A stretch of 64,000 nt of DNA from positions 224,001 through 288,000 of the forward strand of contig CAXXLX010000002.1 of assembly GCA_963665235.2 (NCBI GenBank). Direction: 5' to 3'. Positions within the stretch are counted from its first letter, which is position 1. The number at the start of each line of letters is the position of its first letter. The position numbers were made by a program, and so were the translations under genes. The stretch comes from Candidatus Poribacteria bacterium. Its GTDB lineage: Bacteria > Poribacteria > WGA-4E > WGA-3G. Shown here piece by piece: positions 1 to 64,000 of this stretch. Below the pieces are notes generated by a model, which saw only the letters and a program-made list of their open reading frames with translations, did not search any database and had not been told where the DNA came from.

Positions 1-2
1 CG

Positions 3-1239
3 GATGGGATATATCATGCTTATGTGCGTATTCCTAACGGCGATTTTGTGCCCCTTCCAGGTGCACCACATCTGGAATACTTCTTTATACACGGTATCAA
101 CGATGCGGGGTTTCTCATTTTCCGATATAAAGCGGTGGGTGCCGCTCCGCTAACAGCTGTGGGCACATTCACAGAACAAACGGAAGTTCAGTTTCCGGGT
201 AGCGTTAGCACGGAGGGTTGGAATATCAATCAGGACAACTCTATCGTTGGGAACTATAAATCAGCAGATGGACGCGTCCATGGGTTTATCGCAAGACCCG
301 CTGACAAGGCAGAGAGCGATCATTTTGGCAACGCCTACACCGTCACGCTGTCTAAAGGGTTGAATATGCTGTCTGTGCCGTTGGCACAGCCAACACCGAT
401 GAATGCACAAGCACTTGCAGGGATAGCAGGTGCGACAACTGTGATAACACTTGATGCGGAAAACCAACGATTCGTGGCATGGACACCAGATGCACCCTGG
501 TGCCGGTTTCTCAATAGAAGGTGGCAAAGGGTATATCGTCAATGTCAGAGAGGGTCGGAATTTTGCCTTTGTCGGTGCACCTTGGATGTCTCAAACGGAG
601 GCGGCTGGCGCGCCATCTGCCGTAGCCACGCAGATGTCCAAGGAAGCGTGGGCGTTCGTTGTCGCCGGACACCTACAAGGGAAATCTGCCTTTGATGGAT
701 ACCAAGTAAACGTCCGCAACTTGAGAACAAACAACACAATGACTGCCTCGGTAGTAGAGGATTATTTCGCCGCTGCAACCGCGGACTTAGCGGAGCGGAG
801 CGTCGTTAAAGTCGGAGATGTGATTGAAGTGCGCGTGCTCGGACCTGATGGAAATGTTGAATCGCAGACCCGCAGTTTCAAAGTGACACCTGAACACATC
901 GCAAACGCGGTTTTGGCTGTCAACCTTGATAACGTCGGGCAACCGATGCAGAGCCAGTTGCTGCAGAACTACCCGAACCCGTTTAACCCGGAGACGTGGA
1001 TTCCGTATCAACTCTCGGAAGATAGTCCGGTATCTATATCAATTTATGATACCACCGGTCAGTTGGTGCGGACGCTTTCACTCGGTCACCAATCCGCGGG
1101 GTTCTATAATAGTCCAGAACGCGCGGCGTATTGGGATGGACGCAATGCCCTCGGCGAACGCGTGGCGAGTGGTGTCTATTTCTATCAGTTGACAACGCCT
1201 GAGTTCCAGCAAACAAAGCGGATGCTCATTGTGAAATAG
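3..1239 (+). pseudogene. 5'-truncated, frameshifted paralog of the exported repeat proteins with FlgD-Ig/T9SS-like C-terminal domain
   Basis: ORFs 24..695 and 451..1239 together align to the intact paralogs downstream. GCACCCTGGTGCC (~493-505) has one base more than the paralog GCACCCGATGCC. Could be an assembly error. Confidence 0.75.
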
Positions 1240-1286
1240 CGATTGGCTCATTGGCAATTAGCGATTGGCGATTGGCGATTGGCAAG
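1240..1286. repeat. Heptamer tandem repeat (GATTGGC-like)n ending GGCAAGA
   Basis: gattggc tcattggc aattagc gattggc gattggc gattggc aaga right after the stop. Same family at ~6966, 9133, 26560, 28100-30190 and 61325-61460. Confidence 0.85.
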
Positions 1287-1360
1287 AGAAGAAAGAGAGG
1301 GCTCTCTGTTTTCTTCCTCTTGCTATAGGTTTCCAACGGTCTCCATAAACCAACATGCTA

Positions 1361-1499
1361 CAGGATGGACGCAGCGCGTTGATAAGTCGATATGATAATG
1401 CGATTTAGAGGGAGGCCTAGCGGGCGAGGCGACCTCGCCTAGAGGAGCGGGCTGTTTGCCCGAATACTGAGGTTTAGTGCTAAATTTGCGTCCATCCTG
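1361..1499. mobile_element. MITE family A with an internal REP hairpin
   Basis: Perfect 13-bp terminal inverted repeats CAGGATGGACGCA / TGCGTCCATCCTG. Internal sequence is shared with copies at ~7069 and 61080. Confidence 0.75.
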
Positions 1500-1520
1500 A
1501 TCTTAAGAGAGGTTTTTATT

Positions 1521-4199
1521 ATGCCGAATCGTATTAGAACTAGTTTTCTGTTTTTCATGTTTACGTTTTTGATGTGCGTCAGCTCCTTATTCCTAAGGAA
1601 CGCCGATGCACAAGTGGACGATGGACCCGCTGACGGTTTTGCCAGTGAGAACTATACATTTGAAACGATTGACGTTCCGGGTGTCCAGTTTTTAGCACTG
1701 ACAGCGAGTTCTGACTTTGAGGATTATGCCGGCTACACGAAAAGTGAGGATGGTGAAAAGGATGTCGGCTTTACGCTGATTGATGGCGTGTTTATGACCT
1801 ACGATTTCCCTGGTGCCCAAAACACGTATTTCTATGCACTTGGTAATGATGGGCGCGCTGCGGGCTACTACGAAGATAGCGAGGGTTTGCACCACGGTGT
1901 TATCTTGGAAGATGGTGAGATGCGGCAATACGATTTCCCCAATGCTGTGCAAACAGAGATATACGGTATTAGTGACGCGACGGGAGTATTGACGGGGACT
2001 TGGATAGATGCTGCTGGTGTTCGGCGTGGATTTACAGGAGACACAATCCTTGAGTTCCCCGGGGCAACAGCAACATTCGCTGATTTTGTCAACTCGGCAG
2101 GCAATATGTTCGGCAGCTACATAGATGCTGATGGGATATTTCAAGAATTCGCATATTCCTCGGATGGCAGGTATATAGCTTTCGATCTTGCAAACGCAGA
2201 AAATCTCGAATTCTTTTATGTGCATGGTTATAACGATGCAAAGACAAGGGTTGCCCGAGGTAAAGCGTTCGGTGATGTCACACGGACTTATCTGGGGACA
2301 TTTGTTGATGGTCTGCGTGAATTGAAGGTTCCGGGTAGCGTCAGCACAGAGGGTTATAATATCAATCAGGACGGCTCTGTTGTCGGCTTCTATGAGGCAC
2401 CCGATGGACGTAGACACGGCTTTATCGCCAAACCCGTTGAAGTCGTTGATAAACCCGTTTTCCAAATCAGTGGCTTCACCTATACTTATGAGAATATTGA
2501 TGTGCCGGGCGTAGATTTTCTGTCGTTGACAGCAAGTTCTGACTATGAAGATTACGCGGGCTACACGAAAAGTGCGGATGGCGAAAAAATGGTCGCCTTT
2601 ACCCTCATCGATGGTGTTTTTATGACCTACGATTTCCCCGGTTCACAGAACACGTATTTCTTTGCCCTCGGTAATAATGGCGATGCTGCTGGTTACTACG
2701 AAGATAGCGAGGGGCACCACCGCGGTATCGTCCTACAAAATGGCGAGTTACGCCAATACGATTTTCCGGGCTCCGTTGAAACAGAAATATACGGTATTTC
2801 TGATGCAACGGGGAAGCTGACAGGGAATTGGACAGATGCTTCCGGCGTGCGTCGCGGATTCACAGGGGACATCATCGTTGAGTATCCGGGGGCAGCGGAA
2901 ACTTTTGCCGATTTTATTAACTCACAAGGGGGGATGGTCGGCAGCTACGTAGATGACGAGGGGACCTATACGCCATACCTACGCGCTGCGGATGGCAGGT
3001 TTGTATCTTTCACCCTTCCAACCGAAGAAACTTATGAATTCTTTTATGTGCACGGTCAAACCGATACAAAGATTTGCATTGCTCGAGGCAAAGTGGTAGG
3101 TGAGGTCCCCCGAACCTATGTCGGTTCATTCCTTGGGGGGCTCCATGAATTGAAAGTTCCAGGCAGCGTTTCAACGGAAGGGTACAATATCAATCAGGAC
3201 GCTTCTGTCGTTGGGCACTATGACTCACCCGATGGACGCAGACACGGATTTATTGCCAGACTCGGGACCGAGGAAGTCAGCACTGCTTTCAGCAATGCCT
3301 ACACCGTTAAGCTGTCTAAAGGGTTGAACATGCTCTCTGTGCCATTGGCCCCCTGGGCACCCATGACAGCTAAGAGTCTTGTCGGGCTGACAGGTGCAAC
3401 AACTATCATCACACTTGATACCGCAAACCAACGTTTCATCGCTTGGACACCAAGTGCACCCGATGCCGGTTTCCCAATAGGGGGCGGAAAAGGGTATATT
3501 GTCAATGTCCCACAGGCTCGCAATTTTGCCTTCGTCGGCGCACCTTGGACAGATCTAACCGAGGCTCCTGCCGCACCTGCCATATCCACGCAGCTGCCGA
3601 AGGAGGCATGGGCGTTCGTTGTCGCCGGACACCTACAAGGGAAATCCGCCTTTGATGGCTATACGGTAAATGTCCGTAATCTGAGAACAGATAGCACGCT
3701 AACCGCCTCGGTGCAAAACGATTACTTCGCTGCGGCGACCGCAGACTTAGCGGAGCGGAGCGTCGTCAAACTTGGAGACGTGATTGAAGTACGCGTACTC
3801 GGGCCCGATGGAAACGTTGAATCGCAAACCCATAGTTTCAAAGTGACACCTGAACACATAGCAAACGCGGTACTGTCGGTCAACCTTGATAACATCGGGC
3901 AACCGATGCAGAGCCAGTTGCTGCAGAACTACCCGAACCCGTTTAACCCGGAGACATGGATTCCGTATCAACTCTCGGAAGATAGTCGCGTCTCTATAAA
4001 AATTTATGATACCACCGGTCAGTTGGTTCGGACGCTGTTGGTAGGTCATCAAGCCGCAGGTTTCTATAATAGTCCAGAACGCGCGGCGTATTGGGATGGA
4101 CGCAATGCCCTCGGTGAACGCGTGGCGAGTGGTGTCTATTTTTATCAGTTGACAACGCCTGAGTTCCAGCAAACACGGCGGCTCGTTATTTTGAAGTAG
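1521..4199 (+). CDS. Exported protein, two ~285-aa HAF-like repeat modules plus FlgD-Ig/T9SS-like C-terminal domain (892 aa)
   Basis: Signal peptide, duplicated modules ending GYNINQDG..HGFIA, C-terminal LLQNYPNPFNPETWIPYQL..GVYFYQL, upstream GAGG RBS. Confidence 0.85.
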   Translation: MPNRIRTSFLFFMFTFLMCVSSLFLRNADAQVDDGPADGFASENYTFETIDVPGVQFLALTASSDFEDYAGYTKSEDGEKDVGFTLIDGVFMTYDFPGAQNTYFYALGNDGRAAGYYEDSEGLHHGVILEDGEMRQYDFPNAVQTEIYGISDATGVLTGTWIDAAGVRRGFTGDTILEFPGATATFADFVNSAGNMFGSYIDADGIFQEFAYSSDGRYIAFDLANAENLEFFYVHGYNDAKTRVARGKAFGDVTRTYLGTFVDGLRELKVPGSVSTEGYNINQDGSVVGFYEAPDGRRHGFIAKPVEVVDKPVFQISGFTYTYENIDVPGVDFLSLTASSDYEDYAGYTKSADGEKMVAFTLIDGVFMTYDFPGSQNTYFFALGNNGDAAGYYEDSEGHHRGIVLQNGELRQYDFPGSVETEIYGISDATGKLTGNWTDASGVRRGFTGDIIVEYPGAAETFADFINSQGGMVGSYVDDEGTYTPYLRAADGRFVSFTLPTEETYEFFYVHGQTDTKICIARGKVVGEVPRTYVGSFLGGLHELKVPGSVSTEGYNINQDASVVGHYDSPDGRRHGFIARLGTEEVSTAFSNAYTVKLSKGLNMLSVPLAPWAPMTAKSLVGLTGATTIITLDTANQRFIAWTPSAPDAGFPIGGGKGYIVNVPQARNFAFVGAPWTDLTEAPAAPAISTQLPKEAWAFVVAGHLQGKSAFDGYTVNVRNLRTDSTLTASVQNDYFAAATADLAERSVVKLGDVIEVRVLGPDGNVESQTHSFKVTPEHIANAVLSVNLDNIGQPMQSQLLQNYPNPFNPETWIPYQLSEDSRVSIKIYDTTGQLVRTLLVGHQAAGFYNSPERAAYWDGRNALGERVASGVYFYQLTTPEFQQTRRLVILK

Positions 4200-4271
4200 G
4201 GTTTATTATTTAAACATAGCACTGCTTGAAAACTCAAGCATCAACTTTAAATCTGAAGAGAGGTTTTTATT

Positions 4272-6968
4272 ATGCCGACTCGTATTAGAACCGGTTTTTT
4301 ATTTTTCATGTTTACGTTTTTGATGTGTCTCAATTCCTTTTTCTTAACGGACATCGAGGCACAAGTGAACATTGCACCGGTTGCCGCCACACAAGTCAAC
4401 ATTACACCCGTTGCTGCACCCGAAGACTCCAAGTATACTTTCGAGCGTATTGAAGTTGAGGGTGTCAATTATTTAGCGGTGACAGCGAGTAGTGACTTTG
4501 ACGATTACGCAGGATACACAAAAAGTGCTGATGGCGGAAAATATGTCGCCTTTACTATCATTGATGGCGTGTTTACGACATACCACTTCCCGGATTCACA
4601 GGAAACGCGTTTCTATGCGCTCGGGAATAATGGACAAGCGGCCGGATACTACGTGGATAGCGAGAGTAAGCGCCATGGGGTCATCTTGGAAGATGGCGTG
4701 TTGCGTCAATACGATTTCCCGGATGCTGTCGAAACGGAGATATACGGTATTTCTGATGCAACCGGGGCACTGACAGGTAATTGGACAGATGCCTCTGGCG
4801 TACGCCGTGGTTTCTCAGGGGACTTAATAATTGAGCCGCCCGGGGCAACGGCAACTTTTGCCGATTTTGTGAACGCGGAAGGCGTTATCGTAGGCAGCTA
4901 TATAGATGCTGATGGAAGATATCAGGCTTATGTGCGTACCCCGGACGAAAGGTTTGCCCTTCTCCCCCTTCCAAAAACACTAAATATTGAGTATCTTTTT
5001 CTGCACGGTATCAACGATGCCGGTGTTTTGGTTATCCGATTGGACTGGGGGCGTGGTTCGCGCACCATGGTTGGCCCATTCGATGCCATGCAGCAATTGG
5101 AGTTCCCGGGGGCCGTTAGCACACAAGGCTATAATATTAATCAGGATGGCTCTGTCGTCGGACACTATGAAACAGCAGATGGGCACAAATATGGGTTTAT
5201 CGCCAAACCCATAAGCGGCGAGCGTCCTGTTGTTGCCCCTGCTAGTACCACCTATACTTATGAGAGTATCAATTCGCCGGGTGTCGATCATTTAGCGGTG
5301 ACAGCGAGTTCCGACTTTGAGGATTACGCCGGCTACACACGGAGCCCTGGTGGTGAAAAAACAGTCGGTTTTACGCTCATTGATGGTGTTTTTACAACAT
5401 ACAATTTCCCTGGTGCACAAGAAACGCGTTTCTACGCGCTCGGGAATAATGGACAAGCGGCCGGTCACTACAAGGATAGCGACGGTAATTACCACGGTGT
5501 CATTTTGGAAAATGGGGAGATGCGGCGATACGATTATCCGGATGCCGTCCAGACATTCCTCTACGGTTATAGTGATGCCACCGGAGCACTGACAGGGGAT
5601 TTCATAGATGCGGCTGGCGTTCAGCGTGGTTTCTCAGGGGACCTAATCATTGATATACCTGGGGCAACAGCGACACACACCGATTTCGTAAACGCGGAAG
5701 GCAGTATCGTGGGCAGCTACGTGGATGCTGAAGGGACATATCATGCTTATGTGCGTCTCCGAAATGGCAGCCTTGCAACTATCGACCTTCCAACAAAAGG
5801 ACTAACTCTGGAGTACTTTTTTGTGCACGGTATCAGCGATGCAAGAAGTATTGTTGCCCGAGCCAAAGCGGTGGGGGATGTCCCGCGCACTTATGCCGGT
5901 CAATACGTGCTACATGAATTGGAGTTTCCGGGTGCCGTTAGCACACAAGGCTATAATATCAATCAGGATGGCTCTATCGTCGGACACTATGAGTCAGCAG
6001 ATGGCCGCGTACACGGTTTTATCGCCAGACCTGTTGACCAAGCAGTGAGCGAGCATTTTAGCAACGCCTACACTGTCACGCTGTCTAAAGGGTTGAACAT
6101 GCTTTCGGTGCCACTGGCACCCTGGACACCCCTGACTGCTAAGAGTCTTGTCGGGATATCAGGCGCGACGACCGTAATCACGCTTGATGCGGAAACCCAA
6201 CGGTTCGTCGCTTGGACTCCAAGTGCACCCGATGCCGGTTTCTCAATAGAAGGTGGCAAAGGGTATATCGTCAATGTCCCAGAGGCTCGCAATTTTGCCT
6301 TCGTGGGAGCTGCTTGGACAAATCAAACAGAGGCTCCGGCTGCACCTGCCATATCCACAGAGATGCCGAAGGAGGCATGGGCGTTCGTTGTTGCCGGACA
6401 CTTGGCAGGGAAATCCGCCTTTGATGGATACACGGTCACTGTCCGGAACTTGAGAACAAACACCAAGATGACCGCTTCGGTGCAAGACGATTACTTCGCC
6501 GCTGCTACCGCTGACTTAGCGGAGCGGAGCGTCGTCAAACTCGGAGACGTGATTGAAGTGCACGTACTCGGGCCCGATGGAAACGTTGAATCGCAGACCC
6601 GCAGTTTTAAAGTGACACCTGAACACATAGCCAACGCGGTACTGTCGGTCAACCTTGATAACATCGGGCAACCGATGCAGAGCCAGTTGCTGCAGAACTA
6701 CCCGAACCCGTTTAACCCAGAGACATGGATTCCGTATCAGCTTTCAGAAGATAGTCCGGTCTCTATAGGAATTTATGATACCACCGGTCAGTTGGTTCGG
6801 ACGCTGCTGGTAGGTCATCAAGCCGCAGGTTTCTATAATAGTCCGGAACGCGCGGCGTATTGGGATGGACGCAATGCCCTCGGCGAACGTGTTGCAAGTG
6901 GTGTCTATTTCTATCAGTTGACAACGCCTGAGTTCCAGCAAACACGGCGGCTCGTCATTGTGAAATAG
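4272..6968 (+). CDS. Exported protein paralog, two repeat modules plus FlgD-Ig/T9SS-like C-terminal domain (898 aa)
   Basis: Same architecture as 1521..4199 with a near-identical C-terminal third. Confidence 0.85.
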   Translation: MPTRIRTGFLFFMFTFLMCLNSFFLTDIEAQVNIAPVAATQVNITPVAAPEDSKYTFERIEVEGVNYLAVTASSDFDDYAGYTKSADGGKYVAFTIIDGVFTTYHFPDSQETRFYALGNNGQAAGYYVDSESKRHGVILEDGVLRQYDFPDAVETEIYGISDATGALTGNWTDASGVRRGFSGDLIIEPPGATATFADFVNAEGVIVGSYIDADGRYQAYVRTPDERFALLPLPKTLNIEYLFLHGINDAGVLVIRLDWGRGSRTMVGPFDAMQQLEFPGAVSTQGYNINQDGSVVGHYETADGHKYGFIAKPISGERPVVAPASTTYTYESINSPGVDHLAVTASSDFEDYAGYTRSPGGEKTVGFTLIDGVFTTYNFPGAQETRFYALGNNGQAAGHYKDSDGNYHGVILENGEMRRYDYPDAVQTFLYGYSDATGALTGDFIDAAGVQRGFSGDLIIDIPGATATHTDFVNAEGSIVGSYVDAEGTYHAYVRLRNGSLATIDLPTKGLTLEYFFVHGISDARSIVARAKAVGDVPRTYAGQYVLHELEFPGAVSTQGYNINQDGSIVGHYESADGRVHGFIARPVDQAVSEHFSNAYTVTLSKGLNMLSVPLAPWTPLTAKSLVGISGATTVITLDAETQRFVAWTPSAPDAGFSIEGGKGYIVNVPEARNFAFVGAAWTNQTEAPAAPAISTEMPKEAWAFVVAGHLAGKSAFDGYTVTVRNLRTNTKMTASVQDDYFAAATADLAERSVVKLGDVIEVHVLGPDGNVESQTRSFKVTPEHIANAVLSVNLDNIGQPMQSQLLQNYPNPFNPETWIPYQLSEDSPVSIGIYDTTGQLVRTLLVGHQAAGFYNSPERAAYWDGRNALGERVASGVYFYQLTTPEFQQTRRLVIVK

Positions 6969-7068
6969 CAATTAGCAATTAGCATTTGGCATTTGGCAAG
7001 AGGTTGGGATGCTAAGCAGGTTTTTGACACGCGTTAGAGACTTCTGGTTTCCATAAGCCAACATGCTA

Positions 7069-7200
7069 CAAGACGGACGCAGCACGTTGATAAGTCGATA
7101 TGATAATGCGATTTAGAGGGAGGCCTAGCGGGCGAGGCGACCTCGCCCCTACGAGCGTCCTGTGTGACCGGGCGGGGGGACCCCGCCCCTACGACTCTGC
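7069..7200. repeat. MITE family A-related copy with two REP hairpins
   Basis: gcagcacgttgataagtcgatatgataatgcgatttagagggaggcctagcgggcgaggcgacctcgcc matches 1371-1439. The right end is unclear. Confidence 0.65.
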
Positions 7201-7260
7201 CAAGTCACAGCTGTGCTATAGGTGCAACTGTGACACTTTGCAAAACCTAAAAGGAGAACT

Positions 7261-9135
7261 ATGGTTCACAATATAAAAACGAAACTTCCGTTGTTAATAT
7301 GTTTAATTATCTGTTCCACAGGATATGCTGTTGCACAAGTTGGTGCCGAGATACAAATTGCAGATTACATCTTTGAACCGATTGAGGTCCCTGGTGTCGA
7401 TTTTTTGGAGGTGGCTGCAAGTAACGATTTTGGGGATTATGCTGGGAACACGCGGAGCCCTGATGGTAAGAAAAAAATCGGTTTCACATTAATCGATGGC
7501 GTTTTTACAACCTACGACTTTCCAGGGTCCGTGAATACCTATTTCTACGCGCTCGACAATACCGGAAAGGCTGCAGGACATTACAAAGGGACAGATAACC
7601 GTTATCACGGTGTCATCCTGGAGGATGGGGAACTCATGCAATACGATTTTCCGGGGGCTGTCGAGACGTTCATCTTCGGGCTTAGTGATGAAACAGGGGC
7701 ATTGAGCGGTAACATCGTTGATGAAGCGGGGGTCACGCGCGCCTTCTCAGGCAATCTGGTAATTACGTTCCCCGGAGCGGTAGCAACTTATGGGGATTTT
7801 GTCAACGCCGCGGGTGCTGTCGTCGGCAGCTATAGGGATGCCGATGATATGTTTCACGGATTTATGCGTAACCCCGATGGCAGTTTTATCACTATAGACA
7901 TTCCAGGAATGCCGAATCTTGACTACCTATTTGTGAACACCATCACTGATGTTGGGGTTATCGGTTTCAGAGCCAAAGCTGCAAACGATATTTTGCGGTC
8001 CTATATTCTCCTACCAGATAGCATCCTCTATGAAGTGCGGTTCCCAGGCAGTACTAGCACCGTCGTTAGAAATGTTAATCAGGATGGAAGTATTATCGGT
8101 TATTATGACGCAACAGACGGACGCAGAGTGGGATTCGTCGGGAGACCTGCGACAGATTCCAACGGCGGAGATTTCGGTAGGACTTTCTCGATGCATCTCT
8201 CTAAAGGTTTGAACATGCTATCCGTTCCGTTGAAGCCGACTGTCCACATGACAGCACGGTCGCTTGCCCTAAAGACAGGGGCGACAACGGTGATAGCACT
8301 CGATGCCGAAAATCAACGTTTTATAGGCTGGACCCCAAACGCGCCTGACGACGGATTTGCTATTGAAGGTGCAAAAGGGTACATCGTCAATCTCCCAAAG
8401 GAGCGCGCCGTTGTCTTCACCGGAACAGGATGGACAAATCAAACGGAGGCGGCTGGAGCCCCCACTTCTGTAGGAACGAGCTCCGGCTCGCGTCCCGAAG
8501 GAGCCTGGGCGTTCGTTGTCAGTGGTAGGATTGGGAAACCTGAAGAAACACCCAAGCAAAAACACCCCTACGAAGGTAAAACCGCGTATGATGGATACAA
8601 GGTAAGCGTCCGGAACTTGAGAACGAACAGCACGCTAACCGCCACAGTAGAATCGGATTACTTCGCTGCTGCAACTGCCGATTTGGCGCAGCGGAGCGTT
8701 GTCCAAGTGGGAGACACTGTGGAATTACACGTCGTCAGTCCAGCGGGAAATGTTGAATCGCAAACCTTCAGTTTTAAAGTGACCCCCGAGCACATAGCCA
8801 ACGCGGTTTTGTCTATCAACCTTGATAGCATCGGTCAACCGGTGCAGAATCGGTTGTTGCAGAACTACCCGAATCCGTTTAATCCAGAGACATGGATTCC
8901 GTATCAACTCTCCGAAGACAGTCCGGTATCTATAACGATTTATGATACAACGGGTAGGTTGATTCGGACGCTTTTGGTCGGTTATCAAGCCGCGGGTTTC
9001 TATAATAGTCGGGAGCATGCTGCGTATTGGGATGGACGAAATGCCCTCGGTGAACAGGTGGCGAGTGGTGTCTATTTTTACCAGTTAGCAACCCCCTCGT
9101 TCCAGCAAACGCGGCGGCTTGTTATTGTGAAGTAG
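7261..9135 (+). CDS. Exported protein paralog, one repeat module plus FlgD-Ig/T9SS-like C-terminal domain (624 aa)
   Basis: Signal peptide, single module, LSKGLNMLSVPL linker domain, NYPNPFNP C-terminus, AGGAG RBS. Confidence 0.85.
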   Translation: MVHNIKTKLPLLICLIICSTGYAVAQVGAEIQIADYIFEPIEVPGVDFLEVAASNDFGDYAGNTRSPDGKKKIGFTLIDGVFTTYDFPGSVNTYFYALDNTGKAAGHYKGTDNRYHGVILEDGELMQYDFPGAVETFIFGLSDETGALSGNIVDEAGVTRAFSGNLVITFPGAVATYGDFVNAAGAVVGSYRDADDMFHGFMRNPDGSFITIDIPGMPNLDYLFVNTITDVGVIGFRAKAANDILRSYILLPDSILYEVRFPGSTSTVVRNVNQDGSIIGYYDATDGRRVGFVGRPATDSNGGDFGRTFSMHLSKGLNMLSVPLKPTVHMTARSLALKTGATTVIALDAENQRFIGWTPNAPDDGFAIEGAKGYIVNLPKERAVVFTGTGWTNQTEAAGAPTSVGTSSGSRPEGAWAFVVSGRIGKPEETPKQKHPYEGKTAYDGYKVSVRNLRTNSTLTATVESDYFAAATADLAQRSVVQVGDTVELHVVSPAGNVESQTFSFKVTPEHIANAVLSINLDSIGQPVQNRLLQNYPNPFNPETWIPYQLSEDSPVSITIYDTTGRLIRTLLVGYQAAGFYNSREHAAYWDGRNALGEQVASGVYFYQLATPSFQQTRRLVIVK

Positions 9136-9305
9136 CGATTGGCGATTGGCGTGGCAATTGGCAAAGAAAGGGCGTATCGGGCGAGGGGCACTCGCCCAGA
9201 GGAGCGGGAAACCGTTGGTTTCCCGAATCCTGATGCGGTTTCTGCGTAGGGGTGGGGTTTCCCCGCCCTATTGGCGGTATTGCTTACTACATCCGTCACC
9301 TATTG

Positions 9306-11255
9306 CTAAATTTGCGTAAGTCCTGTTTCTATTTCGGATAGCCGTGTGAGATGCCAATTTGGGTCGTTTAGTGCTTCGTAAAGGACACCGCCTTCAACAT
9401 TTGCGGGCATTGGTAGTCCTAGCAAATAGCACAACGTTGGGGCAACATCCACTACGCGGACCTGTCGTTCTAGTGCAACGCCTTGCCGGACTCCCGCGCC
9501 GGAGAGGATAAATGTGGAATGCTGCCCCCCAATGCCGAAACTAACGGATGGTAGCTGTTTGCCGTGTGCTCCATCGAACTCCGGGCGTAGGGCATAGACA
9601 ACATCGCCGACGAGGTCGCCGTGTAGGTTTAACATTTCTGCGTCTTCGCGCGTCACTGCCAATGAGAAGGGGTGTCTTCCTGTTTCAGGGTCGCGGTAGG
9701 CGTGCAGTGCGGCGATAATCTCGCGTTGCGTTGTTTCGTAATCTGCTGGGACAACAATACCGTTCGGTTCACGTCCTGTGAGGTTGATAAAGATATGGAC
9801 TAAGCCGATGTTAACCGCCCGCGTCTGTGTCCAATCTATTGCCCCACTTGTGTCTTTGACAATGAAACCGGTCTCTTCCAGAACCGTTTCAATGTCCACA
9901 GCGCGAAATTGATTGGGGGTGCCGCCGTGGTCGGCACAGATAAGGACGACCGTTTCCTCATCGGCTATTTCGGTTATCTGTCCAATCATGCGGTCTACAG
10001 ATTCGTAAGTGCGCCGCAGTCCTTCCCGGCATCGATGGATTGTTTCTGCTGCTGCGCCACTGATTTCATCCGCTTGGCTAAGGAAGAAATGGCTCGCGTA
10101 GTCTGGGGCATGTGTCTCTACCATAAGGACATCCCAATCGTTTTGGGAGGCGAGATGCGTTGCCACATCTGCGAGACGCTGATGATGATAGTCCAATAGC
10201 TCAAAATAGGTGTCATCATCCACCTGTCCGAGTGCGTCTCGTGCGGGGTTTTGGAGGAACGGCCCGATGTTTTCGTCAATCGTGGTAGCAGTAGCCGCTG
10301 GCACAGTGTAGCCGGTTCGGGGCCAAATCTGTGGTACAAAAAGTTCAAAGGCATCGGCTGTTGCGGTAAGCGTAATGAGTTTCATGCGGACATAGCCCTC
10401 AATAGGACTTGCATCAATTTCGAACGTATCCAACCACCAGTCACTCCAGTCCCCGACTCCCATGTCTGCTACGATATCCGCTGTGTCTCGGCTGCGGCAC
10501 ACGCGTATACGGTCGTATCCGTTTTGCCCGGTGGCGTAAATCAATCCATAGAAGGGTTTGGGGGCACCGGTTCTGCCGCGGTTCATATTTTCTCTACCGC
10601 GTGCCAAGGGGTGGATAGTGAGTTCTACGGCTTGGACAGGTTTGTTGGAATCAGGCAATGCGCCTTGCCATCTATTTGTGTCAACCGGTTGAATTGTCAC
10701 CGGGTCAATATGTCGGATTTTCTGTAATGCGCTAGGGTCTAGGGTTTCCGGGTCTCGTTGCCCGCCGATGGGTCGTGGTGCCCATTTTCCCGCGACAAAG
10801 AGATGATACCCCGCAATTTGGTGATGATTTGAGACACCGGGGCCTGTTCCCTCTACCTGAATGCCTGTTTTGACGGTAGGTGGCCAGGACATTTCCCATT
10901 TTACTAAAATTGGTTTTCCGCCGGCACGTTCTACGAGATTCCAGAGGTATTCGGATTGACACAATCCTGTGTTAATGCCCCACACTGTTTTATGAAGCGG
11001 TTCGCCGATAGCGCGAATGTTGAAATCCATGACGCGATGTGTGCCGGGCCACGAACCGGTAGAGAGTGCGGTCCAGCCAGGGGGCGTTAGTGTGGGGAAT
11101 ACGCCTATCATTGCGCGATGTACGCCTGTGTCGCGGAGTTTCGCCATATTTGGGGTGTGCCCCCACACAATCATGTTATTTACGAGTTCCATACTTGCAC
11201 CATCCATACCAATAATGATGGCGCGTTTTGCAGGGGAAAGTTGTGTGCGTTTCAT
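9306..11255 (-). CDS. Alkaline phosphatase superfamily / type I phosphodiesterase-like protein
   Basis: IIIGMDG, PTLTPPGWTALSTG, ADHG, GAHG and VVDVAPT motifs. Confidence 0.8.
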   Translation of the reverse strand: MKRTQLSPAKRAIIIGMDGASMELVNNMIVWGHTPNMAKLRDTGVHRAMIGVFPTLTPPGWTALSTGSWPGTHRVMDFNIRAIGEPLHKTVWGINTGLCQSEYLWNLVERAGGKPILVKWEMSWPPTVKTGIQVEGTGPGVSNHHQIAGYHLFVAGKWAPRPIGGQRDPETLDPSALQKIRHIDPVTIQPVDTNRWQGALPDSNKPVQAVELTIHPLARGRENMNRGRTGAPKPFYGLIYATGQNGYDRIRVCRSRDTADIVADMGVGDWSDWWLDTFEIDASPIEGYVRMKLITLTATADAFELFVPQIWPRTGYTVPAATATTIDENIGPFLQNPARDALGQVDDDTYFELLDYHHQRLADVATHLASQNDWDVLMVETHAPDYASHFFLSQADEISGAAAETIHRCREGLRRTYESVDRMIGQITEIADEETVVLICADHGGTPNQFRAVDIETVLEETGFIVKDTSGAIDWTQTRAVNIGLVHIFINLTGREPNGIVVPADYETTQREIIAALHAYRDPETGRHPFSLAVTREDAEMLNLHGDLVGDVVYALRPEFDGAHGKQLPSVSFGIGGQHSTFILSGAGVRQGVALERQVRVVDVAPTLCYLLGLPMPANVEGGVLYEALNDPNWHLTRLSEIETGLTQI

Positions 11256-11288
11256 GAAAGAATTCCTTAAATTGTAAGCAAGATGGTT

Positions 11289-11358
11289 GAACGGGCAATG
11301 AATTACCCCTACTACAAACCGCTCAAGAACGGGTAATGAATTACCCTACTACAAACCG
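11289..11358. repeat. Two tandem GTAG-type REP hairpins
   Basis: gaacggg(c/t)aatgaattacc..ctactacaaaccg occurs twice. The minus strand reads GTAGTAG followed by an imperfect palindrome. Confidence 0.65.
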
Positions 11359-11359
11359 A

Positions 11360-13078
11360 TTAAGAATGGGCAATCGTCTCCTTTAATTTCTGTAGCGGAT
11401 ATGTGTTGATGACATCCGCTTTTGTTAGCCATCCACGGCGCGCGACATTTATGCCGAATTGGCGGTTTTCAAATCGGATGGCGGCATGTGCATCTGTGTT
11501 GACTGCGAATAGGACACCGGCAGTTTTTGCTTTTCGCACATATTCGGGCCCTAAATCCAATCGGGTAGGTGAACTGTTAATCTCTAATGCTGTGCGGTTC
11601 GCTGCTGCGGCATTAATAATTTCATCAAAATTAACTGGGTACATTGCACGTTTGCCGAGTAAACGTCCTGTCGGGTGTCCGATGATTTTGACAAACCGAT
11701 TCTCAATTGCCCGAACAATGCGACGGGTCATCTCTGTCTCTGATAGCGAGAAATGACTGTGGACACTTGCAACAACGATATCAAGCTGTGCGAGAATTTC
11801 ATCAGGGAAATCGAGAGTGCCATCCTTACGGATATCCACTTCAGAGCCGGTGAGCACTGTGATACCGTCGGTTACAACGTCTAATTCGCGTATCTGTGCT
11901 ATCTGTGATAACAACCGATTTTGGTCTAAACCGTTGGCGACAGTGGAGGAAACGGAATGGTCGGTGATGGCGATGTATTCCAATCCGTGCGTTTTGGCTG
12001 CTGCAACCATCTCGGCGAGGGTATTCGCGCCATCGCTGTGGTTGGTGTGCACGTGTAGGTCACCTTTTAAATCGGCGGTTTGGATAAGCGTTGGCAGCTT
12101 GTCTTGTAGGGCAGCGATGATAGCGTCGCCATCCTGGCGGAGTTCAGGTTCAATATAGAGTCCTTGCACCCCGATTTTTTCATAGATGGCGGTTTCAGTT
12201 GGTGTGTCAATGTCGTAACGTGAATCAGGGCTCTGTTTTTCAAATTCGGATAGATGTGCCTCAGTTGCGGTTGTGATAAAGCAGGTCGGGATGTATCCGG
12301 CGGTATCAGCTATGTAGATATCTACAGGAAAATCGCCATCAACACGGCACTGAATTGTAGGTTGCGGGTGTTGCAGCGGTGTTTCAGTGGGCTGTTCGTG
12401 TGCGTCAATGCCGTGTTTTGATAGGTGTTCGATGAGGGTACGTTGCGTTGTGTGTATATCTTCGGCGCATTCAACAACGACTGATAGACTACGATAGACC
12501 TCTTCCCGTCGGCGTAAATCCCCTGTGAATTGGTGTTGTTTAACAGCACCACAGTTTTTGAAAATTTCGGAGAGGTTTTCTGCAAGGTTTAAGGTTTTAT
12601 GAATGAGTCGCGTGCCGCGGTAGGTGTTAAGAAATCGGAGGCTTTCAGTAATATTTGCGATAGTCTTTTTGCCCAATCCCTTCATGTGCTGGAGTTTTCC
12701 ATCTCCAAGGGCTTCGTTGAGGTGCGTAAGACTTTTAATGCCAAGTTCAGAATAGAGTCGACTTGCGGTTTTGCTGCCGACTCCTCGGAGTTCTAGGAGG
12801 TCCAGGACCTCTGTTCCCATTTCAGCGACGAGCCCATCGTAAAATTTGCAGCTGCCCGTTTCCAGTATTTCTTCAGTTTTCTCTAATAGGGTTTTGCCAA
12901 TTCCGGGCAGGTCTTGGAGGGTACCCGCTGCTACAAGTTGCTGAATGTCAACGGTTAACGTGTCGATTGTATCGGCAGCTTTGTCGTAGCTCCGTGAACG
13001 GAATGTAGCGTCTCCACGGATTTGTAGGAGTTTGCTGATGTTCCTAAAGATGGCACTAATTTCACTGTTTTGAATCAT
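11360..13078 (-). CDS. polX: PolX family protein with PHP domain; polymerase active site degenerate
   Basis: N-terminal HhH motifs (LPGIGK, GVGSKTA). PHP motifs DLHVHT..SDG, TDHS, GSEVDI, HPTGR and TDAH are intact. Confidence 0.9.
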   Translation of the reverse strand: MIQNSEISAIFRNISKLLQIRGDATFRSRSYDKAADTIDTLTVDIQQLVAAGTLQDLPGIGKTLLEKTEEILETGSCKFYDGLVAEMGTEVLDLLELRGVGSKTASRLYSELGIKSLTHLNEALGDGKLQHMKGLGKKTIANITESLRFLNTYRGTRLIHKTLNLAENLSEIFKNCGAVKQHQFTGDLRRREEVYRSLSVVVECAEDIHTTQRTLIEHLSKHGIDAHEQPTETPLQHPQPTIQCRVDGDFPVDIYIADTAGYIPTCFITTATEAHLSEFEKQSPDSRYDIDTPTETAIYEKIGVQGLYIEPELRQDGDAIIAALQDKLPTLIQTADLKGDLHVHTNHSDGANTLAEMVAAAKTHGLEYIAITDHSVSSTVANGLDQNRLLSQIAQIRELDVVTDGITVLTGSEVDIRKDGTLDFPDEILAQLDIVVASVHSHFSLSETEMTRRIVRAIENRFVKIIGHPTGRLLGKRAMYPVNFDEIINAAAANRTALEINSSPTRLDLGPEYVRKAKTAGVLFAVNTDAHAAIRFENRQFGINVARRGWLTKADVINTYPLQKLKETIAHS

Positions 13079-13922
13079 AGTTTCTGGTGATAAAATCTGA
13101 AAGGAGGCTTGCCAAAAATCCGATGAAGCTCCCGCTGATGACGATTAAGATGAGTTGATAAACTGGTAAGAAGTCCATTGCACCTATTTGGTCATTGAAG
13201 ATATAGAAGAGTATATAGAAACAACCTATTCCGATAAGGGTTCCGATGCAGCCAAGGAAAACGCCTTGGATAAGAAAAGGGGTGCTGATATATCCGCGTT
13301 CTGCCCCGATGAGGTGCATGAGTTGAATTTCTTCCCGCTGGGTTCGGACAGTTCTTAGCACTACGACATAAATGGTAAAAAAGAGTAGGAGTATTGCGAT
13401 GGTACCGCTGGCAATTGTTATGCGGTTTGTCTGTCGCATGAGTGCGGTGAGTTTACCGTGTTCTGTTAAGCTAACATCTTCGATTTGGTTGTAAGCTTCA
13501 AGGTTAATGGCGATTTCCTCTAAGGTTTTGAGTTCATCTGAGTCAACATAAATTTCTAGGGATGCTGGGAACGGATTGCCGCGTGAGAATTCATCTTGAA
13601 TCAAGCGGCTCAGCTCCCCGAATTGTGTTTGCGCGCGGGTAAAGCTTTCTGCCTTGGAGACATAATCAACGGTAAGGATTCGGTTTTCTTTCTGGATCTG
13701 GTTAGCAAAAACAACCCCCTTTGATTCCGTGACTGTGTCGCTAAGAAAAGCGACGAGCGGTGGTACAGTGTGATGGAATTCAAGCTCCTGATAGACGAAG
13801 CTGTGGTTTAGCAGGAACGCGTTGAATATGACAGTAAAAAAGGCAACCCCTACCAGACTTAACAGATTGATGGAGCTGGCGTTGTGTATGTGGTGGAGTG
13901 CGTTTTGAAGTTGATAGCGCAT
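13062..13922 (-). CDS. ftsX: FtsX-like cell division permease
   Basis: YVSKAES, NPFPASLEI, REEIQLMHLIGA..YISTPFLIQG, four TM segments; near ftsE. Confidence 0.85.
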   Translation of the reverse strand: MRYQLQNALHHIHNASSINLLSLVGVAFFTVIFNAFLLNHSFVYQELEFHHTVPPLVAFLSDTVTESKGVVFANQIQKENRILTVDYVSKAESFTRAQTQFGELSRLIQDEFSRGNPFPASLEIYVDSDELKTLEEIAINLEAYNQIEDVSLTEHGKLTALMRQTNRITIASGTIAILLLFFTIYVVVLRTVRTQREEIQLMHLIGAERGYISTPFLIQGVFLGCIGTLIGIGCFYILFYIFNDQIGAMDFLPVYQLILIVISGSFIGFLASLLSDFITRNYDSKQ

Positions 13923-13978
13923 CGTTTTTGCCTTCTTAATTGTCGTTTAAGTAGTGCGTTTATAGGTGCAGCAGGTAT

Positions 13979-15414
13979 TTGACATACTCACCCTGCTAAA
14001 GCATGGGTGATTCTTAGCTCTTATACTGGAAACAAACTGAGTTGTTCCCAAGTGGCTTTTCCTGCTTCCGTCTCTCGTGCCCCCCTCTCATGAGTCTCAT
14101 GAGAGTTAGAGGGTCTTATTTGGACTCCACAGGCGTTTTGGCTCTCGGCATGCCCTGCCGCGAGGTTTTTTAAGTTTATAGCAGCGTTCAGGTCTCTATC
14201 TAGTGACACCCCACATTCGCTGCAAGGGTATGTTCTTTCTGACAGTGTTAAGTCTGCTTTCTTATGCCCACAACCGCTGCAAGTCTTGCTACTCGCAAAG
14301 AACTGGGAGGCTTCGGTTACAAGGATACCGCGCGCCTCGGCTTTCGTCTTTAGCAACGATAGAAAACCGCCTAACGCACTATCACTTAACGCTTTAGCAA
14401 GGGTTCTATTCTTTAGCAGGTTAGACACTTTTAGCGTCTCAATGACAATGCCTGACGCACGATTGACAATAGCCGTGCTGGCTTTCTGGTGCGCATCGCA
14501 GCGGATAGAGGCAACTTTATAGTGGATACGCTCAACGAGCCGCTTCTGCTTGAACCAGTTTTTAGACTGCGGCACTTGACGGCTCAACTTCCGTTGGGCA
14601 CGGGCTAACTTGCGCTCATACCGTTTCAAAGGCCTCGGGTTCTCATATTTTGTGCCATCACTGCACGTCGCTAACGTGTTGATACCGACATCTATACCGA
14701 TTATGGGGTGTGTTGATACATCAACAACTTCGGTGTTCTCCACTTCAACGGTGATAGAGACGAACCAACGATGCGCCGTGCGACTTATGGTCACTTTTAT
14801 GATTTTGCCTGCCAAACGTAACGCTTGATGCATTCGCACCCAACCAATCTTGGGTAACTTGATATATTTGCCCCGAACTTCAACGAATTGATTGTTTGTT
14901 GTGAAACTCTCTTTTTGGCCGCGCCGCTTAAACCTCGGAAACTTGGCTTGTTGGTCCACCCAGTTCTTGATGGCAGCAGCCAAGTTAACAAAAATGCTTT
15001 TGTTCGCAACAACCTGATCCATGCCGGAGGTCCACTCATACCCTTTTTTCCTTTGATTAAATCGCTCATTCAACGTGGCGGCAGACAGGAAGTTATCCAC
15101 ATCTAAGCCTGCCTTGAAGTCTGCTAAGGCAGAATTATAGGCAAAACGGGAATAGCCGCTTTGTTGGGCAAACCAACTACGTTGCACATTGTTCGGCGCT
15201 AATGCGATTTTGTGTGTTTTGTATGGCATATTCTGACTCCTGAAAGGTTGCTGACTCCCGCGTTAAGGGGGTGATGGAGTTAACGCCTCCATCACTGAGT
15301 CAGTTCTAATAGTATACCACATTATCGGTAAAAGGTAAATATGTTCCTTTTCAACTCATGCGCCGCTACTACATCCCCCAGCTAAAGCACGGGGCTTTTG
15401 TAGCGGAAGAATAG
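13979..15414 (-). mobile_element. IS200/IS605-family (IS1341-like, TnpB-only) element between ftsE and ftsX
   Basis: Related subterminal hairpins with a GCTAAAGCA core at 13988-14010 and 15363-15406. The minus-strand right end reads ...GTATGTCAA at 13979. No tnpA. Boundaries are approximate. Confidence 0.8.
14021..15229 (-). CDS. tnpB: TnpB RNA-guided endonuclease
   Basis: N-terminal HTH, RuvC-I IGIDVG, RuvC-II VIETL, zinc finger CSGC..CSEC, RuvC-III DRDLNAAINL. Confidence 0.95.
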   Translation of the reverse strand: MPYKTHKIALAPNNVQRSWFAQQSGYSRFAYNSALADFKAGLDVDNFLSAATLNERFNQRKKGYEWTSGMDQVVANKSIFVNLAAAIKNWVDQQAKFPRFKRRGQKESFTTNNQFVEVRGKYIKLPKIGWVRMHQALRLAGKIIKVTISRTAHRWFVSITVEVENTEVVDVSTHPIIGIDVGINTLATCSDGTKYENPRPLKRYERKLARAQRKLSRQVPQSKNWFKQKRLVERIHYKVASIRCDAHQKASTAIVNRASGIVIETLKVSNLLKNRTLAKALSDSALGGFLSLLKTKAEARGILVTEASQFFASSKTCSGCGHKKADLTLSERTYPCSECGVSLDRDLNAAINLKNLAAGHAESQNACGVQIRPSNSHETHERGARETEAGKATWEQLSLFPV

Positions 15415-15430
15415 ATAAACGGTGGGCTCC

Positions 15431-16102
15431 TTAGTAAATATGTCCATCCTTGAGGTGAATAATTCGCTTCGGCGTGCTATTTCTGTAGCGTGCATACTTT
15501 TGGGGCAGCTCTGGGTCTGCGGTTGCGATTAAGACGGTGAGATGTACTTGTGTATTGAGCGCGTCAAAGAGTGCCAGCATCTCAAGAGCTAATTTCGGGT
15601 CTAGGGTATCTGTTGGCTGGTCGGCTAGGAGCAGCAGGGGTTTGTTGATAAGTGCTCGTGCAATAGCGAGTCGGTGTTTTTCATTTTCAGATATGTGTGT
15701 AGGGTGCGCGTCGCGACGGTGTGTTAGTCCCATCTGGTAGAGCAGCTTGCTGACGTTCTCACGGGCAACGGCTGGGTGTGCGCCGATGATTTTTTGCGGC
15801 AGTTCCAGATTTTTCTCAACCGTTTTGGTGTTGAGCAGCTTGCAATCTTGAAAAACTATTCCAATTTTCTGTCGAAAATTGGGTAACGTTGCAGGGGTGA
15901 GTTCGGAGAGTGCCTGTCCAAGCACGTTGAGGTGTCCTGTAACAGGCACTAATTCGCGGTACAACAGCTTAAGCAGGGTTGTTTTCCCTGCCCCACTCTC
16001 GCCTACTATGAAGGCAAATTCTCCGCGTTCTATACGAAAGCTAGCTCGCTCTAAGACACTGAGATTTTCATAACTGAAGTTAACTTGATGGCATTGAATC
16101 AT
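15431..16102 (-). CDS. ftsE: FtsE-like ABC ATP-binding protein with degenerate catalytic motifs
   Basis: Walker A GESGAGKTT and FtsE-typical RQKIGIVFQD..LL..KTV..N; ftsX downstream. Confidence 0.8.
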   Translation of the reverse strand: MIQCHQVNFSYENLSVLERASFRIERGEFAFIVGESGAGKTTLLKLLYRELVPVTGHLNVLGQALSELTPATLPNFRQKIGIVFQDCKLLNTKTVEKNLELPQKIIGAHPAVARENVSKLLYQMGLTHRRDAHPTHISENEKHRLAIARALINKPLLLLADQPTDTLDPKLALEMLALFDALNTQVHLTVLIATADPELPQKYARYRNSTPKRIIHLKDGHIY

Positions 16103-16222
16103 TTGATGCGTGGTCTCCGCCCGCCTGCTCCCGGTGTTGGCAGGCGTTTCGTTATAATGTAGTACAGTTCGGTCGGGGAAACCCCGCCCCTACAACTGAT
16201 TTCGGTCGGGGAAACCCCCCCC

Positions 16223-18523
16223 TTACGATTGATTGTCCTCTGTCAGCGGTGTGGTATAGTCACACGTTTTTGAAGCGCATGCCCGTAGGATTTCTCCTGT
16301 TTTTTTCGTTTTCTCAACGATGAAAGGTGCCTTACATTTTGGGCACGGTTCCGCAATAGGCTTATCCCAGCTTGCGAATTTGCATGTGGGGTAGTTGCTA
16401 CATCCGTAAAAGATTTTTCCGCTTCTGCTGCGGCGTTCGCCGAGGTATCCGTCACATTCCTGTTCTGGGCAGTCAACGCCCATCGGAATAGGTTTTGCGT
16501 TTTTACACTTTGGGTATCCGCTGCATGATAGGAATCGTGCGCCGGCTCGGCTGTGTTTGATGACCATCGGTTTGCCACACTTATCGCAGGCGGTATCTGT
16601 CTGTTCTGGTGGCGCGATTGGGGTATCATCGGCGTTCAGATTTTTGATATTTCGGCATTCTGGATAATTTGCGCATCCAATAAAGCGTCCATATTTTCCC
16701 CATTTGATAAGCATTTTCCCGCCGCACTTGTCGCAGGTTTCATCGGCTTCTACTTCCATCGCCTTTCGGGCTTCATACATTTTATCCGGTGCTGCTTCCA
16801 AAGCAGCTTGAAAAGGCGGATAGAACTCCCTGAGTGTGTCAATCCATCCAACTTTTCCTTCGGCGATAGTATCTAATTTCTGTTCCATCTCCTTGGTAAA
16901 TTCAACATCGACAATATCGGGAAATCCTGCTATTAGGAGTGCGTTGACGAGCTGTCCGACATCTGTGGGTAGGAGGCGCGCCTGCTCTTTTGTCACATAC
17001 CCCCGGTCCTGAATCGTGGAGAGAATAGTAGCATAAGTGCTCGGTCTGCCAATCTCCTCCGCTTCTAATGCTTTAATAAGTGTTGCCTCGTTATAGCGAG
17101 GGGGTGGTTGCGTCCAGTGTTGTTTCGGCATCAACTTTTGCAACGTGAGCTCCTCTCCCTCCTTTACTATTGGCAGCGTGACGTTTTCTGAGGGTGTGTT
17201 ATCCTGAGCGTTAGTGGCATCATCTACCCCCTCCATATAGATACGTCTGAAGCCATCAAACTTGATGACGGAGCCGGTTGCGCGGAAGAGATAGGTGCCG
17301 GCTTTGATGTCAATCGTTGTTGCGTCAAAGATAGCCGGTTTCATTTGACTGGCGATGAACCGTTTCCAAATTAAGTCATAGAGGCGATATTGCTGCGCAT
17401 CGAGGTAAGGTTTCAAGGATTCAGGTGTTCTTAGGGGTACCGTCGGGCGAATAGCTTCATGTGCGTCTTGTGCTCCCTGTTTGCGTCTATACTGTACAGC
17501 GCGGGTTGGGAGATATGCTTCTCCGTAGGTGTCGCCGATGTATTCTCTAACGGCACTAAGAGCTTCTGCTGCTACGCGCGTAGAATCGGTACGCATGTAG
17601 GTAATGAGTCCAAGCGTTCCCTCTTCTCCAATTTCTAGACCTTCATAAAGTTGTTGGGCAATGCTCATCGTTCTTTTTGCAGTAAATCGGAGTTTTCGAG
17701 AGGCTTCTTGTTGTAGTGTGCTCGTGATAAAAGGTGCGACCGGATGCTGTTTTCGTTCCCGTTTTTGTACCTTCTCAACGGTATATGTTTGTGTCTTTGC
17801 GTCTTCGGCTAATTCGTTGGCGCGGGCTTCATCGATGCGAAAGCCGTAGTTGTTAATTTCGCCTTTCTTGCTTCCAATTTTATGTAATTTTGCAAGGAAG
17901 GGATGCTCCTTCGGTTTCGGTGTTAGTGTAGCGGTGAGTGTCCAATATTCCTCTGGTTTAAACGCCTCAATTTCCGCTTCCCGTTCACAGATAAGCCGTA
18001 CTGCGACCGATTGCACCCTACCGGCACTGAGCCCCGGTTTCACGTTGCGCCACAAAATAGGGCTAATCTTGTATCCGACGAGTCTATCTAAAACGCGCCG
18101 TGCTTGTTGTGCATCCACAAGTGCCTGGTCAATCTGCTCCGGTTTTTGAACGGCCTCCAGGATGGCACTTTTAGTGACCTCGTTGTAGATGATACGATAG
18201 ATGGGTTTTTTCGCTTTCTTCAATTCAGCAGCGAGGTGCCAACAGATAGCTTCGCCTTCTCTATCTGGGTCTGCGGCGAGATAGATGTTGTCGACCTTCT
18301 TGGCTTTCTCCTGAAGGGCTTTCACAACTGCCCCTTTTCCGCGAATTAACACATATTTCGGGGTGAATCCGTTTTCTACATCAACGCCCAATTCCTTTTT
18401 CGGAAGGTCGCGGATATGACCAACAGAGGAGTCGACAATGTAGCCGCTCCCCAGAATTTTTTTGATAGTTTTCGCTTTTGCAGGCGATTCAACAACAACC
18501 AACGATTTAGATTTTCGACTCAT
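16223..18523 (-). CDS. topA: DNA topoisomerase I
   Basis: VVESPAKAK, DPDREGE, SAGRVQS, ITYMRTD, GRPSTYA and C-terminal zinc ribbons. Confidence 0.97.
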   Translation of the reverse strand: MSRKSKSLVVVESPAKAKTIKKILGSGYIVDSSVGHIRDLPKKELGVDVENGFTPKYVLIRGKGAVVKALQEKAKKVDNIYLAADPDREGEAICWHLAAELKKAKKPIYRIIYNEVTKSAILEAVQKPEQIDQALVDAQQARRVLDRLVGYKISPILWRNVKPGLSAGRVQSVAVRLICEREAEIEAFKPEEYWTLTATLTPKPKEHPFLAKLHKIGSKKGEINNYGFRIDEARANELAEDAKTQTYTVEKVQKRERKQHPVAPFITSTLQQEASRKLRFTAKRTMSIAQQLYEGLEIGEEGTLGLITYMRTDSTRVAAEALSAVREYIGDTYGEAYLPTRAVQYRRKQGAQDAHEAIRPTVPLRTPESLKPYLDAQQYRLYDLIWKRFIASQMKPAIFDATTIDIKAGTYLFRATGSVIKFDGFRRIYMEGVDDATNAQDNTPSENVTLPIVKEGEELTLQKLMPKQHWTQPPPRYNEATLIKALEAEEIGRPSTYATILSTIQDRGYVTKEQARLLPTDVGQLVNALLIAGFPDIVDVEFTKEMEQKLDTIAEGKVGWIDTLREFYPPFQAALEAAPDKMYEARKAMEVEADETCDKCGGKMLIKWGKYGRFIGCANYPECRNIKNLNADDTPIAPPEQTDTACDKCGKPMVIKHSRAGARFLSCSGYPKCKNAKPIPMGVDCPEQECDGYLGERRSRSGKIFYGCSNYPTCKFASWDKPIAEPCPKCKAPFIVEKTKKTGEILRACASKTCDYTTPLTEDNQS

Positions 18524-18799
18524 GGGGCCTCCACTCGCCTGCCGCCGTTGTTAGCAGGCGGTTCGTGATTTTTTTCTGATTCATGGGGCCTCTGCTCCCT
18601 TGCTGCCGTTGTTAGTAGGTGGGGCGTGATAAAGTTAGAAACCCGCCAAGTCCCACACGCGCTTATGGCGTTGAGCTGGCTATCAACAACGGCGATAACG
18701 GTCCAGAGGTCCATGATTCAAACGTTGTGTACTATAAATTAACGTCTAAAATGAAATAAGGTGACAGAATTCAGTATATAGCGTTTGCGAATTACTCGT

Positions 18800-19573
18800 C
18801 TATTGCGCAAACGCGAGGAGCTCGGTGAGCAATTGCCGCATGTCCGCGCGGTGAACGATATTGTCAATAAACCCGTGTGATAGTAAAGATTCAGCTTTCT
18901 GAAAATTTTCGGGCAGCTCTTCTTGTAGACTGGCAACAGCTAAGGGCCCAGCAAAACCGACACGTGCGCCGGGCTCAGCTATAATCACGTCGCCAAGGGA
19001 GGTATAGCTTGCGGTTGCACCTCCGAACGTTGGGTCTGTAATAACAGAGATGTAGAACCCGCCTTTTTGGGCGTATTCGGTACAAGCGGATGCTGTTTTT
19101 GCCATCTGCATCAACGCCAATGTTCCCTCCTGCATCCGCATGCCGCCACTGACAGATACAATAATGAGAGGTAATTGATTTTGTCCGGCGTGTTCTATAC
19201 ATCGGGTGACTTTTTCGCCGATGACTGCCCCGCAGGTCCCCCCGATAAATCCGACATCCCCGATTGCAATAGCAACCGGATAGCCGCCGATTGTAGCAGT
19301 ACCGGAGAGCATCTCACTGCGGAGCCCGGTCTTATTAATGTCGCGTGTGAGTTTCTCCGGATAGTCCGGAAATTCTAAAGCATCAATAGAGTAGAGATGT
19401 GCATCGGCTTCTTGGAAACTCCCTGTATCGACTATAAGGTCGAGTCGCTCGTTTGCGCTCATATAGTGATGTGCATCGCAGTGTGGGCAAACCTTGAGAT
19501 TCTCCATGAATGCCGCGATGTTGATATCTGTGTTGCAATTTCTGCAGGTAATAGTATCTGAAGTCTTGTCCAT
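18800..19573 (-). CDS. accD: Acetyl-CoA carboxylase carboxyltransferase beta subunit
   Basis: C4 zinc finger, SGGMRMQEG, DPTFGG, GFAG and ENFQKAE motifs. Confidence 0.9.
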   Translation of the reverse strand: MDKTSDTITCRNCNTDINIAAFMENLKVCPHCDAHHYMSANERLDLIVDTGSFQEADAHLYSIDALEFPDYPEKLTRDINKTGLRSEMLSGTATIGGYPVAIAIGDVGFIGGTCGAVIGEKVTRCIEHAGQNQLPLIIVSVSGGMRMQEGTLALMQMAKTASACTEYAQKGGFYISVITDPTFGGATASYTSLGDVIIAEPGARVGFAGPLAVASLQEELPENFQKAESLLSHGFIDNIVHRADMRQLLTELLAFAQ

Positions 19574-19647
19574 TTTATTCTCTACTTCCGTAGGCGCAAT
19601 CTGCCGATTGCGATTTTAAGTGTAGGTTTACAAAACACATGTTATAA

Positions 19648-19676
19648 ATAATAGCACGTTTATTTGGGAATGTCAA
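19648..19676 (-). promoter_or_regulatory. Sigma70-like promoter for accD
   Basis: Minus strand TTGACA-N17-TATTAT. Confidence 0.6.
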
Positions 19677-19696
19677 ATTTTTTGATTCACGCTGAT

Positions 19697-21739
19697 TCAA
19701 TTTTTCTCTAAGATAAGGTTTTTATACACATCAACGACAGCAGAGAACTGCGGAGGGACAACAGTTGTTGCGCTAAATTCTGTAACAATTGCTGGGCCTT
19801 CAATTCGATTGCCGGGGTGCAATGCTTCGCGCTGGTAGAAATTGGTTGGGAGTGCTTCTCGCTCAAAAATAACCGGATGTTGTGCCATTCGTGCTGCGGA
19901 AGGGTTTGCCTGGGTGAGGGGTTCAGCATGGAATGCCGGTTTTTCGGTTTCGCCGATGGCAGTGAGTCGGAGTGTCACAATTTCCACTGTTGCTGTGGGG
20001 CGCGCCGTGCTGAATCGCTGTTGGTGTGCTTCGTGAAATTTATTAACAAAATCCGTGTCAGTGGTGGGATAGGAGATAGTTAGTTCATAAGATTGTCCTT
20101 CATACCGCATATCAAGTGAGCGTTCAATTGTGAGGTGTGTGGGTGCAAACCCCTCTGTCTTCATGTCGTTTTCAGCACGAGCCAGCAGTGTATCAAAACC
20201 GGTTTGTAGTTGCCTACTTATATTGATACTGCTGTCTTCGGTTTTCCACAGTACTGTCTGTGAATAATCTTTGACGACATCTGCAAAGAGCATTCCATAG
20301 GCGGAGAGCAAACCGCCGTTTGGTGGAATAAGGACTGTCTGTATGCCGAGGTTCGCTGCAAGAAAAGCGGCGTGTAATCCGCCTGCCCCACCGAATGAGA
20401 CGAGCGTGAAATCGCGCGTATCAAAACCGCGTTGGACAGAGATAACTTTGATAGCTCGTTCCATTGTTGCGTTGGCAACCTTCAGAATTCCATCAGCGAC
20501 CTCAAGGGACGGCAGCCCTATGTGCGTAGCGAATTTTTCAATGTGCTGATGAGTTGCTTCGACAGCAAGTGACATAGCTCCGCCTAAAAACTGCGTTGGG
20601 GCGATACGTCCCAAAAAGAGGTTTGCATCGGTCACCGTAATCTGTTTGCCTTGGTTACCGTAGCAGATGGGGCCTGGGACGGCTCCTGCGCTTTCAGGGC
20701 CGACATGCAGTGCGCCGCCTGCGTCTACTGTTGCAATGGAGCCGCCTCCTGCGCCAACCGTGTGGATGTCAATCAAGGGGACCTTAATGGGTAATCCACT
20801 GATTGTGCTTTCGGTCGTCATTGAGATACCGTGATTACATAGACTTACATCTGTGGAGGTGCCCCCCATATCAAATGTAATGAGTTTTTCGTAACCAGCG
20901 GCTTTGGCGATGTGATACGCTCCGATGACTCCGCCTGCAGGTCCGGAAAGCACTGTGCGAATTCCCTCCGATTTAAAACTTCCTGCCGAAATACTCCCGC
21001 CGTTAGATAGCATCAAACGGAATCGCTTCGGAAACCGCTCCGATTCTGTAAGGGTTGAAAGGTGTCGTTCCAGGGTAGGGAGGATATAGGCGTTTGCAAC
21101 GGTGGTGCTAAAACGCGCATATTCACGGTATTCGGGCAGTATTTGGTGTGAACACGAAATCGGGACGTTGAGCGTAGCGAGGTGTTCGGCGGCAATCTGT
21201 TCGTTTTGCGGATTGACGTACGAGAAGAGGAAACAGATTGCGATAGCATCTAGTGCCAACGTCTTAAGTTGCTTTGCAAGGGTGTCAAGGTCATCAGAAT
21301 GAATAGCGGTTTGGATATGTCCTGTGTGCAATGTGCGTTCTCGGACACCGAACCGTCTTTCAGCGGGCACAAGGGGTGCGGGACGTTCAATAAAAATGTC
21401 GTAAAGACTTTGGCGCGTCTGCCTTCCGATTTCTAGAATGTCTTCAAAACCTGCTGTCGTGACGAGTGCAATACGTGCTCCCCTGCGTTCAAGCAGCGCA
21501 TTTGTGGCAACTGTGGAGCCGTGAACAATTTCTGTATCGTTGGAGGCATCACCGTTGTGCCTATTCAAAATGTCGCTGACCCCTTTTATGACTGCGTGTG
21601 CGGGATTGCTCGGTGTGGAAAGGACCTTGTGTGTAAAGAGGTTACCCTTTGCAAACATGACGATATCTGTGAAGGTGCCGCCGGTATCAACGCCTATCTT
21701 TTGTATAATGTTCTGTTTATGTATCATATTTAGGTGCAT
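19697..21739 (-). CDS. Hydantoinase A / 5-oxoprolinase family protein
   Basis: GVDTGGTFTD, HGSTVATNALLER, SGPAGG, DMGGTSTD and GAGGGSIA motifs. Confidence 0.92.
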   Translation of the reverse strand: MHLNMIHKQNIIQKIGVDTGGTFTDIVMFAKGNLFTHKVLSTPSNPAHAVIKGVSDILNRHNGDASNDTEIVHGSTVATNALLERRGARIALVTTAGFEDILEIGRQTRQSLYDIFIERPAPLVPAERRFGVRERTLHTGHIQTAIHSDDLDTLAKQLKTLALDAIAICFLFSYVNPQNEQIAAEHLATLNVPISCSHQILPEYREYARFSTTVANAYILPTLERHLSTLTESERFPKRFRLMLSNGGSISAGSFKSEGIRTVLSGPAGGVIGAYHIAKAAGYEKLITFDMGGTSTDVSLCNHGISMTTESTISGLPIKVPLIDIHTVGAGGGSIATVDAGGALHVGPESAGAVPGPICYGNQGKQITVTDANLFLGRIAPTQFLGGAMSLAVEATHQHIEKFATHIGLPSLEVADGILKVANATMERAIKVISVQRGFDTRDFTLVSFGGAGGLHAAFLAANLGIQTVLIPPNGGLLSAYGMLFADVVKDYSQTVLWKTEDSSINISRQLQTGFDTLLARAENDMKTEGFAPTHLTIERSLDMRYEGQSYELTISYPTTDTDFVNKFHEAHQQRFSTARPTATVEIVTLRLTAIGETEKPAFHAEPLTQANPSAARMAQHPVIFEREALPTNFYQREALHPGNRIEGPAIVTEFSATTVVPPQFSAVVDVYKNLILEKN

Positions 21740-22701
21740 CAGGACACAACCACATTTTTCGGTGTGCCTTCCAAAAACGCGATGATATTGTCAACTGCGC
21801 CTTCATTGAGCAGGTCAACGCCTTCGGGGGTCATATCTGCACAATGCGGTGTCAGAATGACGTGTTCACAGGCCAAAAGTGGATGGTCTGATGGCAGCGG
21901 CTCTTGTTCATAGACATCAACAGCTGCGCCGCCAATGTGTCCGCTGTTTAGGGCGCGAACGAGTGCATCTGTATCCAGCACTTGGCCGCGTGCGACGTTA
22001 ATTAAAAGGGCGTTCGGTTTCATCAATGCCAATTCATCCGTGCCGATGAGGTGGTAGCTGTCCGGTGTCAGTTTAACATGCAGACTGACAACATCGGCGG
22101 TGCGGAGCAGTGTTTCAAGAGGAACAAATTGTACTCCTAATTGTGCTGCGCGCTCGTCAGATGGGTGATATGTCCACGCAATAACGTTCATCCCGATTGC
22201 TTTTGCAAGACGTGCCATCTCCGCGCCTATGTGCCCTGTTCCAACAATTCCTAAGGTTTTGCCTTGAAGGTAGACGTTATCCATACGCGTCCATTTCCCT
22301 GCTTTCATGGCGGCTGTTAGAAATGCGGTGCGTTTGGCAAGTGCAAACATCAGTCCAAAACTGTGTTCTGCGACGACAGGGGCGGTCCGTCCGGGTTGGT
22401 TGCAAACGACAATTCCCCGCTTTTTCGCTTCGTCAAGGGCTATCATATCTGTTCCGATTGAACAGAGGGCAATTAACTTGAGTTTGGGTAGACGCTGTAA
22501 GGCCTCGGCGGGCCACTTAACGAGCCCACGCGAATTGATGAGAATATCCGCATCTTCGGCACGTCGCAGTTTTTCTTCGGTTGTCTCCGGGCGGTCTGTA
22601 TAGAGGACGACATCCCCGTAAGGTTTCAGACGTTCTAGATGTGGGGAGCCTTGAATTTGTGGTGGTGCGTCGCCAGGGACAACAATTTTAAGGCGGTTCA
22701 T
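21739..22701 (-). CDS. D-isomer-specific 2-hydroxyacid dehydrogenase (SerA/glycerate dehydrogenase-like)
   Basis: GIVGTGHIG, INVARG, DVYEQEP and LTPH motifs. Confidence 0.9.
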   Translation of the reverse strand: MNRLKIVVPGDAPPQIQGSPHLERLKPYGDVVLYTDRPETTEEKLRRAEDADILINSRGLVKWPAEALQRLPKLKLIALCSIGTDMIALDEAKKRGIVVCNQPGRTAPVVAEHSFGLMFALAKRTAFLTAAMKAGKWTRMDNVYLQGKTLGIVGTGHIGAEMARLAKAIGMNVIAWTYHPSDERAAQLGVQFVPLETLLRTADVVSLHVKLTPDSYHLIGTDELALMKPNALLINVARGQVLDTDALVRALNSGHIGGAAVDVYEQEPLPSDHPLLACEHVILTPHCADMTPEGVDLLNEGAVDNIIAFLEGTPKNVVVS

Positions 22702-22786
22702 ATATTTTTTTCCTTATCGGTAATTTTCTCATAATATAGGATAACGCATATTGGGAACAAATACAACTATTTTTCTATTTTTTCGT

Positions 22787-23200
22787 TAGTCGCGTGCACA
22801 GCACGCTCCTACAGAAGAATTCGGAATAATAGATAATGAGTCTCAATAGTCGCGTGCACAGCACGCTCCTACAGAAGAATTCGGAATAATAGATAATGAG
22901 TCTCAATAGTCGCGTGCACAGCACGCTCCTACAGAAGAATTCGGAACAGATAATGAGTCTCAATAGTCGCGTGCACAGCACGCTCCTACAGAAGAATTCG
23001 GAACAGATAATGAGTCTCAATAGTCGCGTGCACAGCACGCTCCTACAGAAGAATTCGGAATAATAGATAATGAGTCTCAATAGTCGCGTGCACAGCACGC
23101 TCCTACAGAAGAATTCGGAATAATAGATAATGAGTCTCAATAGTCGCGTGCACAGCACGCTCCTACAGAAGAATTCGGAATAATAGATAATGAGTCTCAA
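22787..23200. repeat. Tandem repeat, 7 units (5 x 60 bp, 2 x 57 bp), each a REP hairpin plus GATAATGAGTCTCAA
   Basis: Unit TAGTCGCGTGCACAGCACGCTCCTACAGAAGAATTCGGAATAATAGATAATGAGTCTCAA; no variable spacers. Confidence 0.95.
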
Positions 23201-23355
23201 TATCATATTTTATAATGGATAATGAGTCTCAATATCAATTATGAAAAAGTTGCAACATAAATTGGCATTTATTCGTCTATATATACAAGGGGAAATATTA
23301 TTTTCTATCTATGCTAGATTTTTACAAATTATTTTTGCTACAAAGGAGAAACGAA

Positions 23356-24120
23356 ATGCAGGGGGCACGTCCTTTAGTTAATTCGGAGATACAACAGGTT
23401 GCGGAATGTTTTGAGGGCATATTTAGTGTTCGCAATCGTGGTTTGTTTATGCTAGGCGTTAGTACGGGTGGACGGATATCGGAGTTGCTATCGCTTAAAA
23501 TCGGTGATGTGTATCAAAATAGCAAACCGGTGTCGGACCTATTATTTGACCGTTCCATTGTTAAAGGTGGTGAAGTGTCACGAGTTGTGCCGGTGAATTC
23601 GGATGGTAGGGAAGCGGTTGAGGCCCTTATAATGTGGCACGGTAAACATTATGATAGTATTGATGCTGCTCATCCGCTGTTTCCATCTCGGAATGGCAGA
23701 AAAGGTTTGAAACCGATGAATCGTCAAACTGCGCATGATGTGTTAAAACGGGCTTATGAGAAGGCGGGTTTGAACGGTAAGCTAGCGACGCATTCGCTGC
23801 GTAAATCGTTTGCGCAACGTCTTTATGAGCAGACGAGCGACATCTATATGGTGCAAGAGATGTTAGGGCATCGTAGTGTTTCGACGACGCAACGGTATCT
23901 GGGTGTGAACTACACGACGGCGCGTGAGGCATGTGAGGCGATGTCGGTTTTCGTCGAACATGACATAAGTATGAAAACGTCACGTTCGCTCGACGAGGCT
24001 TCTGATGAAGCTCTCCTCCTCGCACTGGTGACGCGGGGTTACGATGTTACGAAGATTTTGAAACCGGAGGCGGATACACGCGGTGAAGTTATACCGGTGG
24101 ATACAGCGGTATCGGCTTAA
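23356..24120 (+). CDS. Small tyrosine recombinase/integrase (catalytic domain with a short C-terminal tail)
   Basis: GGRISELL, HSLRKSF and LGHRSVSTTQRY give the R-H-R-H-Y set. AAGGAG RBS precedes ATG at 23356 (the ORF track starts at 23311). Confidence 0.9.
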   Translation: MQGARPLVNSEIQQVAECFEGIFSVRNRGLFMLGVSTGGRISELLSLKIGDVYQNSKPVSDLLFDRSIVKGGEVSRVVPVNSDGREAVEALIMWHGKHYDSIDAAHPLFPSRNGRKGLKPMNRQTAHDVLKRAYEKAGLNGKLATHSLRKSFAQRLYEQTSDIYMVQEMLGHRSVSTTQRYLGVNYTTAREACEAMSVFVEHDISMKTSRSLDEASDEALLLALVTRGYDVTKILKPEADTRGEVIPVDTAVSA

Positions 24121-24294
24121 CGTTCGTTATATCATTATCTGTAAACTGCTGGGGACACGTCTCCAGCAGTTTTTTGTTTCCGAGAATGTCGGTTTTCAGT
24201 TTTATACGGTCGCGAGCACAGCTCGCTCCTACAGAAGAGGGGTGTTGAAAAAACGGCGAAAAATATTGAGAACTAAATGACCCCGCATGACCCT

Positions 24295-25065
24295 CTAGTT
24301 AATCATACCCTCTTGCGGACTTGAGGCGGTTGCGTAGAGTTTACGCGGGATACGTCCGGCTAAAAACGCTGCCCGTCCCGCTTCAACGGCTTTTTTCATC
24401 GCTTCTGCCATTAGCACAGGACGATGTGCTTTTGCTACTGCTGTGTTGAGCAGCACTCCATCACATCCTAACTCCATGGCGATTGCTGCATCAGAGGCGG
24501 TGCCGACACCTGCATCTACGATAAGCGGCACCTGGACTAAAGCACGGATAATCTGAATGTTATACGGGTTGCGTATTCCCATCCCTGAACCGATTGGGGC
24601 ACCTAACGGCATGACAGCAGCGCAGCCGATGTCTTCTAATTTCTTACAGGTAATCGGGTCGTCGTTGCAATAGGGCAACACGGTGAATCCATCTTTGATG
24701 AGTGTATCCGCTGCGCTGAGCAGCTGCTCTACATCGGGAAATAGCGTCTGCTCATCTCCGATGACCTCTAGTTTGATAAGCGATGTCTCTAAAGCCTCAC
24801 GTGCAAGGTGTGCTGTGAGAATGGCATCCTTCGCGGTGAAACAGCCTGCGGTATTCGGCAGGATTGTCAATCCACGTTCACGTAGTAGGGCAAAGAGGTT
24901 TTCACCGGATGTGTCGGTGAATTTGACACGCCGCATTGATACGGTGGCGATTTCTGCCCCGCTTGCCGCGATGGACTCCATCATGACATTGAAATTGGGA
25001 TACCCCGCTGTTCCGATAAGTAGTCTTGAGCTATATGTTGCATCTGCAATTTTGAGTTCTGGCAT
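24295..25065 (-). CDS. thiG: Thiazole synthase
   Basis: [32 protein letters not shown] and VDAGVG motifs. Confidence 0.97.
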
Positions 25066-25194
25066 GTTTTATCTTAGGGTTGATGTTTATTTGTGTCTTT
25101 TTAATGGAACGTTTAGCGTTTTCTACAGTAACGATAATTAGACCACATTTTTTGAGTAATGTCAAATGTTTTTTGATATCCCTGCCCGAACGAA

Positions 25195-25701
25195 TCATAT
25201 CTCCATCATAGCAAGTATAACGAGTTTCATTGGCGGATAAAAAAAAGCATTCACTATGTGTAGAGCCCATAACTGGCTTGGAAAATGGTCGTTAGGCTTA
25301 AACAGAGCGGCTAATTTTACGCAAATTAATGTAATAACAGCTGAACCTATAACTCCTTCTATTGGATGAAAAAAGAGCTTTCCATCATCTTCATCAGAGA
25401 ACATGAATTCCCATCCAAATGCTATTAATAATGTAAAAGGTAAAGAGATGAAAAATCCCTTAACGAAACCTTTCATCAGTTTCTTTTTATAGGCATAACG
25501 CCGTTGTTTGCGTTCTTCTGGTGTTTCCTGTGGTTGTGAAAGTTCTTCTTCCACTACAGTCTCTGTCCGATTTTTGTCCAGACTGTCGAGCATCAAACCT
25601 AAACCGACTCCAATTAATGCCTCATCAAATCCATCTCCACCATTATCGTTGAACCCATCGTCACTATTATCGTTGAATTCATCGTCGCCATTATAGCTCA
25701 T
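25195..25701 (-). CDS. Hypothetical membrane protein with acidic N-terminus
   Basis: 168-aa ORF with AAGGAG RBS and 2-3 hydrophobic segments. Confidence 0.6.
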   Translation of the reverse strand: MSYNGDDEFNDNSDDGFNDNGGDGFDEALIGVGLGLMLDSLDKNRTETVVEEELSQPQETPEERKQRRYAYKKKLMKGFVKGFFISLPFTLLIAFGWEFMFSDEDDGKLFFHPIEGVIGSAVITLICVKLAALFKPNDHFPSQLWALHIVNAFFYPPMKLVILAMMEI

Positions 25702-25889
25702 AAAAAACTCCCTTTTTAATTGGCTATTGGCAAGAGGAAGTGTTGGAAAAATTTACACACCCCTAGCATCAGAGGCTAAAATAGCGGGAACTTTTAAACA
25801 CCTCACTATTTGCCAAATAGATCAGGAAATACCACATTTCCAGATAAACCGGGATTAGCGATTCCGGCTGTTGTCCATTTTGTCCGAAG

Positions 25890-26390
25890 CTAGCGAGTTT
25901 TCGCCTTATAGGCATCGGCGTAGATTTCAACATACTCAGGTGATTTTCCGAGGAGCCGCTCAGGCGGCGGATGGGACTGAGAACGATAAATCCCACTGAG
26001 TGGCACTAAGACACCTGCTGCAAAACCAATGCAACCTCCCACGACTGCTCCTTGACTGATGTCGTCAAATGGCATCAATCCTGATGGGGCTGAGGGATCT
26101 CTAGGCGCGATAAAGTTCCCGATAACGCATCCAGCAAGACCACCAATTGCTCCTCCAATACATAAAGTACCCACATCAGCACCAAGCCGCAAACGTTCAT
26201 TGATATAGCGATTCACGTCTTGTCCAGCAGCAAATTTAGCCTCAAATCTCATAGCACTTGTATCTTGTGCCGCAACAGTTTTGGCTGCAACCCGCCCGGA
26301 ATTCTGCTGAGCGTAGGTGGCAAATAGCAGGCTGAAAGTTAACACTGCTATACAAAAAACCAAAACAGGAAATGTCATATCTCTTTTCAT
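25890..26390 (-). CDS. Hypothetical membrane protein with glycine-zipper-like segments, possibly prematurely stopped
   Basis: AAGGAG RBS before MKRDMTF, signal-like N-terminus. The frame stays open for 27 codons past the TAG. Confidence 0.55.
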   Translation of the reverse strand: MKRDMTFPVLVFCIAVLTFSLLFATYAQQNSGRVAAKTVAAQDTSAMRFEAKFAAGQDVNRYINERLRLGADVGTLCIGGAIGGLAGCVIGNFIAPRDPSAPSGLMPFDDISQGAVVGGCIGFAAGVLVPLSGIYRSQSHPPPERLLGKSPEYVEIYADAYKAKTR

Positions 26391-26889
26391 CGAATTTCTC
26401 CTTCTTATGTTTGGCAATTCCGTTCAAACGGGAAAGCACATGGATATGTAATCAAATCCATACTTCGCTTTTCGCCTCGAGAAAAAGATCTTCAGAATGC
26501 CCTACAACGCATTTTAAAAGATGTCCCTGTGTATGAGGTCAAGGATAAATTTCTAATGGGTTATTGACAATTAGCAATTAGCATTTGGCAAGAGGGGTGT
26601 TGGAACAATATAACCGTTCCTATCCTTCCAAGCGAAAGTATCGCGAACTTGGACAGCACTGCTCTATTTTTCATTTTTTAAAGTATACTCGATTTCACAA
26701 AAAAAATCAACCTATCGTGAACTTTTGAGTGTGTTGTCTGAATGCACGTCGCATTTGGGCGAGTACGCCGCAAATCGCTGATTTTCGCGGAGGACGCGGA
26801 TTACGCGGATTTTAAGAGGTTTGGGCATCACGGTTTTGTGATTAAGGGTGTTGCGTCTTTTTTGTCTGAAGACATCAAGGACTTTGAAA

Positions 26890-28044
26890 TCATTTTGGCG
26901 GAGGAAGCTTTCCTATTTTGACTAAGCCTGTAAAAAAGAATTCAAAGTTTTTGAAAAGCTTCTTAATTGCTGCAATAGCTGTATTGCTGCTCCGCGCGTC
27001 GGGACGCATCCCACAGTGGGCAAGGTCATTTCGAGTCCCATTACAAGCACTCCAAAGTTTGTCCAAAGGGAGTTTGGATTTTGCAGCAAATCGCGTGTTT
27101 AGCGCATGCTCAGCCTCCGCTCGCTGCGGAAGATCCAATAAATTGGGGGATGTTCGATGTATTTGAAGAAGCTCCCAAGACACTAACCATTCGCGAATCA
27201 AGGTTATAGCATGGAGATAGTGTAGGTTATCAATATACCACTTGATTTGCACATACTGCCCTGTGAGGCTTTCTCGTGGACTTAATGCCGGATCCCCCAC
27301 ACTGATTCCTGCATAGGTGTCCTTTACTTGATCTACCAAAATGTGAAATGGGGCCTCGAGTCTGTCCAAAGTTTCTGGACGTTCTAGCCTTCTAATAAGT
27401 CTTGGCACTGCTTCTTGTGCTTCAAGGGTTCGATTTGTAAGAAGTGCATCCGACAAAGTCGTGAGCTCCCGACGAATAGTGCTTACACCCCCCAACCCGG
27501 CGAGTTGCCGCGCATCTCCCGAGTGCTGGAAGACATTAACAGCATTCGTCCAATTCAACAGATCTACAAAAGGCGTTAAGTCGAAAATCGGGGTCTCATT
27601 TTTAGAGGTATCCCGTGCTTCATACGCACCATAAATAATATGCTTAAGTTCGACATCTTTAACTTGGCGCAAGTAAGCCGAAACGATGAAAACGAGTAAG
27701 GGGATAGAACGGAACGCATGCGTAATATCAAGGATAATTTCGTCCTTGAGTTCGACAGTCTTTGCACATACATCAAAAATTTCCCACAGTTCCTCTGGTG
27801 AGTTACCATTTTGAATCTCCTGTGTACAAAAGTTGCTGATGTCTTCTTCGAGACCCTCTATAACTTTGGCCTTAGCTGATTTCACTTTTGGGGTAACAAA
27901 CGCTATGATTTTATCTGGTTCATAAAGTTCCGCTACGGCTTTAGGAAATAGATCTGTCTTACAAGTCTTACAAGGATCATCATGCTTGACATAGGTCGTT
28001 TCATCATAGTTTCCAAGACCTATAAAAGTAAGTGCCTTTAACAT
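26890..28044 (-). CDS. csx1: Csx1/TM1812-family CARF-HEPN ribonuclease
   Basis: TFIGLGNY, DITHAFRS (DxTHG-like), YGAYEA..FDLT, HEPN motif RNDLAH. Confidence 0.88.
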   Translation of the reverse strand: MLKALTFIGLGNYDETTYVKHDDPCKTCKTDLFPKAVAELYEPDKIIAFVTPKVKSAKAKVIEGLEEDISNFCTQEIQNGNSPEELWEIFDVCAKTVELKDEIILDITHAFRSIPLLVFIVSAYLRQVKDVELKHIIYGAYEARDTSKNETPIFDLTPFVDLLNWTNAVNVFQHSGDARQLAGLGGVSTIRRELTTLSDALLTNRTLEAQEAVPRLIRRLERPETLDRLEAPFHILVDQVKDTYAGISVGDPALSPRESLTGQYVQIKWYIDNLHYLHAITLIREWLVSWELLQIHRTSPNLLDLPQRAEAEHALNTRFAAKSKLPLDKLWSACNGTRNDLAHCGMRPDARSSNTAIAAIKKLFKNFEFFFTGLVKIGKLPPPK

Positions 28045-28233
28045 TCTGTGTCTCCTTCAGTTAAGGGTTGTGATTCACATCGATAAAACTCAAAATCGTC
28101 TATTGGTATTGGCAATTAGCATTTAGCATTTTTGGCAATTGGCAAGAAGTCTCTGACGCGGGTCAAAAACCTGCTTAGAAGCACAACCTCTTGCTATTCG
28201 CCTCTTTGCTATTTGCCATTCGCCAATTAGCAA

Positions 28234-28596
28234 TTAGTCATTAGCCCCTTTGAGCCTTTTCAGTAAAGCATTTAGCATCTTCTTTAGACTGATGATTGTA
28301 GCGTCCAAATCGGCATATTGTGCCGCATCTAGGTATTCGAGGTCGTGTGCAAGCAGGATAAGATAGTCCGTTTCACTTGTAGAACCCATTGCTATCTGAA
28401 GAAAACGCTTGAATTCAGCTTCGCTGCCTCTTCCACAACCTTCGGCGATGTTTGTTGGTATCGATGCGCTTGCACGGCGAAGTTGATGCGTCAAGCCATA
28501 TATTTCTGTTCGAGGAAATTGAGTTGTTAGCGCGTAGATTCTTAAAGTTAGCTCATGTGCTTTTTCCCAAACTTGTAGTTGCCTAAAATCCCGCAT
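28234..28596 (-). CDS. Four-helix-bundle protein (23S rRNA IVS protein / Avd-like family)
   Basis: LQVWEKAHEL..FP..E.YGL..QLRRASASIPTNIAEG.GR family signature. Confidence 0.92.
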   Translation of the reverse strand: MRDFRQLQVWEKAHELTLRIYALTTQFPRTEIYGLTHQLRRASASIPTNIAEGCGRGSEAEFKRFLQIAMGSTSETDYLILLAHDLEYLDAAQYADLDATIISLKKMLNALLKRLKGAND

Positions 28597-28654
28597 ATTT
28601 CTTACCTATTTGATTATTGCAAATCTATTGGTAATTGACTATTTGAATCAGTTG

Positions 28655-30218
28655 TTTTCTTGCTAATTGCCATTCGCCATTTGCCATTCGCCATTTCGCA
28701 TTCCCTTCAAACGGGAAAGCACATGTGTCATTGGCTATTAGCTGTTAGCAATTAGCAGTTGGCAAGAGGTTTTGTTGTAACAATCTACCCGTTCCTATCA
28801 TTCCAAGCCAAAGTATCGCGAACTTGGACAGCACACGACTGTTTGCCAGGAGCTTCCTCTTGCTATTCGCCATTTGCCATTTGCCATTTCCCATTCCGTT
28901 CAAACGGGAAAGGACATGTGGTATTGGCAGTTGGCAGTTAGCAATTGGCTATTGGCAAGAGGGGGTGTTGTCACAATCTAACCGTTGTTAGCATTCCAAC
29001 TATAATCGAACCGATACGGAATGTTCGGGACGCAATGTCACAATCTAACCGTTGTTAGCATTCCAAGCCAAAGTAACGCGAACTTTTACAACACACGCCT
29101 GTTTGCTAGGCGCGTTCTCTTGCTATTTGCTAATCGCCATTTGCCATTCGCCATTTCGCATTCCGTTCAAACGGGAAAGGACATGTGGTATTGGCAGTTG
29201 GCAGTTTAGCAATTGGCAAGTTGGCAAGAGGACTCTGACACCTGTCAAAAACTTGCTTAGAAACACAACATCTTGCTATTCACATCTTGGCTATTTCCTA
29301 AAGTGGCTGTTGGAAACTGTTCGCTATTCGCAACCGTGGGCAAGAGGTCTCTGACGCACGTCAAAAACCTGCTTAGAAACACAACATCTTGCTAATCGCC
29401 ATTTGCCATTCGCCATTCGCCATTTCGCATTCCCTTCAAACGGGAAAGCACATGTGTCATTGGCTATTGGCTGTTGGCTATTGGCTGTTGGCAAGAAGGC
29501 TCTGGCGCAGGTCAAAAAATCGCTTAGCATCACAACATCTTGTTGTTGTTCGCCTCTTTGCTCTTTGCTAAAGTGACTGTTGGGAACCGTGGGCAAGAGG
29601 GCTCTGGCGCAGGTCAAAAACCTGCTTAGCATCACAACATCTTGCTAATCGCCATTTGCTAATCGCCATTCGCCATTTCGCATTCCCTTCAAACGGGAAA
29701 GCACATGTGTCATTGGCTATTGGCTGTTGGCTATTGGCTGTTGGCAAGAAGGCTCTGGCGCAGGTCAAAAAATCGCTTAGCATCACAACATCTTGTTGTT
29801 GTTCGCCTCTTTGCTCTTTGCTAAAGTGACTGTTGGGAACCGTGGGCAAGAGGGCTCTGGCGCAGGTCAAAAACCTGCTTAGCATCACAACATCTTGCTA
29901 ATCGCCATTTGCTAATCGCCATTCGCCATTTCGCATTCCCTTCAAACGGGAAAGCACATGTGTCATTGGCTATTGGCTGTTGGCTATTGGCTGTTGGCAA
30001 GAAGGCTCTGGCGCAGGTCAAAAAATCGCTTAGCATCACAACATCTTGTTGTTGTTCGCCTCTTTGCTCTTTGCTAAAGTGACTGTTGGGAACCGTGGGC
30101 AAGAGGGCTCTGGCGCAGGTCAAAAACCTGCTTAGCATCACAACATCTTGCTAATCGCCATTTGCTAATCGCCATTCGCCATTTCGCATTCCCTTCAAAC
30201 GGGAAAGCACATGTGCAC
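28655..30218 (-). repeat. Degenerate array tail: 7 truncated CRISPR repeat cores separated by heptamer-repeat elements
   Basis: Cores ATTCC(C/G)TTCAAACGGGAAAG(C/G)ACATGTG at ~28700, 28893, 29160, 29429, 29682, 29935 and 30188. The last three intervals are 253 bp each. Confidence 0.9.
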
Positions 30219-33200
30219 GTATCATGGCCGGGGGCGAAAGAGGGGGGGAGAAATTTGTTTCAATTCCCTTCAAACGGGAAAGCACATGTGCACGCACTAC
30301 TCCTGGCACTGGTGGTTGCTGCTTCCTGTGTTTCAATTCCCTTCAAACGGGAAAGCACATGTGCACGAAAATGATTACTACTATTTTTTTCACGCTGTTA
30401 AGTTTCAATTCCCTTCAAACGGGAAAGCACATGTGCACGAAGTCATCATCCAGAACGATGTAATCGTCAGTGGTGAGTTTCAATTCCCTTCAAACGGGAA
30501 AGCACATGTGCACCTCAACTTGATTACAATGGTCGCACTGCTGGCAACGTTTCAATTCCCTTCAAACGGGAAAGCACATGTGCACCCTTCGTGAATCCGG
30601 ACTGAAGTTGATCAAGATGCTGGTTTCAATTCCCTTCAAACGGGAAAGCACATGTGCACGAATTACAGATACGGAAATTGCCAAGCGGATTTACAAGTTT
30701 CAATTCCCTTCAAACGGGAAAGCACATGTGCACGAAAGGATAAAGTAATGTTGAATTTAAAAGGAATAACAGTTTCAATTCCCTTCAAACGGGAAAGCAC
30801 ATGTGCACTTGAGATGGCAGAAAAAGGCCTAAAGGATGACATGAGTTTCAATTCCCTTCAAACGGGAAAGCACATGTGCACAAAGCTCAAAAGCAGCTTG
30901 AAAAAGAGCTTGAGGCCCTGGTTTCAATTCCCTTCAAACGGGAAAGCACATGTGCACGCTTGAAAAAGAGCTTGAGGCCCTGATGGCTGAAGAAGGTTTC
31001 AATTCCCTTCAAACGGGAAAGCACATGTGCACGAAGCAACCGTTCTGATCTCAAGAACCAGTACAAAGGTTTCAATTCCCTTCAAACGGGAAAGCACATG
31101 TGCACCGGGATGTGGATACATTTTACGATGTGTTATTAAATAGTGTTTCAATTCCCTTCAAACGGGAAAGCACATGTGCACTCGAGAAAAACGTCGTAAA
31201 GCTGCTTTAGAGGCCGAGTTTCAATTCCCTTCAAACGGGAAAGCACATGTGCACATTTCATAAACCAGGCATGGACCTTCACAGGCACAGCAGTTTCAAT
31301 TCCCTTCAAACGGGAAAGCACATGTGCACTGTTGAAAAAAGCTTTCACAATCGCAACATTAACTGGTTTCAATTCCCTTCAAACGGGAAAGCACATGTGC
31401 ACGAAAAATTGGGTTGTTTGTGTATTTTTGTTTTTTGGGCACGTTTCAATTCCCTTCAAACGGGAAAGCACATGTGCACAAATAGATAAAACAAGGAGGC
31501 GAATTCTGCTTGTTATAGTTTCAATTCCCTTCAAACGGGAAAGCACATGTGCACGAAATTTAAAAATTTGGCTACTTTGGTATTGATTTGTTTCAATTCC
31601 CTTCAAACGGGAAAGCACATGTGCACCGCTTTTGTTTTCGTTTTTGTTTTCGCTTTCGTCAGTTTCAATTCCCTTCAAACGGGAAAGCACATGTGCACTT
31701 GTTTAAGTAGTTTAGAGGTTGGCAAGTCTCAACGGTTTCAATTCCCTTCAAACGGGAAAGCACATGTGCACAACGATGGTTCCCTTGCAAGGAATTATAA
31801 CCGCGAGTTTCAATTCCCTTCAAACGGGAAAGCACATGTGCACAAATCGCGGCACGATGGAGAACAGGTACAAAGATTTAAGTTTCAATTCCCTTCAAAC
31901 GGGAAAGCACATGTGCACAGCTGCTAGATGCCACTGAGGAATTGGCGGAGGCGGGTTTCAATTCCCTTCAAACGGGAAAGCACATGTGCACACTTTCCAA
32001 AATGCTCAGCAGCGAGGAAGTAACGACAAGTTTCAATTCCCTTCAAACGGGAAAGCACATGTGCACTGCTGCAAAATAAGGAGTCAATAAAATGACACGT
32101 AAAGTTTCAATTCCCTTCAAACGGGAAAGCACATGTGCACGAAACGATCTCACGCCCGAGGAATCACTAAAGGCTTTAGAGTTTCAATTCCCTTCAAACG
32201 GGAAAGCACATGTGCACGGTCGGTTCCGCGGCTGCGTTTTTCCTTTACAGGAAGTGTTTCAATTCCCTTCAAACGGGAAAGCACATGTGCACGAGAAGGC
32301 AACGGTTGCCGGACTAAAATCATATCTCCGAGAAGTTTCAATTCCCTTCAAACGGGAAAGCACATGTGCACCTATTGGCTTTCGCTTTCATGGCTTTCGC
32401 AGCTCCCAGTTTCAATTCCCTTCAAACGGGAAAGCACATGTGCACGAAAATTCTTATAGACTGCTCGTCCTATGATTATGATGTTTCAATTCCCTTCAAA
32501 CGGGAAAGCACATGTGCACAAGGGTATTGGATCTCCGCAACGTTGCTAATGAGAGTTTCAATTCCCTTCAAACGGGAAAGCACATGTGCACGCACGAAGC
32601 ACGGAATAATTTCCTCTACGACATGGAGCTCTGTTTCAATTCCCTTCAAACGGGAAAGCACATGTGCACAACAGTTGGTCTATTCGTTGCCTGATTCGTG
32701 GGTTAGTTTCAATTCCCTTCAAACGGGAAAGCACATGTGCACAAACAGGCTTCTCAAAAGTTAGAACAAGAAAAGGAGCTGTTTCAATTCCCTTCAAACG
32801 GGAAAGCACATGTGCACTAGGAGGAGAAGGAGGTGGAGTATAATGGCGTTAATAGCGTTTCAATTCCCTTCAAACGGGAAAGCACATGTGCACCGACAAC
32901 ATGAAGCAGATGGTTGCTTTTTACCGTGACATGTTTCAATTCCCTTCAAACGGGAAAGCACATGTGCACGCTCCTGTATGGACCAGGAAACTGAATCGTT
33001 CTTTCTTGTTTCAATTCCCTTCAAACGGGAAAGCACATGTGCACCAATTAACTAAACTAATGGGGTCTCTGTACCCCGAGGAGTTTCAATTCCCTTCAAA
33101 CGGGAAAGCACATGTGCACGAGGACTTATGTCCAAGTCCAAAACTTATTTCGGCTTGTTTCAATTCCCTTCAAACGGGAAAGCACATGTGCACTGCATCA

Positions 33201-33493
33201 GATCCAATGGTTGGTGAACGTGCAAGTAGATGTTTCAATTCCCTTCAAACGGGAAAGCACATGTGCACCAAGACCCTCAAAAAAGGTTTGGAGGCAAAAG
33301 AAGTTTCAATTCCCTTCAAACGGGAAAGCACATGTGCACGTAACTATAAACTTCATAACGCATATGGCTTTAAGGAGGTTAAGTTTCAATTCCCTTCAAA
33401 CGGGAAAGCACATGTGCACACATTACGAGCGTATGGAGTATACCGACAGGTATATTGTTTCAATTCCCTTCAAACGGGAAAGCACATGTGCAC
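30188..33493 (-). CRISPR. CRISPR array: 44 full 37-bp repeats plus one truncated terminal repeat, 44 spacers of about 34-43 nt
   Basis: Minus-strand repeat GTGCACATGTGCTTTCCCGTTTGAAGGGAATTGAAAC with canonical ATTGAAAC 3' end and a TTCCC/GGGAA stem. Leader faces cas1. Counted by eye. Confidence 0.98.
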
Positions 33494-33790
33494 TTACCCT
33501 ATTTTCGACCCACTCCACGCTTGACTCCGGAACCCCTGATTCAAACGCGAACTGCGCGGGGCTTTTTTTTACTCAAAAATTGGAGCGAAAATCGCCTAAA
33601 CCCTTATGAATACTGACTCAAACGCGATTTTTACCGAAAAACACGAGAGAATTCAGTCACCGTATAGGTTTATGGGCTATTTCATCAAGCGATTCAGCTC
33701 AAGGTCGAATCGCGTTTGTTTTACGTTATTAAGTATACCACAGATTTGCATAAATGTCAAATTTTTTTTGCGATTTTTTTCAAAAAAACG
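33494..33790 (-). promoter_or_regulatory. CRISPR leader with sigma70 promoter
   Basis: Minus strand TTGACA (33760-33755) N17 TATACT (33737-33732); AT-rich. Confidence 0.75.
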
Positions 33791-34062
33791 AAAATTTCGT
33801 AATTTTAGCGGATAAATGCGGAGGGGGGTGGAAGAGGGGAAGGGGGAAGGATGGAAGAGGTCATAACATGCAGTCAGATGGATAGCAATCGTGCGCGTGG
33901 GTGGAAGGATGGAAGAGGGGAAAGGAGGCAAGATGGAAAGATGAAAGAAGCATCCAAAACGACATCGCAGCCGGAGATGCAAAAAAGAAGGGGGAAGGAT
34001 GGAAGAGGAGAGGTGGGGGACAGATGTCCCCCACGTAGCGGGTCTAAAGTTTCACTAAATCT

Positions 34063-35049
34063 CTAAAGGAGAAACGGTTTGTATGCTGGCTCTTCGCCTG
34101 TAATTACGCGTGCCAGATGACGTGCCTGAAGTTCAATACAACGTAGGTAGGTCGTTTTCTCATTTCGTGCGGTGTCTTGGAAGGTCTGTTGCATCCGCCC
34201 GTAATAACCGACGAGAAAACGATCGAGTGCCTCCTTGGTGAATCGGATCCCTTTGGTTGTCTCTTCAAAGTCCTCCGGTTGCACCCGGTTGTTGTTGACG
34301 AGCGATAGCACATAGCCATCTACGATAATCTGTCGGAACTCCTCCATCAGATCGGAGGCTAATGTGGCATGCCCGTGTTTGGGTTGATGAAAATAACCGC
34401 AGTATGGATCGAATCCGACGACGTTGCTGAAGGCATACACGTGGTTGTATAGGAGCGTGTAGCCGAGTGAGAGCATGGCGTTAATCGGATCGGGGGGTGG
34501 TCGAAACTGCCGTGTTGTAAACTTCCAATCGTTTGAGAGAAATTGTCGGAAGGCACGGTAATATGCGGCGGTGCCTGCGCCTTCATATCCGAGCAGGGAT
34601 TCCAAATTTTGCGCTCCCTCAAGATTTTGGAGCGGCTTCTGAATTCCGCTGATGGCGGATTCGATTTCTGCGTTTTGCGTTCGTTGCCGTTTGCAGAAAC
34701 GGATTGCGTTTTTCAGCTTGCCACGCACAAATCCTTTTGCGAGTTCAAGACACTGCTGCGGATCGGCTGCTACGGTGTATTGACGTTGCCGGATGAGGAC
34801 ATCTCTGGCGTAGCCGGGTTGAAGTCTCCCTTTGTATGTGCCCCGTGAAGAGAGGAACGATACGGGAATGCCTTTGTTGAGTAAGTATCCCATCGTTTGT
34901 GTTGTGAGGTGACCGTTGCCGAAGATGATGACTTCGTCTAGTTGCACAATCGGGATTTCCTGAAGCACTTCGCGATTTTTTTTGACGATGACCTGGTTAC
35001 CAGATTTGTGAAGAACAGCTCCCTGTTGTGTGATGTAAAGAATTGCCAT
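34063..35049 (-). CDS. cas1: Cas1
   Basis: LYITQQG, LLGYEG..A..YY, RPPPDPINAMLSLGY, HQP..GH.TLASDLMEEFR. Confidence 0.97.
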   Translation of the reverse strand: MAILYITQQGAVLHKSGNQVIVKKNREVLQEIPIVQLDEVIIFGNGHLTTQTMGYLLNKGIPVSFLSSRGTYKGRLQPGYARDVLIRQRQYTVAADPQQCLELAKGFVRGKLKNAIRFCKRQRTQNAEIESAISGIQKPLQNLEGAQNLESLLGYEGAGTAAYYRAFRQFLSNDWKFTTRQFRPPPDPINAMLSLGYTLLYNHVYAFSNVVGFDPYCGYFHQPKHGHATLASDLMEEFRQIIVDGYVLSLVNNNRVQPEDFEETTKGIRFTKEALDRFLVGYYGRMQQTFQDTARNEKTTYLRCIELQARHLARVITGEEPAYKPFLL

Positions 35050-35081
35050 TTTATGCCTCCTATGGCGCGATTTTTGATATT

Positions 35082-35508
35082 ATACCATTTTTATTAATTA
35101 TTCTATCATTACCGGTTGTTAGAAATGAAACGGAGAACGGAAGACACAAACTATAAGTTTATGCTACTACAAAGACGCACAAACTGGAAGTTTATGCTAC
35201 TACAAAGACGCACAAACTGGAAGTTTATGCTACTACAAAGACGCACAAACTGGAAGTTTATGCTACTACAAAGACGCACAAACTATAAGTTTATGCTACT
35301 ACAAAGACGCACAAACTGGAAGTTTATGCTACTACAAAGACGCACAAACTGGAAGTTTATGCTACTACAAAGACGCACAAACTATAAGTTTATGCTACTA
35401 CAAAGACGCACAAACTGGAAGTTTATGCTACTACAAAGACGCACAAACTGGAAGTTTATGCTACTACAAAGACGCACAAACTGGAAGTTTATGCTACTAC
35501 AAAGACGC
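35082..35508. repeat. MITE family B left end followed by 11 x 33-bp REP tandem
   Basis: ATACCATTTTTATTAATT..GGAAGAC head identical to 61499 and 63466. Unit ACAAACT(GG/AT)AAGTTTATGCTACTACAAAGACGC spans 35146-35508. Confidence 0.9.
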
Positions 35509-35526
35509 AAATTTAACAGGACCATC

Positions 35527-35681
35527 GTAGGGGCGAGGTCGCCTCGCCCGCTAGGTCTGCCTCTAACTCCCATTAGCATAAGGGTTTATCAAAGCACTGC
35601 GTCCATCCTGATTATAGTAGAGCCTGTAATTATTTGGCACACACGGCGGGATCCGCACGGGCTGGGTGACCCAGCCCCTAC
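35527..35681. repeat. Inverted pair of GTAG REP hairpins (REPIN-like)
   Basis: GTAGGGGCGAGGTCGCCTCGCCC ... GGGCTGGGTGACCCAGCCCCTAC. Confidence 0.7.
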
Positions 35682-35714
35682 GAGTGTGTCGTGTGGGATC
35701 CCGGCCGAGTGCCA

Positions 35715-37151
35715 TTAAGCCTTTGTTTTCTGTGTGTCCCGTTTTTTGAAACGGCCGCCAAGCTGCGTAGCAATATTTTTCCCACGCTGGGCGGCATGTT
35801 GCACGGGCCGCGCGACTTGTGCTGCACCCCGTTTTAAGGCGTGTTGTACCTGGTTCTGCAAGATTTTCGCTTGCGAGTCGGGGACAGGTTGGTAACAACC
35901 ATCCTTGTCGAAGACGTGTCCGAGGAATTCTACGCTGTCATCGAAACGTGCGATTTGCGTCTTTTTAGGGTTCAATCCTAACTTGAGTGTCGCCAGCCGT
36001 TTTTGTGTTTGCTGTAGTGCATGTCGTGCGCGGCGTTCATTTCTGGTTAGGATGAGCAGGTCGTCTGCGTATCGCACAAGCCGTATACCTGCCCGCGTCA
36101 TCGCCTTGTCGAAGGGGTGCAGGTAGATGTTGGCTAACAAGGGTGAAAGCGGTGAACCCTGTATAATGCCGATTTTGCGTGGGCGACTCAGACGCTCCTT
36201 GACGATACCGCCCACAGTAGGTGCGGCAAGTGTTGCTACGACAAGCGGTGCAGCGAAGAGTAGGTGTTTTGCCGTGAGCCCCATCCATATCCGTTTTGAA
36301 TTTGCAAGGAGTAGTAATACCCCGTCTCGTCCTAAGTTTATTAATGCCTCCTTATTTGCATGAGACCAGAGTCCGTTATCTTTTACACGTTCCAGTTCGT
36401 CAATTTCCCAGGAATCTTCGGGCGGTATGGGTTGCATATCGCCGTATTCATCGGCATAATAGACGTTTTCAGGTGGTGTGCTAAGTCCTGAGCCGCGTTG
36501 CAGGATTTGGCTCATGACCCGTTCGACCCCCGCGCCTAAGCAGTGGGCGGTGTTTTCAATATGGGTGCTCCATGTCGGAAGCTTGGGCGGTTGTAAGATG
36601 CCTCCCATATCCAGCCACATCTGAATGAGGCGTAAGATTGCTGGCTCTTTCAGTGATGCCCGCAGAAAACGCATGAGAATTTGTGTGTCCATTCTGTCAA
36701 AGAAGTTCTCAATGTCCGCGTGAACGACCCATTCGTATCCCTCCGCTCGGATGGCGTTTACCTGGGCAACTGCATGGGGTACGCCGCGATTGGGACGGTA
36801 TGCGAAGCTGCACTCCAGGAATTTTGCCTCGTAAATCGGGGTGATGAGGTCGCAAACGGCACGTTGAACAATCCGATCTTTTAATGTCAGCACAGCGAGT
36901 TCGCGTGGGGTGCCGTTTGACTTCTTAATGATGAACTTCCGAAGTGGAAGCGGGTAATACCGTTCTTCAGCCAGCTCACGCGAGAGTTGACGGAGATGTT
37001 TCGCAAGGTTCGCCTCAAACTGTTGAATGGTAACGCCATCGCTACCGGGCCCTCCTTTGTTGCTTCGCACTTTTCGCCACGCGGCATGTAGGGTTTCGGG
37101 TTGACAGAGTTGTGTTGTGAGTGAATTATTTGGTGATGTGTAATCAAACAT
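35715..37151 (-). CDS. CRISPR-associated group II intron-like reverse transcriptase (stand-alone, with internal insertion)
   Basis: AWRKVRSNKGGPGSDG, RELAV..DRIVQ, SFAYRP, ADIENFFD, QGSPLSPLLANIYL, RYADD, FLG; lies between cas2 and cas1. Confidence 0.93.
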   Translation of the reverse strand: MFDYTSPNNSLTTQLCQPETLHAAWRKVRSNKGGPGSDGVTIQQFEANLAKHLRQLSRELAEERYYPLPLRKFIIKKSNGTPRELAVLTLKDRIVQRAVCDLITPIYEAKFLECSFAYRPNRGVPHAVAQVNAIRAEGYEWVVHADIENFFDRMDTQILMRFLRASLKEPAILRLIQMWLDMGGILQPPKLPTWSTHIENTAHCLGAGVERVMSQILQRGSGLSTPPENVYYADEYGDMQPIPPEDSWEIDELERVKDNGLWSHANKEALINLGRDGVLLLLANSKRIWMGLTAKHLLFAAPLVVATLAAPTVGGIVKERLSRPRKIGIIQGSPLSPLLANIYLHPFDKAMTRAGIRLVRYADDLLILTRNERRARHALQQTQKRLATLKLGLNPKKTQIARFDDSVEFLGHVFDKDGCYQPVPDSQAKILQNQVQHALKRGAAQVARPVQHAAQRGKNIATQLGGRFKKRDTQKTKA

Positions 37152-37264
37152 TTAGAATTCTCCTTTTAGGTGGGTTAAACGATTTGTAGCACAAACCTTT
37201 AGTTTGCGTCTTTTGATGCACAAACTAAATGAAGTTTAAATAACGTGATTTTGAAAAGAAGTTT

Positions 37265-37680
37265 CTTTAGTCCCGTAGGGACGATATCTTTATAGAAGCA
37301 GACGTTCCCCCCCCCCATTCTTAGTCCCATAGGGACGATATCTTTATAGAAGCAGACGTTTCCGCCCCAACTCTTAGTCCCAGTATTCGGGCAAGCAGCC
37401 CGCTCTTTAAGGACGATATCTTTATAGGGGTTAGTGCAAACCGACATTTATTATCAAGCTCACGTTATAATTACTTGGACACTTTTACAATATTGGAAAC
37501 TATCAGCAGCAAAGTCGTGCTCGGAAGATTGTTCTTACGGAAGAAAATCGTGTTGAAACCGATTGTATAGAGTCTGCAAGCAGTGAAAAGGATAGTAAAA
37601 TTTTTCAGATTTTACCGATCAACCGATTGTATAGAGTCTGCAAGCAATGAAAAGGATAGTAAAATTTTTCAGATTTTTTT
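37265..37680. repeat. Short repeat cluster upstream of the RT
   Basis: CTTAGTCCC(G/A)TAGGGACGATATCTTTATAG-like unit x3 (related copies at ~61215-61300) and a ~60-bp direct duplication at 37557/37621. Confidence 0.75.
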
Positions 37681-37830
37681 TGAGGAGGGGGGATATATAG
37701 TAGACTTTAGAATTAATCGGACATTATGTTCGGACACAAGCATTCGGTGTTGATCGGATGCCTATGCTGTAGCACAAACTGGAAGTATGTGGCCGCATCC
37801 GCACAAACTGGAAGTATGTGCTACAATCTG

Positions 37831-39288
37831 CTACGGTGTGCTGAGCCCTGCATCAATTATCTGCAGCAATAACCGCTTACGGGTATGTTGTTCTCGGAGG
37901 TCTGCGAAATAAACACGCCACTGCTCTTCTTGACCAAGGTGCTGATAGAGTGCCCTTAATTCTATTAAATATGCCGAAACTTTCTCGTAAGCTTCACGTT
38001 TTCGGAAAAGCGCGGTCTGTTCAATAAGACTTTGATAGAGCAAAATGGCGGTATCGGGATAGTGTTGACCAAGAAGTGTGAGCAGCCGTTCGGTGAAATC
38101 TGGGATACGTTTGACAATTGGGCCCTGCAAAAGGGACGCGTATTCGGCAACGGATAGGGGGAATTCTTCAACTGCTTTCCATGCTGCATCGTCGCGCTGC
38201 TGTGTGAACAGCGCGTGTATCAACCGATACCCCTCCTTTTCACGTAGGGCAAGCTGGAGGTAATCTTCAGTTCGCTCATCGCGAAAATATAGGGCAAGTA
38301 AAAGTTGAACGTGTGCCTGTCGCTCGGGGCTTTCATCGAGACGTTGTTCAATTGTTGTGTGTAAATCTGATGGATTTTGCATTGCACAGAGCTGTTCAAG
38401 GTGGTGTGTGAGGATAGGTGTGAATACCGGTGCTGCTTCAAAACTGAGTGACAGCAGCAGGCGGCAGTGTTCAGACAAGGTCTCAGGTGTAGCCCCGGTG
38501 TTTTTGAAACCTACTGACATCGGCTCTTGCGTGTTGAGGACAATGCGCGTGAACTGCTTTGTGCATTTTTTAACAAATCGGGGCAATTCATTCCGCTGGA
38601 GCGTGTCAGGATAATGCACAATTGATTGGTGTATGAGAGCATGGAGGAGGGCGAGCGCGAATTCCGTTTCGCCTACCTGTGCAAGTGATTCGGCATGCAT
38701 GAGGAGCTCTTCAAGTTGAGCTAACACCTGTTGAAGTTGATGTTGTTCCAGAAAGCTGTCTCCAAAAATGGTGTTGAGCTGTTCTCGGTAAGCCGTAACG
38801 AGTGGAATCGGGTCAGTTTGAGGGGGTGTATCCGGAATATCTGTCCATCCCTGCACTACACGTGCCAATGCTGGCCTTCGCTTGAGCATCTCCATAATGA
38901 TGTGCAAAAGCTGTTCCTTCGGTTTTTTCGCAAGCGTAGCAAGCAGGGTGTCGACAGAACAGAGCACCTCCGGCGCGTGAATGTAGGTCAACAGCAGTGC
39001 GACGATATGCTTACAATCTCCTTCACCGCCGTAAGGACATGAACAGGACGCGGCGGCAATCCCTGTGGGTATCAATTCCACAGACACCTTATACGGTTTC
39101 GGATATGTCCCGCGGCATGTTGCTGACAACGTATAGCCGTGGAGTACCGGGTTGCCAATTGCGCCATCGTGGAAGTATTCCAGGCCGCGTGTGAAACTCC
39201 GTTCTGTGCAGCGGTGTTTTATCTGAGCGTAGGTAAGGTGAGGACTTTGCATATCAAACCACGATTGTCTTGGGCTCTGATGTGACAT
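37831..39288 (-). CDS. SWIM zinc-finger domain protein with helical C-terminus
   Basis: SFTRGLEYF, CSCPYGGEGDCKHIVALLL (CxC..CxH); overlaps the cas2 3' end. Confidence 0.85.
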   Translation of the reverse strand: MSHQSPRQSWFDMQSPHLTYAQIKHRCTERSFTRGLEYFHDGAIGNPVLHGYTLSATCRGTYPKPYKVSVELIPTGIAAASCSCPYGGEGDCKHIVALLLTYIHAPEVLCSVDTLLATLAKKPKEQLLHIIMEMLKRRPALARVVQGWTDIPDTPPQTDPIPLVTAYREQLNTIFGDSFLEQHQLQQVLAQLEELLMHAESLAQVGETEFALALLHALIHQSIVHYPDTLQRNELPRFVKKCTKQFTRIVLNTQEPMSVGFKNTGATPETLSEHCRLLLSLSFEAAPVFTPILTHHLEQLCAMQNPSDLHTTIEQRLDESPERQAHVQLLLALYFRDERTEDYLQLALREKEGYRLIHALFTQQRDDAAWKAVEEFPLSVAEYASLLQGPIVKRIPDFTERLLTLLGQHYPDTAILLYQSLIEQTALFRKREAYEKVSAYLIELRALYQHLGQEEQWRVYFADLREQHTRKRLLLQIIDAGLSTP

Positions 39289-39529
39289 CCCCCACAGCAG
39301 GCACTTCGACCCGTCCTACACAAGCATTACAGAGTGCATAGTAGCGAACTGAATCCTTATCAGGGTCTATGATGTTCACAACGGCGCGTTTCATTTGATC
39401 AAATTGGGAATGGGTGAGATGCGCTTCAAAGACGCTGTACTGGACGCGGGTGCCGAACCCTTTGAGTGTTTTGGCGAGTTGGGTGCGCCGCTGGTCGTCC
39501 GGAATGTCGTAAGAGATTACATAGAACAC
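39254..39529 (-). CDS. cas2: Cas2
   Basis: YVISYDIPDD.RR, GTRVQYSVFE, DSVRYY. GTG start after a GGAGG RBS. Confidence 0.95.
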   Translation of the reverse strand: MFYVISYDIPDDQRRTQLAKTLKGFGTRVQYSVFEAHLTHSQFDQMKRAVVNIIDPDKDSVRYYALCNACVGRVEVPAVGDVTSEPKTIVV

Positions 39530-39610
39530 CGAATTTATCCTCCGTAGTAGCACAAACTTCCTAGTTTATGGCATGTAGCACAAGCTTCCTAGTTTGTGAC
39601 ATAAGGAGAC

Positions 39611-40579
39611 CTAAGGAAACACCCCGACGATGTGGTACTGTCCATATCCGAATGCTGTATGATGCCCGATATGTAGATATTTGCCGAGAACGATTAGCGG
39701 AAGGAAGGGTTTTATGTCCCCCTCAAAACGAATCTTGCCTCTGAATCCACTCATCGGAACTGATGTCTCCTGCCGATAAGAATATCTATCTCGCGGTAAC
39801 CACTGCAAACCGGAGGTATGCCTGACACCGCTGGCTTCCTTGATTAGGGCGGGTGCGTCTACGTCCAAATCCTCGCCGCAGTGACATAAACTCAAGAAAC
39901 GGATACGCCGGAGCAGGTTGCGGATGAGATGTTCAAACGTCAGATTGCTTGTCCAGCGTCCGTTGACCTTTATGCTGGTGGGGGTGAGAAAATCAAGTTC
40001 AAGTTCATCTGTAATGTGAGGTGCAACTCGTCCCACGTCATCAAGTCCGAGCAGGAGTCCATCGTCTGTCAGCATCTGATCCGTTGCGGTGTAGATTGTG
40101 TGACCCGGCTCTTCATCGGACGCGGGTAGGCTTTCGACTGTTTCCAGTAAACACCGCCCGCGCTGGTCTTTAAGTCCGATTCGTTGGATGCCCATCCTGT
40201 GGAAGGTAAATACCATCCATGGGAGTACCGCTATCGCCTCTCCGATGAGGATCAGATTACACTTGAAGGTGTCGCCTGGAGCGTATCGGACTTTGCCGGT
40301 ACGGGGTGGTTCAAGTACGAACGGATGTGGTGCGTACGTCTGTCCTCGGAGGACAGGACTGTCCTGCGGCACTGGCGTTTCAAAGCATCTGGAGTAGACG
40401 CATTGGTCCGGAAAGTGACACTGGTTTTCGCACTGCTGTTCGGTGCCGATGCAGACGGTGTGCCGGAGGACGTATCCAAATCTGCCTCTGAAGATGTTGC
40501 CTTTGTAGGCTGGCATCTTCAGGGGCTCTTGGACGGTGTATGTGAAGCGGTAACGCGCGAAGCGGAAGTTTTTGAGCAT
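39611..40579 (-). CDS. cas6: Cas6 crRNA processing endoribonuclease
   Basis: FRGRFG, PHPFVLEP, FLTPT, G-rich loop HIGHHTAFGYG. Start inferred at MLKNF (the ORF track starts at 40678). Confidence 0.88.
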   Translation of the reverse strand: MLKNFRFARYRFTYTVQEPLKMPAYKGNIFRGRFGYVLRHTVCIGTEQQCENQCHFPDQCVYSRCFETPVPQDSPVLRGQTYAPHPFVLEPPRTGKVRYAPGDTFKCNLILIGEAIAVLPWMVFTFHRMGIQRIGLKDQRGRCLLETVESLPASDEEPGHTIYTATDQMLTDDGLLLGLDDVGRVAPHITDELELDFLTPTSIKVNGRWTSNLTFEHLIRNLLRRIRFLSLCHCGEDLDVDAPALIKEASGVRHTSGLQWLPRDRYSYRQETSVPMSGFRGKIRFEGDIKPFLPLIVLGKYLHIGHHTAFGYGQYHIVGVFP

Positions 40580-40595
40580 GGGGGTTGTTGGTTCA

Positions 40596-41336
40596 TTACG
40601 CATCAGCGTTAGTCTTGGTTGCTTCAGCATCCGCATCCGAGTTAGGACATGTTGTTTCCGCGGGTTCCGACTCTGCACAAAGTAGGTCAGTAGACGGTAT
40701 TAAGGGCGTTTTGTCTGATTTGCGTACGAGTGCCACAAGGGCAGCATCAACAATACCTGCTAAATGGTATTTGGGGTCATAGTCTACTACTTGTTTGAGT
40801 TCTAGCCGTAGGGGCAAGTTCTTTTCTGCCAATTTTACATCCTTCAACGGTGGTATCCAGATTTCTGCTCCTCGGTCTTCTCGCAATTTTACCCAGCGTG
40901 TCTGTGTGCATTTAACGTCGGTACCCCACAAGGCGTGGTATTCTGTTAGAGCCTCTCTCTTTTTCCGAGACTTTTCTGGATTGTCCTGATCGTTTTCATT
41001 ACAACCGATCCAAACGTGCTTTTCGTCTTCGACATCAAATTCCAGCAGGCGTGCATAATGTTTGCCATCCCAATCTCGCCAGACGTGCCATTCGCCTTTC
41101 TCACCGAAAAGACGGAGATCGCTCACCAGTTCCCAATCCGGTTTCCATTTTGATTCTTTTTCCGATTCTGATTCTTTATATGGGGGCCAGCAGATGTCGT
41201 TTGGGGATACTACGCCAAAGCCGATAAACCCTGGTTCTTGCACCAAAACCCATGCTAAATCTTTTTCGGTAACATTGGACAGATGGCCACAAACCCATGA
41301 TTCATTGAGTTCTTCTATATGCGTTTTATTCGGCAT
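40596..41336 (-). CDS. csx19: Csx19 (TIGR03984-like) type III-D subunit
   Basis: DLRLFGEKGEWHVWR and LWGT motifs plus operon position. Start inferred at MPNKTH. Confidence 0.75.
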   Translation of the reverse strand: MPNKTHIEELNESWVCGHLSNVTEKDLAWVLVQEPGFIGFGVVSPNDICWPPYKESESEKESKWKPDWELVSDLRLFGEKGEWHVWRDWDGKHYARLLEFDVEDEKHVWIGCNENDQDNPEKSRKKREALTEYHALWGTDVKCTQTRWVKLREDRGAEIWIPPLKDVKLAEKNLPLRLELKQVVDYDPKYHLAGIVDAALVALVRKSDKTPLIPSTDLLCAESEPAETTCPNSDADAEATKTNADA

Positions 41337-42840
41337 CGGAATCCTCCTTGTCATTCTTCTTAGGTCGCCGTGATCCTTTAGGACGATCGGTATAGCTCTG
41401 CGCTGCATCGACACAGCATTGGAGAAAACCGGCATCACCATTTTCAACCGTCATGCGTTTGTCTTCGTCTTTTTTCAATTTCCATTCCCTTGTATTAGAT
41501 GGATCGGGGTCATCTTTATATATCAATTTTGCTGCGATACCTCGGAGTGTGCCGCGTCCGTTGCTTGTCTCCCCACCGAGAGCGGCATGTCCATACCAGA
41601 AATCCCGCAATGTCAACAGCAGTAAACCGATCTCCGCGTCGCCCGGTTCCTCCAACGTGAGTATTAACCGAAGATTGGATGCCGATTCTTTTTCAGCGAT
41701 TTCATCGAGACTAATCGGATAAACAGGCTTTTCGTTAAATAGGGCACCATCCAAGCTGCCACCAGTAAAGCGATCGATAGCAACACGATCTTGCCACTGA
41801 TATCGCACATTTTTCACTAGCTGCTCCTCAATCCTAACTCGACTTGCACGCGCATCCGGTTCCTGGTTCTTATCACCTTTTTCATAGACGTAACCAAACA
41901 TTTTGTCAACTGATTTCTCTGACCAACCAATAGTTTTCGCGATTAAGGTAGCACGATGGCGGAATGCACCGCCAAAGGAAGTTCCAGGAACAACGGGCTC
42001 TCCATCGGACTGTAGGTGTATCATGTCTGGGTCATCTGGATTTCCAGAGGAACTACGGATTAGCAGGGAGGTACACAGCTCAAAGTTAGCTTCAATACGG
42101 AAGTATCGTCGGTAATCGGATGGCAATGAGCGTATTTCTAAAGAGCTCGGGTCTCGAGACCAAGGATCGTCTCGGAGCCATGACATGACATCCTCCGGGT
42201 TGTTCATTTGCAAATCGCGTATTTGCCAAGTGCCTACTTTACCGCAACCATAACCGCGACGGGTGCGCGCACCTAATCGGATATTCCCATCCTGAAATCC
42301 GTGCAGAAGTGCCAAAAACAGTGCTGTTAAATCATAGTTCTTGTCCCCTTCACGAATCACACATTCCAGATTCAGTTCAAACTCGGTACCACGTTCAACA
42401 ACTTCTACATCAAACTTTGCTTTGTCCGCAGCGGATCCTGATTGTTTGTCCACGCGGACACCGTCTCGAGTTGATGTCGTCGCTTGCATACAGTGAGCAT
42501 CAGCAACTGTCAGAGCACTCATCGGGTCGGACTTCTCCACGGTATCTGCTTTTTCTGACCCACCGAAAAATCTTTTGAATTCTGATGATTCTTTGGTATG
42601 TCCTCCTTGATATTGCTTCCACGGTAAACTCTGGTGAGCGAGAAAGCTCCGTGCAGCACCAGTAATGGAGGCCCCAGGGATAAAAGGTTTCCCGGCTTCA
42701 TCCCTCAAGAGACACATATCTGCTATTCCAGTTTCGTCGCCGCCAAAGTGTGCTACACTCTCTAGTTTCCATGTCCCACGCGCATATAAGCGGCGGACAA
42801 CAGCATCATCCATAGGTTTTATGGTTGTTGTATTTGCCAT
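41326..42840 (-). CDS. cas7: Cas7-Cas7 (Csm3-like double RAMP)
   Basis: Two RAMP units: IPGASITG..LGARTRRGYG and VPGTSFGG..IDRFTGG..LGGETSNGRG. Confidence 0.88.
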   Translation of the reverse strand: MANTTTIKPMDDAVVRRLYARGTWKLESVAHFGGDETGIADMCLLRDEAGKPFIPGASITGAARSFLAHQSLPWKQYQGGHTKESSEFKRFFGGSEKADTVEKSDPMSALTVADAHCMQATTSTRDGVRVDKQSGSAADKAKFDVEVVERGTEFELNLECVIREGDKNYDLTALFLALLHGFQDGNIRLGARTRRGYGCGKVGTWQIRDLQMNNPEDVMSWLRDDPWSRDPSSLEIRSLPSDYRRYFRIEANFELCTSLLIRSSSGNPDDPDMIHLQSDGEPVVPGTSFGGAFRHRATLIAKTIGWSEKSVDKMFGYVYEKGDKNQEPDARASRVRIEEQLVKNVRYQWQDRVAIDRFTGGSLDGALFNEKPVYPISLDEIAEKESASNLRLILTLEEPGDAEIGLLLLTLRDFWYGHAALGGETSNGRGTLRGIAAKLIYKDDPDPSNTREWKLKKDEDKRMTVENGDAGFLQCCVDAAQSYTDRPKGSRRPKKNDKEDSDAE

Positions 42841-42875
42841 TACATTGTTTCCTATCTTTTTCTTTATTCTTTAGC

Positions 42876-45290
42876 CTATGTTCGTCGCTTACGGTAGAGC
42901 GAGGTTAGCAAATGATTGAGGAATACTTGGCACATTTCCTTACTGTCTCCCTTCAGTTCATCAATCAGGGTTTTTCGCGTGTTTGCATAACTTTCATCAA
43001 CGTCGTCTTCAACGAGTGCTTCTATCTGAGTCCGAATTAATGATTCAGTTAGGGTCTCAGGGGCACTCCAAGCTATCTTGAATAAATCATACAATGTTGT
43101 ACTTCTTGGAAACCACGGCATACCGGATCGAAGGGTTATTCGACAATTCGTCAAACCTTCCTTCGCTTGCCTACGTAGGTCGTTCAGAGTATCAATGGGG
43201 ACATCTTGTTGCAAAAAGAAACGTAGTCTCCCGAGGAGCGCGTTGCTTGGGATTTCTTGTATGGCACCACGGATAGTCGCTATGTTCATCGCTCCCTGCT
43301 GCATTTCTGCCAAACAGCGGGTTCGAGCGATCTCTTTAAGAAGGGCTTGAACACACGCGGGTATCTCTGATCCCCCGGGGACAGGGGGACTATCTTGATT
43401 GTTGGGATCGTCAAGCTGTGTTTCCATTGTATTTGTCAATTTAAAGCGATTGATCGCAATGCGCCCATAGCCTTCACCTTTACGCAGCCCTAAACCATCA
43501 TATTCCAATTCCACCAGACGTTTTTTGTCTATTTCTTTAAGTTCTTGCTTTAATTCAAACACAAAAACACTACCAGCAGCTATAGCGGGCCACTGCTGTC
43601 GGGGCAGACGCAAGTGGGCGTTATAACCACCAACTAATTCCGTACGGGTATAGCTGCGTAAAAGTTTCAAATCGTCCGCATTCAAAGATAGCAATTTTGC
43701 CAATTCCTGTTTGGGGAAACATGAATCTGGATGTCCATTGTCATTGACAACCAGTAACTGAGATAACGTGGTAACAATTAAGCAATTGCCAAGATTAGGA
43801 ACACTATGTCCCAGTTGTCCAATAAATCCATCCCACTCAACACACCCCTTCAATTGTTGGGGCCCCTTAGCATCGACCCATTCAAATGCTGCCTCGCCGT
43901 ACTGTGCACTGCGAGACCGCCCAAGTCTTATTAGGTTTGTCCCTTTCAACCACTTTTGCAAGTCTTTCAAGTCCGACTCTGAACCCAGGACCACTCCTTG
44001 AAATGTTTCGCCTGTCTGGATGGCTTCATATTGAAAGAAGGCTCCGCCAGCTGAAACGTCTGCCCCAAGGGCACGGCCTATGCGGCGATCTTTTGAAACC
44101 CGGGCATGATGATAATTTCGTTCTGTTCTAACCGATTGACTCTCCACGACACCTTTGTCTAGTTTAGCATAGCGACGCTCAAGACGTTTTTTAGGTCTTT
44201 TCTTTGAGTCCTCGTCCTGTGCTTCCACCAAATCTACTAGCGTTAACATTCTGCTGTCCTTGAATTGACGTATGGAATGCGGAATAGGAAGTAGACGTTG
44301 TATGGAATCATGGGCTTCAGGGTAAGCTGTCAGGAACCGTAATTTACCCTCAAGAAATACATTGCGAAACGCTTGATCATCCGGTGTGTGATTCGGCTGA
44401 TGGAGATAGTGCCAAGCAGCAGCCCCCCATACATTGCTACCCGGGATGTCTTGCCGAGTCACAACAGTATTTGAATCTCCTTCTGTCGCTGGAATAACGA
44501 CTGGTGCTGTCAAAGTCAACCGATATCGCAACAAATGTGTGGGAATGCCGCTATGTGAAAGAGAAGTATTGGATGTCTGCTTTCTTGATGTTTTGGGCGA
44601 CTGGCTCACCATGATGGATGGAAGCGAATTTTGGTTCAAAACTTTTTCTGTCAAGTCGCACTCTTGGTTACTCCCGTCACTTTCAATCAGACGACAACAG
44701 ACCTTTCCGAGTCCACGGGTACGTGCAGTGCCCATGTATTGTAAGGCAGCAGCACTGATAGCTAAGGCATTAAGCAATTCTTTATCAGGATGCAGAGTAA
44801 ACTGCACCGGTGCTCGAAATACCAACCCCGGTCGGAGAGTACGGGTAAGACGAAGTGTGTCCTCTTGTGCTACGCCGGTCTGGCGATCTATGGCGGTTTG
44901 GGCGCGCACAGTAGAAAAGTGTTGCACGACATCCTCGCGGAGAATTTTCCGGATATTCTGATGTTGCAGATATTCCAGCCAGGGTTTCAAAGACGATGCT
45001 TCTACCAATTCAGCGTTTCCTACATACAAAGCAACCTCTCTGTCACCAGGGCTTTTTCCGGACTCGCCAAAAATCTTCGATGCTGGCGTAGAAGTCTGGT
45101 AACACGCTCCCCAAGCATCCGTAACATCACGATAGGCCTCACGCCACAAGCCTTTCAGCCTTCTACCAGGGAGAATTGGTAAGCCCAAGTCGTCAGAGGC
45201 TATGTCGCGGTCAACTAAGCCAACACGTCCCTCGCCAGATGCCGATGTTAATGGTGATTGCAATGTAATTTGCAAGACATAATTCATCAT
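42876..45290 (-). CDS. csx10: Csx10-like Cas7-Cas5 fusion with helical C-terminus (possible Cas11)
   Basis: GLPILPGRRLKG, MGTARTRGLG, IPGSNVWG, LGRSRSAQYG and GLGLRKGEGYG motifs. Confidence 0.85.
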   Translation of the reverse strand: MMNYVLQITLQSPLTSASGEGRVGLVDRDIASDDLGLPILPGRRLKGLWREAYRDVTDAWGACYQTSTPASKIFGESGKSPGDREVALYVGNAELVEASSLKPWLEYLQHQNIRKILREDVVQHFSTVRAQTAIDRQTGVAQEDTLRLTRTLRPGLVFRAPVQFTLHPDKELLNALAISAAALQYMGTARTRGLGKVCCRLIESDGSNQECDLTEKVLNQNSLPSIMVSQSPKTSRKQTSNTSLSHSGIPTHLLRYRLTLTAPVVIPATEGDSNTVVTRQDIPGSNVWGAAAWHYLHQPNHTPDDQAFRNVFLEGKLRFLTAYPEAHDSIQRLLPIPHSIRQFKDSRMLTLVDLVEAQDEDSKKRPKKRLERRYAKLDKGVVESQSVRTERNYHHARVSKDRRIGRALGADVSAGGAFFQYEAIQTGETFQGVVLGSESDLKDLQKWLKGTNLIRLGRSRSAQYGEAAFEWVDAKGPQQLKGCVEWDGFIGQLGHSVPNLGNCLIVTTLSQLLVVNDNGHPDSCFPKQELAKLLSLNADDLKLLRSYTRTELVGGYNAHLRLPRQQWPAIAAGSVFVFELKQELKEIDKKRLVELEYDGLGLRKGEGYGRIAINRFKLTNTMETQLDDPNNQDSPPVPGGSEIPACVQALLKEIARTRCLAEMQQGAMNIATIRGAIQEIPSNALLGRLRFFLQQDVPIDTLNDLRRQAKEGLTNCRITLRSGMPWFPRSTTLYDLFKIAWSAPETLTESLIRTQIEALVEDDVDESYANTRKTLIDELKGDSKEMCQVFLNHLLTSLYRKRRT

Positions 45291-46933
45291 TCTTTATTTT
45301 CCTCTCTGTCATCTACATTACCGGTTTCTGGTTGGACTTCTATCCAGAAGTCGAGCACTTCGAGCGGATCGAAGTAGGGCGTGGTCGGGGCATCACCACC
45401 TGTCCATCCGGTGGCCCTTGCATCGCCCCCTACACCGGATGATGGCAACTCCACATTACGCCATTGTGCCCCCTTAATGAAATGTTCACTTGCCACTGGA
45501 CCTTGCGTTAGAGCGTGTAAGAGACCTTTAGCACGATTGCGGGGCCACCCCGACGATTGGAAACCCTTTAAAATTGAGATAAAATTGTTCCAATTGTCCG
45601 AACCTATTGACACCTCATAGGGGCGTTGATGCAGTACTTGTCCTTCAAGGCTGCGATACTGCACTTCTCTTAGAGCTGTAATGGATCGGGTAGCACCTTC
45701 TTGAATAATCTGAAAGTCTAACCAACTACCTTTTGAATCTCCTTCTTCACGACGGTATCGCTTGGCCAGCGCACAAAGTTCATCAGCAAAACCGTAAGCC
45801 CGGGCAAATGGGAACTTCGTTGGCACGATCGTGATGCCCGCGCACGCATCAACAGATTCTTTCTTGCCACAGACTTGAATGTTGCCAGAAGAAAACGCTT
45901 TTAGATAGAACGCGGCAAGATGGAGCCCAACACGACCATCGCAAACAAATGTCAAATCATCACCACCGTACACAATTGGACGCAGCGGGAATACCTCCGG
46001 CGGATTGTGAAGTGCCTCCAGCGGCAAAGTAGCCTTGAAGTGCAGTAATGTTGCCTCTAAGGCCCTATGAGACAGGTCTGTCGTAGAAGCCGAAAACGCG
46101 CGCAGATTATGGAGGAATTCGGCATCTTCTTGAGATTCTTTGTCCACTACTCGGTTGAGCCGCTCTCCCATTCCGTTACCATCTGCATGGACTATAGCAA
46201 TGTGGGATTCACCTTCGCTACCTCCTAATTCCTCTCCAAGTTCAATGGCGAAACGTTGTCCATCTGGCAAGTCATTCCCTGCTGAAAGAACCTTGGAAAA
46301 TTCATTTGCAATAGAGTCCTGAGCAGGCCCGGGAGCCTGTTGAGAGCCAACCTGATTTCGCTTACTCACTGCAGCTAGCGAGATCCACTGTTGGTCTTCT
46401 TTGCTAAGCATACTTGCCGGAAGTTCGGTAGTGGTACAAGAACGAACAATAGGCAAACTATAGAGAGTTGAACCAAACGGAAGTGCTTCCTCACAAGCAG
46501 ACAGATCGTCCAATGCCGTACGATACGCCTCGGCAAATGTGGCATTTACATCTCCATATCCAACGGCGATACGAAGTGCCGGAGCCTTATATAGCAGCTG
46601 GCAGCTCCACGCCGAGACTGCCCGGCGCGCAGTATCTCGGCTACTGCATAACAAGGCAGCGTTTCCACCACCGACATAGAGGAGATTGACATCTGAAGAT
46701 GCTGACAGTGCTTCCGAAAGCGCGGGAATAGACTTGGGTATGCTCTGTTGGTACTTATCCCAGCAGTCTGTGTTAACAGCAAGTCCTGTCCCCTGGATAG
46801 ATTCAATCATACCTTCTTTGAGCCAATATTTTGCCAAATAGGATGCCCCAATATTCTCCTTCAAATGGTTGCTCTGAAAGACATATTTCTGAAGACTAAC
46901 AGTACCGAAAACCAAAATGCACTGAATTGACAT
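45287..46933 (-). CDS. cas10: Cas10 (type III-D, no HD domain, intact cyclase palm)
   Basis: YVGGGNA, VHADGNGMG, YGGDDLTF, KFPFARAY..A.ELC..AK. Confidence 0.92.
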   Translation of the reverse strand: MSIQCILVFGTVSLQKYVFQSNHLKENIGASYLAKYWLKEGMIESIQGTGLAVNTDCWDKYQQSIPKSIPALSEALSASSDVNLLYVGGGNAALLCSSRDTARRAVSAWSCQLLYKAPALRIAVGYGDVNATFAEAYRTALDDLSACEEALPFGSTLYSLPIVRSCTTTELPASMLSKEDQQWISLAAVSKRNQVGSQQAPGPAQDSIANEFSKVLSAGNDLPDGQRFAIELGEELGGSEGESHIAIVHADGNGMGERLNRVVDKESQEDAEFLHNLRAFSASTTDLSHRALEATLLHFKATLPLEALHNPPEVFPLRPIVYGGDDLTFVCDGRVGLHLAAFYLKAFSSGNIQVCGKKESVDACAGITIVPTKFPFARAYGFADELCALAKRYRREEGDSKGSWLDFQIIQEGATRSITALREVQYRSLEGQVLHQRPYEVSIGSDNWNNFISILKGFQSSGWPRNRAKGLLHALTQGPVASEHFIKGAQWRNVELPSSGVGGDARATGWTGGDAPTTPYFDPLEVLDFWIEVQPETGNVDDREENKE

Positions 46934-46951
46934 CGTATATTCCTCACTTAC

Positions 46952-48082
46952 TTATTTCCAATGCAGATCTCTACGGAGGTATTTATAGAAATGATCTGAT
47001 AGAGACTGCCACTTATGACGTCCCCAGATTTGCAGAGGTAGGTCCGAGCTACCTGTCTCGTCTTGCAATTCTGCTTCAATGTATGGCTGGTCCTGTTGAC
47101 GAACACTACACAATACAATTGCACGTGCTTCATCACCACCAAGTTGTCTGGATCGAAGAATGGCCTCCATACCTTTCGCCTTAACCTCGTCAGCTCCGCC
47201 AGAAACAGTGCATGAAACTACGACAATTTGGTAACCTAACACTGCCACTACGTCCAATTCAAAAGGACGAACCCTTGAAGTAGTTGCATTGGATCGCCGA
47301 ACGTATACGTTATGGAAAAGTTCATAGTTACATCTTTGTGAATTCTGCCTACAAATTTTCTCCAATGCTGCTTTCATAGCTGCATATGCACCGTACTCAA
47401 GCAGGCGAAAATCGTGGATGAATCCATTAAGTGCTGCATTGCCGGCATCTATTTGTTCATCTGTGAGCTGACTGGGCTCCGGACAATCTTCTGTTACCTC
47501 ACGACCAACTTCCCGCTTCCAGTACGTGTGTCGGAAGGGGCCAAGCTCGAATCCATTCAGATCAGCAATGTTCGTAAGACTGGGATTAACATCTATACGG
47601 GTGTCCGTTACAAGCTTGTTGCTGTCCCAATCTACGATAGTCGGACCGTTGGGCGCGCGCGCATCTAAGTAGGAAGTTTTCATATCAATATTACTCGGCA
47701 ACGCAAAATCTTCAATAGCAGCAACAGTTTCAACACCCATAACCTTAGTTCCCCCCGTGTAATGAACGTGGATTTTCTCATCTGTCGGTAAACTTGGAAT
47801 AAGTCTCGTATTGATTTTATCGCGAACCTTTCCTGGATCACCTGCTGATGTTTCGTAAGTTTGGACATCAGGGATGTGTCCACAGTGTTTTTGTAGTCGC
47901 TCCTTTTCGTCACTTGTACCTGCGGTATGGACAAGTCTGGTTGTAACAGAGGCATCCAGTTTATCCTTCAAATGATACCAAGCGACCCAAACAGGGAGCG
48001 GGTTGGTCCCAACTGTCATTATCAGTTGTGTTGCCATAACCATAATCTCCATCGTATGCATGAATAGCGAACATTTAGGCAC
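46952..48082 (-). CDS. CARF plus restriction-endonuclease-like nuclease (Can2/Card1-like)
   Basis: VGTNPLP and HYTGGTKVM (CARF); FELDV..VVSCT and RQLGGDEAR (nuclease). The true start may be ~16 codons later. Confidence 0.82.
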   Translation of the reverse strand: MPKCSLFMHTMEIMVMATQLIMTVGTNPLPVWVAWYHLKDKLDASVTTRLVHTAGTSDEKERLQKHCGHIPDVQTYETSAGDPGKVRDKINTRLIPSLPTDEKIHVHYTGGTKVMGVETVAAIEDFALPSNIDMKTSYLDARAPNGPTIVDWDSNKLVTDTRIDVNPSLTNIADLNGFELGPFRHTYWKREVGREVTEDCPEPSQLTDEQIDAGNAALNGFIHDFRLLEYGAYAAMKAALEKICRQNSQRCNYELFHNVYVRRSNATTSRVRPFELDVVAVLGYQIVVVSCTVSGGADEVKAKGMEAILRSRQLGGDEARAIVLCSVRQQDQPYIEAELQDETGSSDLPLQIWGRHKWQSLSDHFYKYLRRDLHWK

Positions 48083-50499
48083 TAAAAGTCATAGGGCTCA
48101 TAGGCTAATCCGCTTTCATCAACCCTCGGAAGTGCCTCTCGCCAATTACGTTCGTTCTCTGTAAACCATTGGAAGTTCTCACCTTCTGGAGTCGGTTCAC
48201 GCTTCAGGCGTGGATAATGAATCGGCGAGTCATCCACGGGGCCTTCTAGGATTTGTAAGAAATCCGAGATGAAATAGAGATCGCCAAAACTTGGAGAGGT
48301 ATTATACGCTGCCTCCATACTTGCCTGAAACGCCTGAATACATTGGTTTCGCTGATTGTCATCCAACGTAGCGGGCGGATCGGCATCAAAGGTAGCGTAG
48401 TACTTTTTCCAATCTTCGCTAGTACCGAGTGGCAAAACCCCGTCGTCAACCTCCAGTCTCACACTCCCGAAACCCAGCGGCTTGCCGTATCCGAGTTTGA
48501 AGTAATGTTTTTCAGGAAGCGTTAGCAGCCAAAGTAGTGCACCAATCTCTTCAGGTTGTAGATTTTGAACGTACAGAGATGCCTTAAACTCGGTGCCGGG
48601 CTTAATCCAACTTGTAATCGAACGGTTCTGTGGATCTGTTTGTGGTTTGCCATCTTTATCATCAGGCCGGCGGTATTCTTGATATCGACCTTTACGCTTA
48701 ATCTTCGTTCTGTCCTCAACGGATGGCTGCCAGTAGCACAGTGTTTGTTTGCTCTCCTCCAACTCGGCTTCTAGCCCTGCATGGTGCCAATATTGCTTAC
48801 GGCCCCGTAACCTCTTACTCTGACTTGCGTCATAACCCGCGTCCTGCTTCCTGACACCGTCTTGTGGATCACCTTGATCGTCAGCAACATAGAAACGGCC
48901 CTGCGCCGGTTTTGGTTGTCCTAAAATTGTCAGTGGCAGTTTGCCATTAAATTTCTTAACAATTTCTGGTCGTGCACCATCCTCACAGACAACCCGGAGA
49001 CGGCTCTTGTAACCTGCATCATCTCCTTGTTCCTGAGGCACCCACCCAAACAGACGATCTGCTGGAGACAGCTTATTTCTCTTACTCGCCGGCCGGAGCG
49101 ATGGATCAAGCAGATCTTTCGGGCTGTCGACGTACAATTCGCGGGATATCAGGACAGGAAAAAAATCTTCAATTTCTGTAATCTTTCCGCGCTTGAACTT
49201 ACAGCGGGCATATACCATATCACCCGCTTTTAGTTCAAGCGCGTCATGTACATCTCTACCCCAGCGGTCCTTGTGTTTACCGTCCTCATACAGATGTGGA
49301 GACCAAGCAGTTTGACCAGGGTCTCTGCCAAGTTTTTTCCAAGGTTCATCCTGTGCCCCCTTTCGATTGAAAATATCGTTTTCGGAGTGTGCATCCCGAT
49401 AACTTTGGATACGCATGCGCCAGTCCTCTTTGAGCTCGTCGGTCACAGGCAAAGTGGTTTTCATGGGATTGAAGAAAATACGTTCATCATGTTTGTTGTC
49501 CATGTTTTCATTAGTAATCAAAATATGTCCTTCAACAACGTTCCCTCCAGGCAACGGGTTATTAGGATATCTAGATTTTGGCCAAACTTTTGTCACCTTC
49601 AAATATTGGTAACTCCGGTGCCGGCGGCGATCAATTTCTACCCAAACTTCATCGCGAGTGCGCGGCCCATATCCTCCGATACACACTGAATTCTCCTGCG
49701 AATTTCTATGGTAACATGTTAGCATTGCAGCGTACATAGGACCATTGGGCCCTGTAGGTGTCGGCGTACTAGTTCCTGTATATAAACGCGCTACTAAATT
49801 CCCACCGCCAGCATCTTCAATAACCGCCGGAATGAGATTCAAAGCTTCTTGCGGCCTCATACGATAGGCTAATCGATCTCCGTTACTAAAACACGCGTAG
49901 CGCGAATTCGTCGCTATTTCATAGGCACTACGCAACATACCGCGCAAAGACGATTCCGGTAGAAAGTCAAGCACGTCATAAATTTGATGTTCCTTTGGCT
50001 CTCGTTCCGTGCCATCATTCTTAAGTAACACTAAGGGCGTAACCGTGGTTATCTTGATTGGGATATGTCCTGTCCACAAACCATCTTTGAGAGACGCATG
50101 ATCAAGAGGAGGATTATGTTCCAACGGATCGAAATCACCAGCAAATCCATTTGACGGCCGCGGAGGCGTGGGGACAAAGGTATATGGATTATGGAAATAG
50201 TCGTGTTCATCGTCAGTTGATAGCGTCCCCTCTGAAGGTGGTTGATGTCCAGTAGGTTGATGTTCTTTAATCCTCAATGGTCGTCCCATCATCTCTTGAT
50301 TATCCAATGCTTCTATCGCCCGTTCGCCTTCCTCTCGGTTTTCCATTACAACCGTCCCGGACCCATTAGATTTACCTTGATGGGGTCCACTTTGGTGAAG
50401 GTTAATTGTGACAGTAGTTACCGTTCCATACTGCTCAAAGTGTCTTTTCAAGTCAGTATCGGTAGCACGGTATGGCAAATTATCGACATAGATTTTCAT
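48082..50499 (-). CDS. TIGR03986-like Cas7-with-insertion, fused to an N-terminal RRM domain
   Basis: FHNPYTFVP, LPESSLRGMLRSAYE, PADRLFGWV, LRGRKQYWHH, KLGYGKPLGFG. Residues 1-80 are RRM-like. Confidence 0.88.
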   Translation of the reverse strand: MKIYVDNLPYRATDTDLKRHFEQYGTVTTVTINLHQSGPHQGKSNGSGTVVMENREEGERAIEALDNQEMMGRPLRIKEHQPTGHQPPSEGTLSTDDEHDYFHNPYTFVPTPPRPSNGFAGDFDPLEHNPPLDHASLKDGLWTGHIPIKITTVTPLVLLKNDGTEREPKEHQIYDVLDFLPESSLRGMLRSAYEIATNSRYACFSNGDRLAYRMRPQEALNLIPAVIEDAGGGNLVARLYTGTSTPTPTGPNGPMYAAMLTCYHRNSQENSVCIGGYGPRTRDEVWVEIDRRRHRSYQYLKVTKVWPKSRYPNNPLPGGNVVEGHILITNENMDNKHDERIFFNPMKTTLPVTDELKEDWRMRIQSYRDAHSENDIFNRKGAQDEPWKKLGRDPGQTAWSPHLYEDGKHKDRWGRDVHDALELKAGDMVYARCKFKRGKITEIEDFFPVLISRELYVDSPKDLLDPSLRPASKRNKLSPADRLFGWVPQEQGDDAGYKSRLRVVCEDGARPEIVKKFNGKLPLTILGQPKPAQGRFYVADDQGDPQDGVRKQDAGYDASQSKRLRGRKQYWHHAGLEAELEESKQTLCYWQPSVEDRTKIKRKGRYQEYRRPDDKDGKPQTDPQNRSITSWIKPGTEFKASLYVQNLQPEEIGALLWLLTLPEKHYFKLGYGKPLGFGSVRLEVDDGVLPLGTSEDWKKYYATFDADPPATLDDNQRNQCIQAFQASMEAAYNTSPSFGDLYFISDFLQILEGPVDDSPIHYPRLKREPTPEGENFQWFTENERNWREALPRVDESGLAYEPYDF

Positions 50500-50557
50500 C
50501 TCGTTCCTCTATTGAATGTTGAACTTGAAGACTTCCTTCTTTAAGATATTAGATTTT

Positions 50558-51427
50558 CTAAACATGCCTAACTGCGGCACACAAACTATCGTTCAAATTT
50601 GTATGGTCGATGCTGGTAGTCACAAATCCCCAGGTCAATCTCGATAAGGACGCTCGGATGGACCTATCCTGTATGTTGCCTGTTACGCCGCCGCGTCGCA
50701 ACATATGAATTATAAAACGCCTTACAATGCCAAACGCGAAGTGTCCTGGAAGTAAATCAATGAAACGATGTTTCTTTAAAAACCCGTTAACCAAGACTTC
50801 CGCAGTAGCAATGCCTCCAACGCTAACGTGCACAGCCGCGGTACAGGACCAGTGATCAATTCTGTCAGCGTGGAAATCTATTTTTCCCTTCGTTGCAAAA
50901 AATCTGTCTGGCTCCCTGAGAAAACTCCGAAGATGTGGTGCTTCGTTGTGCCGTGCTATATCTAATACGAGTAGGTCCTTAAAGTTAGCTTCTACATTTT
51001 TGAGGAAGAGCCAGAATTCATTTGCTAGCGAAGGGAAATGGGGTCCGGGAACCCCATTCATACGGTCAAGACAAAACTTCTCTATCGGTTTTGCTTCAAA
51101 AAGATAGTTTTCAACAGAATGCCGATGAAGTAAAACAACTTGTGGGCCTAGACTCGGGGGAAACGGCAAAATGTCATAATCCCCATCAAGAATAACAACG
51201 TAACGGCGTTTTTTTACTTTGAGCGCATTTACTAGGGCCATGCATTTTGGTTTTCCACCCGCTGATTTTATTACACAATTAAACCGGTTAAGGAATGGAT
51301 CCCTTGTACAGATTTCGTCGTAGAAAGTCCAATCAGTTTTCCCCTCAACATAGATAACTACATCCTTTTTAGGATGAAAGTGAGGGGTTGCTATTAACCC
51401 AGGGACGGTTCGTGAAAACGTACTCAT
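50558..51427 (-). CDS. DUF4435 TOPRIM-like protein (PARIS AriB-like)
   Basis: IYVEGKTD, LDGDYD, HSVENY; 4-bp overlap with the upstream ATPase. Confidence 0.8.
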   Translation of the reverse strand: MSTFSRTVPGLIATPHFHPKKDVVIYVEGKTDWTFYDEICTRDPFLNRFNCVIKSAGGKPKCMALVNALKVKKRRYVVILDGDYDILPFPPSLGPQVVLLHRHSVENYLFEAKPIEKFCLDRMNGVPGPHFPSLANEFWLFLKNVEANFKDLLVLDIARHNEAPHLRSFLREPDRFFATKGKIDFHADRIDHWSCTAAVHVSVGGIATAEVLVNGFLKKHRFIDLLPGHFAFGIVRRFIIHMLRRGGVTGNIQDRSIRASLSRLTWGFVTTSIDHTNLNDSLCAAVRHV

Positions 51428-52737
51428 TGATTCTCCACCTCCAAATCTATAGCATCATCAGCTTCTAAATTTATAATATTATCCTCGAATTTTCCAACAA
51501 TATCGGGAGAATGGGTTGCGACAATTAGCTGTATTTGCCCACCAAGTGCTACCAGAGACTCTAGAAGTGTTTTTTGCCAAATGAGGTGGAGCGACAACTC
51601 CGGTTCATCTGCGATATAGACCACTGGTTTATCTGATTGAAGTAGGGCTTCGGTAAGTAAAATCAGAATCTGTTTCTCACCCGAGGAGAGGCGGTGCACC
51701 TCTAGGTCAGAGAGTGAAGAAGATCCAATCTTTATCTTTAACTTTCCACTTTCATCTACCTTAATGGATTTGTTACGCAAAAATGAATTGGCAAATTTCT
51801 CATAAAGACGCAATTGAGCCAAAATATCTCCTCTATCTTCTTCAAGTTTTCTTGAATGCTCAACCATGTTTTTGGTTCGACTGATCAGTGGAAAAACAAG
51901 TGTATCTTTGAATTTCAAATCTGCATCTTCAATGTTTCTAATTCGTTCGACTGATTCCTTTGCAGTATCAAAATGTTGATTAATTCTGCTCCGCATCTGT
52001 TCGTCTAGAAGATCGGCAGCACCAAAAGCCCTGATTAATTGTTCTTTCTCAACTTCTGTTGGTAAAGAACGAATTGACTCCAGAATCAAATCAGGTTGAT
52101 CTTGGTCTTTGCTGTAAAGGATCACTGATAGAACTTGACGTGAAAACTCTCTGTACCGTTCAGAAAGGCGTGCACTTAAGCCAGAGCGATACTCAGAAAG
52201 CTTTTCCAATAATCCAGAAAGTCGTGCGTCTACCGATTCCAAAGAATTTGTCCGAGATCTTTCTTCATCACCCTCTGGCACAGTTAAACGACGACTTACG
52301 GGAAGCCAAAGGAGAGGAACTAAGTTGGTCAATCTATTAGAAAATTCCTCTTCATCACTATACATCGATCTTCTGGTGCTTCTACCTATTTCATCCCTAA
52401 ACACTGTTTTTCCAGTAACGATGTTTCGCTCAAGCGACGAATTTTTCTCCCCAGTGAGTTCCAATTTTAAGGACCTGTTATCCTTCTCAACAGTAATAGT
52501 ATTGGGTCCATCATCTTCGCCTTCAAATTTACTTATCCCAATTTTGGCTTGCTCAAAATCAACTTTTCGGAGACTTTCCAAATCTACCGATAAGATCGAA
52601 TGGAGAAGGTTCAAAATAGTGGTTTTACCAGAGGCATTCGGACCTATCAGTATATTTACGTCGTCATAAAAAGTTAGGTGAATGTCTCTATAGTCCCACA
52701 GTTTGGTTATTTCAAAGGACTCAATACGGTACATCAT
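51424..52737 (-). CDS. AAA_15/AAA_21 ABC-type ATPase (PARIS AriA-like)
   Basis: GPNASGKTT, LSSGEKQ, IADEPELSLH..WQ and ATHSP motifs. Confidence 0.85.
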   Translation of the reverse strand: MMYRIESFEITKLWDYRDIHLTFYDDVNILIGPNASGKTTILNLLHSILSVDLESLRKVDFEQAKIGISKFEGEDDGPNTITVEKDNRSLKLELTGEKNSSLERNIVTGKTVFRDEIGRSTRRSMYSDEEEFSNRLTNLVPLLWLPVSRRLTVPEGDEERSRTNSLESVDARLSGLLEKLSEYRSGLSARLSERYREFSRQVLSVILYSKDQDQPDLILESIRSLPTEVEKEQLIRAFGAADLLDEQMRSRINQHFDTAKESVERIRNIEDADLKFKDTLVFPLISRTKNMVEHSRKLEEDRGDILAQLRLYEKFANSFLRNKSIKVDESGKLKIKIGSSSLSDLEVHRLSSGEKQILILLTEALLQSDKPVVYIADEPELSLHLIWQKTLLESLVALGGQIQLIVATHSPDIVGKFEDNIINLEADDAIDLEVENQ

Positions 52738-52959
52738 TTGTCTCCATCTGCTTGACGATAAGATCGTTAAGGATATGCAAAAAGCACGCTGACAAGCGTT
52801 AAAACGAATTTGTATGTCAACAACTTTTTTGCGATGTGTTCGACGAAAAGCGTTAATTTTCCGTTCGCATACTTTAAAGTATACGATATTTTACGGAAAA
52901 TGTCGAATTAACCCGATAATCCGGCTATTTTCCGCATCGTCTTCGTCAAATACCAATTC

Positions 52960-52989
52960 ATTATACCGTAAAATGGATCTGTATGTCAA
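52960..52989 (-). promoter_or_regulatory. Consensus sigma70 promoter for the defence operon
   Basis: Minus strand TTGACA-N18-TATAAT. Confidence 0.65.
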
Positions 52990-53090
52990 CACTTTTTTCG
53001 CAAAAAACACCGAATTTTTACCGAATTCGGTTAATTTGCTTAGATTTTAGCATTTTCTTAAAAATTTGTCAACAATTTTTTTCAAAAAAA

Positions 53091-53297
53091 TCATCCCCCC
53101 TGCACGGCACGAATAATTTCAACCTCACTGTTTTCACGCAATTGCGTTGTCTGCCACGCTGCTTTGGGGATAACCTCCCTATTCACCGCTACAGCAATGC
53201 CCGACTGCACCGGCTCCAGCTCCAAAAGAAGGAGTAATTCATGTAGGCTCAAATCGGAGCGGACCTCTCGCTCTTCTCCGTTAACACGTATCTTCAT
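53091..53297 (-). CDS. thiS: Sulfur carrier ThiS
   Basis: MKIRVNGE..IAVAVNREVI..VEIIRAVQGG with C-terminal GG. Confidence 0.95.
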   Translation of the reverse strand: MKIRVNGEEREVRSDLSLHELLLLLELEPVQSGIAVAVNREVIPKAAWQTTQLRENSEVEIIRAVQGG

Positions 53298-53309
53298 TTT
53301 TTCCCCTAC

Positions 53310-54470
53310 TTACGACACATGACGTGCATCCACTACTTTAAAAAACCGAGCCAGGTTGAATGGGGCGATTGTCTCCGATGTTTCACCTGTCAGAATCAGT
53401 TTGGAGACTTCGTAGGCGGTGATGGGGGTGAGTAAGATGCCGTTACGATAGTGCCCTGTCGCATATATGAGATTGTCAATGGGCGTTTTGCCGAGTATGG
53501 GTGCATTGTCTGTGCTACCAGGACGTAAACCTGTCCACGTTTCAATAAGGGGCAGGTCATAAACACCGGGCACGGCCTCACACGCTCCATGGAGGAGTTC
53601 GTACACACCACCAACGGTCAGATCGGTGTGAAATCCCTTCTCCTCGGTTGTTGCTCCGACGATAAGTCTACCATCGGCTCTCGGCACTAAATATACGGGC
53701 ATCGGATACCTCGCTTTGACGGTCCGGACGACGTTTTTAAGCATAAACCCATCCTGCATTCGCAACGCTAACATCTGTCCCTTCACGGGCCGCACGGGGG
53801 GGATAACAGTGTCCGGTAACCCGCTGAGCTGTCCGGACCAGCAGCCTGCGGCGAGAATAAGCACGTCTGCTGCTTGAAAACCGTCCGCTGTCTGAATGCC
53901 CGTCGCTGTGCCGTTCTCTATGACAACGCTTTCAACATTGGTATTTTGATGCAATACGCCGCCGCGTCCCTGATAAGCACGTTGGAGTGCCTGGGTCATC
54001 AGTCGATTGTCGACCTGATGGTCGGTTTCACAACGAACTGCTGCTGTCACATAAGGGGAGAGGGCTCTTTCAATTTTACGGGCTTCTTGTCCGCTTAACC
54101 ACTCGACATTTAACCCTAAATCTTGTTGTAGGTTATAAGCATGCTCGAGTTGATATGCATCATCAGGCTTCATTCCTATAATGAGGGTGCCTTCTGCTCG
54201 ATACCCGATTGGCATTCCTGTTTCTGTCTCTAACTCATTGACCCATTCTGGATAACGTGCTAAACTTTGATTGCTGAGTTTGAGGAGGTCGAGTTCGTCG
54301 ATATGTGCTTCGGCAATTGGGCCGAGCATACCGGCGGCTGCCCAGGAGGCTCCGCGTCCGGCTTGTCCACGCTCGTAAATGGTAACAGCAGCACCCGCTT
54401 TCGCTAATTGCCACCCGATACCGAGTCCAATTACACCACCACCAATGATGAGAATCTTCCTATTTTCCAT
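53310..54470 (-). CDS. thiO: Glycine oxidase ThiO (copy 2)
   Basis: GGGVIG, ASWAAAGML, PVKGQ, GLRP and GHYRNGILL motifs. Confidence 0.9.
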   Translation of the reverse strand: MENRKILIIGGGVIGLGIGWQLAKAGAAVTIYERGQAGRGASWAAAGMLGPIAEAHIDELDLLKLSNQSLARYPEWVNELETETGMPIGYRAEGTLIIGMKPDDAYQLEHAYNLQQDLGLNVEWLSGQEARKIERALSPYVTAAVRCETDHQVDNRLMTQALQRAYQGRGGVLHQNTNVESVVIENGTATGIQTADGFQAADVLILAAGCWSGQLSGLPDTVIPPVRPVKGQMLALRMQDGFMLKNVVRTVKARYPMPVYLVPRADGRLIVGATTEEKGFHTDLTVGGVYELLHGACEAVPGVYDLPLIETWTGLRPGSTDNAPILGKTPIDNLIYATGHYRNGILLTPITAYEVSKLILTGETSETIAPFNLARFFKVVDARHVS

Positions 54471-54574
54471 TATTACTCACCTTTTCTAATTTTTGCTTTG
54501 ATTGTTTTTTAGAGATTATAGCATATTTTCCATTTTTAAGGCAAATTTTGAGGCAATAACGCACTAAACTAGAG

Positions 54575-54675
54575 CTCGCGTGCACAGCACGCTCCTACAG
54601 AAGAGAAGGGTCGCGTGCACAGCACGCTCCTACAGAATATAAGAAAAACATCGCTAACACAGCACGCTCCTACAG
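54575..54675. repeat. Cluster of GTAG REP hairpins (same REP as in the 22787 tandem)
   Basis: TCGCGTGCACAGCACGCTCCTACAG x2 plus a partial third copy overlapping the thiO stop. Confidence 0.8.
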
Positions 54676-55809
54676 AGGAAAAAACCGGTTCAATTGAAAT
54701 GGGGCGATTGTCTCCGAAGTCTCACCGGTCAAAATAAGTTTGGCGATTTGGTAAGCGGTGATGGGGGTGAGTAAGATGCCGTTACGATAATGACCTGTGG
54801 CGTATATCAGATTGTCAATGGGCGTTTTGCCGAGTATGGGAGCGTTGTCTCTGCTACCAGGGCGTAAACCTGCCCATGTCTCCAAAAGAGGCAGTTCATA
54901 AACACCCGGCACCGCCTCACCTGCTCCACGGAGCAATTCAAATATACCGCCTGCTGTTAGACGTGTGTCAAATCCCATCTCCTCGCTGGTTGCACCGACG
55001 ATAAGCCTACCGTTGGTTTTCGGTACCAGATATACGGACATCGGATATCTCGCTCGGACTGTCCGAATGACGTTTTTGATCGTAATCCCGGACTCCATTT
55101 GCAATGCTAACATCTGTCCTTTCACAGGACGGACCGGGGGGATAAGGGTATTCGGTAATCCATCAATCCCGGCAGACCAGCATCCCGCGGCGAGAATAAG
55201 CACGTCTGCTGCTTGAAAACTATCGGCTGTCTGAACCCCAATTGCTGTGCCGTTTTTTATGACAATTTGCTCAATTGGGCTGTTTTCATGTAATATCCCA
55301 CCGCACGCCTGATAGGCACGTTGGAGTGCTTTAACCATTAACCTATTGTCAACCTGATGGTCGGTTTTGCAATGGAGTGCTGCGGTGACGCGAGGTGAGA
55401 GCGTCGTTTCAATGTCGCGTGCCTCGCGTCCACTTAGCCAATTGACATCTAGCTCTAATTGCTGTTGTGCCTCGTAAAGATGGCGGAGCTGGGCGGTGTC
55501 GTCCGGCTCTAATCCGACAATGAGTGTGCCTTCTACCCGATAGCCGACAGACATCTGCGCATCTGCCTCTAATTCACACACCCATTGCGGATAGCACGCC
55601 AAACTTTGACATCCAAGGGTGAGCAGGGCTGCCTCCTCGGTATGCGCCTCGGCGAGGGGGGCGAGCATGCCAGCAGCGGCCCAAGAGGCAGCTCGACCCG
55701 CCCGGTCACGTTCGTGAATGGTGACGGATGCTCCCGCTTTGGCAAGTTGCCACCCGATACCGAGCCCAATTATGCCACCACCAATGATGAGAATGTTTCT
55801 GTTTGACAT
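54670..55809 (-). CDS. thiO: Glycine oxidase ThiO (copy 1)
   Basis: Same motifs as 53310..54470; clear tandem paralog. Confidence 0.9.
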   Translation of the reverse strand: MSNRNILIIGGGIIGLGIGWQLAKAGASVTIHERDRAGRAASWAAAGMLAPLAEAHTEEAALLTLGCQSLACYPQWVCELEADAQMSVGYRVEGTLIVGLEPDDTAQLRHLYEAQQQLELDVNWLSGREARDIETTLSPRVTAALHCKTDHQVDNRLMVKALQRAYQACGGILHENSPIEQIVIKNGTAIGVQTADSFQAADVLILAAGCWSAGIDGLPNTLIPPVRPVKGQMLALQMESGITIKNVIRTVRARYPMSVYLVPKTNGRLIVGATSEEMGFDTRLTAGGIFELLRGAGEAVPGVYELPLLETWAGLRPGSRDNAPILGKTPIDNLIYATGHYRNGILLTPITAYQIAKLILTGETSETIAPFQLNRFFPL

Positions 55810-55826
55810 TAACCCTTGCTGTAAAC

Positions 55827-57389
55827 CTATTTTTTTTCTTTTTCACCTAACAAATTGATGAAAAGGTCTTCTACCTTGACTTTTTTGGTAATCAACCCTT
55901 TTTCAAGGGCAAACTTGGTGAAGGCTTCCCACTTCTCTTTGGATTGCACCTGTGTTGTAGCGAATACCTCTAGCGTGTCCCGAAAAGCGAGTTCTTCCAA
56001 TTCCTTATCGGCTTCAGGGTTGGCCTGGAAGAAGAGTTGCAGTGCTTTGTCAGGATTCTTTTTCGTGAATTTTATCGCCGCCTGAATGGCTTTCATCAGG
56101 TTTATCGCTGTTGCTGAATGTTTTTCCAAATAAGCGTCGCTAGTGATGATAACTAGCTCATAATAGTCGGGAATACCGTGCTTCTCTAGTGCGAAAAAGT
56201 CGGCTTCTTGACCCTTGAGTTTCAACATGTTAATTTCGTAGTTGCGAAACGGGCCGATAACGGCATCAATTTGTCCCCCGACAAGAGGTGCAATAATATT
56301 TGTGCCGATGTCTATCAATTCGTAGTCCTCTTTTGATAGTCCGGCGTTTGCTGCAATTGCATCGAATAGCAGTACGTCTAATGGTGCGACGGTGTATCCG
56401 ATTTTTCGTCCTTTGAAATCGGCGGGGGTTTTTATGCCCGTTTTCTTGAGAAAGGTGATTGTGTTGAGCGGATGCTCGACGAGCAAACCGATGGCTTTGA
56501 CCGGTAAAACCTCTTCGCTTGCGCGGGCAATTGTGACGCTCTGTTGATAACTCACTGCAAAGGGGGCTTTTCCAGCGGCTACTAATTTCAACGGTGCGTT
56601 CGGGTCGCCGCCCCATTGCAATTCAACCGCTAGGCCGTGTTTGGCAAAAATTTTGTTTTCCTGGGCAACATATAGCGGGGCATGGTCGACGTTGGGAAAC
56701 CAGTCAAGCAGGAGCGTGACCTTCTCTAATTCGGGCGGTGGCGGGGCTTTATAGATTGCTTTTACAACGGCATCCACCCCGACAAACATACCCCAATTTC
56801 CCCAAGATTGACTTACCTTCACTAGCAACAAGTTATCCCCCTGTTTTAGGTTAACTTGAAACATGTCTTCATAGCCTCCGGTGCTTCGGTCGATTGGGTT
56901 TTTATGAACCACTTCACCGTTGAGCCAAACCTTGACAGAGTCGTCACTGCCGACGTACATCTTTACGCCATTCTGTGGGCTTGCGGACTCAAGTGTAATC
57001 AAGCCGTAAGCTGAATAGTCAATCATTTCAGCATCTGCCCATCCCAATTTACTGAAGAGATCTGTTAGGTTATCAATCTCACCGACGAAATTATAGGTGT
57101 TCTCAATGTTCCTAAAGCGAAGTTCACTGAGTGTCCATGCATAATCGCCGACGAAGTCTCCGCCGTTTGCTCCGTTAGTTGCGACATCTATCTCTGTGGT
57201 GTCGCCATTACTGGCAACCGCGAGTGAATCCACATCGGTAGAATTCGCGCCACCCAGTCCCGGTTCGGTTGGGGCAATCATCCAGAGCCATGGCCCGGCT
57301 ATATACTCTTGGGCGATGCAAGGAGATAGATAGAGCGTTGAAATCAGAAACAGTGTAAAGAGAAGAGTAGAACATAAATTCGTTTTCAT
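55827..57389 (-). CDS. ThiY/NMT1-like ABC substrate-binding protein with extra N-terminal beta-sandwich domain
   Basis: C-terminal LLDWFPNVDHAPLYVAQ..SYQ..GIPDYYELV. N-terminal GPWLWMIAP..GSDDSVKVWLNG. Confidence 0.8.
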   Translation of the reverse strand: MKTNLCSTLLFTLFLISTLYLSPCIAQEYIAGPWLWMIAPTEPGLGGANSTDVDSLAVASNGDTTEIDVATNGANGGDFVGDYAWTLSELRFRNIENTYNFVGEIDNLTDLFSKLGWADAEMIDYSAYGLITLESASPQNGVKMYVGSDDSVKVWLNGEVVHKNPIDRSTGGYEDMFQVNLKQGDNLLLVKVSQSWGNWGMFVGVDAVVKAIYKAPPPPELEKVTLLLDWFPNVDHAPLYVAQENKIFAKHGLAVELQWGGDPNAPLKLVAAGKAPFAVSYQQSVTIARASEEVLPVKAIGLLVEHPLNTITFLKKTGIKTPADFKGRKIGYTVAPLDVLLFDAIAANAGLSKEDYELIDIGTNIIAPLVGGQIDAVIGPFRNYEINMLKLKGQEADFFALEKHGIPDYYELVIITSDAYLEKHSATAINLMKAIQAAIKFTKKNPDKALQLFFQANPEADKELEELAFRDTLEVFATTQVQSKEKWEAFTKFALEKGLITKKVKVEDLFINLLGEKEKK

Positions 57390-57414
57390 TGGAATTCCTC
57401 CTAAATGAATAGAC

Positions 57415-58188
57415 TTATCGGATATCCGATATGTTTTTTTGATGCCGTCGCCACGGCATTGCGTATCGTTCTAATAATGTCATTAGGGCAAAGAGTGCTA
57501 AGCCTAATAGTGTTAGACAGAAAATAGCTGCGAATACGACTGAAGTCTGGAGTTGCGCATTTGCGTACAACATGAGATAGCCGAGTCCAGCACTTGAACC
57601 GACCCATTCGCCTATTACTGCTCCGATTGTGGAGATGGATATGCCGATTTTCGCGCCGGAGAAGATAAATGGCAATGCTGATGGGATGTACACTTTCCAG
57701 AGAATCTGCCATCGCGTTGCCCGCAGGATGCGAAAAAGGTTTACCGTATCGGTATCGGCGGATTTCAAACCGTCTAATGTGTTCATGACAATTGCGAAAA
57801 ATACGATTATCGCGGCCATGACAACTTTTGAGGAAATCCCGAAACCGAACCACATCACTAATAAAGGTGCAATCGCAAATACTGGCACCGTTTGTGACCC
57901 AATGACATAAGGATAGAAGGCTTTCTCCAAGAGTGGAAACTCGAACATCAGCACGGATAGCGGAATGCCGATGCTAACTGCAAGTGCAAATCCGAGTAGC
58001 ATCTCCTGTAGCGTGACGAGCGAATGTTTCAGCAGGAGTTCGTGTTTTACGAAGAGTGTCACCACAATTTTTGAGGGGGCTGGCAGGATATAACGCGGTA
58101 TATCTTTAAAATACACGGCTGCTTCCCATATCCCCAACACAGTCAATAGGATGGCCACTGGCAGCACGAGTCTGCTGAAGGTTCGCAT
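57415..58188 (-). CDS. ABC transporter permease (ThiX/SsuC-like)
   Basis: ILPAPS, QTVPVFAIAPLL, PSALPFIFSG and GEWVGSSAGLG motifs. Confidence 0.88.
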   Translation of the reverse strand: MRTFSRLVLPVAILLTVLGIWEAAVYFKDIPRYILPAPSKIVVTLFVKHELLLKHSLVTLQEMLLGFALAVSIGIPLSVLMFEFPLLEKAFYPYVIGSQTVPVFAIAPLLVMWFGFGISSKVVMAAIIVFFAIVMNTLDGLKSADTDTVNLFRILRATRWQILWKVYIPSALPFIFSGAKIGISISTIGAVIGEWVGSSAGLGYLMLYANAQLQTSVVFAAIFCLTLLGLALFALMTLLERYAMPWRRHQKNISDIR

Positions 58189-58354
58189 CTGCTTTTCATA
58201 ACAGCAAAAAAGCCGTCTTCCATTTTCGGTATAGGGGACATGTCAGCACCAAAAAGGAAGCGGCTCGATACCTCATCAATAGAAGGTGTGCAATCGGGGC
58301 GTGCTCCGATTGTTTTAAAGTCGCTTAGAGGACCGATTTTTATCGCGGTTCTCT

Positions 58355-58430
58355 GTGTTTCCCTACGCTGGCATGACCCAGATCAGGTTCAAAGGGTGTT
58401 TTCTCAGCTCTTAAATAAGAGCACCCCATA
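58355..58430 (-). ncRNA. TPP riboswitch
   Basis: Minus strand GGGGTGC..GCTGAGA..ACCCTTTGAACCTGATCTGGGTCATGCCAGCGTAGGGAA, upstream of thiamine genes. Confidence 0.93.
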
Positions 58431-58484
58431 ATATACTACGAATTTTATTATACCATATTTTCAAAACGGTTGCAAAATTTTTCG

Positions 58485-59588
58485 TTAATCCACGGGCATC
58501 GCGGGGGCTGGAATTTCCACGGCTTGCTCACTCCAGAATTTGTACGCGCCAGTGTGAAGCGGTATTACAAACACCTTCGAGGCGTTTTCTATTGTCATAT
58601 CCGCTGCAGAACCGCCAGTAGCGGCTATCATCGCTTCCAACCCTTCAGCGGTATAAAGTCGTTTTAAGATAGCGTAGACAGCATCGGCGGGGACATCCTT
58701 GTGAGCAATAAGCAGTGATGGCATCAAAATCGTGTTCACCGGTGCTACTTTACCATCGTAAGCTCCCGCTGGTAACGTGCCCGATAGGTAAAACGGATAC
58801 TGTTCATAGAAACCGGATTCTTGTGCGGGCGCGTCCATGTCAAGCATCCTGATTTCATGGGATGCGGCGAGTTGCGCCATGGCATCGTTTGGAACGCTAA
58901 CTAACCATTGAAAAACGTCTACTTCACCACTTACGAGTGCTTCTACACCATCGTCTCCGCCTTTGAAGACCGGTGTGATTTCGTCCCAGATGCCGAGCGA
59001 TCTGGTCAGACGTTCCATGGTTTTTGCTGAACCGGACCCCATTGCACCGTTGGCAATTTTTCTGCCTGCCACGTCGGCAAAGTTTTGAATATCACTATCG
59101 GCGAGGACTGCTGCCTGGGCGTAGCCGATATAGAGCAGCGTTACCACCCGGATATTGGTTTTAGCTCCCTCCTCAGCGAAAACTTCTTGACCGTGGTACC
59201 CCAGATAGGCTTCCGATTTAAAGGTAACACCGAGGTAATTCGGATTATCGTTGACGCGACGCGTATTTTCAACGGCCCCGGGGGAGGCTTCAACTGTGAA
59301 CATCAAATGGGGTTCATGCTGCCTGACGATGTTGCTCACGGCATTGGCAAAGGGTGAAAACGTGCCTCCGGGGGCACCTCCGGCGATTGTCAGGGAAACT
59401 GTTTGTGAGTCGTCTACTGGCATGAGGGTTTCCTGAACACGGTCACAACTACTAAGCATAATAGCGAACGATAGAACGATGCACATCATCCCGACATTCA
59501 GATAAGATAACGTTTTGTAAAATGCTCCTGCGCGGCATATCTGAAGCTGTCTTAAATTAAACTGCATTTTTAGCTTTCCTTTTTTCAT
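58485..59588 (-). CDS. TAXI family TRAP transporter solute receptor (lipoprotein)
   Basis: LSSC lipobox, GGAPGGTF, GAVEN, G..GSG, IPLHTGA. Start uncertain. Confidence 0.85.
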   Translation of the reverse strand: MKKGKLKMQFNLRQLQICRAGAFYKTLSYLNVGMMCIVLSFAIMLSSCDRVQETLMPVDDSQTVSLTIAGGAPGGTFSPFANAVSNIVRQHEPHLMFTVEASPGAVENTRRVNDNPNYLGVTFKSEAYLGYHGQEVFAEEGAKTNIRVVTLLYIGYAQAAVLADSDIQNFADVAGRKIANGAMGSGSAKTMERLTRSLGIWDEITPVFKGGDDGVEALVSGEVDVFQWLVSVPNDAMAQLAASHEIRMLDMDAPAQESGFYEQYPFYLSGTLPAGAYDGKVAPVNTILMPSLLIAHKDVPADAVYAILKRLYTAEGLEAMIAATGGSAADMTIENASKVFVIPLHTGAYKFWSEQAVEIPAPAMPVD

Positions 59589-59692
59589 TAATAAACTTTG
59601 GATAGTTTTTAGAATTCCGCTTTTGATTGATTGATTGTTAATATGCTAACACGTTCGAAAAACAGAGTCAAGGATATATGCGATGAATTCCG

Positions 59693-60730
59693 TTAATCGA
59701 CGGGCATTGCTTGTTCAGGAATTTCTACGCCTTGCTCGCTCCAGAATTTGTACGCACCAGCATGAAGCGGTATAACGAACGCCTTCGGGGCATTTTCTAC
59801 GGTCATATCCGCTGCAGCTCGCGTCACTCGCAGCATGTTTTGATGCCCTTCGGGGGCGTAAACGTGCTTTAACATGGCATAGACAGTCTCCGCCCGCACG
59901 TCTTTGTGGGAAATTAGCAGAGTCGGCATGACAATGGTTTTCACGGATTCAACTTTTCCATCATAAGCTCCCTCAGGTAAGGTTCCCGGGAGGTAGAACG
60001 GATATTTTTCATAGAAACCGTATTTCTTTGCAGGCGTGTCAAGGTCAAGCATGCGGATGGACTTAATGGTTGTGAGCTGGATGATGGCACTGTTGGGAAC
60101 GCTGACGAGCCATTGGAACGCTTCAACTTGCCCATCTTGGAGTGCTTCAGCGGCGGCCGTGCCGCCTTTGTAAATTGGGGTAAATTGTCCCCAGATGCCT
60201 GCTAATTTTGCTAACCGTTCTAGCGTTTTAGCGGTGCCGGAGCCGCTTGCCCCGCAAGCAATCTTTTTCCCGACAATGTCCTCGAATTGATGCACATCGC
60301 TGTTCTGTGGAGTTGAGAATTGGTCGTACGCCATAAAGAGGAGTGTCACAGCGCGGAGATTGGTTTGGGGGCCGTCTTTTTCAAAAATTTCTTTCCCATA
60401 ATACCCCAGATAGGCTTCGGATGCGAAGAGGACACCGAGGGTTTCCGAATCTTTGTTGATACGACGGGTGTTTTCAATTGAACCGGCGGATGCTGTGACG
60501 GCTATCTTAAGATGCGGTTCATGTTTGGTGACAATACTTCTGATGCCCCCAGCGAATTGGGAGAAACTACCGCCTATGCTGCCTCCCATAATGGAGAGCC
60601 ACTCCTTTTTTGGGGTGACTGTGTTTTCTGTGGTACTTTTATCGCTCTGTTTACTGTTATCGCTGCATCCGCAGAAAACGGTCAGCGCAACTATAACGAG
60701 GCATATCCCTAGCTGAAACTTTTTTAACAT
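59693..60730 (-). CDS. TAXI family TRAP transporter solute receptor (lipoprotein), paralog
   Basis: Start MLKKFQLG after an AAGGA RBS, FCGC lipobox, GSIEN, IPLHAGA. The upstream ORF extension is repeat-derived. Confidence 0.85.
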   Translation of the reverse strand: MLKKFQLGICLVIVALTVFCGCSDNSKQSDKSTTENTVTPKKEWLSIMGGSIGGSFSQFAGGIRSIVTKHEPHLKIAVTASAGSIENTRRINKDSETLGVLFASEAYLGYYGKEIFEKDGPQTNLRAVTLLFMAYDQFSTPQNSDVHQFEDIVGKKIACGASGSGTAKTLERLAKLAGIWGQFTPIYKGGTAAAEALQDGQVEAFQWLVSVPNSAIIQLTTIKSIRMLDLDTPAKKYGFYEKYPFYLPGTLPEGAYDGKVESVKTIVMPTLLISHKDVRAETVYAMLKHVYAPEGHQNMLRVTRAAADMTVENAPKAFVIPLHAGAYKFWSEQGVEIPEQAMPVD

Positions 60731-60835
60731 TACGCGTCCTTTCTGTGATAGATATAGCAAAATAATACCACAGTGCCGATGATATTTCAAGTTAATTACG
60801 GTTGGGTGTGTAAAGTTTTCGTCATAATGATAGAG

Positions 60836-60938
60836 GGAAGGATGGAAGGGTGGAAGGATGGAAGGGTGGAAGGGTGGAAGGGTGGAAAGGTGGAAGGATG
60901 GAAGGGTGGAAAGGTGGAAGGATGGAAGGATGGAAGAG
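60836..60938. repeat. Octamer tandem repeat (GGAAGG[A/G]T)n
   Basis: About 12 copies; a degenerate version lies at ~33826-34010. Confidence 0.85.
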
Positions 60939-61079
60939 GGGATTTCGCTTGTGTTGTCTGAATCGCGGATTAGCACGGAGAACGCGGAGAACACGGAGTT
61001 TAAGATGTGTAACAATCAAAGTTTTGGGATTATAGATGGCTATCGTCTAATACCGAATTAAAAAAATTAATTTTCATTA

Positions 61080-61194
61080 CAGGACCTACGCAGCGCGTTG
61101 ATAAATCCTTATGATGGTGGGATTTAGAGGGAAACCTAGCGGGCGGGGGGACCCCGCCCCTACGAGCTTCTGTTCTAAATTTGCGTAAGTCCTG
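61080..61194. mobile_element. MITE family A copy
   Basis: TIRs CAGGACCTACGCA / TGCGTAAGTCCTG with an internal REP. An identical right end lies at 9306-9325. Confidence 0.75.
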
Positions 61195-61498
61195 TGTACA
61201 AGTTGTTCAGTATTAGCTCAGTATGGGCGATATGTTTATAGAAGCCGAGACCGTCCGCACACCTTAGTCCCATCGGGACGATATGTTTATAGAAGCCGAG
61301 ACCGCTCCGCTAGTACATTTCTGGTAGCAAGAAGTCTCTAACGCGTGTCAAAAATCTGCTTAGCATCACAAACTCCTGCCAATCGCCAGGATAATGAACG
61401 CAGTTCATTAAATCCTCCGAAATAGCCAATCGCTAATCGCCAATAAGCTAATTGCCAATACTATTTTTTATGAAGAAAAATGAAACAGTTCGCAACTA

Positions 61499-61724
61499 AT
61501 ACCATTTTTATTAATTATTCTATCATTACCGGTTGTTAGAAATGAAACGGAGAACGGAAGACCCAAACTAAAAGTTTATGCTACTAGAAAGCACGCAAAC
61601 TGGAAGTTTATGCTACTGGAAGTTTATGCTACAACAAAGCACAAACTGGAAGTTTATGCTACTACAAAGCACAAACTGGAAGTTTATGCTACTACAAAGA
61701 GACATTTTCAATTAGGAATGGTAT
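61499..61724. mobile_element. MITE family B with ~5 internal REP units
   Basis: Ends ATACCATT..AATGGTAT; body shared with 35082 and 63466. Confidence 0.8.
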
Positions 61725-61875
61725 AACATAACAGAAACCCAAAACATTTTTCGGAGGCAAGCGGTGCGTTTGCAACCCACCTGACCAGCCACCGATAGCG
61801 TGTGCCAAAAAGTGTAACTTATGCACCGGTTTTGTACAAAAACTTTACACACCCTGAACAACAGACAATTTTCCT

Positions 61876-62124
61876 CAGGGCCATTTAGTTTTACAGATTC
61901 ACTTTATATCTGTGTATATGTTCCTCTGTAGGAGCGTGCTTCGCACGCGATAGAGGACATCACATATTCCCATACAAACTCGCTGGGGCACAATAGAGCA
62001 AACCCATTAGCACCCGTATTTGGGAGACCAGCAGCCCACCCCCTAATATCGCGAGCACAGCTCGCTCCTACATAAGAGCAGTCTTCAAAAACCGGCGAAA
62101 AATATCGAAAACTAAATGGCCCTG
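61876..62124. mobile_element. MITE family C with 10-bp target site duplication
   Basis: 17-bp TIR CAGGGCCATTTAGTTTT, flanked on both sides by CAATTTTCCT; contains an inverted REP pair. Confidence 0.9.
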
Positions 62125-62203
62125 CAATTTTCCTTGATAAATGTTCTAAAAATTGGTAAAATAGTAGATATAGATAGAATTATTTTAGGAAGGAGAGAAA
62201 AAA

Positions 62204-63466
62204 ATGAAACGTTTCTGCACGTATCTGTTGTTGATAGGTTTGTGCTTCTGTATCAGGATAGGTGTTATTTCTACAAGTGATGCGGCAACCTCGGAGGAGG
62301 CGGCAACCTCGGCGGAGGCAAAGCCTTCCACAAAACGGATAGCTGTCCTGTATTTTGAGGACCATAGCGGATTTGATTCTTCAACTGGATGTGGATGTGT
62401 TCCGGGCTTTGTCGGGAAAATTTTCGGTACTAAGAAACACTGGGACTTGGCGGAGGGGTTTGAAACGATGCTAAATCGGAGGCTCGCTGAAACGACTGTG
62501 TATGAACCGGTGTCACAAACTGAAATGCTGGATGCAATGGCAGAGATGACGCTCTCACGCCACGGTCTGAAAAAACTGGATAAGGCACAACGCGCAACGT
62601 TTGCTAAACATCTGAACGCGGATGTGCTTGTTATCGGGGATATCCGCGAGTTCAAGCAACCTCGGATGAAGGCGAATGCTTCGCGGAGTTTGGCAGAAAG
62701 CGGTAGAGAATCGGCAAATTTAGATACCACTGCCAGCTATAAAGTTCCGCTTGAGGTGTTGGGATATCGCTATGTTGCTAAGGTGAAGCTGAACATGAAA
62801 TTTTATAATTCGGTTGGCAATGAAATTGAAGTGCCGCAGATTTCGATTTCCCTAAATCACCTCTACGCGGGTACACGTCTTGCTGCGCTACAAGCTAGCA
62901 TAACAGAAGATGGAACGAACTTACAGCTTGGACAATCAACAGACAGAAACCGGCGGAATGCCCGGCCGATTGTCAAACCTCAAGCACTGGATAAAATCAA
63001 ATTCGCAACCCCGATGTATGATAAAACACTGCTCGGCATGGCAACAAACAGAGCACTCATTAAGGTGGTCTTGGCACTTCGGGACAACTTCGGACCGAAT
63101 TTTATAACGCCCTGGGAAAGTGCTGCGGCGGATGAGGCGGCGAAGAAAAACGCAATGAAAAACGCAGATAACCGCCCTATTAAAATTACATATATTGATA
63201 GTGAAAATCCTGAGCTGATTTATATCAATGCGGGTTCAGGACGCGGCTTGGCGATAAATCAACAGTTCGCAGTTTACACGGATAGTGAGCCGATTCGCGA
63301 CATCGATACCGGCGAGATTCTGGATTACGCGAAAAAGAGAATAGCGACTGTGACTATTACGGAAATTCGCAATGATAGACTTGCTATCGTGAAAATTGTT
63401 GATAAGAAAGAGGACCTGAAAAGAGGGGATGTTCTTAAGGATATACCGGCTCATGAAAGCAACTAA
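62204..63466 (+). CDS. Exported CsgG/FlgT-like protein
   Basis: Signal peptide, RIAVLYFED, ADVLVIGDI, C-terminal IYINAG..GL..IRDIDTGEIL. Confidence 0.65.
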   Translation: MKRFCTYLLLIGLCFCIRIGVISTSDAATSEEAATSAEAKPSTKRIAVLYFEDHSGFDSSTGCGCVPGFVGKIFGTKKHWDLAEGFETMLNRRLAETTVYEPVSQTEMLDAMAEMTLSRHGLKKLDKAQRATFAKHLNADVLVIGDIREFKQPRMKANASRSLAESGRESANLDTTASYKVPLEVLGYRYVAKVKLNMKFYNSVGNEIEVPQISISLNHLYAGTRLAALQASITEDGTNLQLGQSTDRNRRNARPIVKPQALDKIKFATPMYDKTLLGMATNRALIKVVLALRDNFGPNFITPWESAAADEAAKKNAMKNADNRPIKITYIDSENPELIYINAGSGRGLAINQQFAVYTDSEPIRDIDTGEILDYAKKRIATVTITEIRNDRLAIVKIVDKKEDLKRGDVLKDIPAHESN

Positions 63467-63583
63467 TACCATTTTTATTAATTATTCTATCATTACCGGT
63501 TGTTAGAAATGAAACGGAGAACGGAAGACCCAAACTGGAAGTTTATGCTACAATAAAGAGACATTTCCAATTAGAAATGGTAT
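63466..63583. mobile_element. MITE family B minimal copy (one REP unit)
   Basis: ATACCATTTTTATTAATT..AATTAGAAATGGTAT. Confidence 0.8.
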
Positions 63584-63656
63584 AACAACAGTAATTTCGG
63601 AATAGGCATATAGCCAACTTGTGCCTGCAACTTTAAAAATAGTGGAGGGTTTATCA

Positions 63657-64000
63657 ATGATTCGCAGGAACGGTCAATGCATGTATAAAAATGGAGGCGG
63701 CGTGCTCGGCGCGCGGCTCTCTTTTCTCCTTGTTGTGGTGTGTGCGGTTGTGATGCTGTTCAGCTGCGCTGACCCATCTAATCAGAAGAAATCTGATACA
63801 ACGACACCCAACGAACAGGTGACCCCATCAGAGAAGAAAATTAAGATTGGGTTGTCTATGGATTCACTACGGGTTGAGCGGTGGCAGAAGGACCGGGATA
63901 TTTTCATCGCAGAGGCGGAAAAATTAGGGGCTGAAGTCATCGTCCAATCCGCCGATGGGGATGAACGGAAACAGAACGAACAAGCGGAAAATATGATTAC
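63657..64000 (+). CDS. XylF-like sugar ABC substrate-binding lipoprotein (3'-truncated by window)
   Basis: Manual translation gives LFSC lipobox and KIGLSMDSLRVERWQKDRDIF; GGAGG RBS. Confidence 0.8.
   Translation, partial: MIRRNGQCMYKNGGGVLGARLSFLLVVVCAVVMLFSCADPSNQKKSDTTTPNEQVTPSEKKIKIGLSMDSLRVERWQKDRDIFIAEAEKLGAEVIVQSADGDERKQNEQAENMI

Follow-up and report, generated by a model that had tools for sequence, protein, structure and literature searches.

The CRISPR locus and its orientation

The genome analysed here, that of a sponge symbiont of the Poribacteria, comprises 5.31 Mb in 4 contigs with 47.6-47.9% G+C per contig, and it contains Planctomycete-type PSD/PSCyt genes, as would be expected for a bacterium of that broad group. 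The window, i.e., the whole 64,000-nt stretch that was analysed, corresponds to C2:224001-288000 of this genome (G000); off-window sites are given on contig C1. A CRISPR array occupies positions 30257-33493 on the minus strand and consists of 44 perfect 37-nt repeats and spacers of 34-43 nt, thus showing the near-identical full-length repeats and unique spacers of ~30-45 nt that characterize such arrays. The oldest normal-length spacer (30219-30256, minus strand, 38 nt) is G-rich. Matches of the 44 spacers to the genome outside the array never exceed 14-20 nt.

In the minus sense, the canonical repeat has ATTGAAAC at its 3′ end, the source of the 8-nt crRNA handle. At the 33.5-kb end of the array, the flanking sequence is conserved from 33494 to ~33746 at two mini-arrays in the same genome (C1:459957-460249, 91%, and C1:656938-657171, 86%), and its start is common to this genome and its relatives. 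Additionally, a promoter-like site (TTGACA-17-TATACT, 33760-33732) points into the array. Based on the repeat end, the conserved flank and the promoter-like site, we assigned the crRNA sense to the minus strand and the leader to positions 33494-34062 of that strand. Since the leader lies at the 33.5-kb end, the tail described below is the trailer, i.e., the oldest, leader-distal end of the array.

The cas genes (34063-46933) are all on the minus strand, as is the array in its crRNA sense, and encode Cas1, a separate group-II-intron-type reverse transcriptase (RT), a SWIM-domain protein, Cas6 (39611-40678), Csx19, a Csx7-like RAMP, Csx10 and a Cas10-like protein. Judged from these sequences, the module is type III-D-like and includes an RT. 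Two more minus-strand genes lie beyond the tail. The gene adjoining it (28234-28596) encodes a four-helix-bundle protein of the 23S rRNA IVP / TIGR02436 family, while the second (26890-28044) is a cas accessory gene of the TIGR02221 cas_TM1812 family with a DxTHG motif (E 1e-35, 123.7 bits, cut-off 76.25). With this protein as the query, no match was obtained in five tail-bearing relatives, which falls short of absence; the accessory gene was dropped as a candidate conserved neighbour of the tail.

Anatomy of the array tail

Beyond the oldest normal-length spacer, the locus continues as a tail (28655-30218, minus strand) in which seven handle-less 28-nt cores alternate with heptamer-flanked elements. 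Searching the window with the 20-nt core TTCAAACGGGAAAGCACATG at up to 3 mismatches gave 52 occurrences, with 0 expected. These were the 44 canonical repeats, 7 tail copies (starting at 28706, 28899, 29166, 29435, 29688, 29941 and 30194) and one solo copy at 26423. The seven 28-bp cores that a preliminary description had placed here were thus recovered between 28700 and 30215, at 28700-28727, 28893-28920, 29160-29187, 29429-29456, 29682-29709, 29935-29962 and 30188-30215. The sequence common to them, ATTCCCTTCAAACGGGAAAGCACATGTG, keeps 28 of the 37 repeat nucleotides. The canonical GTTTCA end is changed to ...GCCATTTCGC, and in six of the seven cores the CAC end passes into TC or GT and then into ATTGGC heptamers. 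In the crRNA sense, six cores have ATGCGAAA as the handle and the remaining one has ATGGGAAA; the canonical form is found in none, in agreement with the handle replacement described before. Five cores retain the TTCCC/GGGAA stem of a Cas6-type stem-loop, at which cutting is a prediction. The two mismatched stems of the same description are those of the cores at 28893 and 29160, which have TTCCG instead of TTCCC.

The cores are spaced 193, 267, 269, 253, 253 and 253 bp apart, and the intervals between them consist of 165-241 bp of repeated elements, which do not qualify as CRISPR spacers. Three tandem units (29429-30187), each composed of a core, right-type heptamers, element A', element A and left-type heptamers, are identical: anchored at 29435, 29688 and 29941, they differ at 0 of 253 positions, in agreement with the 253-bp copies reported previously. 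Tandem Repeats Finder gave a period of 253, 3.5 copies and 98% matches over 29332-30215. Heptamer runs had been said to bracket every core; they do so on both sides of six, while the seventh has a normal 38-nt spacer on its right. Because of this spacer and of its preserved GTGCAC end, we consider the seventh core (30188-30218, minus strand) to be the terminal repeat of the array itself. Its stem is kept, and heptamer sequence takes the place of its distal GTTTCA end, which makes it a degenerate terminal repeat like those of the relatives.

The solo core (26417-26442, minus strand), a TTCCG variant, is located 1.7 kb beyond the outer edge of the tail, with the accessory gene between the two, and just upstream of a minus-strand ORF (25890-26417). 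A truncated copy of element B (26588-26659, 89% identity over 73 nt) lies 146 bp from it, and the tail may once have reached as far as this core. Tails of this type mislead CRISPR callers and spacer counts.

Three units identical over 253 bp could also point to an assembly artefact, affecting the tail or its 253-bp copy number. We compared the tail with Logan contigs of four public runs, including three DNA runs from two studies. A contig of run X1 bridges core 1 and both of its heptamer flanks (28665-28888, 10 other letters in 224), and a contig of run X5, from the second study, bridges the junction of the left heptamers and core 3 (29079-29206, 0 other letters). Other exact matches were found at 29177-29439 for X1 and at 28739-28889, 29177-29358 and 29500-29655 for X5. 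No contig from any of the four runs falls in bin 29718-29868, and no run spans the tail; as contig support stops short of this bin, the number of 253-bp copies is that given by the assembly. Nevertheless, an artefact is very improbable: contigs from all three DNA runs, in both studies, match pieces of the tail exactly, the 5.3-Mb assembly consists of 4 contigs, the older units are not identical to one another, a diverged paralogue of them exists on a different contig, and the relatives show the same architecture.

Repeat elements in the spacer positions

The genome contains 361 period-7 runs, of which a strict definition of heptamer runs retains 284 (153 left-type and 131 right-type). Right-type heptamers, a short body and left-type heptamers follow one another in 41 adjacent pairs, which is the usual order; 34 of these pairs enclose at most 80 nt, in most cases the ~52-bp element A in either orientation. 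The left/right order occurs in nine pairs, five of which enclose exactly the 35-nt core segment, all of them in the tail. Since the left/right pairs enclose the core, whole elements lie on either side of the cores, and every "spacer" is made up of one complete repeat element or of two.

Element A, counted at up to 3 mismatches, has 89 copies spread over all 4 contigs; it consists of a ~52-bp body between inverted heptamer arms and has the terminal inverted repeats GGCAAGAGG / CCTCTTGCC. Being short, non-coding, multi-copy, dispersed and bounded by terminal inverted repeats, it is MITE-like. The tail holds eight copies of A or its variant A' (29222-30145), whose 17-nt centres are all on the plus strand and start at 29244, 29360, 29511, 29613, 29764, 29866, 30017 and 30119. 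In the window, off-array copies are centred on 7012-7028 (minus), 28162-28178 (plus) and 61347-61363 (plus), matching the three sites noticed earlier at ~6990, 28140 and 61325. Element A shares with MITE-like, REP, BIME and REPIN sequences its terminal inverted repeats, its ~89 copies in both orientations, its long imperfect hairpins and its tandem clusters; it differs from them in that its arms are tandem heptamers instead of unique inverted repeats, and in having no Y1 association. Y1_Tnp gave 13 matches in the genome, and none of the best 10 of these 13 has a heptamer run or an element A within 800 bp; in a random comparison, 195 of 2000 windows of 2 kb hold a heptamer run. We therefore rejected a Y1/RAYT partner, for the best 10 of the 13 matches, and did not class the repeats as REP/REPIN. 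Tandem-amplified repeat composites are common elsewhere in this genome, e.g., three 188-bp units at C1:3844000.

Element B, whose ends resemble those of element A, is represented in the tail by a 105-bp copy (28762-28866, ends GCAAGAGG...CCTCTTGC) and by a second copy with an internal duplication (28955-29126). All six of its HSPs, corresponding to five elements, are within 165 bp of a core; as it occurs only beside cores, B belongs to the old tail unit rather than being a free element. BLAST depth off the locus amounts to 30-90 for element A and the heptamers, compared with 2-5 for the cores and B. Together with the 361 period-7 runs and the 89 copies of A, this depth agrees with the earlier proposal that a genome-wide repeat family has colonized the array tail. 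The left-arm unit GCCATTY behaves differently from the generic ones: at least two consecutive units occur eight times in the genome, in all cases within 37 bp of a core, whereas GCCAATY and GCTAATY form 122 and 114 runs, respectively, of which 3 and 1 are near cores. Pairwise identities are 0.82-1.00 among the cores and 0.48-0.83 among the adjoining B elements. This higher conservation hints at constraint or at homogenization by the array. We considered element B as a relic of a leader and rejected it: in local alignments with three leaders on both strands, only 3 of 36 tests reached p = 0.043, with the 8-mer CGCGAACT as the best match.

Heptamers were also considered as general colonizers of array ends. 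No heptamer run was found within 600 bp of any of the seven arrays of two other repeat families in the genome, and two mini-arrays with related repeats likewise lack trailer heptamers, so this candidate was discarded. The heptamer link is specific to one array type.

Copies of the core away from the array

The hybrid of core and heptamers, which the preliminary description proposed to look for elsewhere, is not unique to this locus: it is found in related genomes, as described below, and at C1:1565598, C1:1565798 and C1:4289240, where each core is accompanied by heptamers. In total, there are ~11 core copies at 4 loci. The first two off-locus cores belong to a 520-bp collinear block (C1:1565413-1565936) in which two successive B-core pairs are followed by A' and A. 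Over the A'-A part (C1:1565413-1565665), identity to 29387-29642 is 95%; over the B parts, identity to the tail is 80-83%. No cas genes lie near this block. Immediately upstream of the block is a copy of the promoter-like piece of the leader, aimed into the block in the crRNA sense (TTGACA-17-TACACT), and eight 33-bp hairpin repeats come after the block, a layout that resembles a small transcription unit; given that every one of these pieces is itself a dispersed repeat, chance may account for the arrangement. At C1:4289240, element B, left-type heptamers and a core ending in GGGCAC are followed by unique DNA.

One reading of these copies is that the core and its two heptamer arms form a small mobile unit, a CRISPR-repeat hairpin captured by the heptamer system and spread to new tracts, comparable to the small dispersed repeats that Elhai et al. 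(2008) reportedly described within Nostoc heptamers. In its favour, the core is found at four places (the tail, 26417, C1:1565598/1565798 and C1:4289240) and in varied neighbourhoods (B|B, B|A, A|A', unique|B and B|unique), the hairpin of left heptamers, core and right heptamers is predicted to be as stable as the common elements, and the cores are conserved above their flanks. Nevertheless, we regard a mobile unit as rather unlikely. The ~11 core copies at 4 loci are few beside the ~89 copies of element A, at C1 the copy takes the form of a collinear 520-bp block instead of a single inserted core, and the constant attachment of B to a core (6 of 6 HSPs within 165 bp) fits block duplication. 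The absence of a Y1 transposase link (0 of the best 10 of 13 matches) and the low counts of non-array cores in the relatives, presented in the next section, also count against it.

Trailers of related Poribacteria

In our comparison set, the source genome is the sole representative of its genus; the relatives include the members of genus g6. In the first sample, the core was found at up to 2 mismatches in 15 of 100 other family genomes, mostly in arrays of genus g6. We read the trailers of 11 arrays from 10 genomes by eye. In 9 of the 11, the terminal repeat lacks the GTTTCA end and directly abuts heptamer-type sequence, the abutting heptamers being called partly by eye; in 7, further degenerate cores were seen beyond the terminal repeat. 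Heptamer palindromes lie between these cores, except in one genome (G082), which has identical 43-nt GGAAGAT-rich fillers instead. The trailer heptamers of g6 are of another unit type (CTGACGG and similar), and the g6 heptamer element is also genome-wide, with 8-48 matches in each of the five genomes searched.

As a measure of periodicity, we counted lag-7 matches in the 42 nt adjoining the outermost or handle-less core of 14 trailers from 12 genomes. Random 42-mers of the source genome, used as the one background for all genomes, gave a mean of 8.7 and 95th and 99th percentiles of 13 and 15, respectively. Periodicity was above the 99th percentile in 8 of the 14 trailers and at or above the 95th percentile in 11; it was not raised in the remaining 3 (G090, G084 and G070-C3). 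For spacer flanks of internal repeats, the scores were 4-13.

The junction GCCATTTC is common to the source genome and two relatives. This sharing, with the confinement of the GCCATTY left arm to the vicinity of cores, suggests a local origin of the junction. The source genome and g6 are 81-82% identical in Cas1 and 78-79% in TopA; the module therefore looks vertically inherited and the association appears to be either old or continually renewed. A link persisting between genera at ~80% protein identity would need selection or continuing concerted evolution.

Non-array cores of the CATTCC type number 9 in the source genome, compared with 1-2 in 19 others among the 111 other family genomes searched. 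Higher counts were obtained only in two genomes (21 and 11), where a spacing of 72-80 bp shows them to be ordinary arrays. The amplification of the cores is thus peculiar to the source genome. CATTCCC was dropped as a derived mark specific to the tail because GTTTCCATTCCC is the regular repeat in some relatives and in the genome's own mini-arrays.

Predicted RNA structure and possible function

In the crRNA sense, the canonical repeat is predicted to fold into the TTCCC/GGGAA hairpin. In the common hybrid core, the predicted hairpin is kept and lengthened, as the GC of the new handle pairs with an upstream GC. A 111-nt segment comprising the core and its arms has a predicted folding energy of -37.6 kcal/mol (z = -3.5), and 2 of 200 shuffles fold as well. 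In the TTCCG variants, the stem is predicted to be re-registered by means of the altered handle. Element B was tried as a structured RNA and is unsupported by RNAalifold, which found no conserved fold in 6 copies (consensus -1.66 kcal/mol, 9 weak pairs). A comparison of 26000-34200 with Rfam gave no match at E up to 1. With neither a handle nor a guide of spacer size, the tail would yield no working crRNAs. Its hairpin, being intact, may still be cut by Cas6.

These predictions raise the possibility that the tail and its C1 copy are functional, with Cas6 cutting read-through pre-crRNA at the handle-less hairpins and setting free non-guide RNAs. These might serve as a Cas6 sink or decoy, as regulators, as a processing or termination module at the 3′ end of the array, or as an insulator ahead of the accessory genes downstream. 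Consistent with such a role, the stem-loop is intact in five of the seven cores and extended by the changed handle, the cores are conserved above their flanks, more than one genus shows the association with the array type, a promoter-like site is aimed into the C1 copy and terminator-like hairpins follow that copy, and the tail is placed between the array and two same-strand genes, one of them a cas accessory gene. Several results nevertheless make function quite unlikely. The handle is destroyed in all seven cores, two of which have a broken or re-registered stem, and the "spacers" are 165-241 bp of repeated DNA. The sequence that follows the cores is generic heptamer DNA found at more than 100 loci, and hence cannot aim at a specific target. 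Neither the fold of element B (-1.66 kcal/mol) nor the Rfam search up to E of 1 lends support, the accessory gene is unmatched in the five tail-bearing relatives, and the three identical 253-bp copies look like a recent neutral duplication. The single RNA-library run (X7, assembled contigs) gave 0.06 of the sampled words, as short, diverged pieces with 4-9 other letters, which do not demonstrate transcription.

A more far-reaching proposal is as follows: a trailer module conserved on this array type in the Poribacteria, in which handle-less, Cas6-cleavable hairpins tip heptamer palindromes, would have escaped in this genome as a promoter-equipped satellite (C1:1565317-1566230) and as single copies. 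If true, it would be a live example of CRISPR repeats leaving arrays on a host repeat family and becoming ectopic processable RNA elements; we consider it unlikely.

Origin of the tail and relation to known systems

The reading that we favour, at a probability of roughly 0.6, is that the tail arose by decay of the trailer together with colonization and recombination by a heptamer family that has long adjoined this array type and that is strongly amplified here. The order of events and the recombination mechanism that we infer are as follows. The terminal repeat would have lost its 8-nt handle, as terminal repeats often do, and in this handle-less form would long have adjoined a heptamer-flanked palindromic element, as it does across the Poribacteria. 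In the source genome, the stretch past the last real spacer would then have been rebuilt by recombination among heptamer tracts and by nested insertions of element A, so that complete elements (right-type heptamers, A or B, left-type heptamers) came to occupy the spacer positions between truncated cores. Unequal crossing-over would have amplified these units, the latest event leaving the three identical 253-bp copies, and a composite piece would have been copied to two other chromosomal sites. The replacement of spacers by the genome's own elements is therefore probably a side effect of decay and not a new RNA device, and the tail presumably has no function.

Some observations count against decay. 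The cores are conserved above element B, the altered handle extends the stem (GC...GC), and the core caps a long imperfect hairpin; in these structure predictions, the extended stem and the 111-nt hairpin look less like random decay. The C1 block with its promoter-like site and hairpin repeats, and the persistence of the link across genera, point in the same direction.

Degenerate terminal repeats, decayed trailer ends and insertions of repeat elements are known in CRISPR arrays. As in decayed trailers, the repeat at 30188-30218 keeps its leader-proximal part and stem-loop and loses its distal 8 nt, and the tail copies furthest from the leader carry shared mutations. In contrast to them, six further cores are present here, the 165-241 bp between the cores are genome-wide elements, and the units are tandem-amplified and copied to other loci. 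If decay is all there is to it, the tail is a tidy case study with no new mechanism. It also offers a route for copying repeat hairpins out of an array to other loci, and could plausibly supply the ectopic repeats that are believed to give rise to regulatory crRNA-like RNAs.

Ectopic CRISPR repeats giving rise to crRNA-like regulatory RNAs (crlRNA, CreA, CreR) and RNA anti-CRISPRs of phages (Racr) are treated in 10.1101/2023.03.03.530964, PMC9458426 and PMC10651486. The tail shares with such RNAs repeat hairpins outside the regular register, some of them degenerate, near cas genes, as well as a separate copy elsewhere with a promoter-like site. It differs from them in that the tail has no guide-sized segment or specific partial target, its handle is destroyed and it is not on a phage. 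The segments that follow the cores are generic heptamers and A/B repeats with no unique segment of spacer size, and by its defining features the tail is neither a working array nor a crRNA-like regulator.

Our literature search, which covered main texts, found no description of CRISPR tails built of repeat elements or of heptamer repeats in Poribacteria. The present results reveal a lasting and specific link between one array type and a genome-wide heptamer family across two genera of uncultivated sponge symbionts, and they show that heptamer-embedded short repeats exist in Poribacteria; to our knowledge, such repeats were known only from cyanobacteria. Elhai et al. (Genome Res, 2008) reportedly described small dispersed repeats (SDR) lying within tandem heptamer repeats in Nostoc punctiforme. 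The Nostoc SDR in heptamer repeats are also mentioned in PMC3116915 and PMC2884548. Applying the corresponding definition, i.e., a unit of ~21-27 nt within tandem heptamers, we found the core between left and right heptamers in six tail copies and in two C1 copies. The tail resembles the Nostoc arrangement in form only: in both, a unit of 20-30 nt, here a hairpin, would lie inside genome-wide intergenic heptamers in which other short elements are nested. The differences are the phylum, Poribacteria, and the unit itself, which here is a low-copy CRISPR repeat core, while the abundant embedded unit in this genome is the 52-bp element A.

CRISPR arrays and associated motifs

In the array of the window, the neighbouring spacers at 30882-30920 and 30958-30995 derive from a common source sequence, of which both cover the same stretch of about 25 nt (shared 20-mer); this overlap suggests repeated acquisition from one target. 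Elsewhere in the source genome, two orphan mini-arrays carry a related repeat (GTTTCCATTCCCTTCAAGCGGGAAAACACTGGGGGCAC), with four repeats at C1:459735-460249 and one repeat at C1:656938-657171, and their leaders are 86-91% identical to the leader of the window's array. Seven more CRISPR arrays, located at C2:140428-157328, C1:1688747-1696526, C1:2733933-2735333 and C1:3934999-3935788, belong to two other repeat families, the largest of them comprising 117 repeats. None of these seven arrays had heptamer runs at its ends.

A purine-rich motif of the GGAAGGATGGAAGA type is present at 33826-33950 of the window and in the array trailers of relatives (L003, L005, L015 and L018); several genomes have such a motif close to arrays of the window's type. 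In the genome of one relative, G082, the motif constitutes the identical 43-nt fillers that separate four handle-less repeat cores.

Heptamer elements and genes beyond the tail

Many copies of element A, the body of about 52 bp between inverted heptamer arms, contain an internal 12-bp palindrome, TGACGCGCGTCA, as at 28150-28195, which might be a protein-binding site. A TnpB-type (OrfB_IS605) gene is encoded on the minus strand at 14021-15229, and 13 Y1 transposase matches were found in the source genome; the heptamer elements showed no link to either.

Two minus-strand genes, a CRISPR-associated gene of the TM1812/DxTHG family (26890-28044) and a gene for a four-helix-bundle protein (23S rRNA IVP/Avd-like; 28234-28596), are flanked by the array tail and the solo repeat core. 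With the protein of the former as the query, no match was found in the five relatives searched. A further dispersed element, with an off-locus BLAST depth of 28-112, lies directly downstream of this gene, at 26725-26870.

Tandem repeats

A 33-bp tandem repeat (CACAAACTGGAAGTTTATGCTAC...), each unit of which forms a 9-bp hairpin, occurs at 35145-35509, 61496-61728 and 63463-63588 of the window, and at 9972-10216 of locus L001. The first of these copies is placed between cas1 and the RT gene. Since its off-locus BLAST depth is 590-720, this repeat is among the most abundant in the genome. Additionally, a 60-bp tandem repeat is located at 22787-23202 (seven copies, 97% identity); many such minisatellites are present in the source genome, and a simple CRISPR scan takes them as false arrays.

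Follow-up and report, generated by a model that had tools for sequence, protein, structure and literature searches.

Reverse transcriptase (RT)-linked type III CRISPR systems have been described in several bacteria, and how they choose and orient their spacers is still presented as an open question in the accessible part of PMC10828431. According to the same source, the RT-Cas1-Cas2 complex of Fusicatenibacter saccharivorans, employed in Record-seq, acquires AT-rich spacers that lie mostly near start or stop codons, are preferentially antisense and have no PAM. That RT forms a fusion with Cas6 and Cas1 and was studied by over-expression in Escherichia coli. The available text on the RT-Cas1/Cas2 of Marinomonas mediterranea (10.1101/2023.09.01.555893) describes end signatures at the spacer-repeat junctions, where the additional bases are not coded and mostly A, and cDNA synthesis by snap-back as well as by run-off; spacers occur in either orientation, evenly along RNAs. 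The type III-D RT-Cas1 system of Vibrio vulnificus, as outlined in PMC6821258, acquires new spacers without a PAM and with an antisense bias in respect of coding sequences, its RT is fused to Cas1 and two Cas2 proteins are present; the accessible part of PMC10828431 reports no start- or stop-codon bias for it. [quoted passage not shown] The RT-linked type III arrays of the cyanobacterium Arthrospira platensis (type III-B, fused RT-Cas1, no type I system) are hyperdiverse with almost no database matches, and almost no spacers of natural RT-linked arrays have been mapped so far, according to the available sections of PMC5513706. Finally, clades 3 and 5 of the RT-CRISPR phylogeny of Toro et al. 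2017 comprise group-II-like RTs in type III loci, from cyanobacteria only in the part of PMC5541045 at hand.

The window, that is, the whole stretch of 64,000 nucleotides of a Candidatus Poribacteria genome that was analyzed, carries effector genes, cas6, cas2, a gene for a SWIM protein, a standalone RT gene, cas1, a leader and 44 spacers, in this order on the minus strand. The effector genes (40596..50499, minus strand) were assigned by profile matches as csx19 (40596-41447; TIGR03984, 63 bits at a cut-off of 35), a csx7-type RAMP (41326-42840; TIGR02581, 123 bits, cut-off 108), a csx10-like gene (42876-45290; TIGR02674, 101 bits, below the cut-off of 177), a Cas10 palm2-like gene (45287-46933; PF22335, 28.9 bits, cut-off 27), a gene without assigned family (46952-48082), and a TIGR03986 RAMP with an N-terminal RNA-binding domain (48082-50499; 304 bits, cut-off 161). 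The Cas10-type, Csx10-like and Csx19 proteins and several Cas7-type RAMPs together make up a predicted type III-D gene set. They are accompanied on the same strand by cas6 (39611..40678; Pfam CRISPR_Cas6 at residues 228-348, with a long N-terminal extension), cas2 (39311..39526; PF09827, 86.9 bits, open frame of 103 aa), a gene for a 485-aa protein with a SWIM zinc finger at residues 66-102 and no family for the rest (37831..39288), the RT gene (35715..37151) and a standalone cas1 (34063..35049; Pfam Cas_Cas1, 314 bits; TIGR00287, 311 bits). An accessory protein of CARF type (TIGR02221 / DxTHG family, C-terminal half without a family) is encoded at 26890..28044, also on the minus strand.

The RT, a protein of 478 aa, is of the group II intron type: RVT_1 was matched with 123 bits in two stretches (about residues 19-183 and 323-413) and TIGR04416 with 275 bits, below its cut-off of 300. 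Its gene lies 665 nt from cas1 in the type III locus, as in an RT-linked adaptation module, and a 33-bp unit is repeated 11 times in tandem between the two genes (35145..35509). RT, cas1 and cas6 are separate open reading frames, so neither an RT-Cas1 nor a Cas6-RT-Cas1 fusion is encoded. Orthologs of the RT in related genomes have about 470-480 aa and adjoin arrays of the same repeat family. Judging by gene content, the locus is a working-type type III-D CRISPR with a standalone group-II-like RT. The same genome also carries a type I-B system with its own arrays.

The CRISPR array (30182..33493, minus strand) consists of 45 repeats, namely 44 perfect 37-nt copies and one degenerate terminal copy (30182-30218), and 44 spacers that are all unique and 34-43 nt long between repeats of constant length. 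In the reverse complement, the repeat forms a UUCCC/GGGAA hairpin and then ends in ATTGAAAC, and the 26 nt kept among the repeats of relatives are this 3' part ending in ATTGAAAC. The degenerate copy stands at the low-coordinate end, opposite the putative leader (33494..33760), in which a sigma-70-like site (TTGACA-17-TATACT, TG-extended, 33760-33732, consensus match only) is located on the minus strand. The initial annotation had proposed that crRNAs are made from the minus strand, and the 3' end of the repeat, the position of the degenerate copy and the promoter-like site all point the same way; the newest spacers are those of the high-coordinate end. The leader ends in TAA in the crRNA sense, and an Rfam search of the leader with the first repeats matched no family. 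The first ~100 nt of the leader were found again beside an orphan mini-array elsewhere in the genome. At the trailer end there is a 253-bp tandem repeat of 3.5 units (29332..30215), each unit of which contains a degenerate copy of the CRISPR repeat (29423, 29676, 29929, 30182). Two adjacent spacers (30882-30920 and 30958-30995, within 30882..30995) have 25 nt in common on the same strand, and together represent a 52-nt piece of one target.

The locus thus resembles several of the described systems in part. Like that of F. saccharivorans, it combines RT-linked type III adaptation with antisense-oriented spacers whose AT content is higher than in the co-resident I-B arrays (GC content 0.42 versus 0.47; GC<=0.38 in 30% versus 19%), whereas its genes are separate and its array is natural. 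It shares with V. vulnificus the combination of type III-D, an RT and an antisense bias of the spacers, and differs in that the RT is not fused to Cas1. It differs from S. thermophilus III-A, a DNA-based Cas1-Cas2 of a Firmicute studied in a plasmid and genome uptake assay, as far as PMC8860593 is accessible. With clade 5 of Toro et al. 2017, which includes RTs unfused to Cas1 in the part of PMC5541045 that could be consulted, the likeness is one of description and not of tree placement. As in A. platensis, where database matches are almost absent, the searches described below found no protospacer, while the type III-D-like effector, the standalone RT and the co-resident I-B system set the two apart (PMC5513706, in its available sections).

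Protospacers were sought at several levels. A BLAST search with the complete array (E<=0.5) revealed none among phage records or plasmids, and blastn-short of the 44 spacers against the own genome gave only chance matches of <=20 nt. Only repeat or repeat-like hits were found in 112 family genomes (two candidates scored per genome) and in 10 complete relatives (all candidates scored), and the overlap of the spacers with 326 spacers of the other arrays of the genome was at chance level. Scans of sequence collections covered 11 of the 44 spacers as exact sub-strings, a format in which diverged protospacers would be missed: no match was obtained in viral contigs for the wobble patterns of spacers 31555 and 30367, for 24-27-mers of 33420, 33194, 32446, 30660 and 30734, or for the 25-mer shared by 30882 and 30958, and no protospacer was found in a metagenome collection (repeat 23-mer and spacer 32141) or in genome contigs (spacer 31403 and repeat 21-mer). 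Public runs (X1-X3) each contained about 4,500-5,000 contigs bearing the repeat, and short contigs that combine it with different spacers number in the thousands.

Ribosome-binding-site and start-codon motifs allow the mRNA-sense character of such an array to be measured even without protospacers. The initial annotation had described the spacers as mRNA-like on the plus strand, citing a ribosome-binding site with ATG in three of them (30734, 32067 and 32818), and these motifs are present. Under a strict definition (a 5-mer Shine-Dalgarno [SD] sequence, N4-10, ATG), the motif occurred on the plus versus the minus strand in a ratio of 4:0 in the 44 spacers and 29:2 in 628 spacers of related arrays (binomial p = 5e-7), as opposed to 5:6 in 298 spacers of the type I-B arrays of the same genome. 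For the array alone the 4:0 ratio gives p = 0.125, so the strand claim leans on the relatives, which are kin and not independent. The ratio of ATG to CAT was 32:17 here, 416:321 in relatives and 162:166 in the I-B arrays, and the purine fraction of the plus strand was 0.554 versus 0.49-0.50 in controls. A codon-based classifier, 79% accurate on host genes, called 28 of 44 spacers sense on the plus strand (p = 0.096). The motif ratios, the ATG:CAT counts and the purine excess agree with the mRNA-like reading and support the view that minus-strand crRNAs would lie antisense to the mRNA of their source.

A preference for translation-initiation regions had been suggested as a possible signature of the RT module, which the comparison of relatives did not bear out. 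Among arrays of the same repeat family, the SD..ATG ratio was 15:1 in 335 spacers with an RT adjacent, 6:0 in 105 spacers of arrays with the RT elsewhere in the genome, and 8:1 in 188 spacers from genomes in which no RT was found by one protein query (E<=1e-30; genomes partly incomplete). The motif was equally frequent in the latter and in the RT-adjacent arrays (Fisher p = 1). Since asymmetry and frequency are equal with and without an RT, they carry no RT signature, although arrays of RT-less genomes may predate the loss of the enzyme. Independence of the RT within one repeat family argues for selection or a property of Cas1-Cas2. Counter-selection, as described for S. thermophilus in the accessible part of PMC8860593, fits this equality. 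Two matches in relatives were also counted for selection rather than for the RT. In G085, a spacer has a perfect 42-nt self-match in the orientation that does no harm, antisense to a cupin gene, and in G084 a spacer matches with two mismatches, in the sense orientation, a site 590 nt into a phage-like structural ORF; that ORF was called from its length, the orientation of neighboring genes and weak PHROG hits, while a log-odds coding score favored the shadow frame. Since interference of type III depends on an antisense guide, we infer that functional selection would be the main reason why most spacers are kept such that their crRNAs are antisense to the mRNAs of invaders; the RT/Cas1 module may contribute an uptake bias.

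Clustering of spacers at gene starts, also proposed initially, proved weak at most. The SD..ATG motif is present in 4 of 44 spacers (9%), where about 1.5 would be expected, an excess of no more than about 2.7-fold over uniform sampling (p = 0.06), with the expectation being a rough uniform-sense rate of ~3.4% derived from the I-B spacers of the same genome. In relatives the motif was found in 4.6% of spacers (29 of 628) against about 3.4% expected (p about 0.06). In this respect the locus departs from F. saccharivorans, where uptake near start codons is reported in the available text of PMC10828431, since near-start enrichment here is not significant.

A related proposal was that spacer boundaries fall inside the start codon (AT|G). 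In its specific form, the AT-rich GAA-starting spacers 30367, 30660, 31403, 31555, 32141 and 32446 (five or six of them) would start at the G of AUG-AAA or AUG-AAU gene starts, with prespacer ends cut or stopped inside the codon; one route would be the copying of leaderless mRNAs almost to the 5' end, with a stop no more than two bases short of it. Gene starts are AT-rich like these spacers, and uptake near start codons is already in print for F. saccharivorans RT-Cas1, where it is also antisense (PMC10828431), and for the RT-less III-A system of S. thermophilus (PMC8860593), in the accessible parts of both papers. The five N-termini put forward (30367, 30660, 31403, 31555 and 32446) translate as written once AT is added, and the peptides MKFKNLATLVLI, MKMITTIFFTLL and MKNWVVCVFLFF resemble membrane or signal N-termini; hydrophobic peptides, however, arise from T-rich sequence in any frame. 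The (AT)G frame is open in six of the nine GAA spacers, including five of the six with GC<=0.38, and is the sole open frame in 31555 and 32446, yet three of the nine contain an in-frame stop, and the open-frame rate is the same in G-starting (12 of 18) and other spacers (17 of 26; Fisher p = 1). Where the preceding bases can be seen, at spacer 30958, whose initial G is templated according to its overlap with 30882, they are CA and not AT. In the 628 related spacers ATG, TG or G is not enriched at the boundary, and the three protospacers mapped in relatives correspond to a tRNA and two mid-gene sites. A boundary inside the start codon is in our view very unlikely even for this AT-rich subset. 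RelE-like A-site cleavage, which predicts the same frame, was rejected because that frame is not enriched. More probably, spacers would sample whole transcripts, with start-site spacers at roughly the frequency expected from sampling and with boundaries that would not be set inside AUG.

The GAA start itself proved robust. The initial counts on the plus strand were exact: 44 spacers, of which 18 begin with G and nine with GAA (30367, 30439, 30660, 30734, 31033, 31403, 31555, 32141 and 32446, within 30367..32482). Compared to an internal GAA frequency of 0.023, the nine starts have a binomial p of 6.4e-7, or about 8e-5 after correction for 64 trinucleotides at two ends, whereas the G start alone (18 of 44 versus 0.245) has p = 0.012. 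Six of the nine begin with GAAA. The GAA spacers are AT-rich (mean GC 0.35 versus 0.44, p = 0.009), making up 6 of 13 AT-rich spacers versus 3 of 31 others, and they are mostly old, with 7 among the 19 oldest and 2 among the 25 newest spacers (p = 0.027). Beyond GAA(A) they have no similarity to one another. In relatives GAA starts 20 of 628 spacers, and no significant 5' trinucleotide was found in the other arrays of >=20 spacers. The GAA bias is thus real, specific to this array, and linked to AT-richness and age. No such end motif is mentioned for F. saccharivorans in the accessible text of PMC10828431.

Read on the strand that is complementary to the crRNA, the motif is 5'-GAA; in the crRNA sense it is ...TTC-3' at the leader-distal end of the spacer. 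Several simple origins do not match this position. Duplicated leader bases would not yield GAA, the leader ending in TAA in the crRNA sense, and a G with which first-strand cDNA synthesis had started de novo is not in line with a G at the crRNA-sense 5' base in just 3 of 44 spacers. A-tailing of the 3' end of either strand gives the wrong bases. This separates the motif from the signatures of M. mediterranea, which resemble instead the relatives, where strands are A-enriched at each 3' end; this A/T end enrichment is, moreover, seen also in arrays of genomes without an RT (10.1101/2023.09.01.555893, in its available part, for the comparison).

Another explanation is a PAM-like end rule, by which the Cas1-Cas2 of this strain, with the RT, prefers prespacer strands ending in ...TTC-3'OH for the attack on the leader-repeat junction. 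For comparison, a C-3'OH is kept from the PAM in type I-E of E. coli. AT-rich sources, with their scarce G/C positions, would reveal the preference best. A very strong bias exactly at the spacer-repeat junction is what such a rule would give, and the repeat of this array departs from those of all relatives at that very end (GCAC versus GAAC, AAAG or AGAG); in addition, four of six further spacers with this repeat from public runs start with G, and the related array L015 has a GA start in 9 of 39 spacers. On the other hand, none of these six run-derived spacers starts with GAA, and the uneven distribution between old and new spacers is not predicted by a fixed enzyme property. The geometry is also unfit for a retained type I PAM, which by Cas1-Cas2 integration chemistry would be expected to leave a strand that begins with TTC or ends with GAA, read 5' to 3'. 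The type III systems studied show no PAM-like uptake motif, as far as the available parts of PMC10828431, PMC6821258 and PMC8860593 go. Overall, we consider an end preference of the integrase rather unlikely.

The shared start could also be a by-product of which spacers were kept, if a few related AT-rich and A-rich targets shaped the array by history and no mechanism was involved. The AT-richness of the GAA spacers, their clustering in the old half, and the restriction of the excess to this array accord with such a history, and the overlapping pair 30882/30958 shows that one target was sampled more than once. Against it, GAA starts 6 of 13 spacers even within the AT-rich class versus about 2% of internal trinucleotides, the nine spacers lack similarity beyond GAA(A), and the corrected p is about 8e-5. 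A purely historical origin is, in our opinion, very unlikely.

We infer instead that GAA(A) would be templated and would mark a preferred end of the source molecules, which would come from a single AT-rich invader, or a small number of them, encountered early in the history of the array. Such ends would most likely be 5' ends of RNAs beginning with G-A-A(-A), which a nuclease could have cut or a polymerase, for instance that of a phage, could have initiated. The RT would copy the RNA to run-off, and the 3' end of the cDNA (...TTC-OH) would become the crRNA-sense 3' end of the spacer. An instructive case comes from the relative G064, where a spacer beside the RT ortholog is a sense/antisense snap-back chimera of tRNA-Ser whose crRNA-sense 3' end reaches tRNA position 1-2, the run-off end of a cDNA at the RNA 5' end. 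DNA uptake does not explain this chimera. The array of the window itself carries no sign of spacers taken from RNA. Snap-back synthesis is described for RT-Cas1 in the accessible part of 10.1101/2023.09.01.555893, and the chimera is a further likeness to M. mediterranea. The start of relatives' spacers on the plus strand is enriched for T (221 of 628) and not for purines, and the last base is A in 240 of 628; therefore, run-off at purine transcript starts is no family rule. According to a stronger proposal, which appears quite unlikely, run-off copying by the standalone RT of this strain, together with its Cas1-Cas2, would capture invader transcripts at their extreme 5' ends, and the nine GAA(A) spacers would represent transcription start sites of one phage, for instance at promoters where a phage-encoded RNA polymerase initiates with GAA(A). 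The account as a whole, comprising the locus, the selected strand bias, the sampling of whole transcripts and GAA as templated 5' ends of invader RNAs, is in our estimation slightly more probable than it is wrong.

The GAA start is a small but clean end signature whose meaning depends on its origin. As a result of history it would be of no wider interest, whereas as a feature of the machinery or of transcript 5' ends it would provide a handle on how prespacer ends are defined. The tRNA-Ser spacer of the relative would be a rare natural sign that self-primed reverse transcription can supply a CRISPR array with spacers. If run-off capture takes place, a leader-side attack by the 3'-OH of the cDNA would account for the antisense orientation, and the array of this bacterium would be a natural CRISPR record of the transcript starts of its invader.

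In the CRISPR array of the window (30182–33493), 44 unique spacers, 34–43 nt long, alternate with 44 identical 37-nt repeats, and a degenerate repeat at 30182 terminates the array. On the + strand the repeat reads GTTTCAAT...GTGCAC, and its reverse complement encodes a UUCCC/GGGAA hairpin followed by the terminal ATTGAAAC. The 26 nt common to 29 related arrays represent this hairpin-plus-tag part, while the remaining 11 nt are variable. The 3' part of the repeat, its conserved 26 nt, the location of the degenerate repeat at the low-coordinate end of the array, and a predicted near-consensus TTGACA-17-TATACT promoter-like site in the leader (33760–33732, minus strand) all indicate that the minus strand is the probable guide RNA sense. 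On the trailer side (29332–30215), a 253-bp unit is present in 3.5 copies, each containing one degenerate CRISPR repeat, and three solitary degenerate repeats were found beyond it (26411, 28694, and 28887). Apparently, the array's old end underwent duplication as a block followed by decay. TTGCCAT/ATTGGCT heptamer repeats are common around the trailer.

Upstream of the array is cas1 (34063–35049), separated by an 11-copy 33-bp tandem repeat from the gene of a standalone group-II-like reverse transcriptase (RT, 35715–37151). These are followed by genes for a SWIM zinc-finger protein, cas2 (39311–39526), cas6, and type III-D-like effector proteins (csx19, csx7-type, csx10-like, Cas10 palm-like, and TIGR03986 RAMP), all on the minus strand. 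Matches of the RT to RVT_1 and to the group II RT model fall into two stretches (approximately residues 19–183 and 323–413); the middle part of about 140 residues matched no family, and orthologs in relatives are of equal length. An RRM-like, RNA-binding domain (NF058537) occupies the N-terminal residues 2–82 of the TIGR03986-type type III RAMP protein (48082–50499). Directly past the effector genes (50558–52737), a PtuA-like AAA ATPase (437 aa) and a DUF4435/OLD-TOPRIM protein (289 aa) are encoded, and the adjacency of this Septu/PtuAB-like pair places the locus in a defense island. A CARF protein gene is located past the trailer of the array. The flanks contain an IS200/IS605-type TnpB gene (14021–15229), a 60-bp tandem repeat in seven copies (22787–23202), and a gene for a 23S rRNA intervening-sequence protein (28234–28596).

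The source genome (G000; 4 contigs, 5.3 Mb) also contains type I-B arrays with a different repeat and 298 spacers, adjoining cas3/5/7/8b/6, and a third repeat type with 28 spacers. An orphan mini-array (L035, C1:459735–459962) has 4 related repeats and 3 spacers, no cas genes nearby, and a leader nearly the same as that of the window array. In one of its spacers, the mRNA-like strand contains GAAGGAG-N7-ATG. About 1.5 kb from the mini-array, C1:461614–461652 differs at a single position from a spacer of the third repeat type (array at C1:3.93 Mb). In one relative (G036, array L020), 23 nt of the last listed "spacer" (index 39) match the type I-B repeat of G000, which may reflect uptake from the DNA or transcript of another array, or a recombination scar.

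No protospacer for the window array was found in phage and plasmid records, its own genome, viral contigs, metagenomes, genome contigs, or relatives; the collection scans used exact sub-strings of 11 of the 44 spacers, which diverged protospacers would escape. Protospacers are likewise near-absent for the RT-linked arrays of Arthrospira, according to PMC5513706. Since the spacers could not be mapped, signals marking the mRNA sense were used for strand tests. The strict motif, a Shine-Dalgarno 5-mer followed after 4–10 nt by ATG, occurred in four window spacers on the + strand and in none on the opposite strand (0.74 in composition-preserving shuffles). ATG outnumbered CAT on the + strand by 32 to 17 (p = 0.044), the purine share was 55.4% versus 49%–50% in other arrays, and a codon-usage classifier with an accuracy of 79% on host 37-mers assigned 28 of 44 spacers to the sense strand (p = 0.096). 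Because these signals are modest alone, related arrays were gathered. The conserved part of the repeat recurred in arrays of 74 of 111 family genomes, and the 29 loci returned yielded 628 unique spacers. Among these spacers, which come from kin, the strict motif was distributed 29:2 between the strands (p = 5e-7; 7.3 in shuffles), and the ATG:CAT ratio was 416:321 (p = 5e-4), versus 5:6 and 162:166 in the type I-B arrays of G000 used as a control. Therefore, the mRNA-sense look of the + strand, with antisense crRNAs, proposed in the initial annotation, is real for this repeat family. The antisense orientation is a general property of the family and is not new for type III systems.

The same annotation regarded the spacer pattern as a possible signature of the RT module. 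RT orthologs (66%–76% identity, also standalone) were found in 29 of 111 relatives, often directly beside these arrays. The strict motif was distributed 15:1 in RT-adjacent arrays (n = 335), 6:0 where the RT gene was elsewhere in the genome (n = 105), and 8:1 in genomes with no RT found (n = 188), a group that is defined by one query at E ≤ 1e-30 and whose arrays may predate RT loss. The frequencies were equal (Fisher p = 1), and spacer ends in the no-RT group had the same composition (T at the first position, A at the last), which argues against an RT signature. In the RT-less type III-A system of S. thermophilus, uptake is orientation-free and strand bias arises through counter-selection, as described in PMC8860593; such selection-made bias agrees with the RT-independent asymmetry observed here. 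Two self-matches in relatives are consistent with selection. A spacer with a perfect 42-nt self-match (L038, G085:C1:3530715–3530756) lies antisense to a cupin gene; pairing of its crRNA with the cupin mRNA is thus impossible. The other, with two mismatches (L036, G084:C3:49229–49264), is in sense orientation inside a repeat-rich phage-like structural ORF of 511 aa; this ORF belongs to a phage-like gene cluster, and the contig is 80 kb long.

The three spacers previously noted to contain a ribosome-binding site and ATG are present as quoted, and the spacers had been suggested to cluster at gene starts. The strict motif is expected in roughly 3.4% of sense-strand 37-mers of the host's invaders, as estimated from type I-B spacers sampling both strands. 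It occurred in 4.6% of spacers in the RT-type arrays (29/628, p = 0.058) and in 9% in the window array (4/44; 1.5 expected; p = 0.060). The three protospacers mapped in relatives corresponded to one tRNA and two sites 400–600 nt inside genes. These data do not establish clustering at starts; a two-fold enrichment is compatible with them. An enrichment of this kind would have precedents, since start-proximal uptake has been reported for the RT-Cas1 of F. saccharivorans (review PMC10828431) and for S. thermophilus III-A (PMC8860593).

The suggested spacer boundary inside AT|G found no support. The (AT)G-NNN frame is open in 12 of 18 G-starting spacers versus 17 of 26 others, and it is closed in three of the nine GAA spacers. 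Neighboring spacers 30882 and 30958 (30882–30995) share a 25-nt same-strand overlap, and the older one, 30882, shows that the starting G of 30958 was templated and preceded by CA. Among the 628 related spacers, ATG occurred at offset 0 seven times versus 11.9 per internal offset, TG-starts numbered 45 versus 41 expected, and G at position 1 was at background. A start-codon origin may still apply to a subset, namely five AT-rich GAA spacers in which this frame is open, being the sole open frame in two. Same-strand overlap of neighbors was also observed in array L015 of a relative (spacers 32/33, 19 nt); relative to the mRNA-like strand, the newer spacer of the window pair is shifted by 14 nt in the 3' direction, and that of the L015 pair by 19 nt.

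The reported counts of G-starts (18/44) and GAA-starts (9/44) on the + strand are exact, and six of the nine GAA spacers begin with GAAA. GAA makes up 2.3% of internal trinucleotides, giving p = 6.4e-7 for its frequency at starts (about 8e-5 corrected for 64 words and two ends); for G-starts alone p = 0.012, and 21 of 44 spacers end with A on the + strand (p = 0.015). In related arrays GAA begins 20 of 628 spacers, and no first trinucleotide was significant in any other array of at least 20 spacers; in L015, GA begins 9 of 39. The GAA bias is therefore a real feature that is specific to the window array. GAA spacers have a lower GC content (0.35 versus 0.44, p = 0.009), constitute 6 of 13 spacers with GC ≤ 0.38 versus 3 of 31 others, and are found mostly in the older half of the array (7/19 versus 2/25 in the newer, p = 0.027). 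No description of a GAA-type end motif was found in the main-text passages of the searched literature, supplements aside.

Leader duplication does not account for GAA because the leader ends with TAA in the crRNA sense. The 3' A-tailing of the M. mediterranea RT-Cas1 kind, as presented in 10.1101/2023.09.01.555893, was also ruled out, as was the 5' G of de novo initiated first-strand cDNA described there, since just 3 of 44 spacers begin with G in the crRNA sense. On the crRNA-sense strand GAA becomes ...TTC-3', which, according to established Cas1-Cas2 chemistry, would be the 3'-OH joining the repeat 5' end on the leader side. The main rival to an origin from templated RNA 5' ends is a strain-specific end preference of the integrase: the repeat of the window array differs from all relatives at exactly that end, and G begins four of six further spacers from public runs, but GAA begins none of them. 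Three sequencing runs of one study (X1–X3) each contained about 4,500–5,000 short contigs with the window repeat and spacers absent from the window, and just 13%–21% of sampled words of 29300–34300 were present. The population behind them has a highly diverse spacer set, and these runs are the obvious data set for the GAA question. One joint in the public runs revealed a second repeat variant with a different end.

What can define a spacer end is illustrated by array L009 of a relative (G064:C8). Its 44-nt spacer 10, located 1.6 kb from the RT ortholog, begins with positions 2–32 of tRNA-Ser(UGA) in sense and continues with antisense sequence of the tRNA 3' end; a 6-nt microhomology, GGCGGT, joins the two parts. 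The source tRNA is found at G000:C1:3540271–3540358 and G064:C153:7575–7606. This spacer looks like the result of snap-back synthesis, with the 3' end of the tRNA as primer and its 5' part as template, and the cDNA extends to tRNA position 1–2, exactly at the repeat boundary. We therefore favor RNA 5' ends as the templated origin of GAA(A): such ends, from one or a few AT-rich invaders and copied to run-off, would give the GAA(A) spacer start. The L009 spacer represents a natural trace of RNA-templated uptake and a natural example of what can set the spacer end in this RT family.

Follow-up and report, generated by a model that had tools for sequence, protein, structure and literature searches.

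A SWIM zinc-finger protein encoded between cas2 and an unfused reverse transcriptase in a type III-D CRISPR-Cas adaptation operon of Candidatus Poribacteria: a possible Cas2-coupled adaptor

The closest described counterparts of the locus considered here are the RT-Cas1 and Cas6-RT-Cas1 modules of Marinomonas, Vibrio vulnificus and Thiomicrospira, in which a group-II-intron-like reverse transcriptase (RT) with a YADD motif stands beside cas1 and cas2 in a type III locus. An unfused RT adjoining cas1 is also a known arrangement, which Silas et al. (2017) suggested to predate the fusion. SWIM-domain proteins have been met in similar company. A cluster of them appears among the adaptation-linked genes of Altae-Tran et al. 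(2023; Fig. 6B legend and Table S3), and in retron type XIII (Mestre 2020) a SWIM protein, with HEAT/ARM-repeat partners, is encoded beside a bacterial RT. A further parallel is offered by ZSWIM8 (PDB 9rwz), a cullin-RING ligase substrate receptor that reads AGO2-miRNA-target complexes, the SWIM domain of which is described as structural, organising the assembly, and the helical domain as reading the nucleoprotein complex (PMC13083262).

The window analysed here, a stretch of 64,000 nt from a sponge-symbiont-type Candidatus Poribacteria bacterium, contains a type III-D CRISPR-Cas locus with an adaptation operon in the order cas6-cas2-SWIM-RT-cas1-leader-array, all five genes of which lie on the minus strand (Table 1). 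The effector module precedes the operon and has the features by which type III-D is recognised, namely a Cas10 cyclase palm, Csx10, Csx19 and multiple or fused Cas7 proteins; no HD motif was found in the short Cas10. The array was oriented on the minus strand, since the reverse complement of its repeat terminates in ATTGAAAC, which we take to be typical of type III repeats. Because of this repeat end, and because the sole degenerate repeat forms the far end of the array at 30182, the leader was placed between cas1 and the array. No protospacers for the spacers were found in the genome itself or in the INPHARED phages. The window is a defence island, in which a PARIS-like AriA/AriB pair adjoins the CRISPR locus.

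Table 1. Features of the type III-D locus, with coordinates as positions in the window
Feature	Position	Strand	Basis and remarks
CRISPR array	30182..33493	-	44 identical 37-nt repeats and 1 degenerate repeat; 44 spacers of 34-43 nt
Leader (inferred)	33494..34062	-	Region between cas1 and array
cas1	34063..35049	-	328 aa; Pfam Cas_Cas1 E 8.4e-94; NCBIfam TIGR00287 E 7.6e-93
Unfused CRISPR-type RT	35715..37151	-	478 aa; RVT_1 E 2.3e-35, in two stretches; YADD at residue 361
SWIM zinc-finger/alpha-solenoid gene	37831..39252	-	473 aa from likely start Met13; PF04434
cas2	39254..39553	-	99 aa from GTG; Pfam CRISPR_Cas2 E 9.9e-25; TIGR01573
cas6	39611..40678	-	Pfam CRISPR_Cas6 E 1.5e-17
csx19	40596..41447	-	NCBIfam Csx19 above cut-off; PADLOC Csx19
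Double Cas7/Csx7	41326..42840	-	NCBIfam Csx7 above cut-off
Cas7-Csx10 fusion	42876..45290	-	NCBIfam Csx10, below cut-off
Short Cas10	45287..46933	-	PADLOC Cas10d 1.4e-107; GGDD at residue 323
CARF-PD-(D/E)XK (Csx1-like) effector	46952..48082	-	PADLOC Csx1 9.5e-51 and CARF_PDDEXK
RRM_1-Cas7 fusion	48082..50499	-	Pfam RRM_1 1.5e-14 and RAMPs; PADLOC Csm3/Cas7_IIId 8.4e-84

An earlier note on this DNA had described a co-oriented cas2-SWIM-RT-cas1 arrangement with an intact, unfused YADD RT, and in this it was right. Its sequence marks the RT as a CRISPR RT of the group-II-intron-like kind, encoded on its own and with the YADD site intact. It has the fingers/palm and YxDD of CRISPR-associated RTs, is encoded in an adaptation module beside cas1 and cas2, and matches the PADLOC models 'RT' (2.5e-97) and Cas1_IIIb, which is of the RT-Cas1 type (1.7e-60). 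Its best sequence match in the PDB is the group II intron RT GsI-IIC (E 3.9e-44), and the Cas6-RT-Cas1 protein 7kft is matched in the same search at E 1.6e-33; as in the Cas6-RT-Cas1 modules, cas6 belongs to the same operon. Unlike the RT-Cas1 fusions, the RT is a separate protein, its reading frame lying 665 bp from that of cas1, and it carries an insertion of ~135 aa between the RT blocks (residues ~185-320). By homology to RT-Cas1 systems, the RT most likely lets Cas1-Cas2 acquire spacers from RNA.

Again unlike the RT-Cas1 modules, the operon has a SWIM/solenoid gene between cas2 and the RT. Its longest reading frame (37831-39288, 485 aa) does overlap cas2 by 35 nt, as the earlier note had it; however, database homologues of the protein begin at Met13 and two related loci have stop codons in the upstream extension, at query positions 2 and 10, so that the start is probably the ATG at 39252, 12 codons further on. 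This ATG abuts cas2 as TGAtATG, one base behind the cas2 stop codon (39256-39254). Whichever start is right, cas2 and the SWIM gene are tightly coupled. For cas2 itself, the alternative start at 39529 adopted in the earlier note is also possible.

The SWIM zinc finger is recognised by PF04434 at 28.3 bits, against a gathering cut-off of 19.6, and its CxCx7CxH motif, CSCPYGGEGDCKH, occupies residues 82-94 in the numbering of the 485-aa frame. The zinc ligands C82, C84, C92 and H94 show no variation across 137 sequences and are among the 96 columns that are invariant in a 30-sequence alignment. The AF2 model (pLDDT 93.5, pTM 0.84) consists of the SWIM module followed by the solenoid, the former basic (pI 8.8) and the latter acidic (pI 5.6). 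No enzymatic motif was found in the protein, which is predicted to be non-enzymatic. The gene is under purifying selection, with dN/dS values of 0.21-0.34 in the 12 closest pairs as against 0.06-0.14 for cas1, and is the fastest-evolving of the module, at 2-3 times the rate of cas1 or the RT. Membership of two described groups was considered. In retron type XIII a winged helix and a DEDE motif precede the SWIM finger, which is C-terminal (Mestre 2020), whereas the finger of the window protein is N-terminal, and the PADLOC model SWIM_XIII has no match to the protein at E<=0.01. Pfam DUF6880 matches only the C-terminal 70 residues, scoring 16.7 bits where the cut-off is 27.3.

The SWIM family is present in 54 of 176 genomes of the phylum, and related loci were compared from 40 of the 53 SWIM-positive genomes other than that of the window. 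An intact, full-length SWIM gene occurs in 26 of these 40 loci, that is, in 26 genomes, and in every one of them (26/26) it is immediately preceded by a co-oriented cas2. The link between the SWIM gene and adaptation genes that the earlier note suspected is thus borne out by the neighbourhood survey. The cas2 and SWIM matches touch or overlap in 21 cases and are separated by 160-597 bp in the other 5; downstream, a co-oriented RT is present at full length in 16 of the 26 and as remnants in 2 more. The pair has stayed intact through inversions of cas1 or cas6 (L039, L041 and L042), SWIM fragments outside the 40-locus set also adjoin cas2 (genomes G078, G099 and G145), and cas2 is upstream in all three of the close metagenome relatives (L072-L074). 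Elsewhere in the related loci, Cas1 is 78-83% identical to that of the window and cas6 is in most cases upstream of cas2. Since the cas2-SWIM-RT-cas1 arrangement recurs in other genomes of the phylum, it is not a matter of chance. The synteny may nevertheless stem from one ancestral insertion, and the 26 loci are therefore not independent.

The reading that we favour, tentatively and at somewhat less than even confidence, is that the SWIM protein is an optional, Cas2-coupled scaffold or adaptor in a type III-D adaptation operon whose RT probably enables RNA-derived spacers. The gene would have been inserted directly behind cas2 within the phylum, its translation probably being coupled to that of cas2. 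The docking site of the solenoid could then be Cas2, Cas1-Cas2 or the basic RT, and the SWIM module could organise the assembly or hold nucleic acid, such that the protein would tune or gate spacer uptake without being required for it. A SWIM match is absent from 8 of the 33 genomes that have an RT of this type; in G021 (L152) the order is cas6-cas2-RT-cas1, with just ~390 bp separating cas2 and the RT, and no SWIM remnant was found between these two genes there or in L153 (G092), L154 (G077) and L155 (G144). Moreover, one G091 locus (L157) has cas6-cas2-cas1 without either SWIM or RT. Since SWIM-less cas2-RT-cas1 modules exist, SWIM is dispensable for the module. Association with cas genes outside the phylum-wide arrangement also counts for an adaptor, because it recurs in two distant relatives, one adjoining cas6-cas1-cas2-cas4 in a clade different from that of the Poribacteria copies (L136) and one following cas6 on a long branch whose placement in the tree is unsure (L148), and because the SWIM cluster of Altae-Tran et al. 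(2023) is likewise statistically tied to adaptation genes. The representative of that cluster is a 558-aa protein from a metagenome contig, which may be a member of the same family.

That the protein is instead an autonomous defence-island sensor or adaptor of the PDC-S62 kind, merely co-expressed in the cas operon and acting outside spacer uptake, is somewhat unlikely, and it is in the wider family that this explanation finds its ground. By profile comparison, the Poribacteria protein belongs, in shortened form, to a widespread ~590-aa family that occurs in defence neighbourhoods, the homology running the full length over SWIM module and C-terminal helical domain alike (hhalign of alignment A1 against A4: probability 100, E 5.4e-71, residues 1-482, one deletion of ~115 aa). 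The Poribacteria form lacks those ~115 aa of helical repeats, makes up its own long-branched clade and is fixed behind cas2, whereas other members, which in part overlap Pfam DUF6880, are mostly not cas-linked. Cas genes adjoin only 2 of 77 distant metagenome relatives, 42 of the 77 stretches being at least 5 kb long, and in 21 loci with scanned neighbours Wadjet jetABC is found five times, an SNF2 helicase once and a STAND NTPase fusion once. A PADLOC candidate label denotes a putative single-gene anti-phage system, and the candidate PDC-S62 matches the window protein at residues 16-141 only (E 2.2e-14) and, in the distant relatives L100 and L114, both ends of the protein; a literature search for 'PDC-S62' found nothing.

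Stand-alone copies point the same way. Ten genomes of one genus hold a copy of 329-334 aa with a common end residue, in three unrelated genomic contexts and under purifying selection, with dN/dS values of 0.10-0.46; no cas genes were found within 7 kb of them, except for fragments in L066, and no match to a cas2 or RT of the module type was found in the ten genomes. In a quick tree, these short copies nest within the cas-linked clade. To them may be added, in favour of an independent defence gene, the SWIM-less modules and the defence island, with its PARIS-like AriA/AriB, in which the locus lies. Against it, a free-rider would be expected at varied places within a locus, whereas a full-length copy lies away from cas2 in none of the 26 cases, 21 abut or overlap cas2 and the pair survives rearrangements; the independent recurrence of cas association in L136 and L148 also tells against it. 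The earlier note's interpretation is partly supported. It has the cas2 linkage on its side, but its proposal of a new accessory factor is weakened by the SWIM-less modules, the selected stand-alone copies, the mostly cas-free surroundings of the wider family and the SWIM-adaptation association already given in Altae-Tran et al. (2023); the idea of a factor dedicated to adaptation is weakened by the first two and by the distant relatives beside Wadjet, SNF2 and STAND genes.

It is distinctly improbable that the protein is a regulator which binds DNA or RNA through its basic module and controls cas expression, or couples interference to adaptation, outside the integrase complex. The pI of 8.8 of the N-terminal part would suit such a role, as would the DNA and protein binding with which SWIM domains are credited (Mestre 2020), and in several relatives the gene points away from jetA or cas6, a divergent layout common among regulators. 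In the present locus and its kin, however, the gene is internal to the operon and not divergent from it, Pfam and NCBIfam gave no match to a helix-turn-helix or any other known DNA-binding family, and in ZSWIM8 the SWIM domain is structural (PMC13083262). Finally, a decaying or spurious frame without function, for which broken copies in 4 of the 40 loci (L062, L069, L070 and L071) and the fastest evolution in the module might be cited, can be set aside, since it is contradicted by the dN/dS values and the 96 invariant columns with the zinc ligands among them, and the fold is confidently predicted and 298 homologues at E<=0.001 were found among 8000 candidates scored.

As regards the Cas2-coupled adaptor, the fold also counts for it and allows a more specific version. 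ZSWIM8 is the only specific relative of the protein in the PDB (profile E 1.7e-5), Foldseek with the AF2 model gives it E 6.2e-7 as against 1e-3 for generic TPR proteins, and VIA gives Z 12.4 over residues 1-473 (334 residues aligned, rmsd 14.8 Å). Both have a SWIM module and then a helical domain, in the manner of the ZSWIM8-type receptors. Yet the global TM-score is only 0.2, with 14-16% identity; ZSWIM8 is also much the larger protein, equipped with BC and cullin boxes, and the match begins at residue 109-131 of its chain, past most of the BC/cullin box (residues 71-111). The protein is not placed among the ZSWIM8-type cullin-RING receptors and no ubiquitin system is implied; the resemblance points to a scaffold or sensor, and not to a common pathway. 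As a long shot, the protein may be a bacterial counterpart of ZSWIM8-type sensors turned Cas2-bound subunit, which would sense a nucleoprotein state, such as an RT engaged with its RNA template or cDNA, or a type III effector bound to its target, and pass the substrate to Cas1-Cas2.

The selection and delivery of RNA-derived prespacers by RT-assisted modules are poorly understood, especially where the RT is unfused to Cas1. In this regard, a conserved and apparently non-enzymatic gene that separates cas2 from the RT across the phylum makes a concrete candidate for the missing adaptor, and the natural variants with and without SWIM, and with and without RT, provide ready-made comparisons. The finding would be more ordinary if SWIM turned out to act as a defence gene in its own right. 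Of interest, too, is the kinship with a large and uncharacterised SWIM family beside Wadjet, SNF2 and STAND genes, with its likeness to ZSWIM8. If the sensor reading were true, a type III system would gain a selective, interference-coupled route to RNA-derived spacers, and the family would serve Wadjet, SNF2 and STAND defence systems as a general plug-in sensor.

The window contains a single long defence locus on its minus strand, listed in its upstream-to-downstream order in the table below, and all the elements of the cas2-SWIM-RT-cas1 arrangement described in the earlier note are present within it; this anatomy is solid. The effector genes are assigned to type III-D by family models, with an RRM_1-Cas7 fusion gene at the head of their operon, and the CRISPR locus is immediately preceded by a PARIS-like pair. 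The locus is flanked by two CARF effector genes, of which the CARF-HEPN gene gives a Csx1/Csm6-like match (E 1.2e-86) and has homologues adjoining cas6 in several related loci. Unlike GGDD, an HD motif was not found in the window Cas10, and the combination of two CARF effectors with a Cas10 of this kind fits cyclic-oligoadenylate signalling.

Features of the defence locus and its flanks, in upstream-to-downstream order
Feature	Position	Strand	Remarks
AriA-like ATPase	51424-52737	-	PARIS-like pair
AriB-like DUF4435/TOPRIM	50558-51427	-	PARIS-like pair
RRM_1-Cas7 fusion	48082-50499	-	805-aa Cas7/Csm3-like; N-terminal RNA recognition motif RRM_1, E 1.5e-14
CARF-PD-(D/E)XK gene	46952-48082	-	
Short Cas10	45287-46933	-	GGDD present
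Cas7-Csx10 fusion	42876-45290	-	
Double Cas7	41326-42840	-	
csx19	40596-41447	-	
cas6	39611-40678	-	
28-nt unit	39547-39602		x2
cas2	39254-39553	-	
SWIM gene	37831-39252 (or to 39288)	-	
RT	35715-37151	-	
33-nt unit	35145-35509		x11
cas1	34063-35049	-	
Putative leader	between cas1 and array		~570 bp; inferred
CRISPR array	30182-33493		44 identical 37-nt repeats and 1 degenerate at the far end; 44 spacers of 34-43 nt
253-bp unit	29332-30215		x3.5, 98% identity
23S rRNA intervening-sequence protein gene	28234-28596	-	PF05635, E 7.6e-40
CARF-HEPN gene	26890-28044	-	

The array shares the reading direction of the cas genes, because the reverse complement of its repeat has the 3' end ATTGAAAC, an end typical of type III systems, and because the degenerate repeat lies at the end distal to cas1. 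Against the organism's own genome the spacers gave only matches of chance length (14-20 nt), and against the INPHARED phages they gave none; an Rfam scan of positions 28000-40000 at E<=0.1 gave no match. Just past the old end of the array is a tandem 253-bp unit, in each copy of which the CRISPR repeat is represented by its 3' two-thirds; the whole resembles a trailer or degenerate-repeat segment that has been duplicated. Also beyond the array is a gene for a 23S rRNA intervening-sequence protein (IVP), for which the other Poribacteria loci fetched gave no homologue. The 33-nt unit between RT and cas1 (8 further genome copies) and the 28-nt unit between cas6 and cas2 (29 further genome matches) are genome-wide short repeats and do not belong to the adaptation module. 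Two open reading frames, of 200 aa on the plus strand (35116-35718, built of the tandem 33-nt unit) and of 82 aa (37199-37447, tandem repeats), have no family match and were rejected as genes.

The reverse transcriptase is intact, as had been claimed, with 478 aa and YADD at residue 361. It matches the PADLOC RT model at 2.5e-97 and the RT-Cas1 model at 1.7e-60, and the PDB sequences that it matches are those of group II intron RTs (4e-44) and of Cas6-RT-Cas1 (1.6e-33); judged from sequence, it is an RT of the CRISPR kind, with an insertion of ~135 aa between its two matched RT blocks. Separate RT and cas1 genes are an arrangement described by Silas 2017, and literature abstracts record the uptake of RNA-derived spacers by RT-Cas1 fusions. 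In this regard, it is reasonable to suppose that the window module would also acquire spacers from RNA.

The SWIM gene had been said to overlap cas2 by 35 nt. This holds for the 485-aa open frame, but translation probably starts at the ATG at 39252, one base past the cas2 stop: predicted homologues start at Met13 of that frame, and the extension upstream of it is interrupted in two related loci by stop codons at query positions 2 and 10. The SWIM finger is the sole Pfam match of the protein, and an NCBIfam scan gave none. Of 1.84 billion representatives scanned with HMMER, 2520 are relatives at E<=1e-3, but the number falls to 48 at E<=1e-30, with just one other full-length representative among these 48. 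The family is thus large, and the cas-linked form makes up a narrow clade within it. Profile-profile comparison with 34 relatives of ~590 aa gives a match over the whole length (probability 100, E 5.4e-71), from which the Poribacteria form differs by a single deletion of helices of ~115 aa. The PADLOC candidate model PDC-S62 matches both the window protein (2.2e-14) and its distant relatives, and an ESM Atlas search with one homologue (P0011) found only SWIM clusters of ~570-600 aa.

An AlphaFold2 model from a 137-sequence alignment (pLDDT 93.5, pTM 0.84) has two helices, four strands and a zinc knuckle, then further helices, then a long alpha-solenoid; an earlier model, for which 30 close sequences were used, had a poor N-terminal part (pLDDT 72), and fold searches with it found generic repeat proteins only. 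In the 137-sequence alignment only the zinc ligands and one glycine are invariant, with no catalytic-looking invariant residue evident. The N-terminal part of the protein is basic, as are Cas1, Cas2 and RT, and the solenoid is acidic. ZSWIM8, a substrate receptor of a cullin-RING ligase, is the sole specific solved relative, the remaining matches being generic repeat proteins; in the account of PMC13083262, its dimeric assembly is organised by the SWIM domain and its helical domain senses an AGO2-miRNA-target complex. A transposase-derived (MULE-like) origin was rejected, there being no Pfam transposase domain and the remainder of the protein being solenoid.

The earlier note had proposed a survey of the family for linkage to cas2 and RT, and among the intact full-length copies fetched from the phylum the linkage to cas2 is complete. 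The named homologues, and the single locus from a contig scan with a one-protein query, belong to Candidatus Poribacteria. Among 176 phylum genomes, SWIM matches occur in 54 (E<=1e-10), window-type cas2 in 45 (E<=1e-20) and window-type RT in 33 (E<=1e-60). Some 15 kb around the SWIM match was fetched from 40 of the 53 other positive genomes, the omitted 13 offering nothing beyond fragments, weak matches or pieces at contig edges, with cas2 beside the fragment in three (G078, G099, G145). When sorted by tblastn with the ten Cas proteins of the window, these 40 loci (numbered with L) comprise 26 with an intact full-length SWIM gene, 4 broken ones (L062, L069, L070, L071) and 10 with a short stand-alone copy. 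In 26/26 intact loci cas2 is directly upstream on the same strand, the two matches abutting or overlapping in 21 and separated by 160-597 bp in 5. What follows SWIM is more variable: a full-length same-strand RT in 16 of the 26, RT remnants in two (L041, L045), no RT within the fetched stretch in six and a contig end in two. Moreover, 8 of the 33 RT-positive genomes gave no SWIM match; L152 has cas6-cas2-RT-cas1 with ~390 bp from cas2 to RT, in L153, L154 and L155 the two genes are separated by 1.2-5.7 kb and a search at E<=1e-3 found no remnant of SWIM, and L157 has cas6-cas2-cas1 with neither accessory. Thus, SWIM and RT are accessories of cas1-cas2 that vary independently of one another.

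Six related loci carry an opposite-strand open frame of ~550 aa between SWIM (or cas2) and RT (L036:5299-6975, L037:4451-6085, L049:8557-10194, L052:2316-4073, L071:8441-10153, L155:7431-9107). Absent from the window, this frame matches PF00282, the pyridoxal-dependent decarboxylase domain, at E 1e-12 to 4e-17, and is an odd, recurrent insert within an adaptation operon.

Across the 12 closest pairs among 14 loci holding all four genes, dN/dS is 0.21-0.34 for SWIM, 0.06-0.14 for cas1, 0.07-0.13 for RT, 0.08-0.37 for cas2 and 0.09-0.17 for cas6. In other words, the SWIM gene is functional, yet under weaker constraint than its neighbours. Adjacent genes of one locus pair differ several-fold in dS (L048/L051, L058/L068 and other pairs), as in L048 versus L051 with 1.10 in cas2 and 0.25 in SWIM, which suggests that recombination shuffles parts of the adaptation module.

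The ten short copies, all from one genus (L054, L055, L056, L060, L061, L063-L067), are the strongest evidence that SWIM can function without adaptation genes. They lack the last ~130 residues, occupy three different genomic contexts with unrelated neighbours and no cas genes, and their genomes are absent from the phylum cas2 and RT matches. A quick maximum-likelihood tree, built from 43 chosen rows, places them within a group of cas-linked copies from the same order (support 99). That they are pseudogenes or relics is ruled out by their conserved stop and by selection: the open frames, of 329-334 aa, all end at the same acidic tail, and dN/dS across their 45 pairs is 0.10-0.46, with most values at 0.2-0.3.

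Outside the phylum the linkage to cas genes mostly does not hold. A metagenome scan with the family alignment confirmed 191 relatives, of which 80 were kept; three are close, each with cas2 upstream, but cas genes stand beside only 2 of the 77 distant ones (42 stretches of >=5 kb). One, L136, has cas6-cas1-cas2-cas4 divergent from SWIM, and the other, L148, has cas6, then SWIM, then a 23S rRNA IVP gene. Pfam searches on 68 neighbouring proteins from 21 loci found Wadjet jetA divergent from SWIM in five (L090, L092, L095, L098, L100), with jetB and jetC also in L095 and L100, an SNF2 helicase downstream in one and a fusion of SWIM module and STAND NTPase in one; neighbours in the remaining loci are unrelated. 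The Wadjet-adjacent copies of ~585 aa form their own clade in the quick tree, where L136 groups with the SNF2 and STAND forms, distant from the Poribacteria clade; linkage to cas genes thus has more than one origin. Viral contigs scanned with the family alignment yielded a single marginal match, confined to the SWIM motif, and thus hold essentially no members of the family.

In the literature, nothing was found on a cas2-SWIM-RT-cas1 module or on RT-CRISPR of Poribacteria beyond a listing in Altae-Tran 2023, whose Fig. 6B legend and Table S3 place SWIM, and also the 23S rRNA IVP, among new adaptation-linked genes; the SWIM gene listed there may belong to the family of the window SWIM. Retron type XIII, as given by Mestre 2020, pairs its RT with a different SWIM protein. 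As to function, that SWIM is a regulator seems improbable. That it is an autonomous defence or sensor gene, acting outside spacer uptake, is lent some weight by its dispensability, by its short stand-alone form and by the other contexts of the family, and is somewhat unlikely. Because its place behind cas2 is fixed, we tentatively prefer to regard SWIM as a putative Cas2-coupled scaffold or adaptor, an optional part of the adaptation module of these Poribacteria.

Follow-up and report, generated by a model that had tools for sequence, protein, structure and literature searches.

A type III-Dv-like Cas7-insertion subunit with an N-terminal RRM at a position held by cold-shock domains in related proteins

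In the 64,000-nucleotide stretch of a Candidatus Poribacteria genome analysed here (the window; positions 224,001 to 288,000 of contig CAXXLX010000002.1, assembly GCA_963665235.2), the first gene of a type III-Dv-like CRISPR operon encodes an 805-aa protein that is the Cas7-insertion ("head") subunit of the effector and bears a genuine RRM at its N-terminus. We hold with about even confidence the fuller reading, in which this subunit is a III-Dv-like head with a real RRM on a tether and its N-terminus is a swappable RNA-binding cassette acting as a single-stranded-RNA arm beside the crRNA 3' seed. What the head's N-terminal domain does in III-Dv complexes is an admitted gap, the domain being "uncharacterized" and invisible in every published map according to the available portion of PMC11026444. 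Because two folds that bind single-stranded RNA replace it in one clade, and the barrel found elsewhere models as OB/cold-shock-like, an RNA arm by the seed offers a first concrete, testable idea of its job.

The protein is read from a single unbroken ORF lying wholly within the window (48082-50499, minus strand), of which residues 1-80 correspond to 50260-50499 exactly. Pfam RRM_1 (PF00076) matches residues 3-76 across the full profile (1-70 of 70; E 1.5e-14, 54.1 bits against a curated cut-off of 20.7 bits), and an AF2 model of residues 1-100 has the order beta-alpha-beta-beta-alpha-beta (strand 2-6, helix 14-22, strand 27-35, strand 44-52, helix 55-65, strand 76-79), with block-mean pLDDT of 92-96 through residue 80 and values below 50 for residues 84-100. 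A Foldseek search of the RRM model against the PDB gave at least 500 matches at E <= 0.001, and 40 of 40 among the matches listed were RRM-protein entries; the best, 7jly (E 1.5e-8, 43% identity, rmsd 1.0 A, 79 columns), is a bacterial RNA-binding protein like the window RRM in fold and length, whereas the window copy is fused to a CRISPR subunit. The RNP2 motif supplies an aromatic on strand 1 of an RRM, and in the window it is intact (I-Y-V-D-N-L, residues 3-8, tyrosine retained). The RNP1 aromatics, sought on strand 3 at octamer positions 3 and 5, are both absent; the sequence and an alignment with 65 other fused RRMs agree with the earlier note that G-S-G-T-V stands where G-F-G-F-V is usual. 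Compared with other fused RRMs, the beta2-beta3 loop is longer by an insertion of three residues. Beyond the RRM, a linker without Arg or Lys and with a net charge of -6 (residues 79-101) forms a predicted disordered tether of about 20 residues, and the core that follows matches TIGR03986 over residues 105-751 (303.9 bits, curated cut-off 161.35 bits, profile 1-566 of 568) and aligns at residues 100-796, insertion region included, with residues 112-787 of 8s9t chain E (E 1e-117). The fusion proposed in that note, an RNP-type RRM joined by a low-complexity linker to a type III-D Cas7-insertion subunit, is thus borne out by RRM_1, AF2, Foldseek and TIGR03986, and the combined profile search it had suggested places both families above their cut-offs on the one protein.

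Neither a stop nor a frameshift, which the note had named as grounds for abandoning the fusion, separates the domains: the same variant RRM is fused in frame in 10 database proteins, and contigs from three public runs of one study, possibly including the sample behind the window assembly, span 49900-50700 with substitutions only and 0 indels. The RRM, the linker and the F-H-N-P-Y motif are joined on a single contig (50177-50355, 1 difference). Contig ends and branch points pile up at 50145-50162, 50196 and 50282-50302, near the motif at the border of cassette and core, a pattern compatible with several cassette variants in one community that is no evidence for them, since unitigs branch at any shared word. 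Contigs 90-99% alike over the RRM/core junction are present in RNA-library run X10, which is no proof of expression because DNA carry-over is possible. Some public runs with small word shares are labelled sponge metagenome, and we draw no claim about habitat from them.

Table 1. Features of the cas7-insertion gene and its surroundings, in window coordinates.
Feature	Position	Strand	Basis
RRM domain of Cas7-insertion protein, residues 1-80, variant type	50260..50499	-	RRM_1, AF2, Foldseek, alignment with 65 other fused RRMs
Low-complexity acidic linker, residues 81-101	50197..50259	-	pLDDT, composition, charge
Cas7-insertion core, residues 102-805 plus stop, from conserved F-H-N-P-Y-T-F-V-P	48082..50196	-	TIGR03986, 8s9t_E, PADLOC Csm3/Cas7_IIId
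Gap between AriB-like gene and cas7-insertion start codon, 58 nt; purine-rich G-A-G-G-A a few bases before ATG	50500..50557	-	sequence reading
Card1/Can2-like CARF + PD-(D/E)xK protein (p376)	46952..48037	-	PADLOC Csx1 9.5e-51, CARF_PDDEXK 2.8e-45; Atlas Card1-like 0.94
Cas10, 548 aa, G-G-D-D present	45287..46933	-	Pfam Cas10-Cmr2_palm2, sequence
Cas7-Cas5(Csx10)-Cas11 fusion, 804 aa	42876..45290	-	RAMPs, Cas_Cmr3, TIGR02674 Csx10
Cas7-2x (Csx7-type double RAMP), 504 aa	41326..42840	-	TIGR02581 122.8 bits in 4 stretches; RAMPs twice
Csx19	40596..41447	-	TIGR03984 63.2 bits, cut-off 35
Cas6	39611..40678	-	Pfam CRISPR_Cas6 1.5e-17
Adaptation genes: reverse transcriptase 35715-37151, Cas1 34063-35049	34063..37151	-	RVT_1 2.3e-35, PADLOC RT; Cas_Cas1 8.4e-94
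CRISPR array	30181..33500 (end approximate)	-	repeat family D1, 45 copies, 37-nt invariant core, start-to-start 72-79 nt

The window holds a complete type III-Dv gene set (Cas10, Cas7-Cas5-Cas11, Cas7-2x, Csx19, Cas7-insertion, Cas6 and an array). The Cas7-insertion protein of the Synechocystis sp. PCC 6803 III-Dv system (PDB 8s9t chain E; Nat Commun 2024, PMC11026444) belongs to the same TIGR03986 family, works with the same partners (Cas10, Cas7-Cas5-Cas11, Cas7-2x, Csx19) and shares the layout of a small flexible N-terminal domain, a linker and a core that starts from F-H-N-P-Y. The two differ in that the N-terminal domain is a Pfam RRM in the window and a barrel without Pfam match in Synechocystis, and in that the gene stands first in the window operon, followed by a Card1-like gene, and last in Synechocystis, followed by Cas_APE2256 (Csm6-type). 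The Synechocystis order (cas10 ... csx19, cas7-insertion) was not found in the window, where, as in 12 of 12 related loci, the genes run cas7-insertion, Card1-like, cas10, cas7-5-11, cas7-2x, csx19. The C-terminal part of the core is matched by the insertion-bearing Cas7 of type III-E Cas7-11 and type III-D2 Cas7x3 (9wxh_D 1.9e-18; Cas7-11 chains 1e-10 to 1e-13; NF041225 89.5 bits), where, unlike in the window's separate subunit, the domain lies within a large fusion protein. In its available text PMC13294483 names INS and CTE domains only, and the accessible parts of III-D papers apply "RRM" to RAMP or palm folds only.

An RRM or its counterpart is general among the nearest relatives; at E <= 1e-30 the relatives number 815 representatives. 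The 120 closest homologues comprise 61 proteins with an RRM, 53 with a cold-shock domain (CSD, PF00313) and 6 that are truncated, and every complete one has an RRM or a CSD. These RRM/CSD-type proteins group in a single clade (Candidatus Poribacteria, Latescibacterota, Binatia) whose operons are rearranged and include a gene for a Card1-like nuclease, next to cas7-insertion in 12 of 12 loci; in genome contigs a single-protein query had recovered 0 related loci and an alignment query 27. The note did not recognise the fusion as a standard architecture and held that its being common and already characterised would refute the observation: no paper describing or characterising the RRM-Cas7-insertion architecture was found in the literature searched, yet the fusion is common and is the rule in a whole clade, in alternation with the CSD.

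In more distant Cas7-insertion proteins the N-terminal domain has a Pfam match in 0 of 60 cases. An HMM built from it matches the N-termini of the Synechocystis (E 1.1e-13) and Nostoc (E 1.7e-19) proteins; counted by locus, it matches L001, L002 and 11 among L018-L031, and 0 RRM/CSD-type loci. This domain models, at pLDDT 88, as a family-specific five-stranded barrel of OB/cold-shock-like topology (strand-strand-strand-helix-strand-strand) that would be present in most lineages. In an all-against-all structure search its top matches were cold-shock domains of Unr (Z 7.5, 2.7 A/63; Z 7.4, 2.5 A/63), ahead of the EF-P OB domain (Z 6.6), NusA S1 (6.2), Lin28 (5.8), RNase R (5.6) and CspB (5.5); the 29 chains at Z >= 5 are mostly CSD, S1 or OB, and all score below the tool's guide value of Z 8, a middling likeness. 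Foldseek gave 0 matches to the barrel model at E <= 0.001, hhalign of barrel against cassettes showed no relation (CSD 21% probability, RRM 0.2%), and the conserved aromatic surface of the CSD kind was not seen in the barrel alignment. The RRM replaces this domain of about 110 aa, common to most TIGR03986 proteins, rather than extending a bare subunit. The "added module" of the earlier note is accordingly right in that the RRM is real and needs amending in that it takes the place of an existing domain.

A tree of 240 cores with their N-termini removed separates RRM/CSD from barrel bearers by 1 change (branch support 100) and requires 15 changes between RRM and CSD. Constraining RRM-bearing cores to one clade was rejected by the AU test (lnL difference 1987, p 1e-53), as was one clade of variant-RRM cores (lnL difference 979, p 1e-63), with tree groups that were defined after a first tree had been seen and 51 rows in the AU test that were chosen with sister pairs in mind. 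Cores of a CSD bearer and an RRM bearer can be 86% identical over 789 residues (P0121 and P0112) or 87% identical (P0042 and P0036); conversely, P0001 and P0060 share 94% identity in the RRM and 62% in the core. Among cores of close kinship, RRM and CSD cassettes have repeatedly changed places. The CSD, absent from the window, is an OB barrel whose fold is unrelated to the beta-alpha-beta-beta-alpha-beta of the RRM, yet on sister proteins it occupies the same position, on the same kind of linker, on cores up to 87% identical to those of RRM bearers. Binding motifs are widely kept: canonical RNP1 is present in 54 of 66 fused RRMs, with RNP2 in 53 of those 54, and the CSD cassettes carry [FY]-G-F-[IV] in 42 of 54 and G-T-G-W-I in 9 more. 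The linkers of canonical cassettes are basic (median charge +2, median 7 Arg+Lys). The two kinds of cassette appear to be functional equivalents.

The canonical RRMs look as though they were copied from the hosts' own single-RRM protein genes. They reach 95% identity to the free-standing RRM protein encoded in the same genome as the window and track both genus-specific types of free RRM. In one genome (G096) the fused RRM and the free copy are 95% identical in protein and 84% identical in DNA over 268 nt, the likeness reaching about 35 nt upstream of the ATG. When the 400-nt regions upstream of the gene were compared by BLASTN across 11 loci and the window, none matched at 1e-3, and we thus found no conserved 5' recombination anchor. 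The window RRM is 58-61% identical to the same genome's free RRM protein and differs from it in the loss of the basic tail and of the aromatics in RNP1.

We propose that the N-terminal position in the Cas7-insertion family is that of a small, flexibly attached domain, and that in one clade its barrel has been replaced by a bona fide host-type RRM or CSD. [quoted passage not shown] Most likely, we infer, the cassette is a tethered single-stranded-RNA arm beside this seed, with less certainty for the window variant. Such an arm might make low-specificity contacts with single-stranded RNA, catching or unfolding transcripts and handing them to the seed, so that targets would be found faster; target finding in turn would set off cleavage of RNA and, through Cas10, signals to the Card1-like and Csx1-like effectors encoded nearby. 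The available part of the 2022 preprint (bioRxiv 10.1101/2022.06.13.496011) reports an engineered design without the first 104 residues, printed as "necessary for cleavage" in a context that suggests "unnecessary" was intended; should the complex do without the domain in vitro, the arm could help only kinetically or in vivo. Taking over the RNA-binding domains of host housekeeping proteins as exchangeable cassettes would be an unusual course of evolution for a CRISPR effector, and it may help to tune RNA-targeting tools derived from III-D and III-E effectors, and cores 86-87% identical that bear an RRM or a CSD are natural domain-swap sets for experiments.

The window itself carries a derived minority variant, found in 10 of 66 RRM-bearing proteins and swapped into the same position on cores related to those with canonical RRM and CSD cassettes. 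Since both RNP1 aromatics are gone, a His/Gln/Gly-rich loop motif is new and the linker is acidic, its RNA contact may be weakened or changed, and the RNA capture that the note had suggested is less secure here than for the canonical cassettes because the variant is a derived minority type. It could have ceased to bind RNA altogether and become a protein-interaction module, the other role that the note had suggested, or an autoregulatory one, docking another protein, for example, or filling the seed pocket with its acidic tether until a target comes. Each of the 10 variant cassettes lacks the aromatics and shares the new loop motif, the latter pointing to selection for something other than a canonical surface, and a linker of charge -6 without Arg or Lys, where canonical cassettes have medians of +2 and 7, would suit the positively charged pocket described in the accessible text of PMC11026444. 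We nevertheless consider this unlikely: the RNP2 tyrosine and the overall fold are retained, exchange with canonical RRM and CSD cassettes at one position suggests an equivalent role, and no interaction partner was identified. A search for free-standing variant proteins, whose absence would favour a protein-binding role, returned none among 26 scored candidates (truncated fused forms P0268 and P0269, and generic RRMs at <=45% identity), but it was insensitive, having missed the same genome's free RRM.

Other readings concern the N-terminal position as a whole. If the domain served the guide rather than the target, holding or protecting the crRNA 3' end during trimming and helping to set the fixed III-Dv crRNA length, it would fit that the Cas7-insertion subunit caps this end and that all three cassette kinds are folds known for single-strand binding; in the solved complex, however, the insertion domain already holds the crRNA 3' end and the N-terminal domain is disordered (PMC11026444, available portion), and a guide-specific role is not obviously tolerant of free exchange between RRM and CSD, which makes this quite improbable. 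We find it just as hard to credit that the domain is neutral baggage, dragged in as bits of abundant host genes by recombination at the 5' edge of the operon. Such an origin would agree with cas7-insertion leading the rearranged operon at 12 of 12 loci, with captured DNA that extends about 35 nt into the 5' leader of the free gene and with the truncated design in the consulted part of the preprint (bioRxiv 10.1101/2022.06.13.496011), but all complete proteins among the 120 closest homologues retain an RRM or CSD, binding motifs are kept, the position holds RNA-binding folds only with an OB-like barrel retained in distant relatives, and the variant's new loop persists in 10 of 10 proteins. More speculatively, and in our judgement rather doubtful, the N-terminus might be a hot-swappable specificity or counter-defence cassette, in which the 5' ends of host RNA-binding genes (RRM, CSD) would be captured and shuffled among cores, driven by phage inhibitors or RNA decoys aimed at the arm or by the arm linking the complex to host mRNA handling (nascent transcripts, ribosomes, degradosome); the window variant would then have gone one step further, towards a switch that controls access to the seed by autoinhibition or protein binding, and the same logic would extend to the effector nuclease.

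Around the gene itself, a consensus scan of the 58-nt gap revealed no promoter-like site, the nearest strong consensus lying at 52989-52960, and no HD-domain family was among the Pfam or NCBIfam matches of the window Cas10. The array is inferred to be transcribed on the cas-gene strand because the reverse complement of its repeat ends A-T-T-G-A-A-A-C. For p376, the longest ORF is 46952-48082, and the start is probably the Met at 48037 because residue 16 of that ORF is where 8 of 12 orthologues start. In one relative, an RRM is also present on an effector nuclease.

An 805-residue open reading frame joins an RRM to the Cas7-insertion subunit of a type III-Dv-like effector, as the earlier note had proposed for 50260-50499, which encodes residues 1-80. 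Pfam RRM_1 aligns over its entire profile to residues 3-76 (E 1.5e-14, 54.1 bits, cut-off 20.7), NCBIfam TIGR03986 to residues 105-751 (303.9 bits, cut-off 161.35), and the closest solved structure, the Synechocystis type III-Dv Cas7-insertion subunit (8s9t_E), to residues 100-796 (E 1e-117). An AF2 model of residues 1-100, built on a 56-row alignment, has the order beta-alpha-beta-beta-alpha-beta, with block-mean pLDDT of 92-96 to residue 80 and pLDDT below 50 over residues 84-100, and Foldseek with the RRM model returned RRMs, the best being 7jly (E 1.5e-8, 43% identity, rmsd 1.0 A over 79 columns). The RNP2 tyrosine is retained and the RNP1 aromatics are gone, again as first noticed, the octamer containing G-S-G-T-V in place of the usual G-F-G-F-V. 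A stop or frameshift between the domains was sought in contigs from three public runs of one study, which may include the window's source sample; these cover 49900-50700 with substitutions and zero indels, and one read-derived contig spans RRM, linker and core.

The RRM fusion is a character of a clade, in which it alternates with a cold-shock domain (CSD). Among the 120 closest homologues listed, query included, 61 carry an N-terminal RRM and 53 a CSD, the other 6 being truncated or lacking an N-terminus, a tally of HMM labels and two proteins read by eye with which precomputed Pfam annotation of the listed homologues agrees (PF00076 or PF00313 plus RAMPs). All 12 related loci from named genomes (L006-L017) have the window's gene order and its Card1-like gene; the RRM loci (L011, L012, L015, L017) are all Candidatus Poribacteria, the CSD loci belong to Poribacteria (L006, L007), Latescibacterota (L008, L009, L013, L016) and Binatia (L010), and L014 ends at a contig edge. 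These named relatives suggest that the window derives from a poribacterium. The Synechocystis gene order was found in those of 15 other loci (L018-L032; cyanobacteria, Acidobacteriota, Actinomycetota, Caldiserica, Alphaproteobacteria and others) long enough to judge, and a Card1-like gene matched in none of the 15. The core, from the conserved F-H-N-P-Y motif onward, occurs in 12 of 151 sampled genomes of the window's phylum, all of one family, and short free RRM genes in far more of them. The earlier note did not recognise the fusion as a standard architecture, and we found no description of an RRM or CSD on Cas7-insertion in the literature, subscription journals and supplements aside, no work pairing Cas7 with a cold-shock domain, and nothing relevant in published passages on TIGR03986; 3 of the 120 clusters listed bear an informative name, each plain 'TIGR03986' annotation. 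Shorter versions of the subunit, 534-641 aa long, retain the RRM or CSD and the two ends of the core but are missing approximately query residues 217-453, which make up much of the insertion region; the copy in genome G027 has one in-frame TAA.

Most of 247 collected proteins with the motif carry 80-140 residues ahead of it, and a third N-terminal domain type was assigned to 83 collected proteins. Pfam matched this domain in 0 of 60 proteins, and its HMM matches the N-termini of the Synechocystis (E 1.1e-13) and Nostoc (E 1.7e-19) subunits; this identifies it as the domain described in the structure papers as 'uncharacterized', flexible, missing from the map and located on the 'head' side opposite the insertion domain (PMC11026444; bioRxiv 10.1101/2022.06.13.496011). 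Its model (76 rows, pLDDT 88) has three strands followed by a short helix and two further strands. Foldseek gave no match at E <= 0.001, the weak rows being mostly OB-fold proteins, and against 48,161 representative chains Unr cold-shock domains rank first (Z 7.5 and 7.4), followed by EF-P, NusA S1, Lin28, RNase R and CspB, every Z below 8; hhalign lends no support to an OB/CSD-like reading. The modelled topology suggests an OB/CSD-like barrel, and because all Z lie below 8 we keep to topology and assign no membership.

On a FastTree phylogeny of 240 cores, each trimmed at the motif, RRM/CSD versus barrel requires one change (clade support 100) and RRM versus CSD requires 15; an IQ-TREE phylogeny of 51 chosen rows gives 13. 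Sister cores 86% (P0121/P0112) and 87% (P0042/P0036) identical bear different cassettes, the difference extending across the entire linker to the motif. AU tests, with groups and rows picked after a first tree was inspected, rejected single groups of RRM-bearing cores (lnL difference 1987, p 1e-53) and of variant-RRM cores (979, p 1e-63). The window's variant cassette sits at no fewer than five places on the core tree, and in proteins P0001 and P0060 it is 94% identical on cores 62% identical.

The window's genome encodes one free-standing RRM protein, at most 95% (median 80%) identical to canonical fused RRMs. Free RRM genes fall into two types, each specific to a genus, and both have fused counterparts. 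Fused and own free RRMs are 95% identical in genome G096 and 84% in G070; the fused RRM of G123 is 88% identical to the other genus's type and 81% to its own. In DNA, the two G096 genes share 84% identity across 268 nt starting about 35 nt before the ATG, which places them about as far apart as the free genes of two species (82.5%). Such a pattern would fit repeated capture of host RBP gene 5' ends. Fused CSDs score 35-41 bits in Pfam, versus 73-75 for their hosts' own CSDs.

The neighbouring insertion domain exposes a 6-nt crRNA 3' seed, according to the structure papers (PMC11026444; bioRxiv 10.1101/2022.06.13.496011). The N-terminal domain would be a low-specificity single-stranded-RNA arm that could catch or melt transcripts beside this seed, a model to which we give even chances overall. 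We observe the folds, a flexible tether, nucleic-acid-binding motifs conserved in most cassettes, interchangeable cassettes, and a complete effector and signalling gene set. For the window's variant we hold the RNA arm to be less probable, and the main rival is a switch or protein-binding module. RNP1 is canonical in 54 of 66 fused RRMs, of the window's form in 10 and otherwise odd in 2; all 10 variants conserve a loop with a three-residue insertion, and their linkers are acidic (median net charge -6, no Arg or Lys, versus +2 and 7 in canonical ones). A weak search found no free-standing protein of the variant form. The window's cassette is a derived form. The preprint's printed statement about removing the first 104 residues can be read in two ways (bioRxiv 10.1101/2022.06.13.496011).

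Features of the locus, with the genes that follow RRM-Cas7-insertion given in order of transcription, and short subunit forms in related loci
Feature	Position	Strand	Remarks
RRM-Cas7-insertion ORF, 805 aa	48082-50499	minus	single ORF
Card1/Can2-like CARF + PD-(D/E)xK	46952-48082	minus	PADLOC 9.5e-51 and 2.8e-45; Atlas 0.94
Cas10	45287-46933	minus	G-G-D-D present
Cas7-Cas5-Cas11	42876-45290	minus	
Cas7-2x	41326-42840	minus	
Csx19	40596-41447	minus	
Cas6	39611-40678	minus	
SWIM zinc-finger protein	37831-39288	minus	PADLOC PDC-S62 2.2e-14; downstream of cas6
Reverse transcriptase	35715-37151	minus	
Cas1	34063-35049	minus	
CRISPR array, 45 repeats	from 30181	minus	
CARF-HEPN Csx1/Csm6	26890-28044	minus	PADLOC 1.2e-86; beyond array
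AriB-like DUF4435/TOPRIM + AriA-like AAA_15 ATPase, PARIS-like pair	50558-52737	minus	
Short subunit forms	L015:9998-11749, L016:9803-11407, L017:10001-11926		genomes G027, G036, G108, G113

The Synechocystis III-Dv operon has the same gene set (PMC11026444), but there cas7-insertion is last, whereas in the window it has moved to first. Besides the Card1-like gene there is a CARF-HEPN Csx1/Csm6, so the locus has a pair of CARF effectors that differ in the type of nuclease. F-E-L-D-V-V ... V-S-C-T is conserved among the Card1-like protein and 11 orthologues, with S-C-T at the position where, we presume, the E-x-K of the PD-(D/E)xK motif would lie, and a conserved K-x-K-G-M-E a few residues on. 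In one relative (G113), the orthologue of this Card1-like CARF-nuclease (L055:1429-2937; PADLOC CARF_PDDEXK 1.5e-38) likewise begins with an RRM (residues 25-95 by Pfam, 29.9 bits); the 603-aa orthologue in L017 has an N-terminal extension of about 140 aa.

The PARIS-like pair lies directly upstream of cas7-insertion, 58 nt from its start, and a perfect sigma-70 consensus lies near the pair at 52989-52960; co-transcription of the AriA/AriB-like genes with the CRISPR operon is possible. The SWIM protein keeps its place in two related loci (L006:21352-22314, L012:16284-17099). Between the reverse transcriptase and Cas1 genes, a 33-nt tandem repeat has 11 copies (35112-35540), and units of 30 nt related to it are present some 26 kb from there (61567-61704). 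Tandem G/A-rich 8-nt units occupy 60813-60956, within the 5' part of an ORF at 59693-61015, and this family has a weaker copy at 33888-33951.
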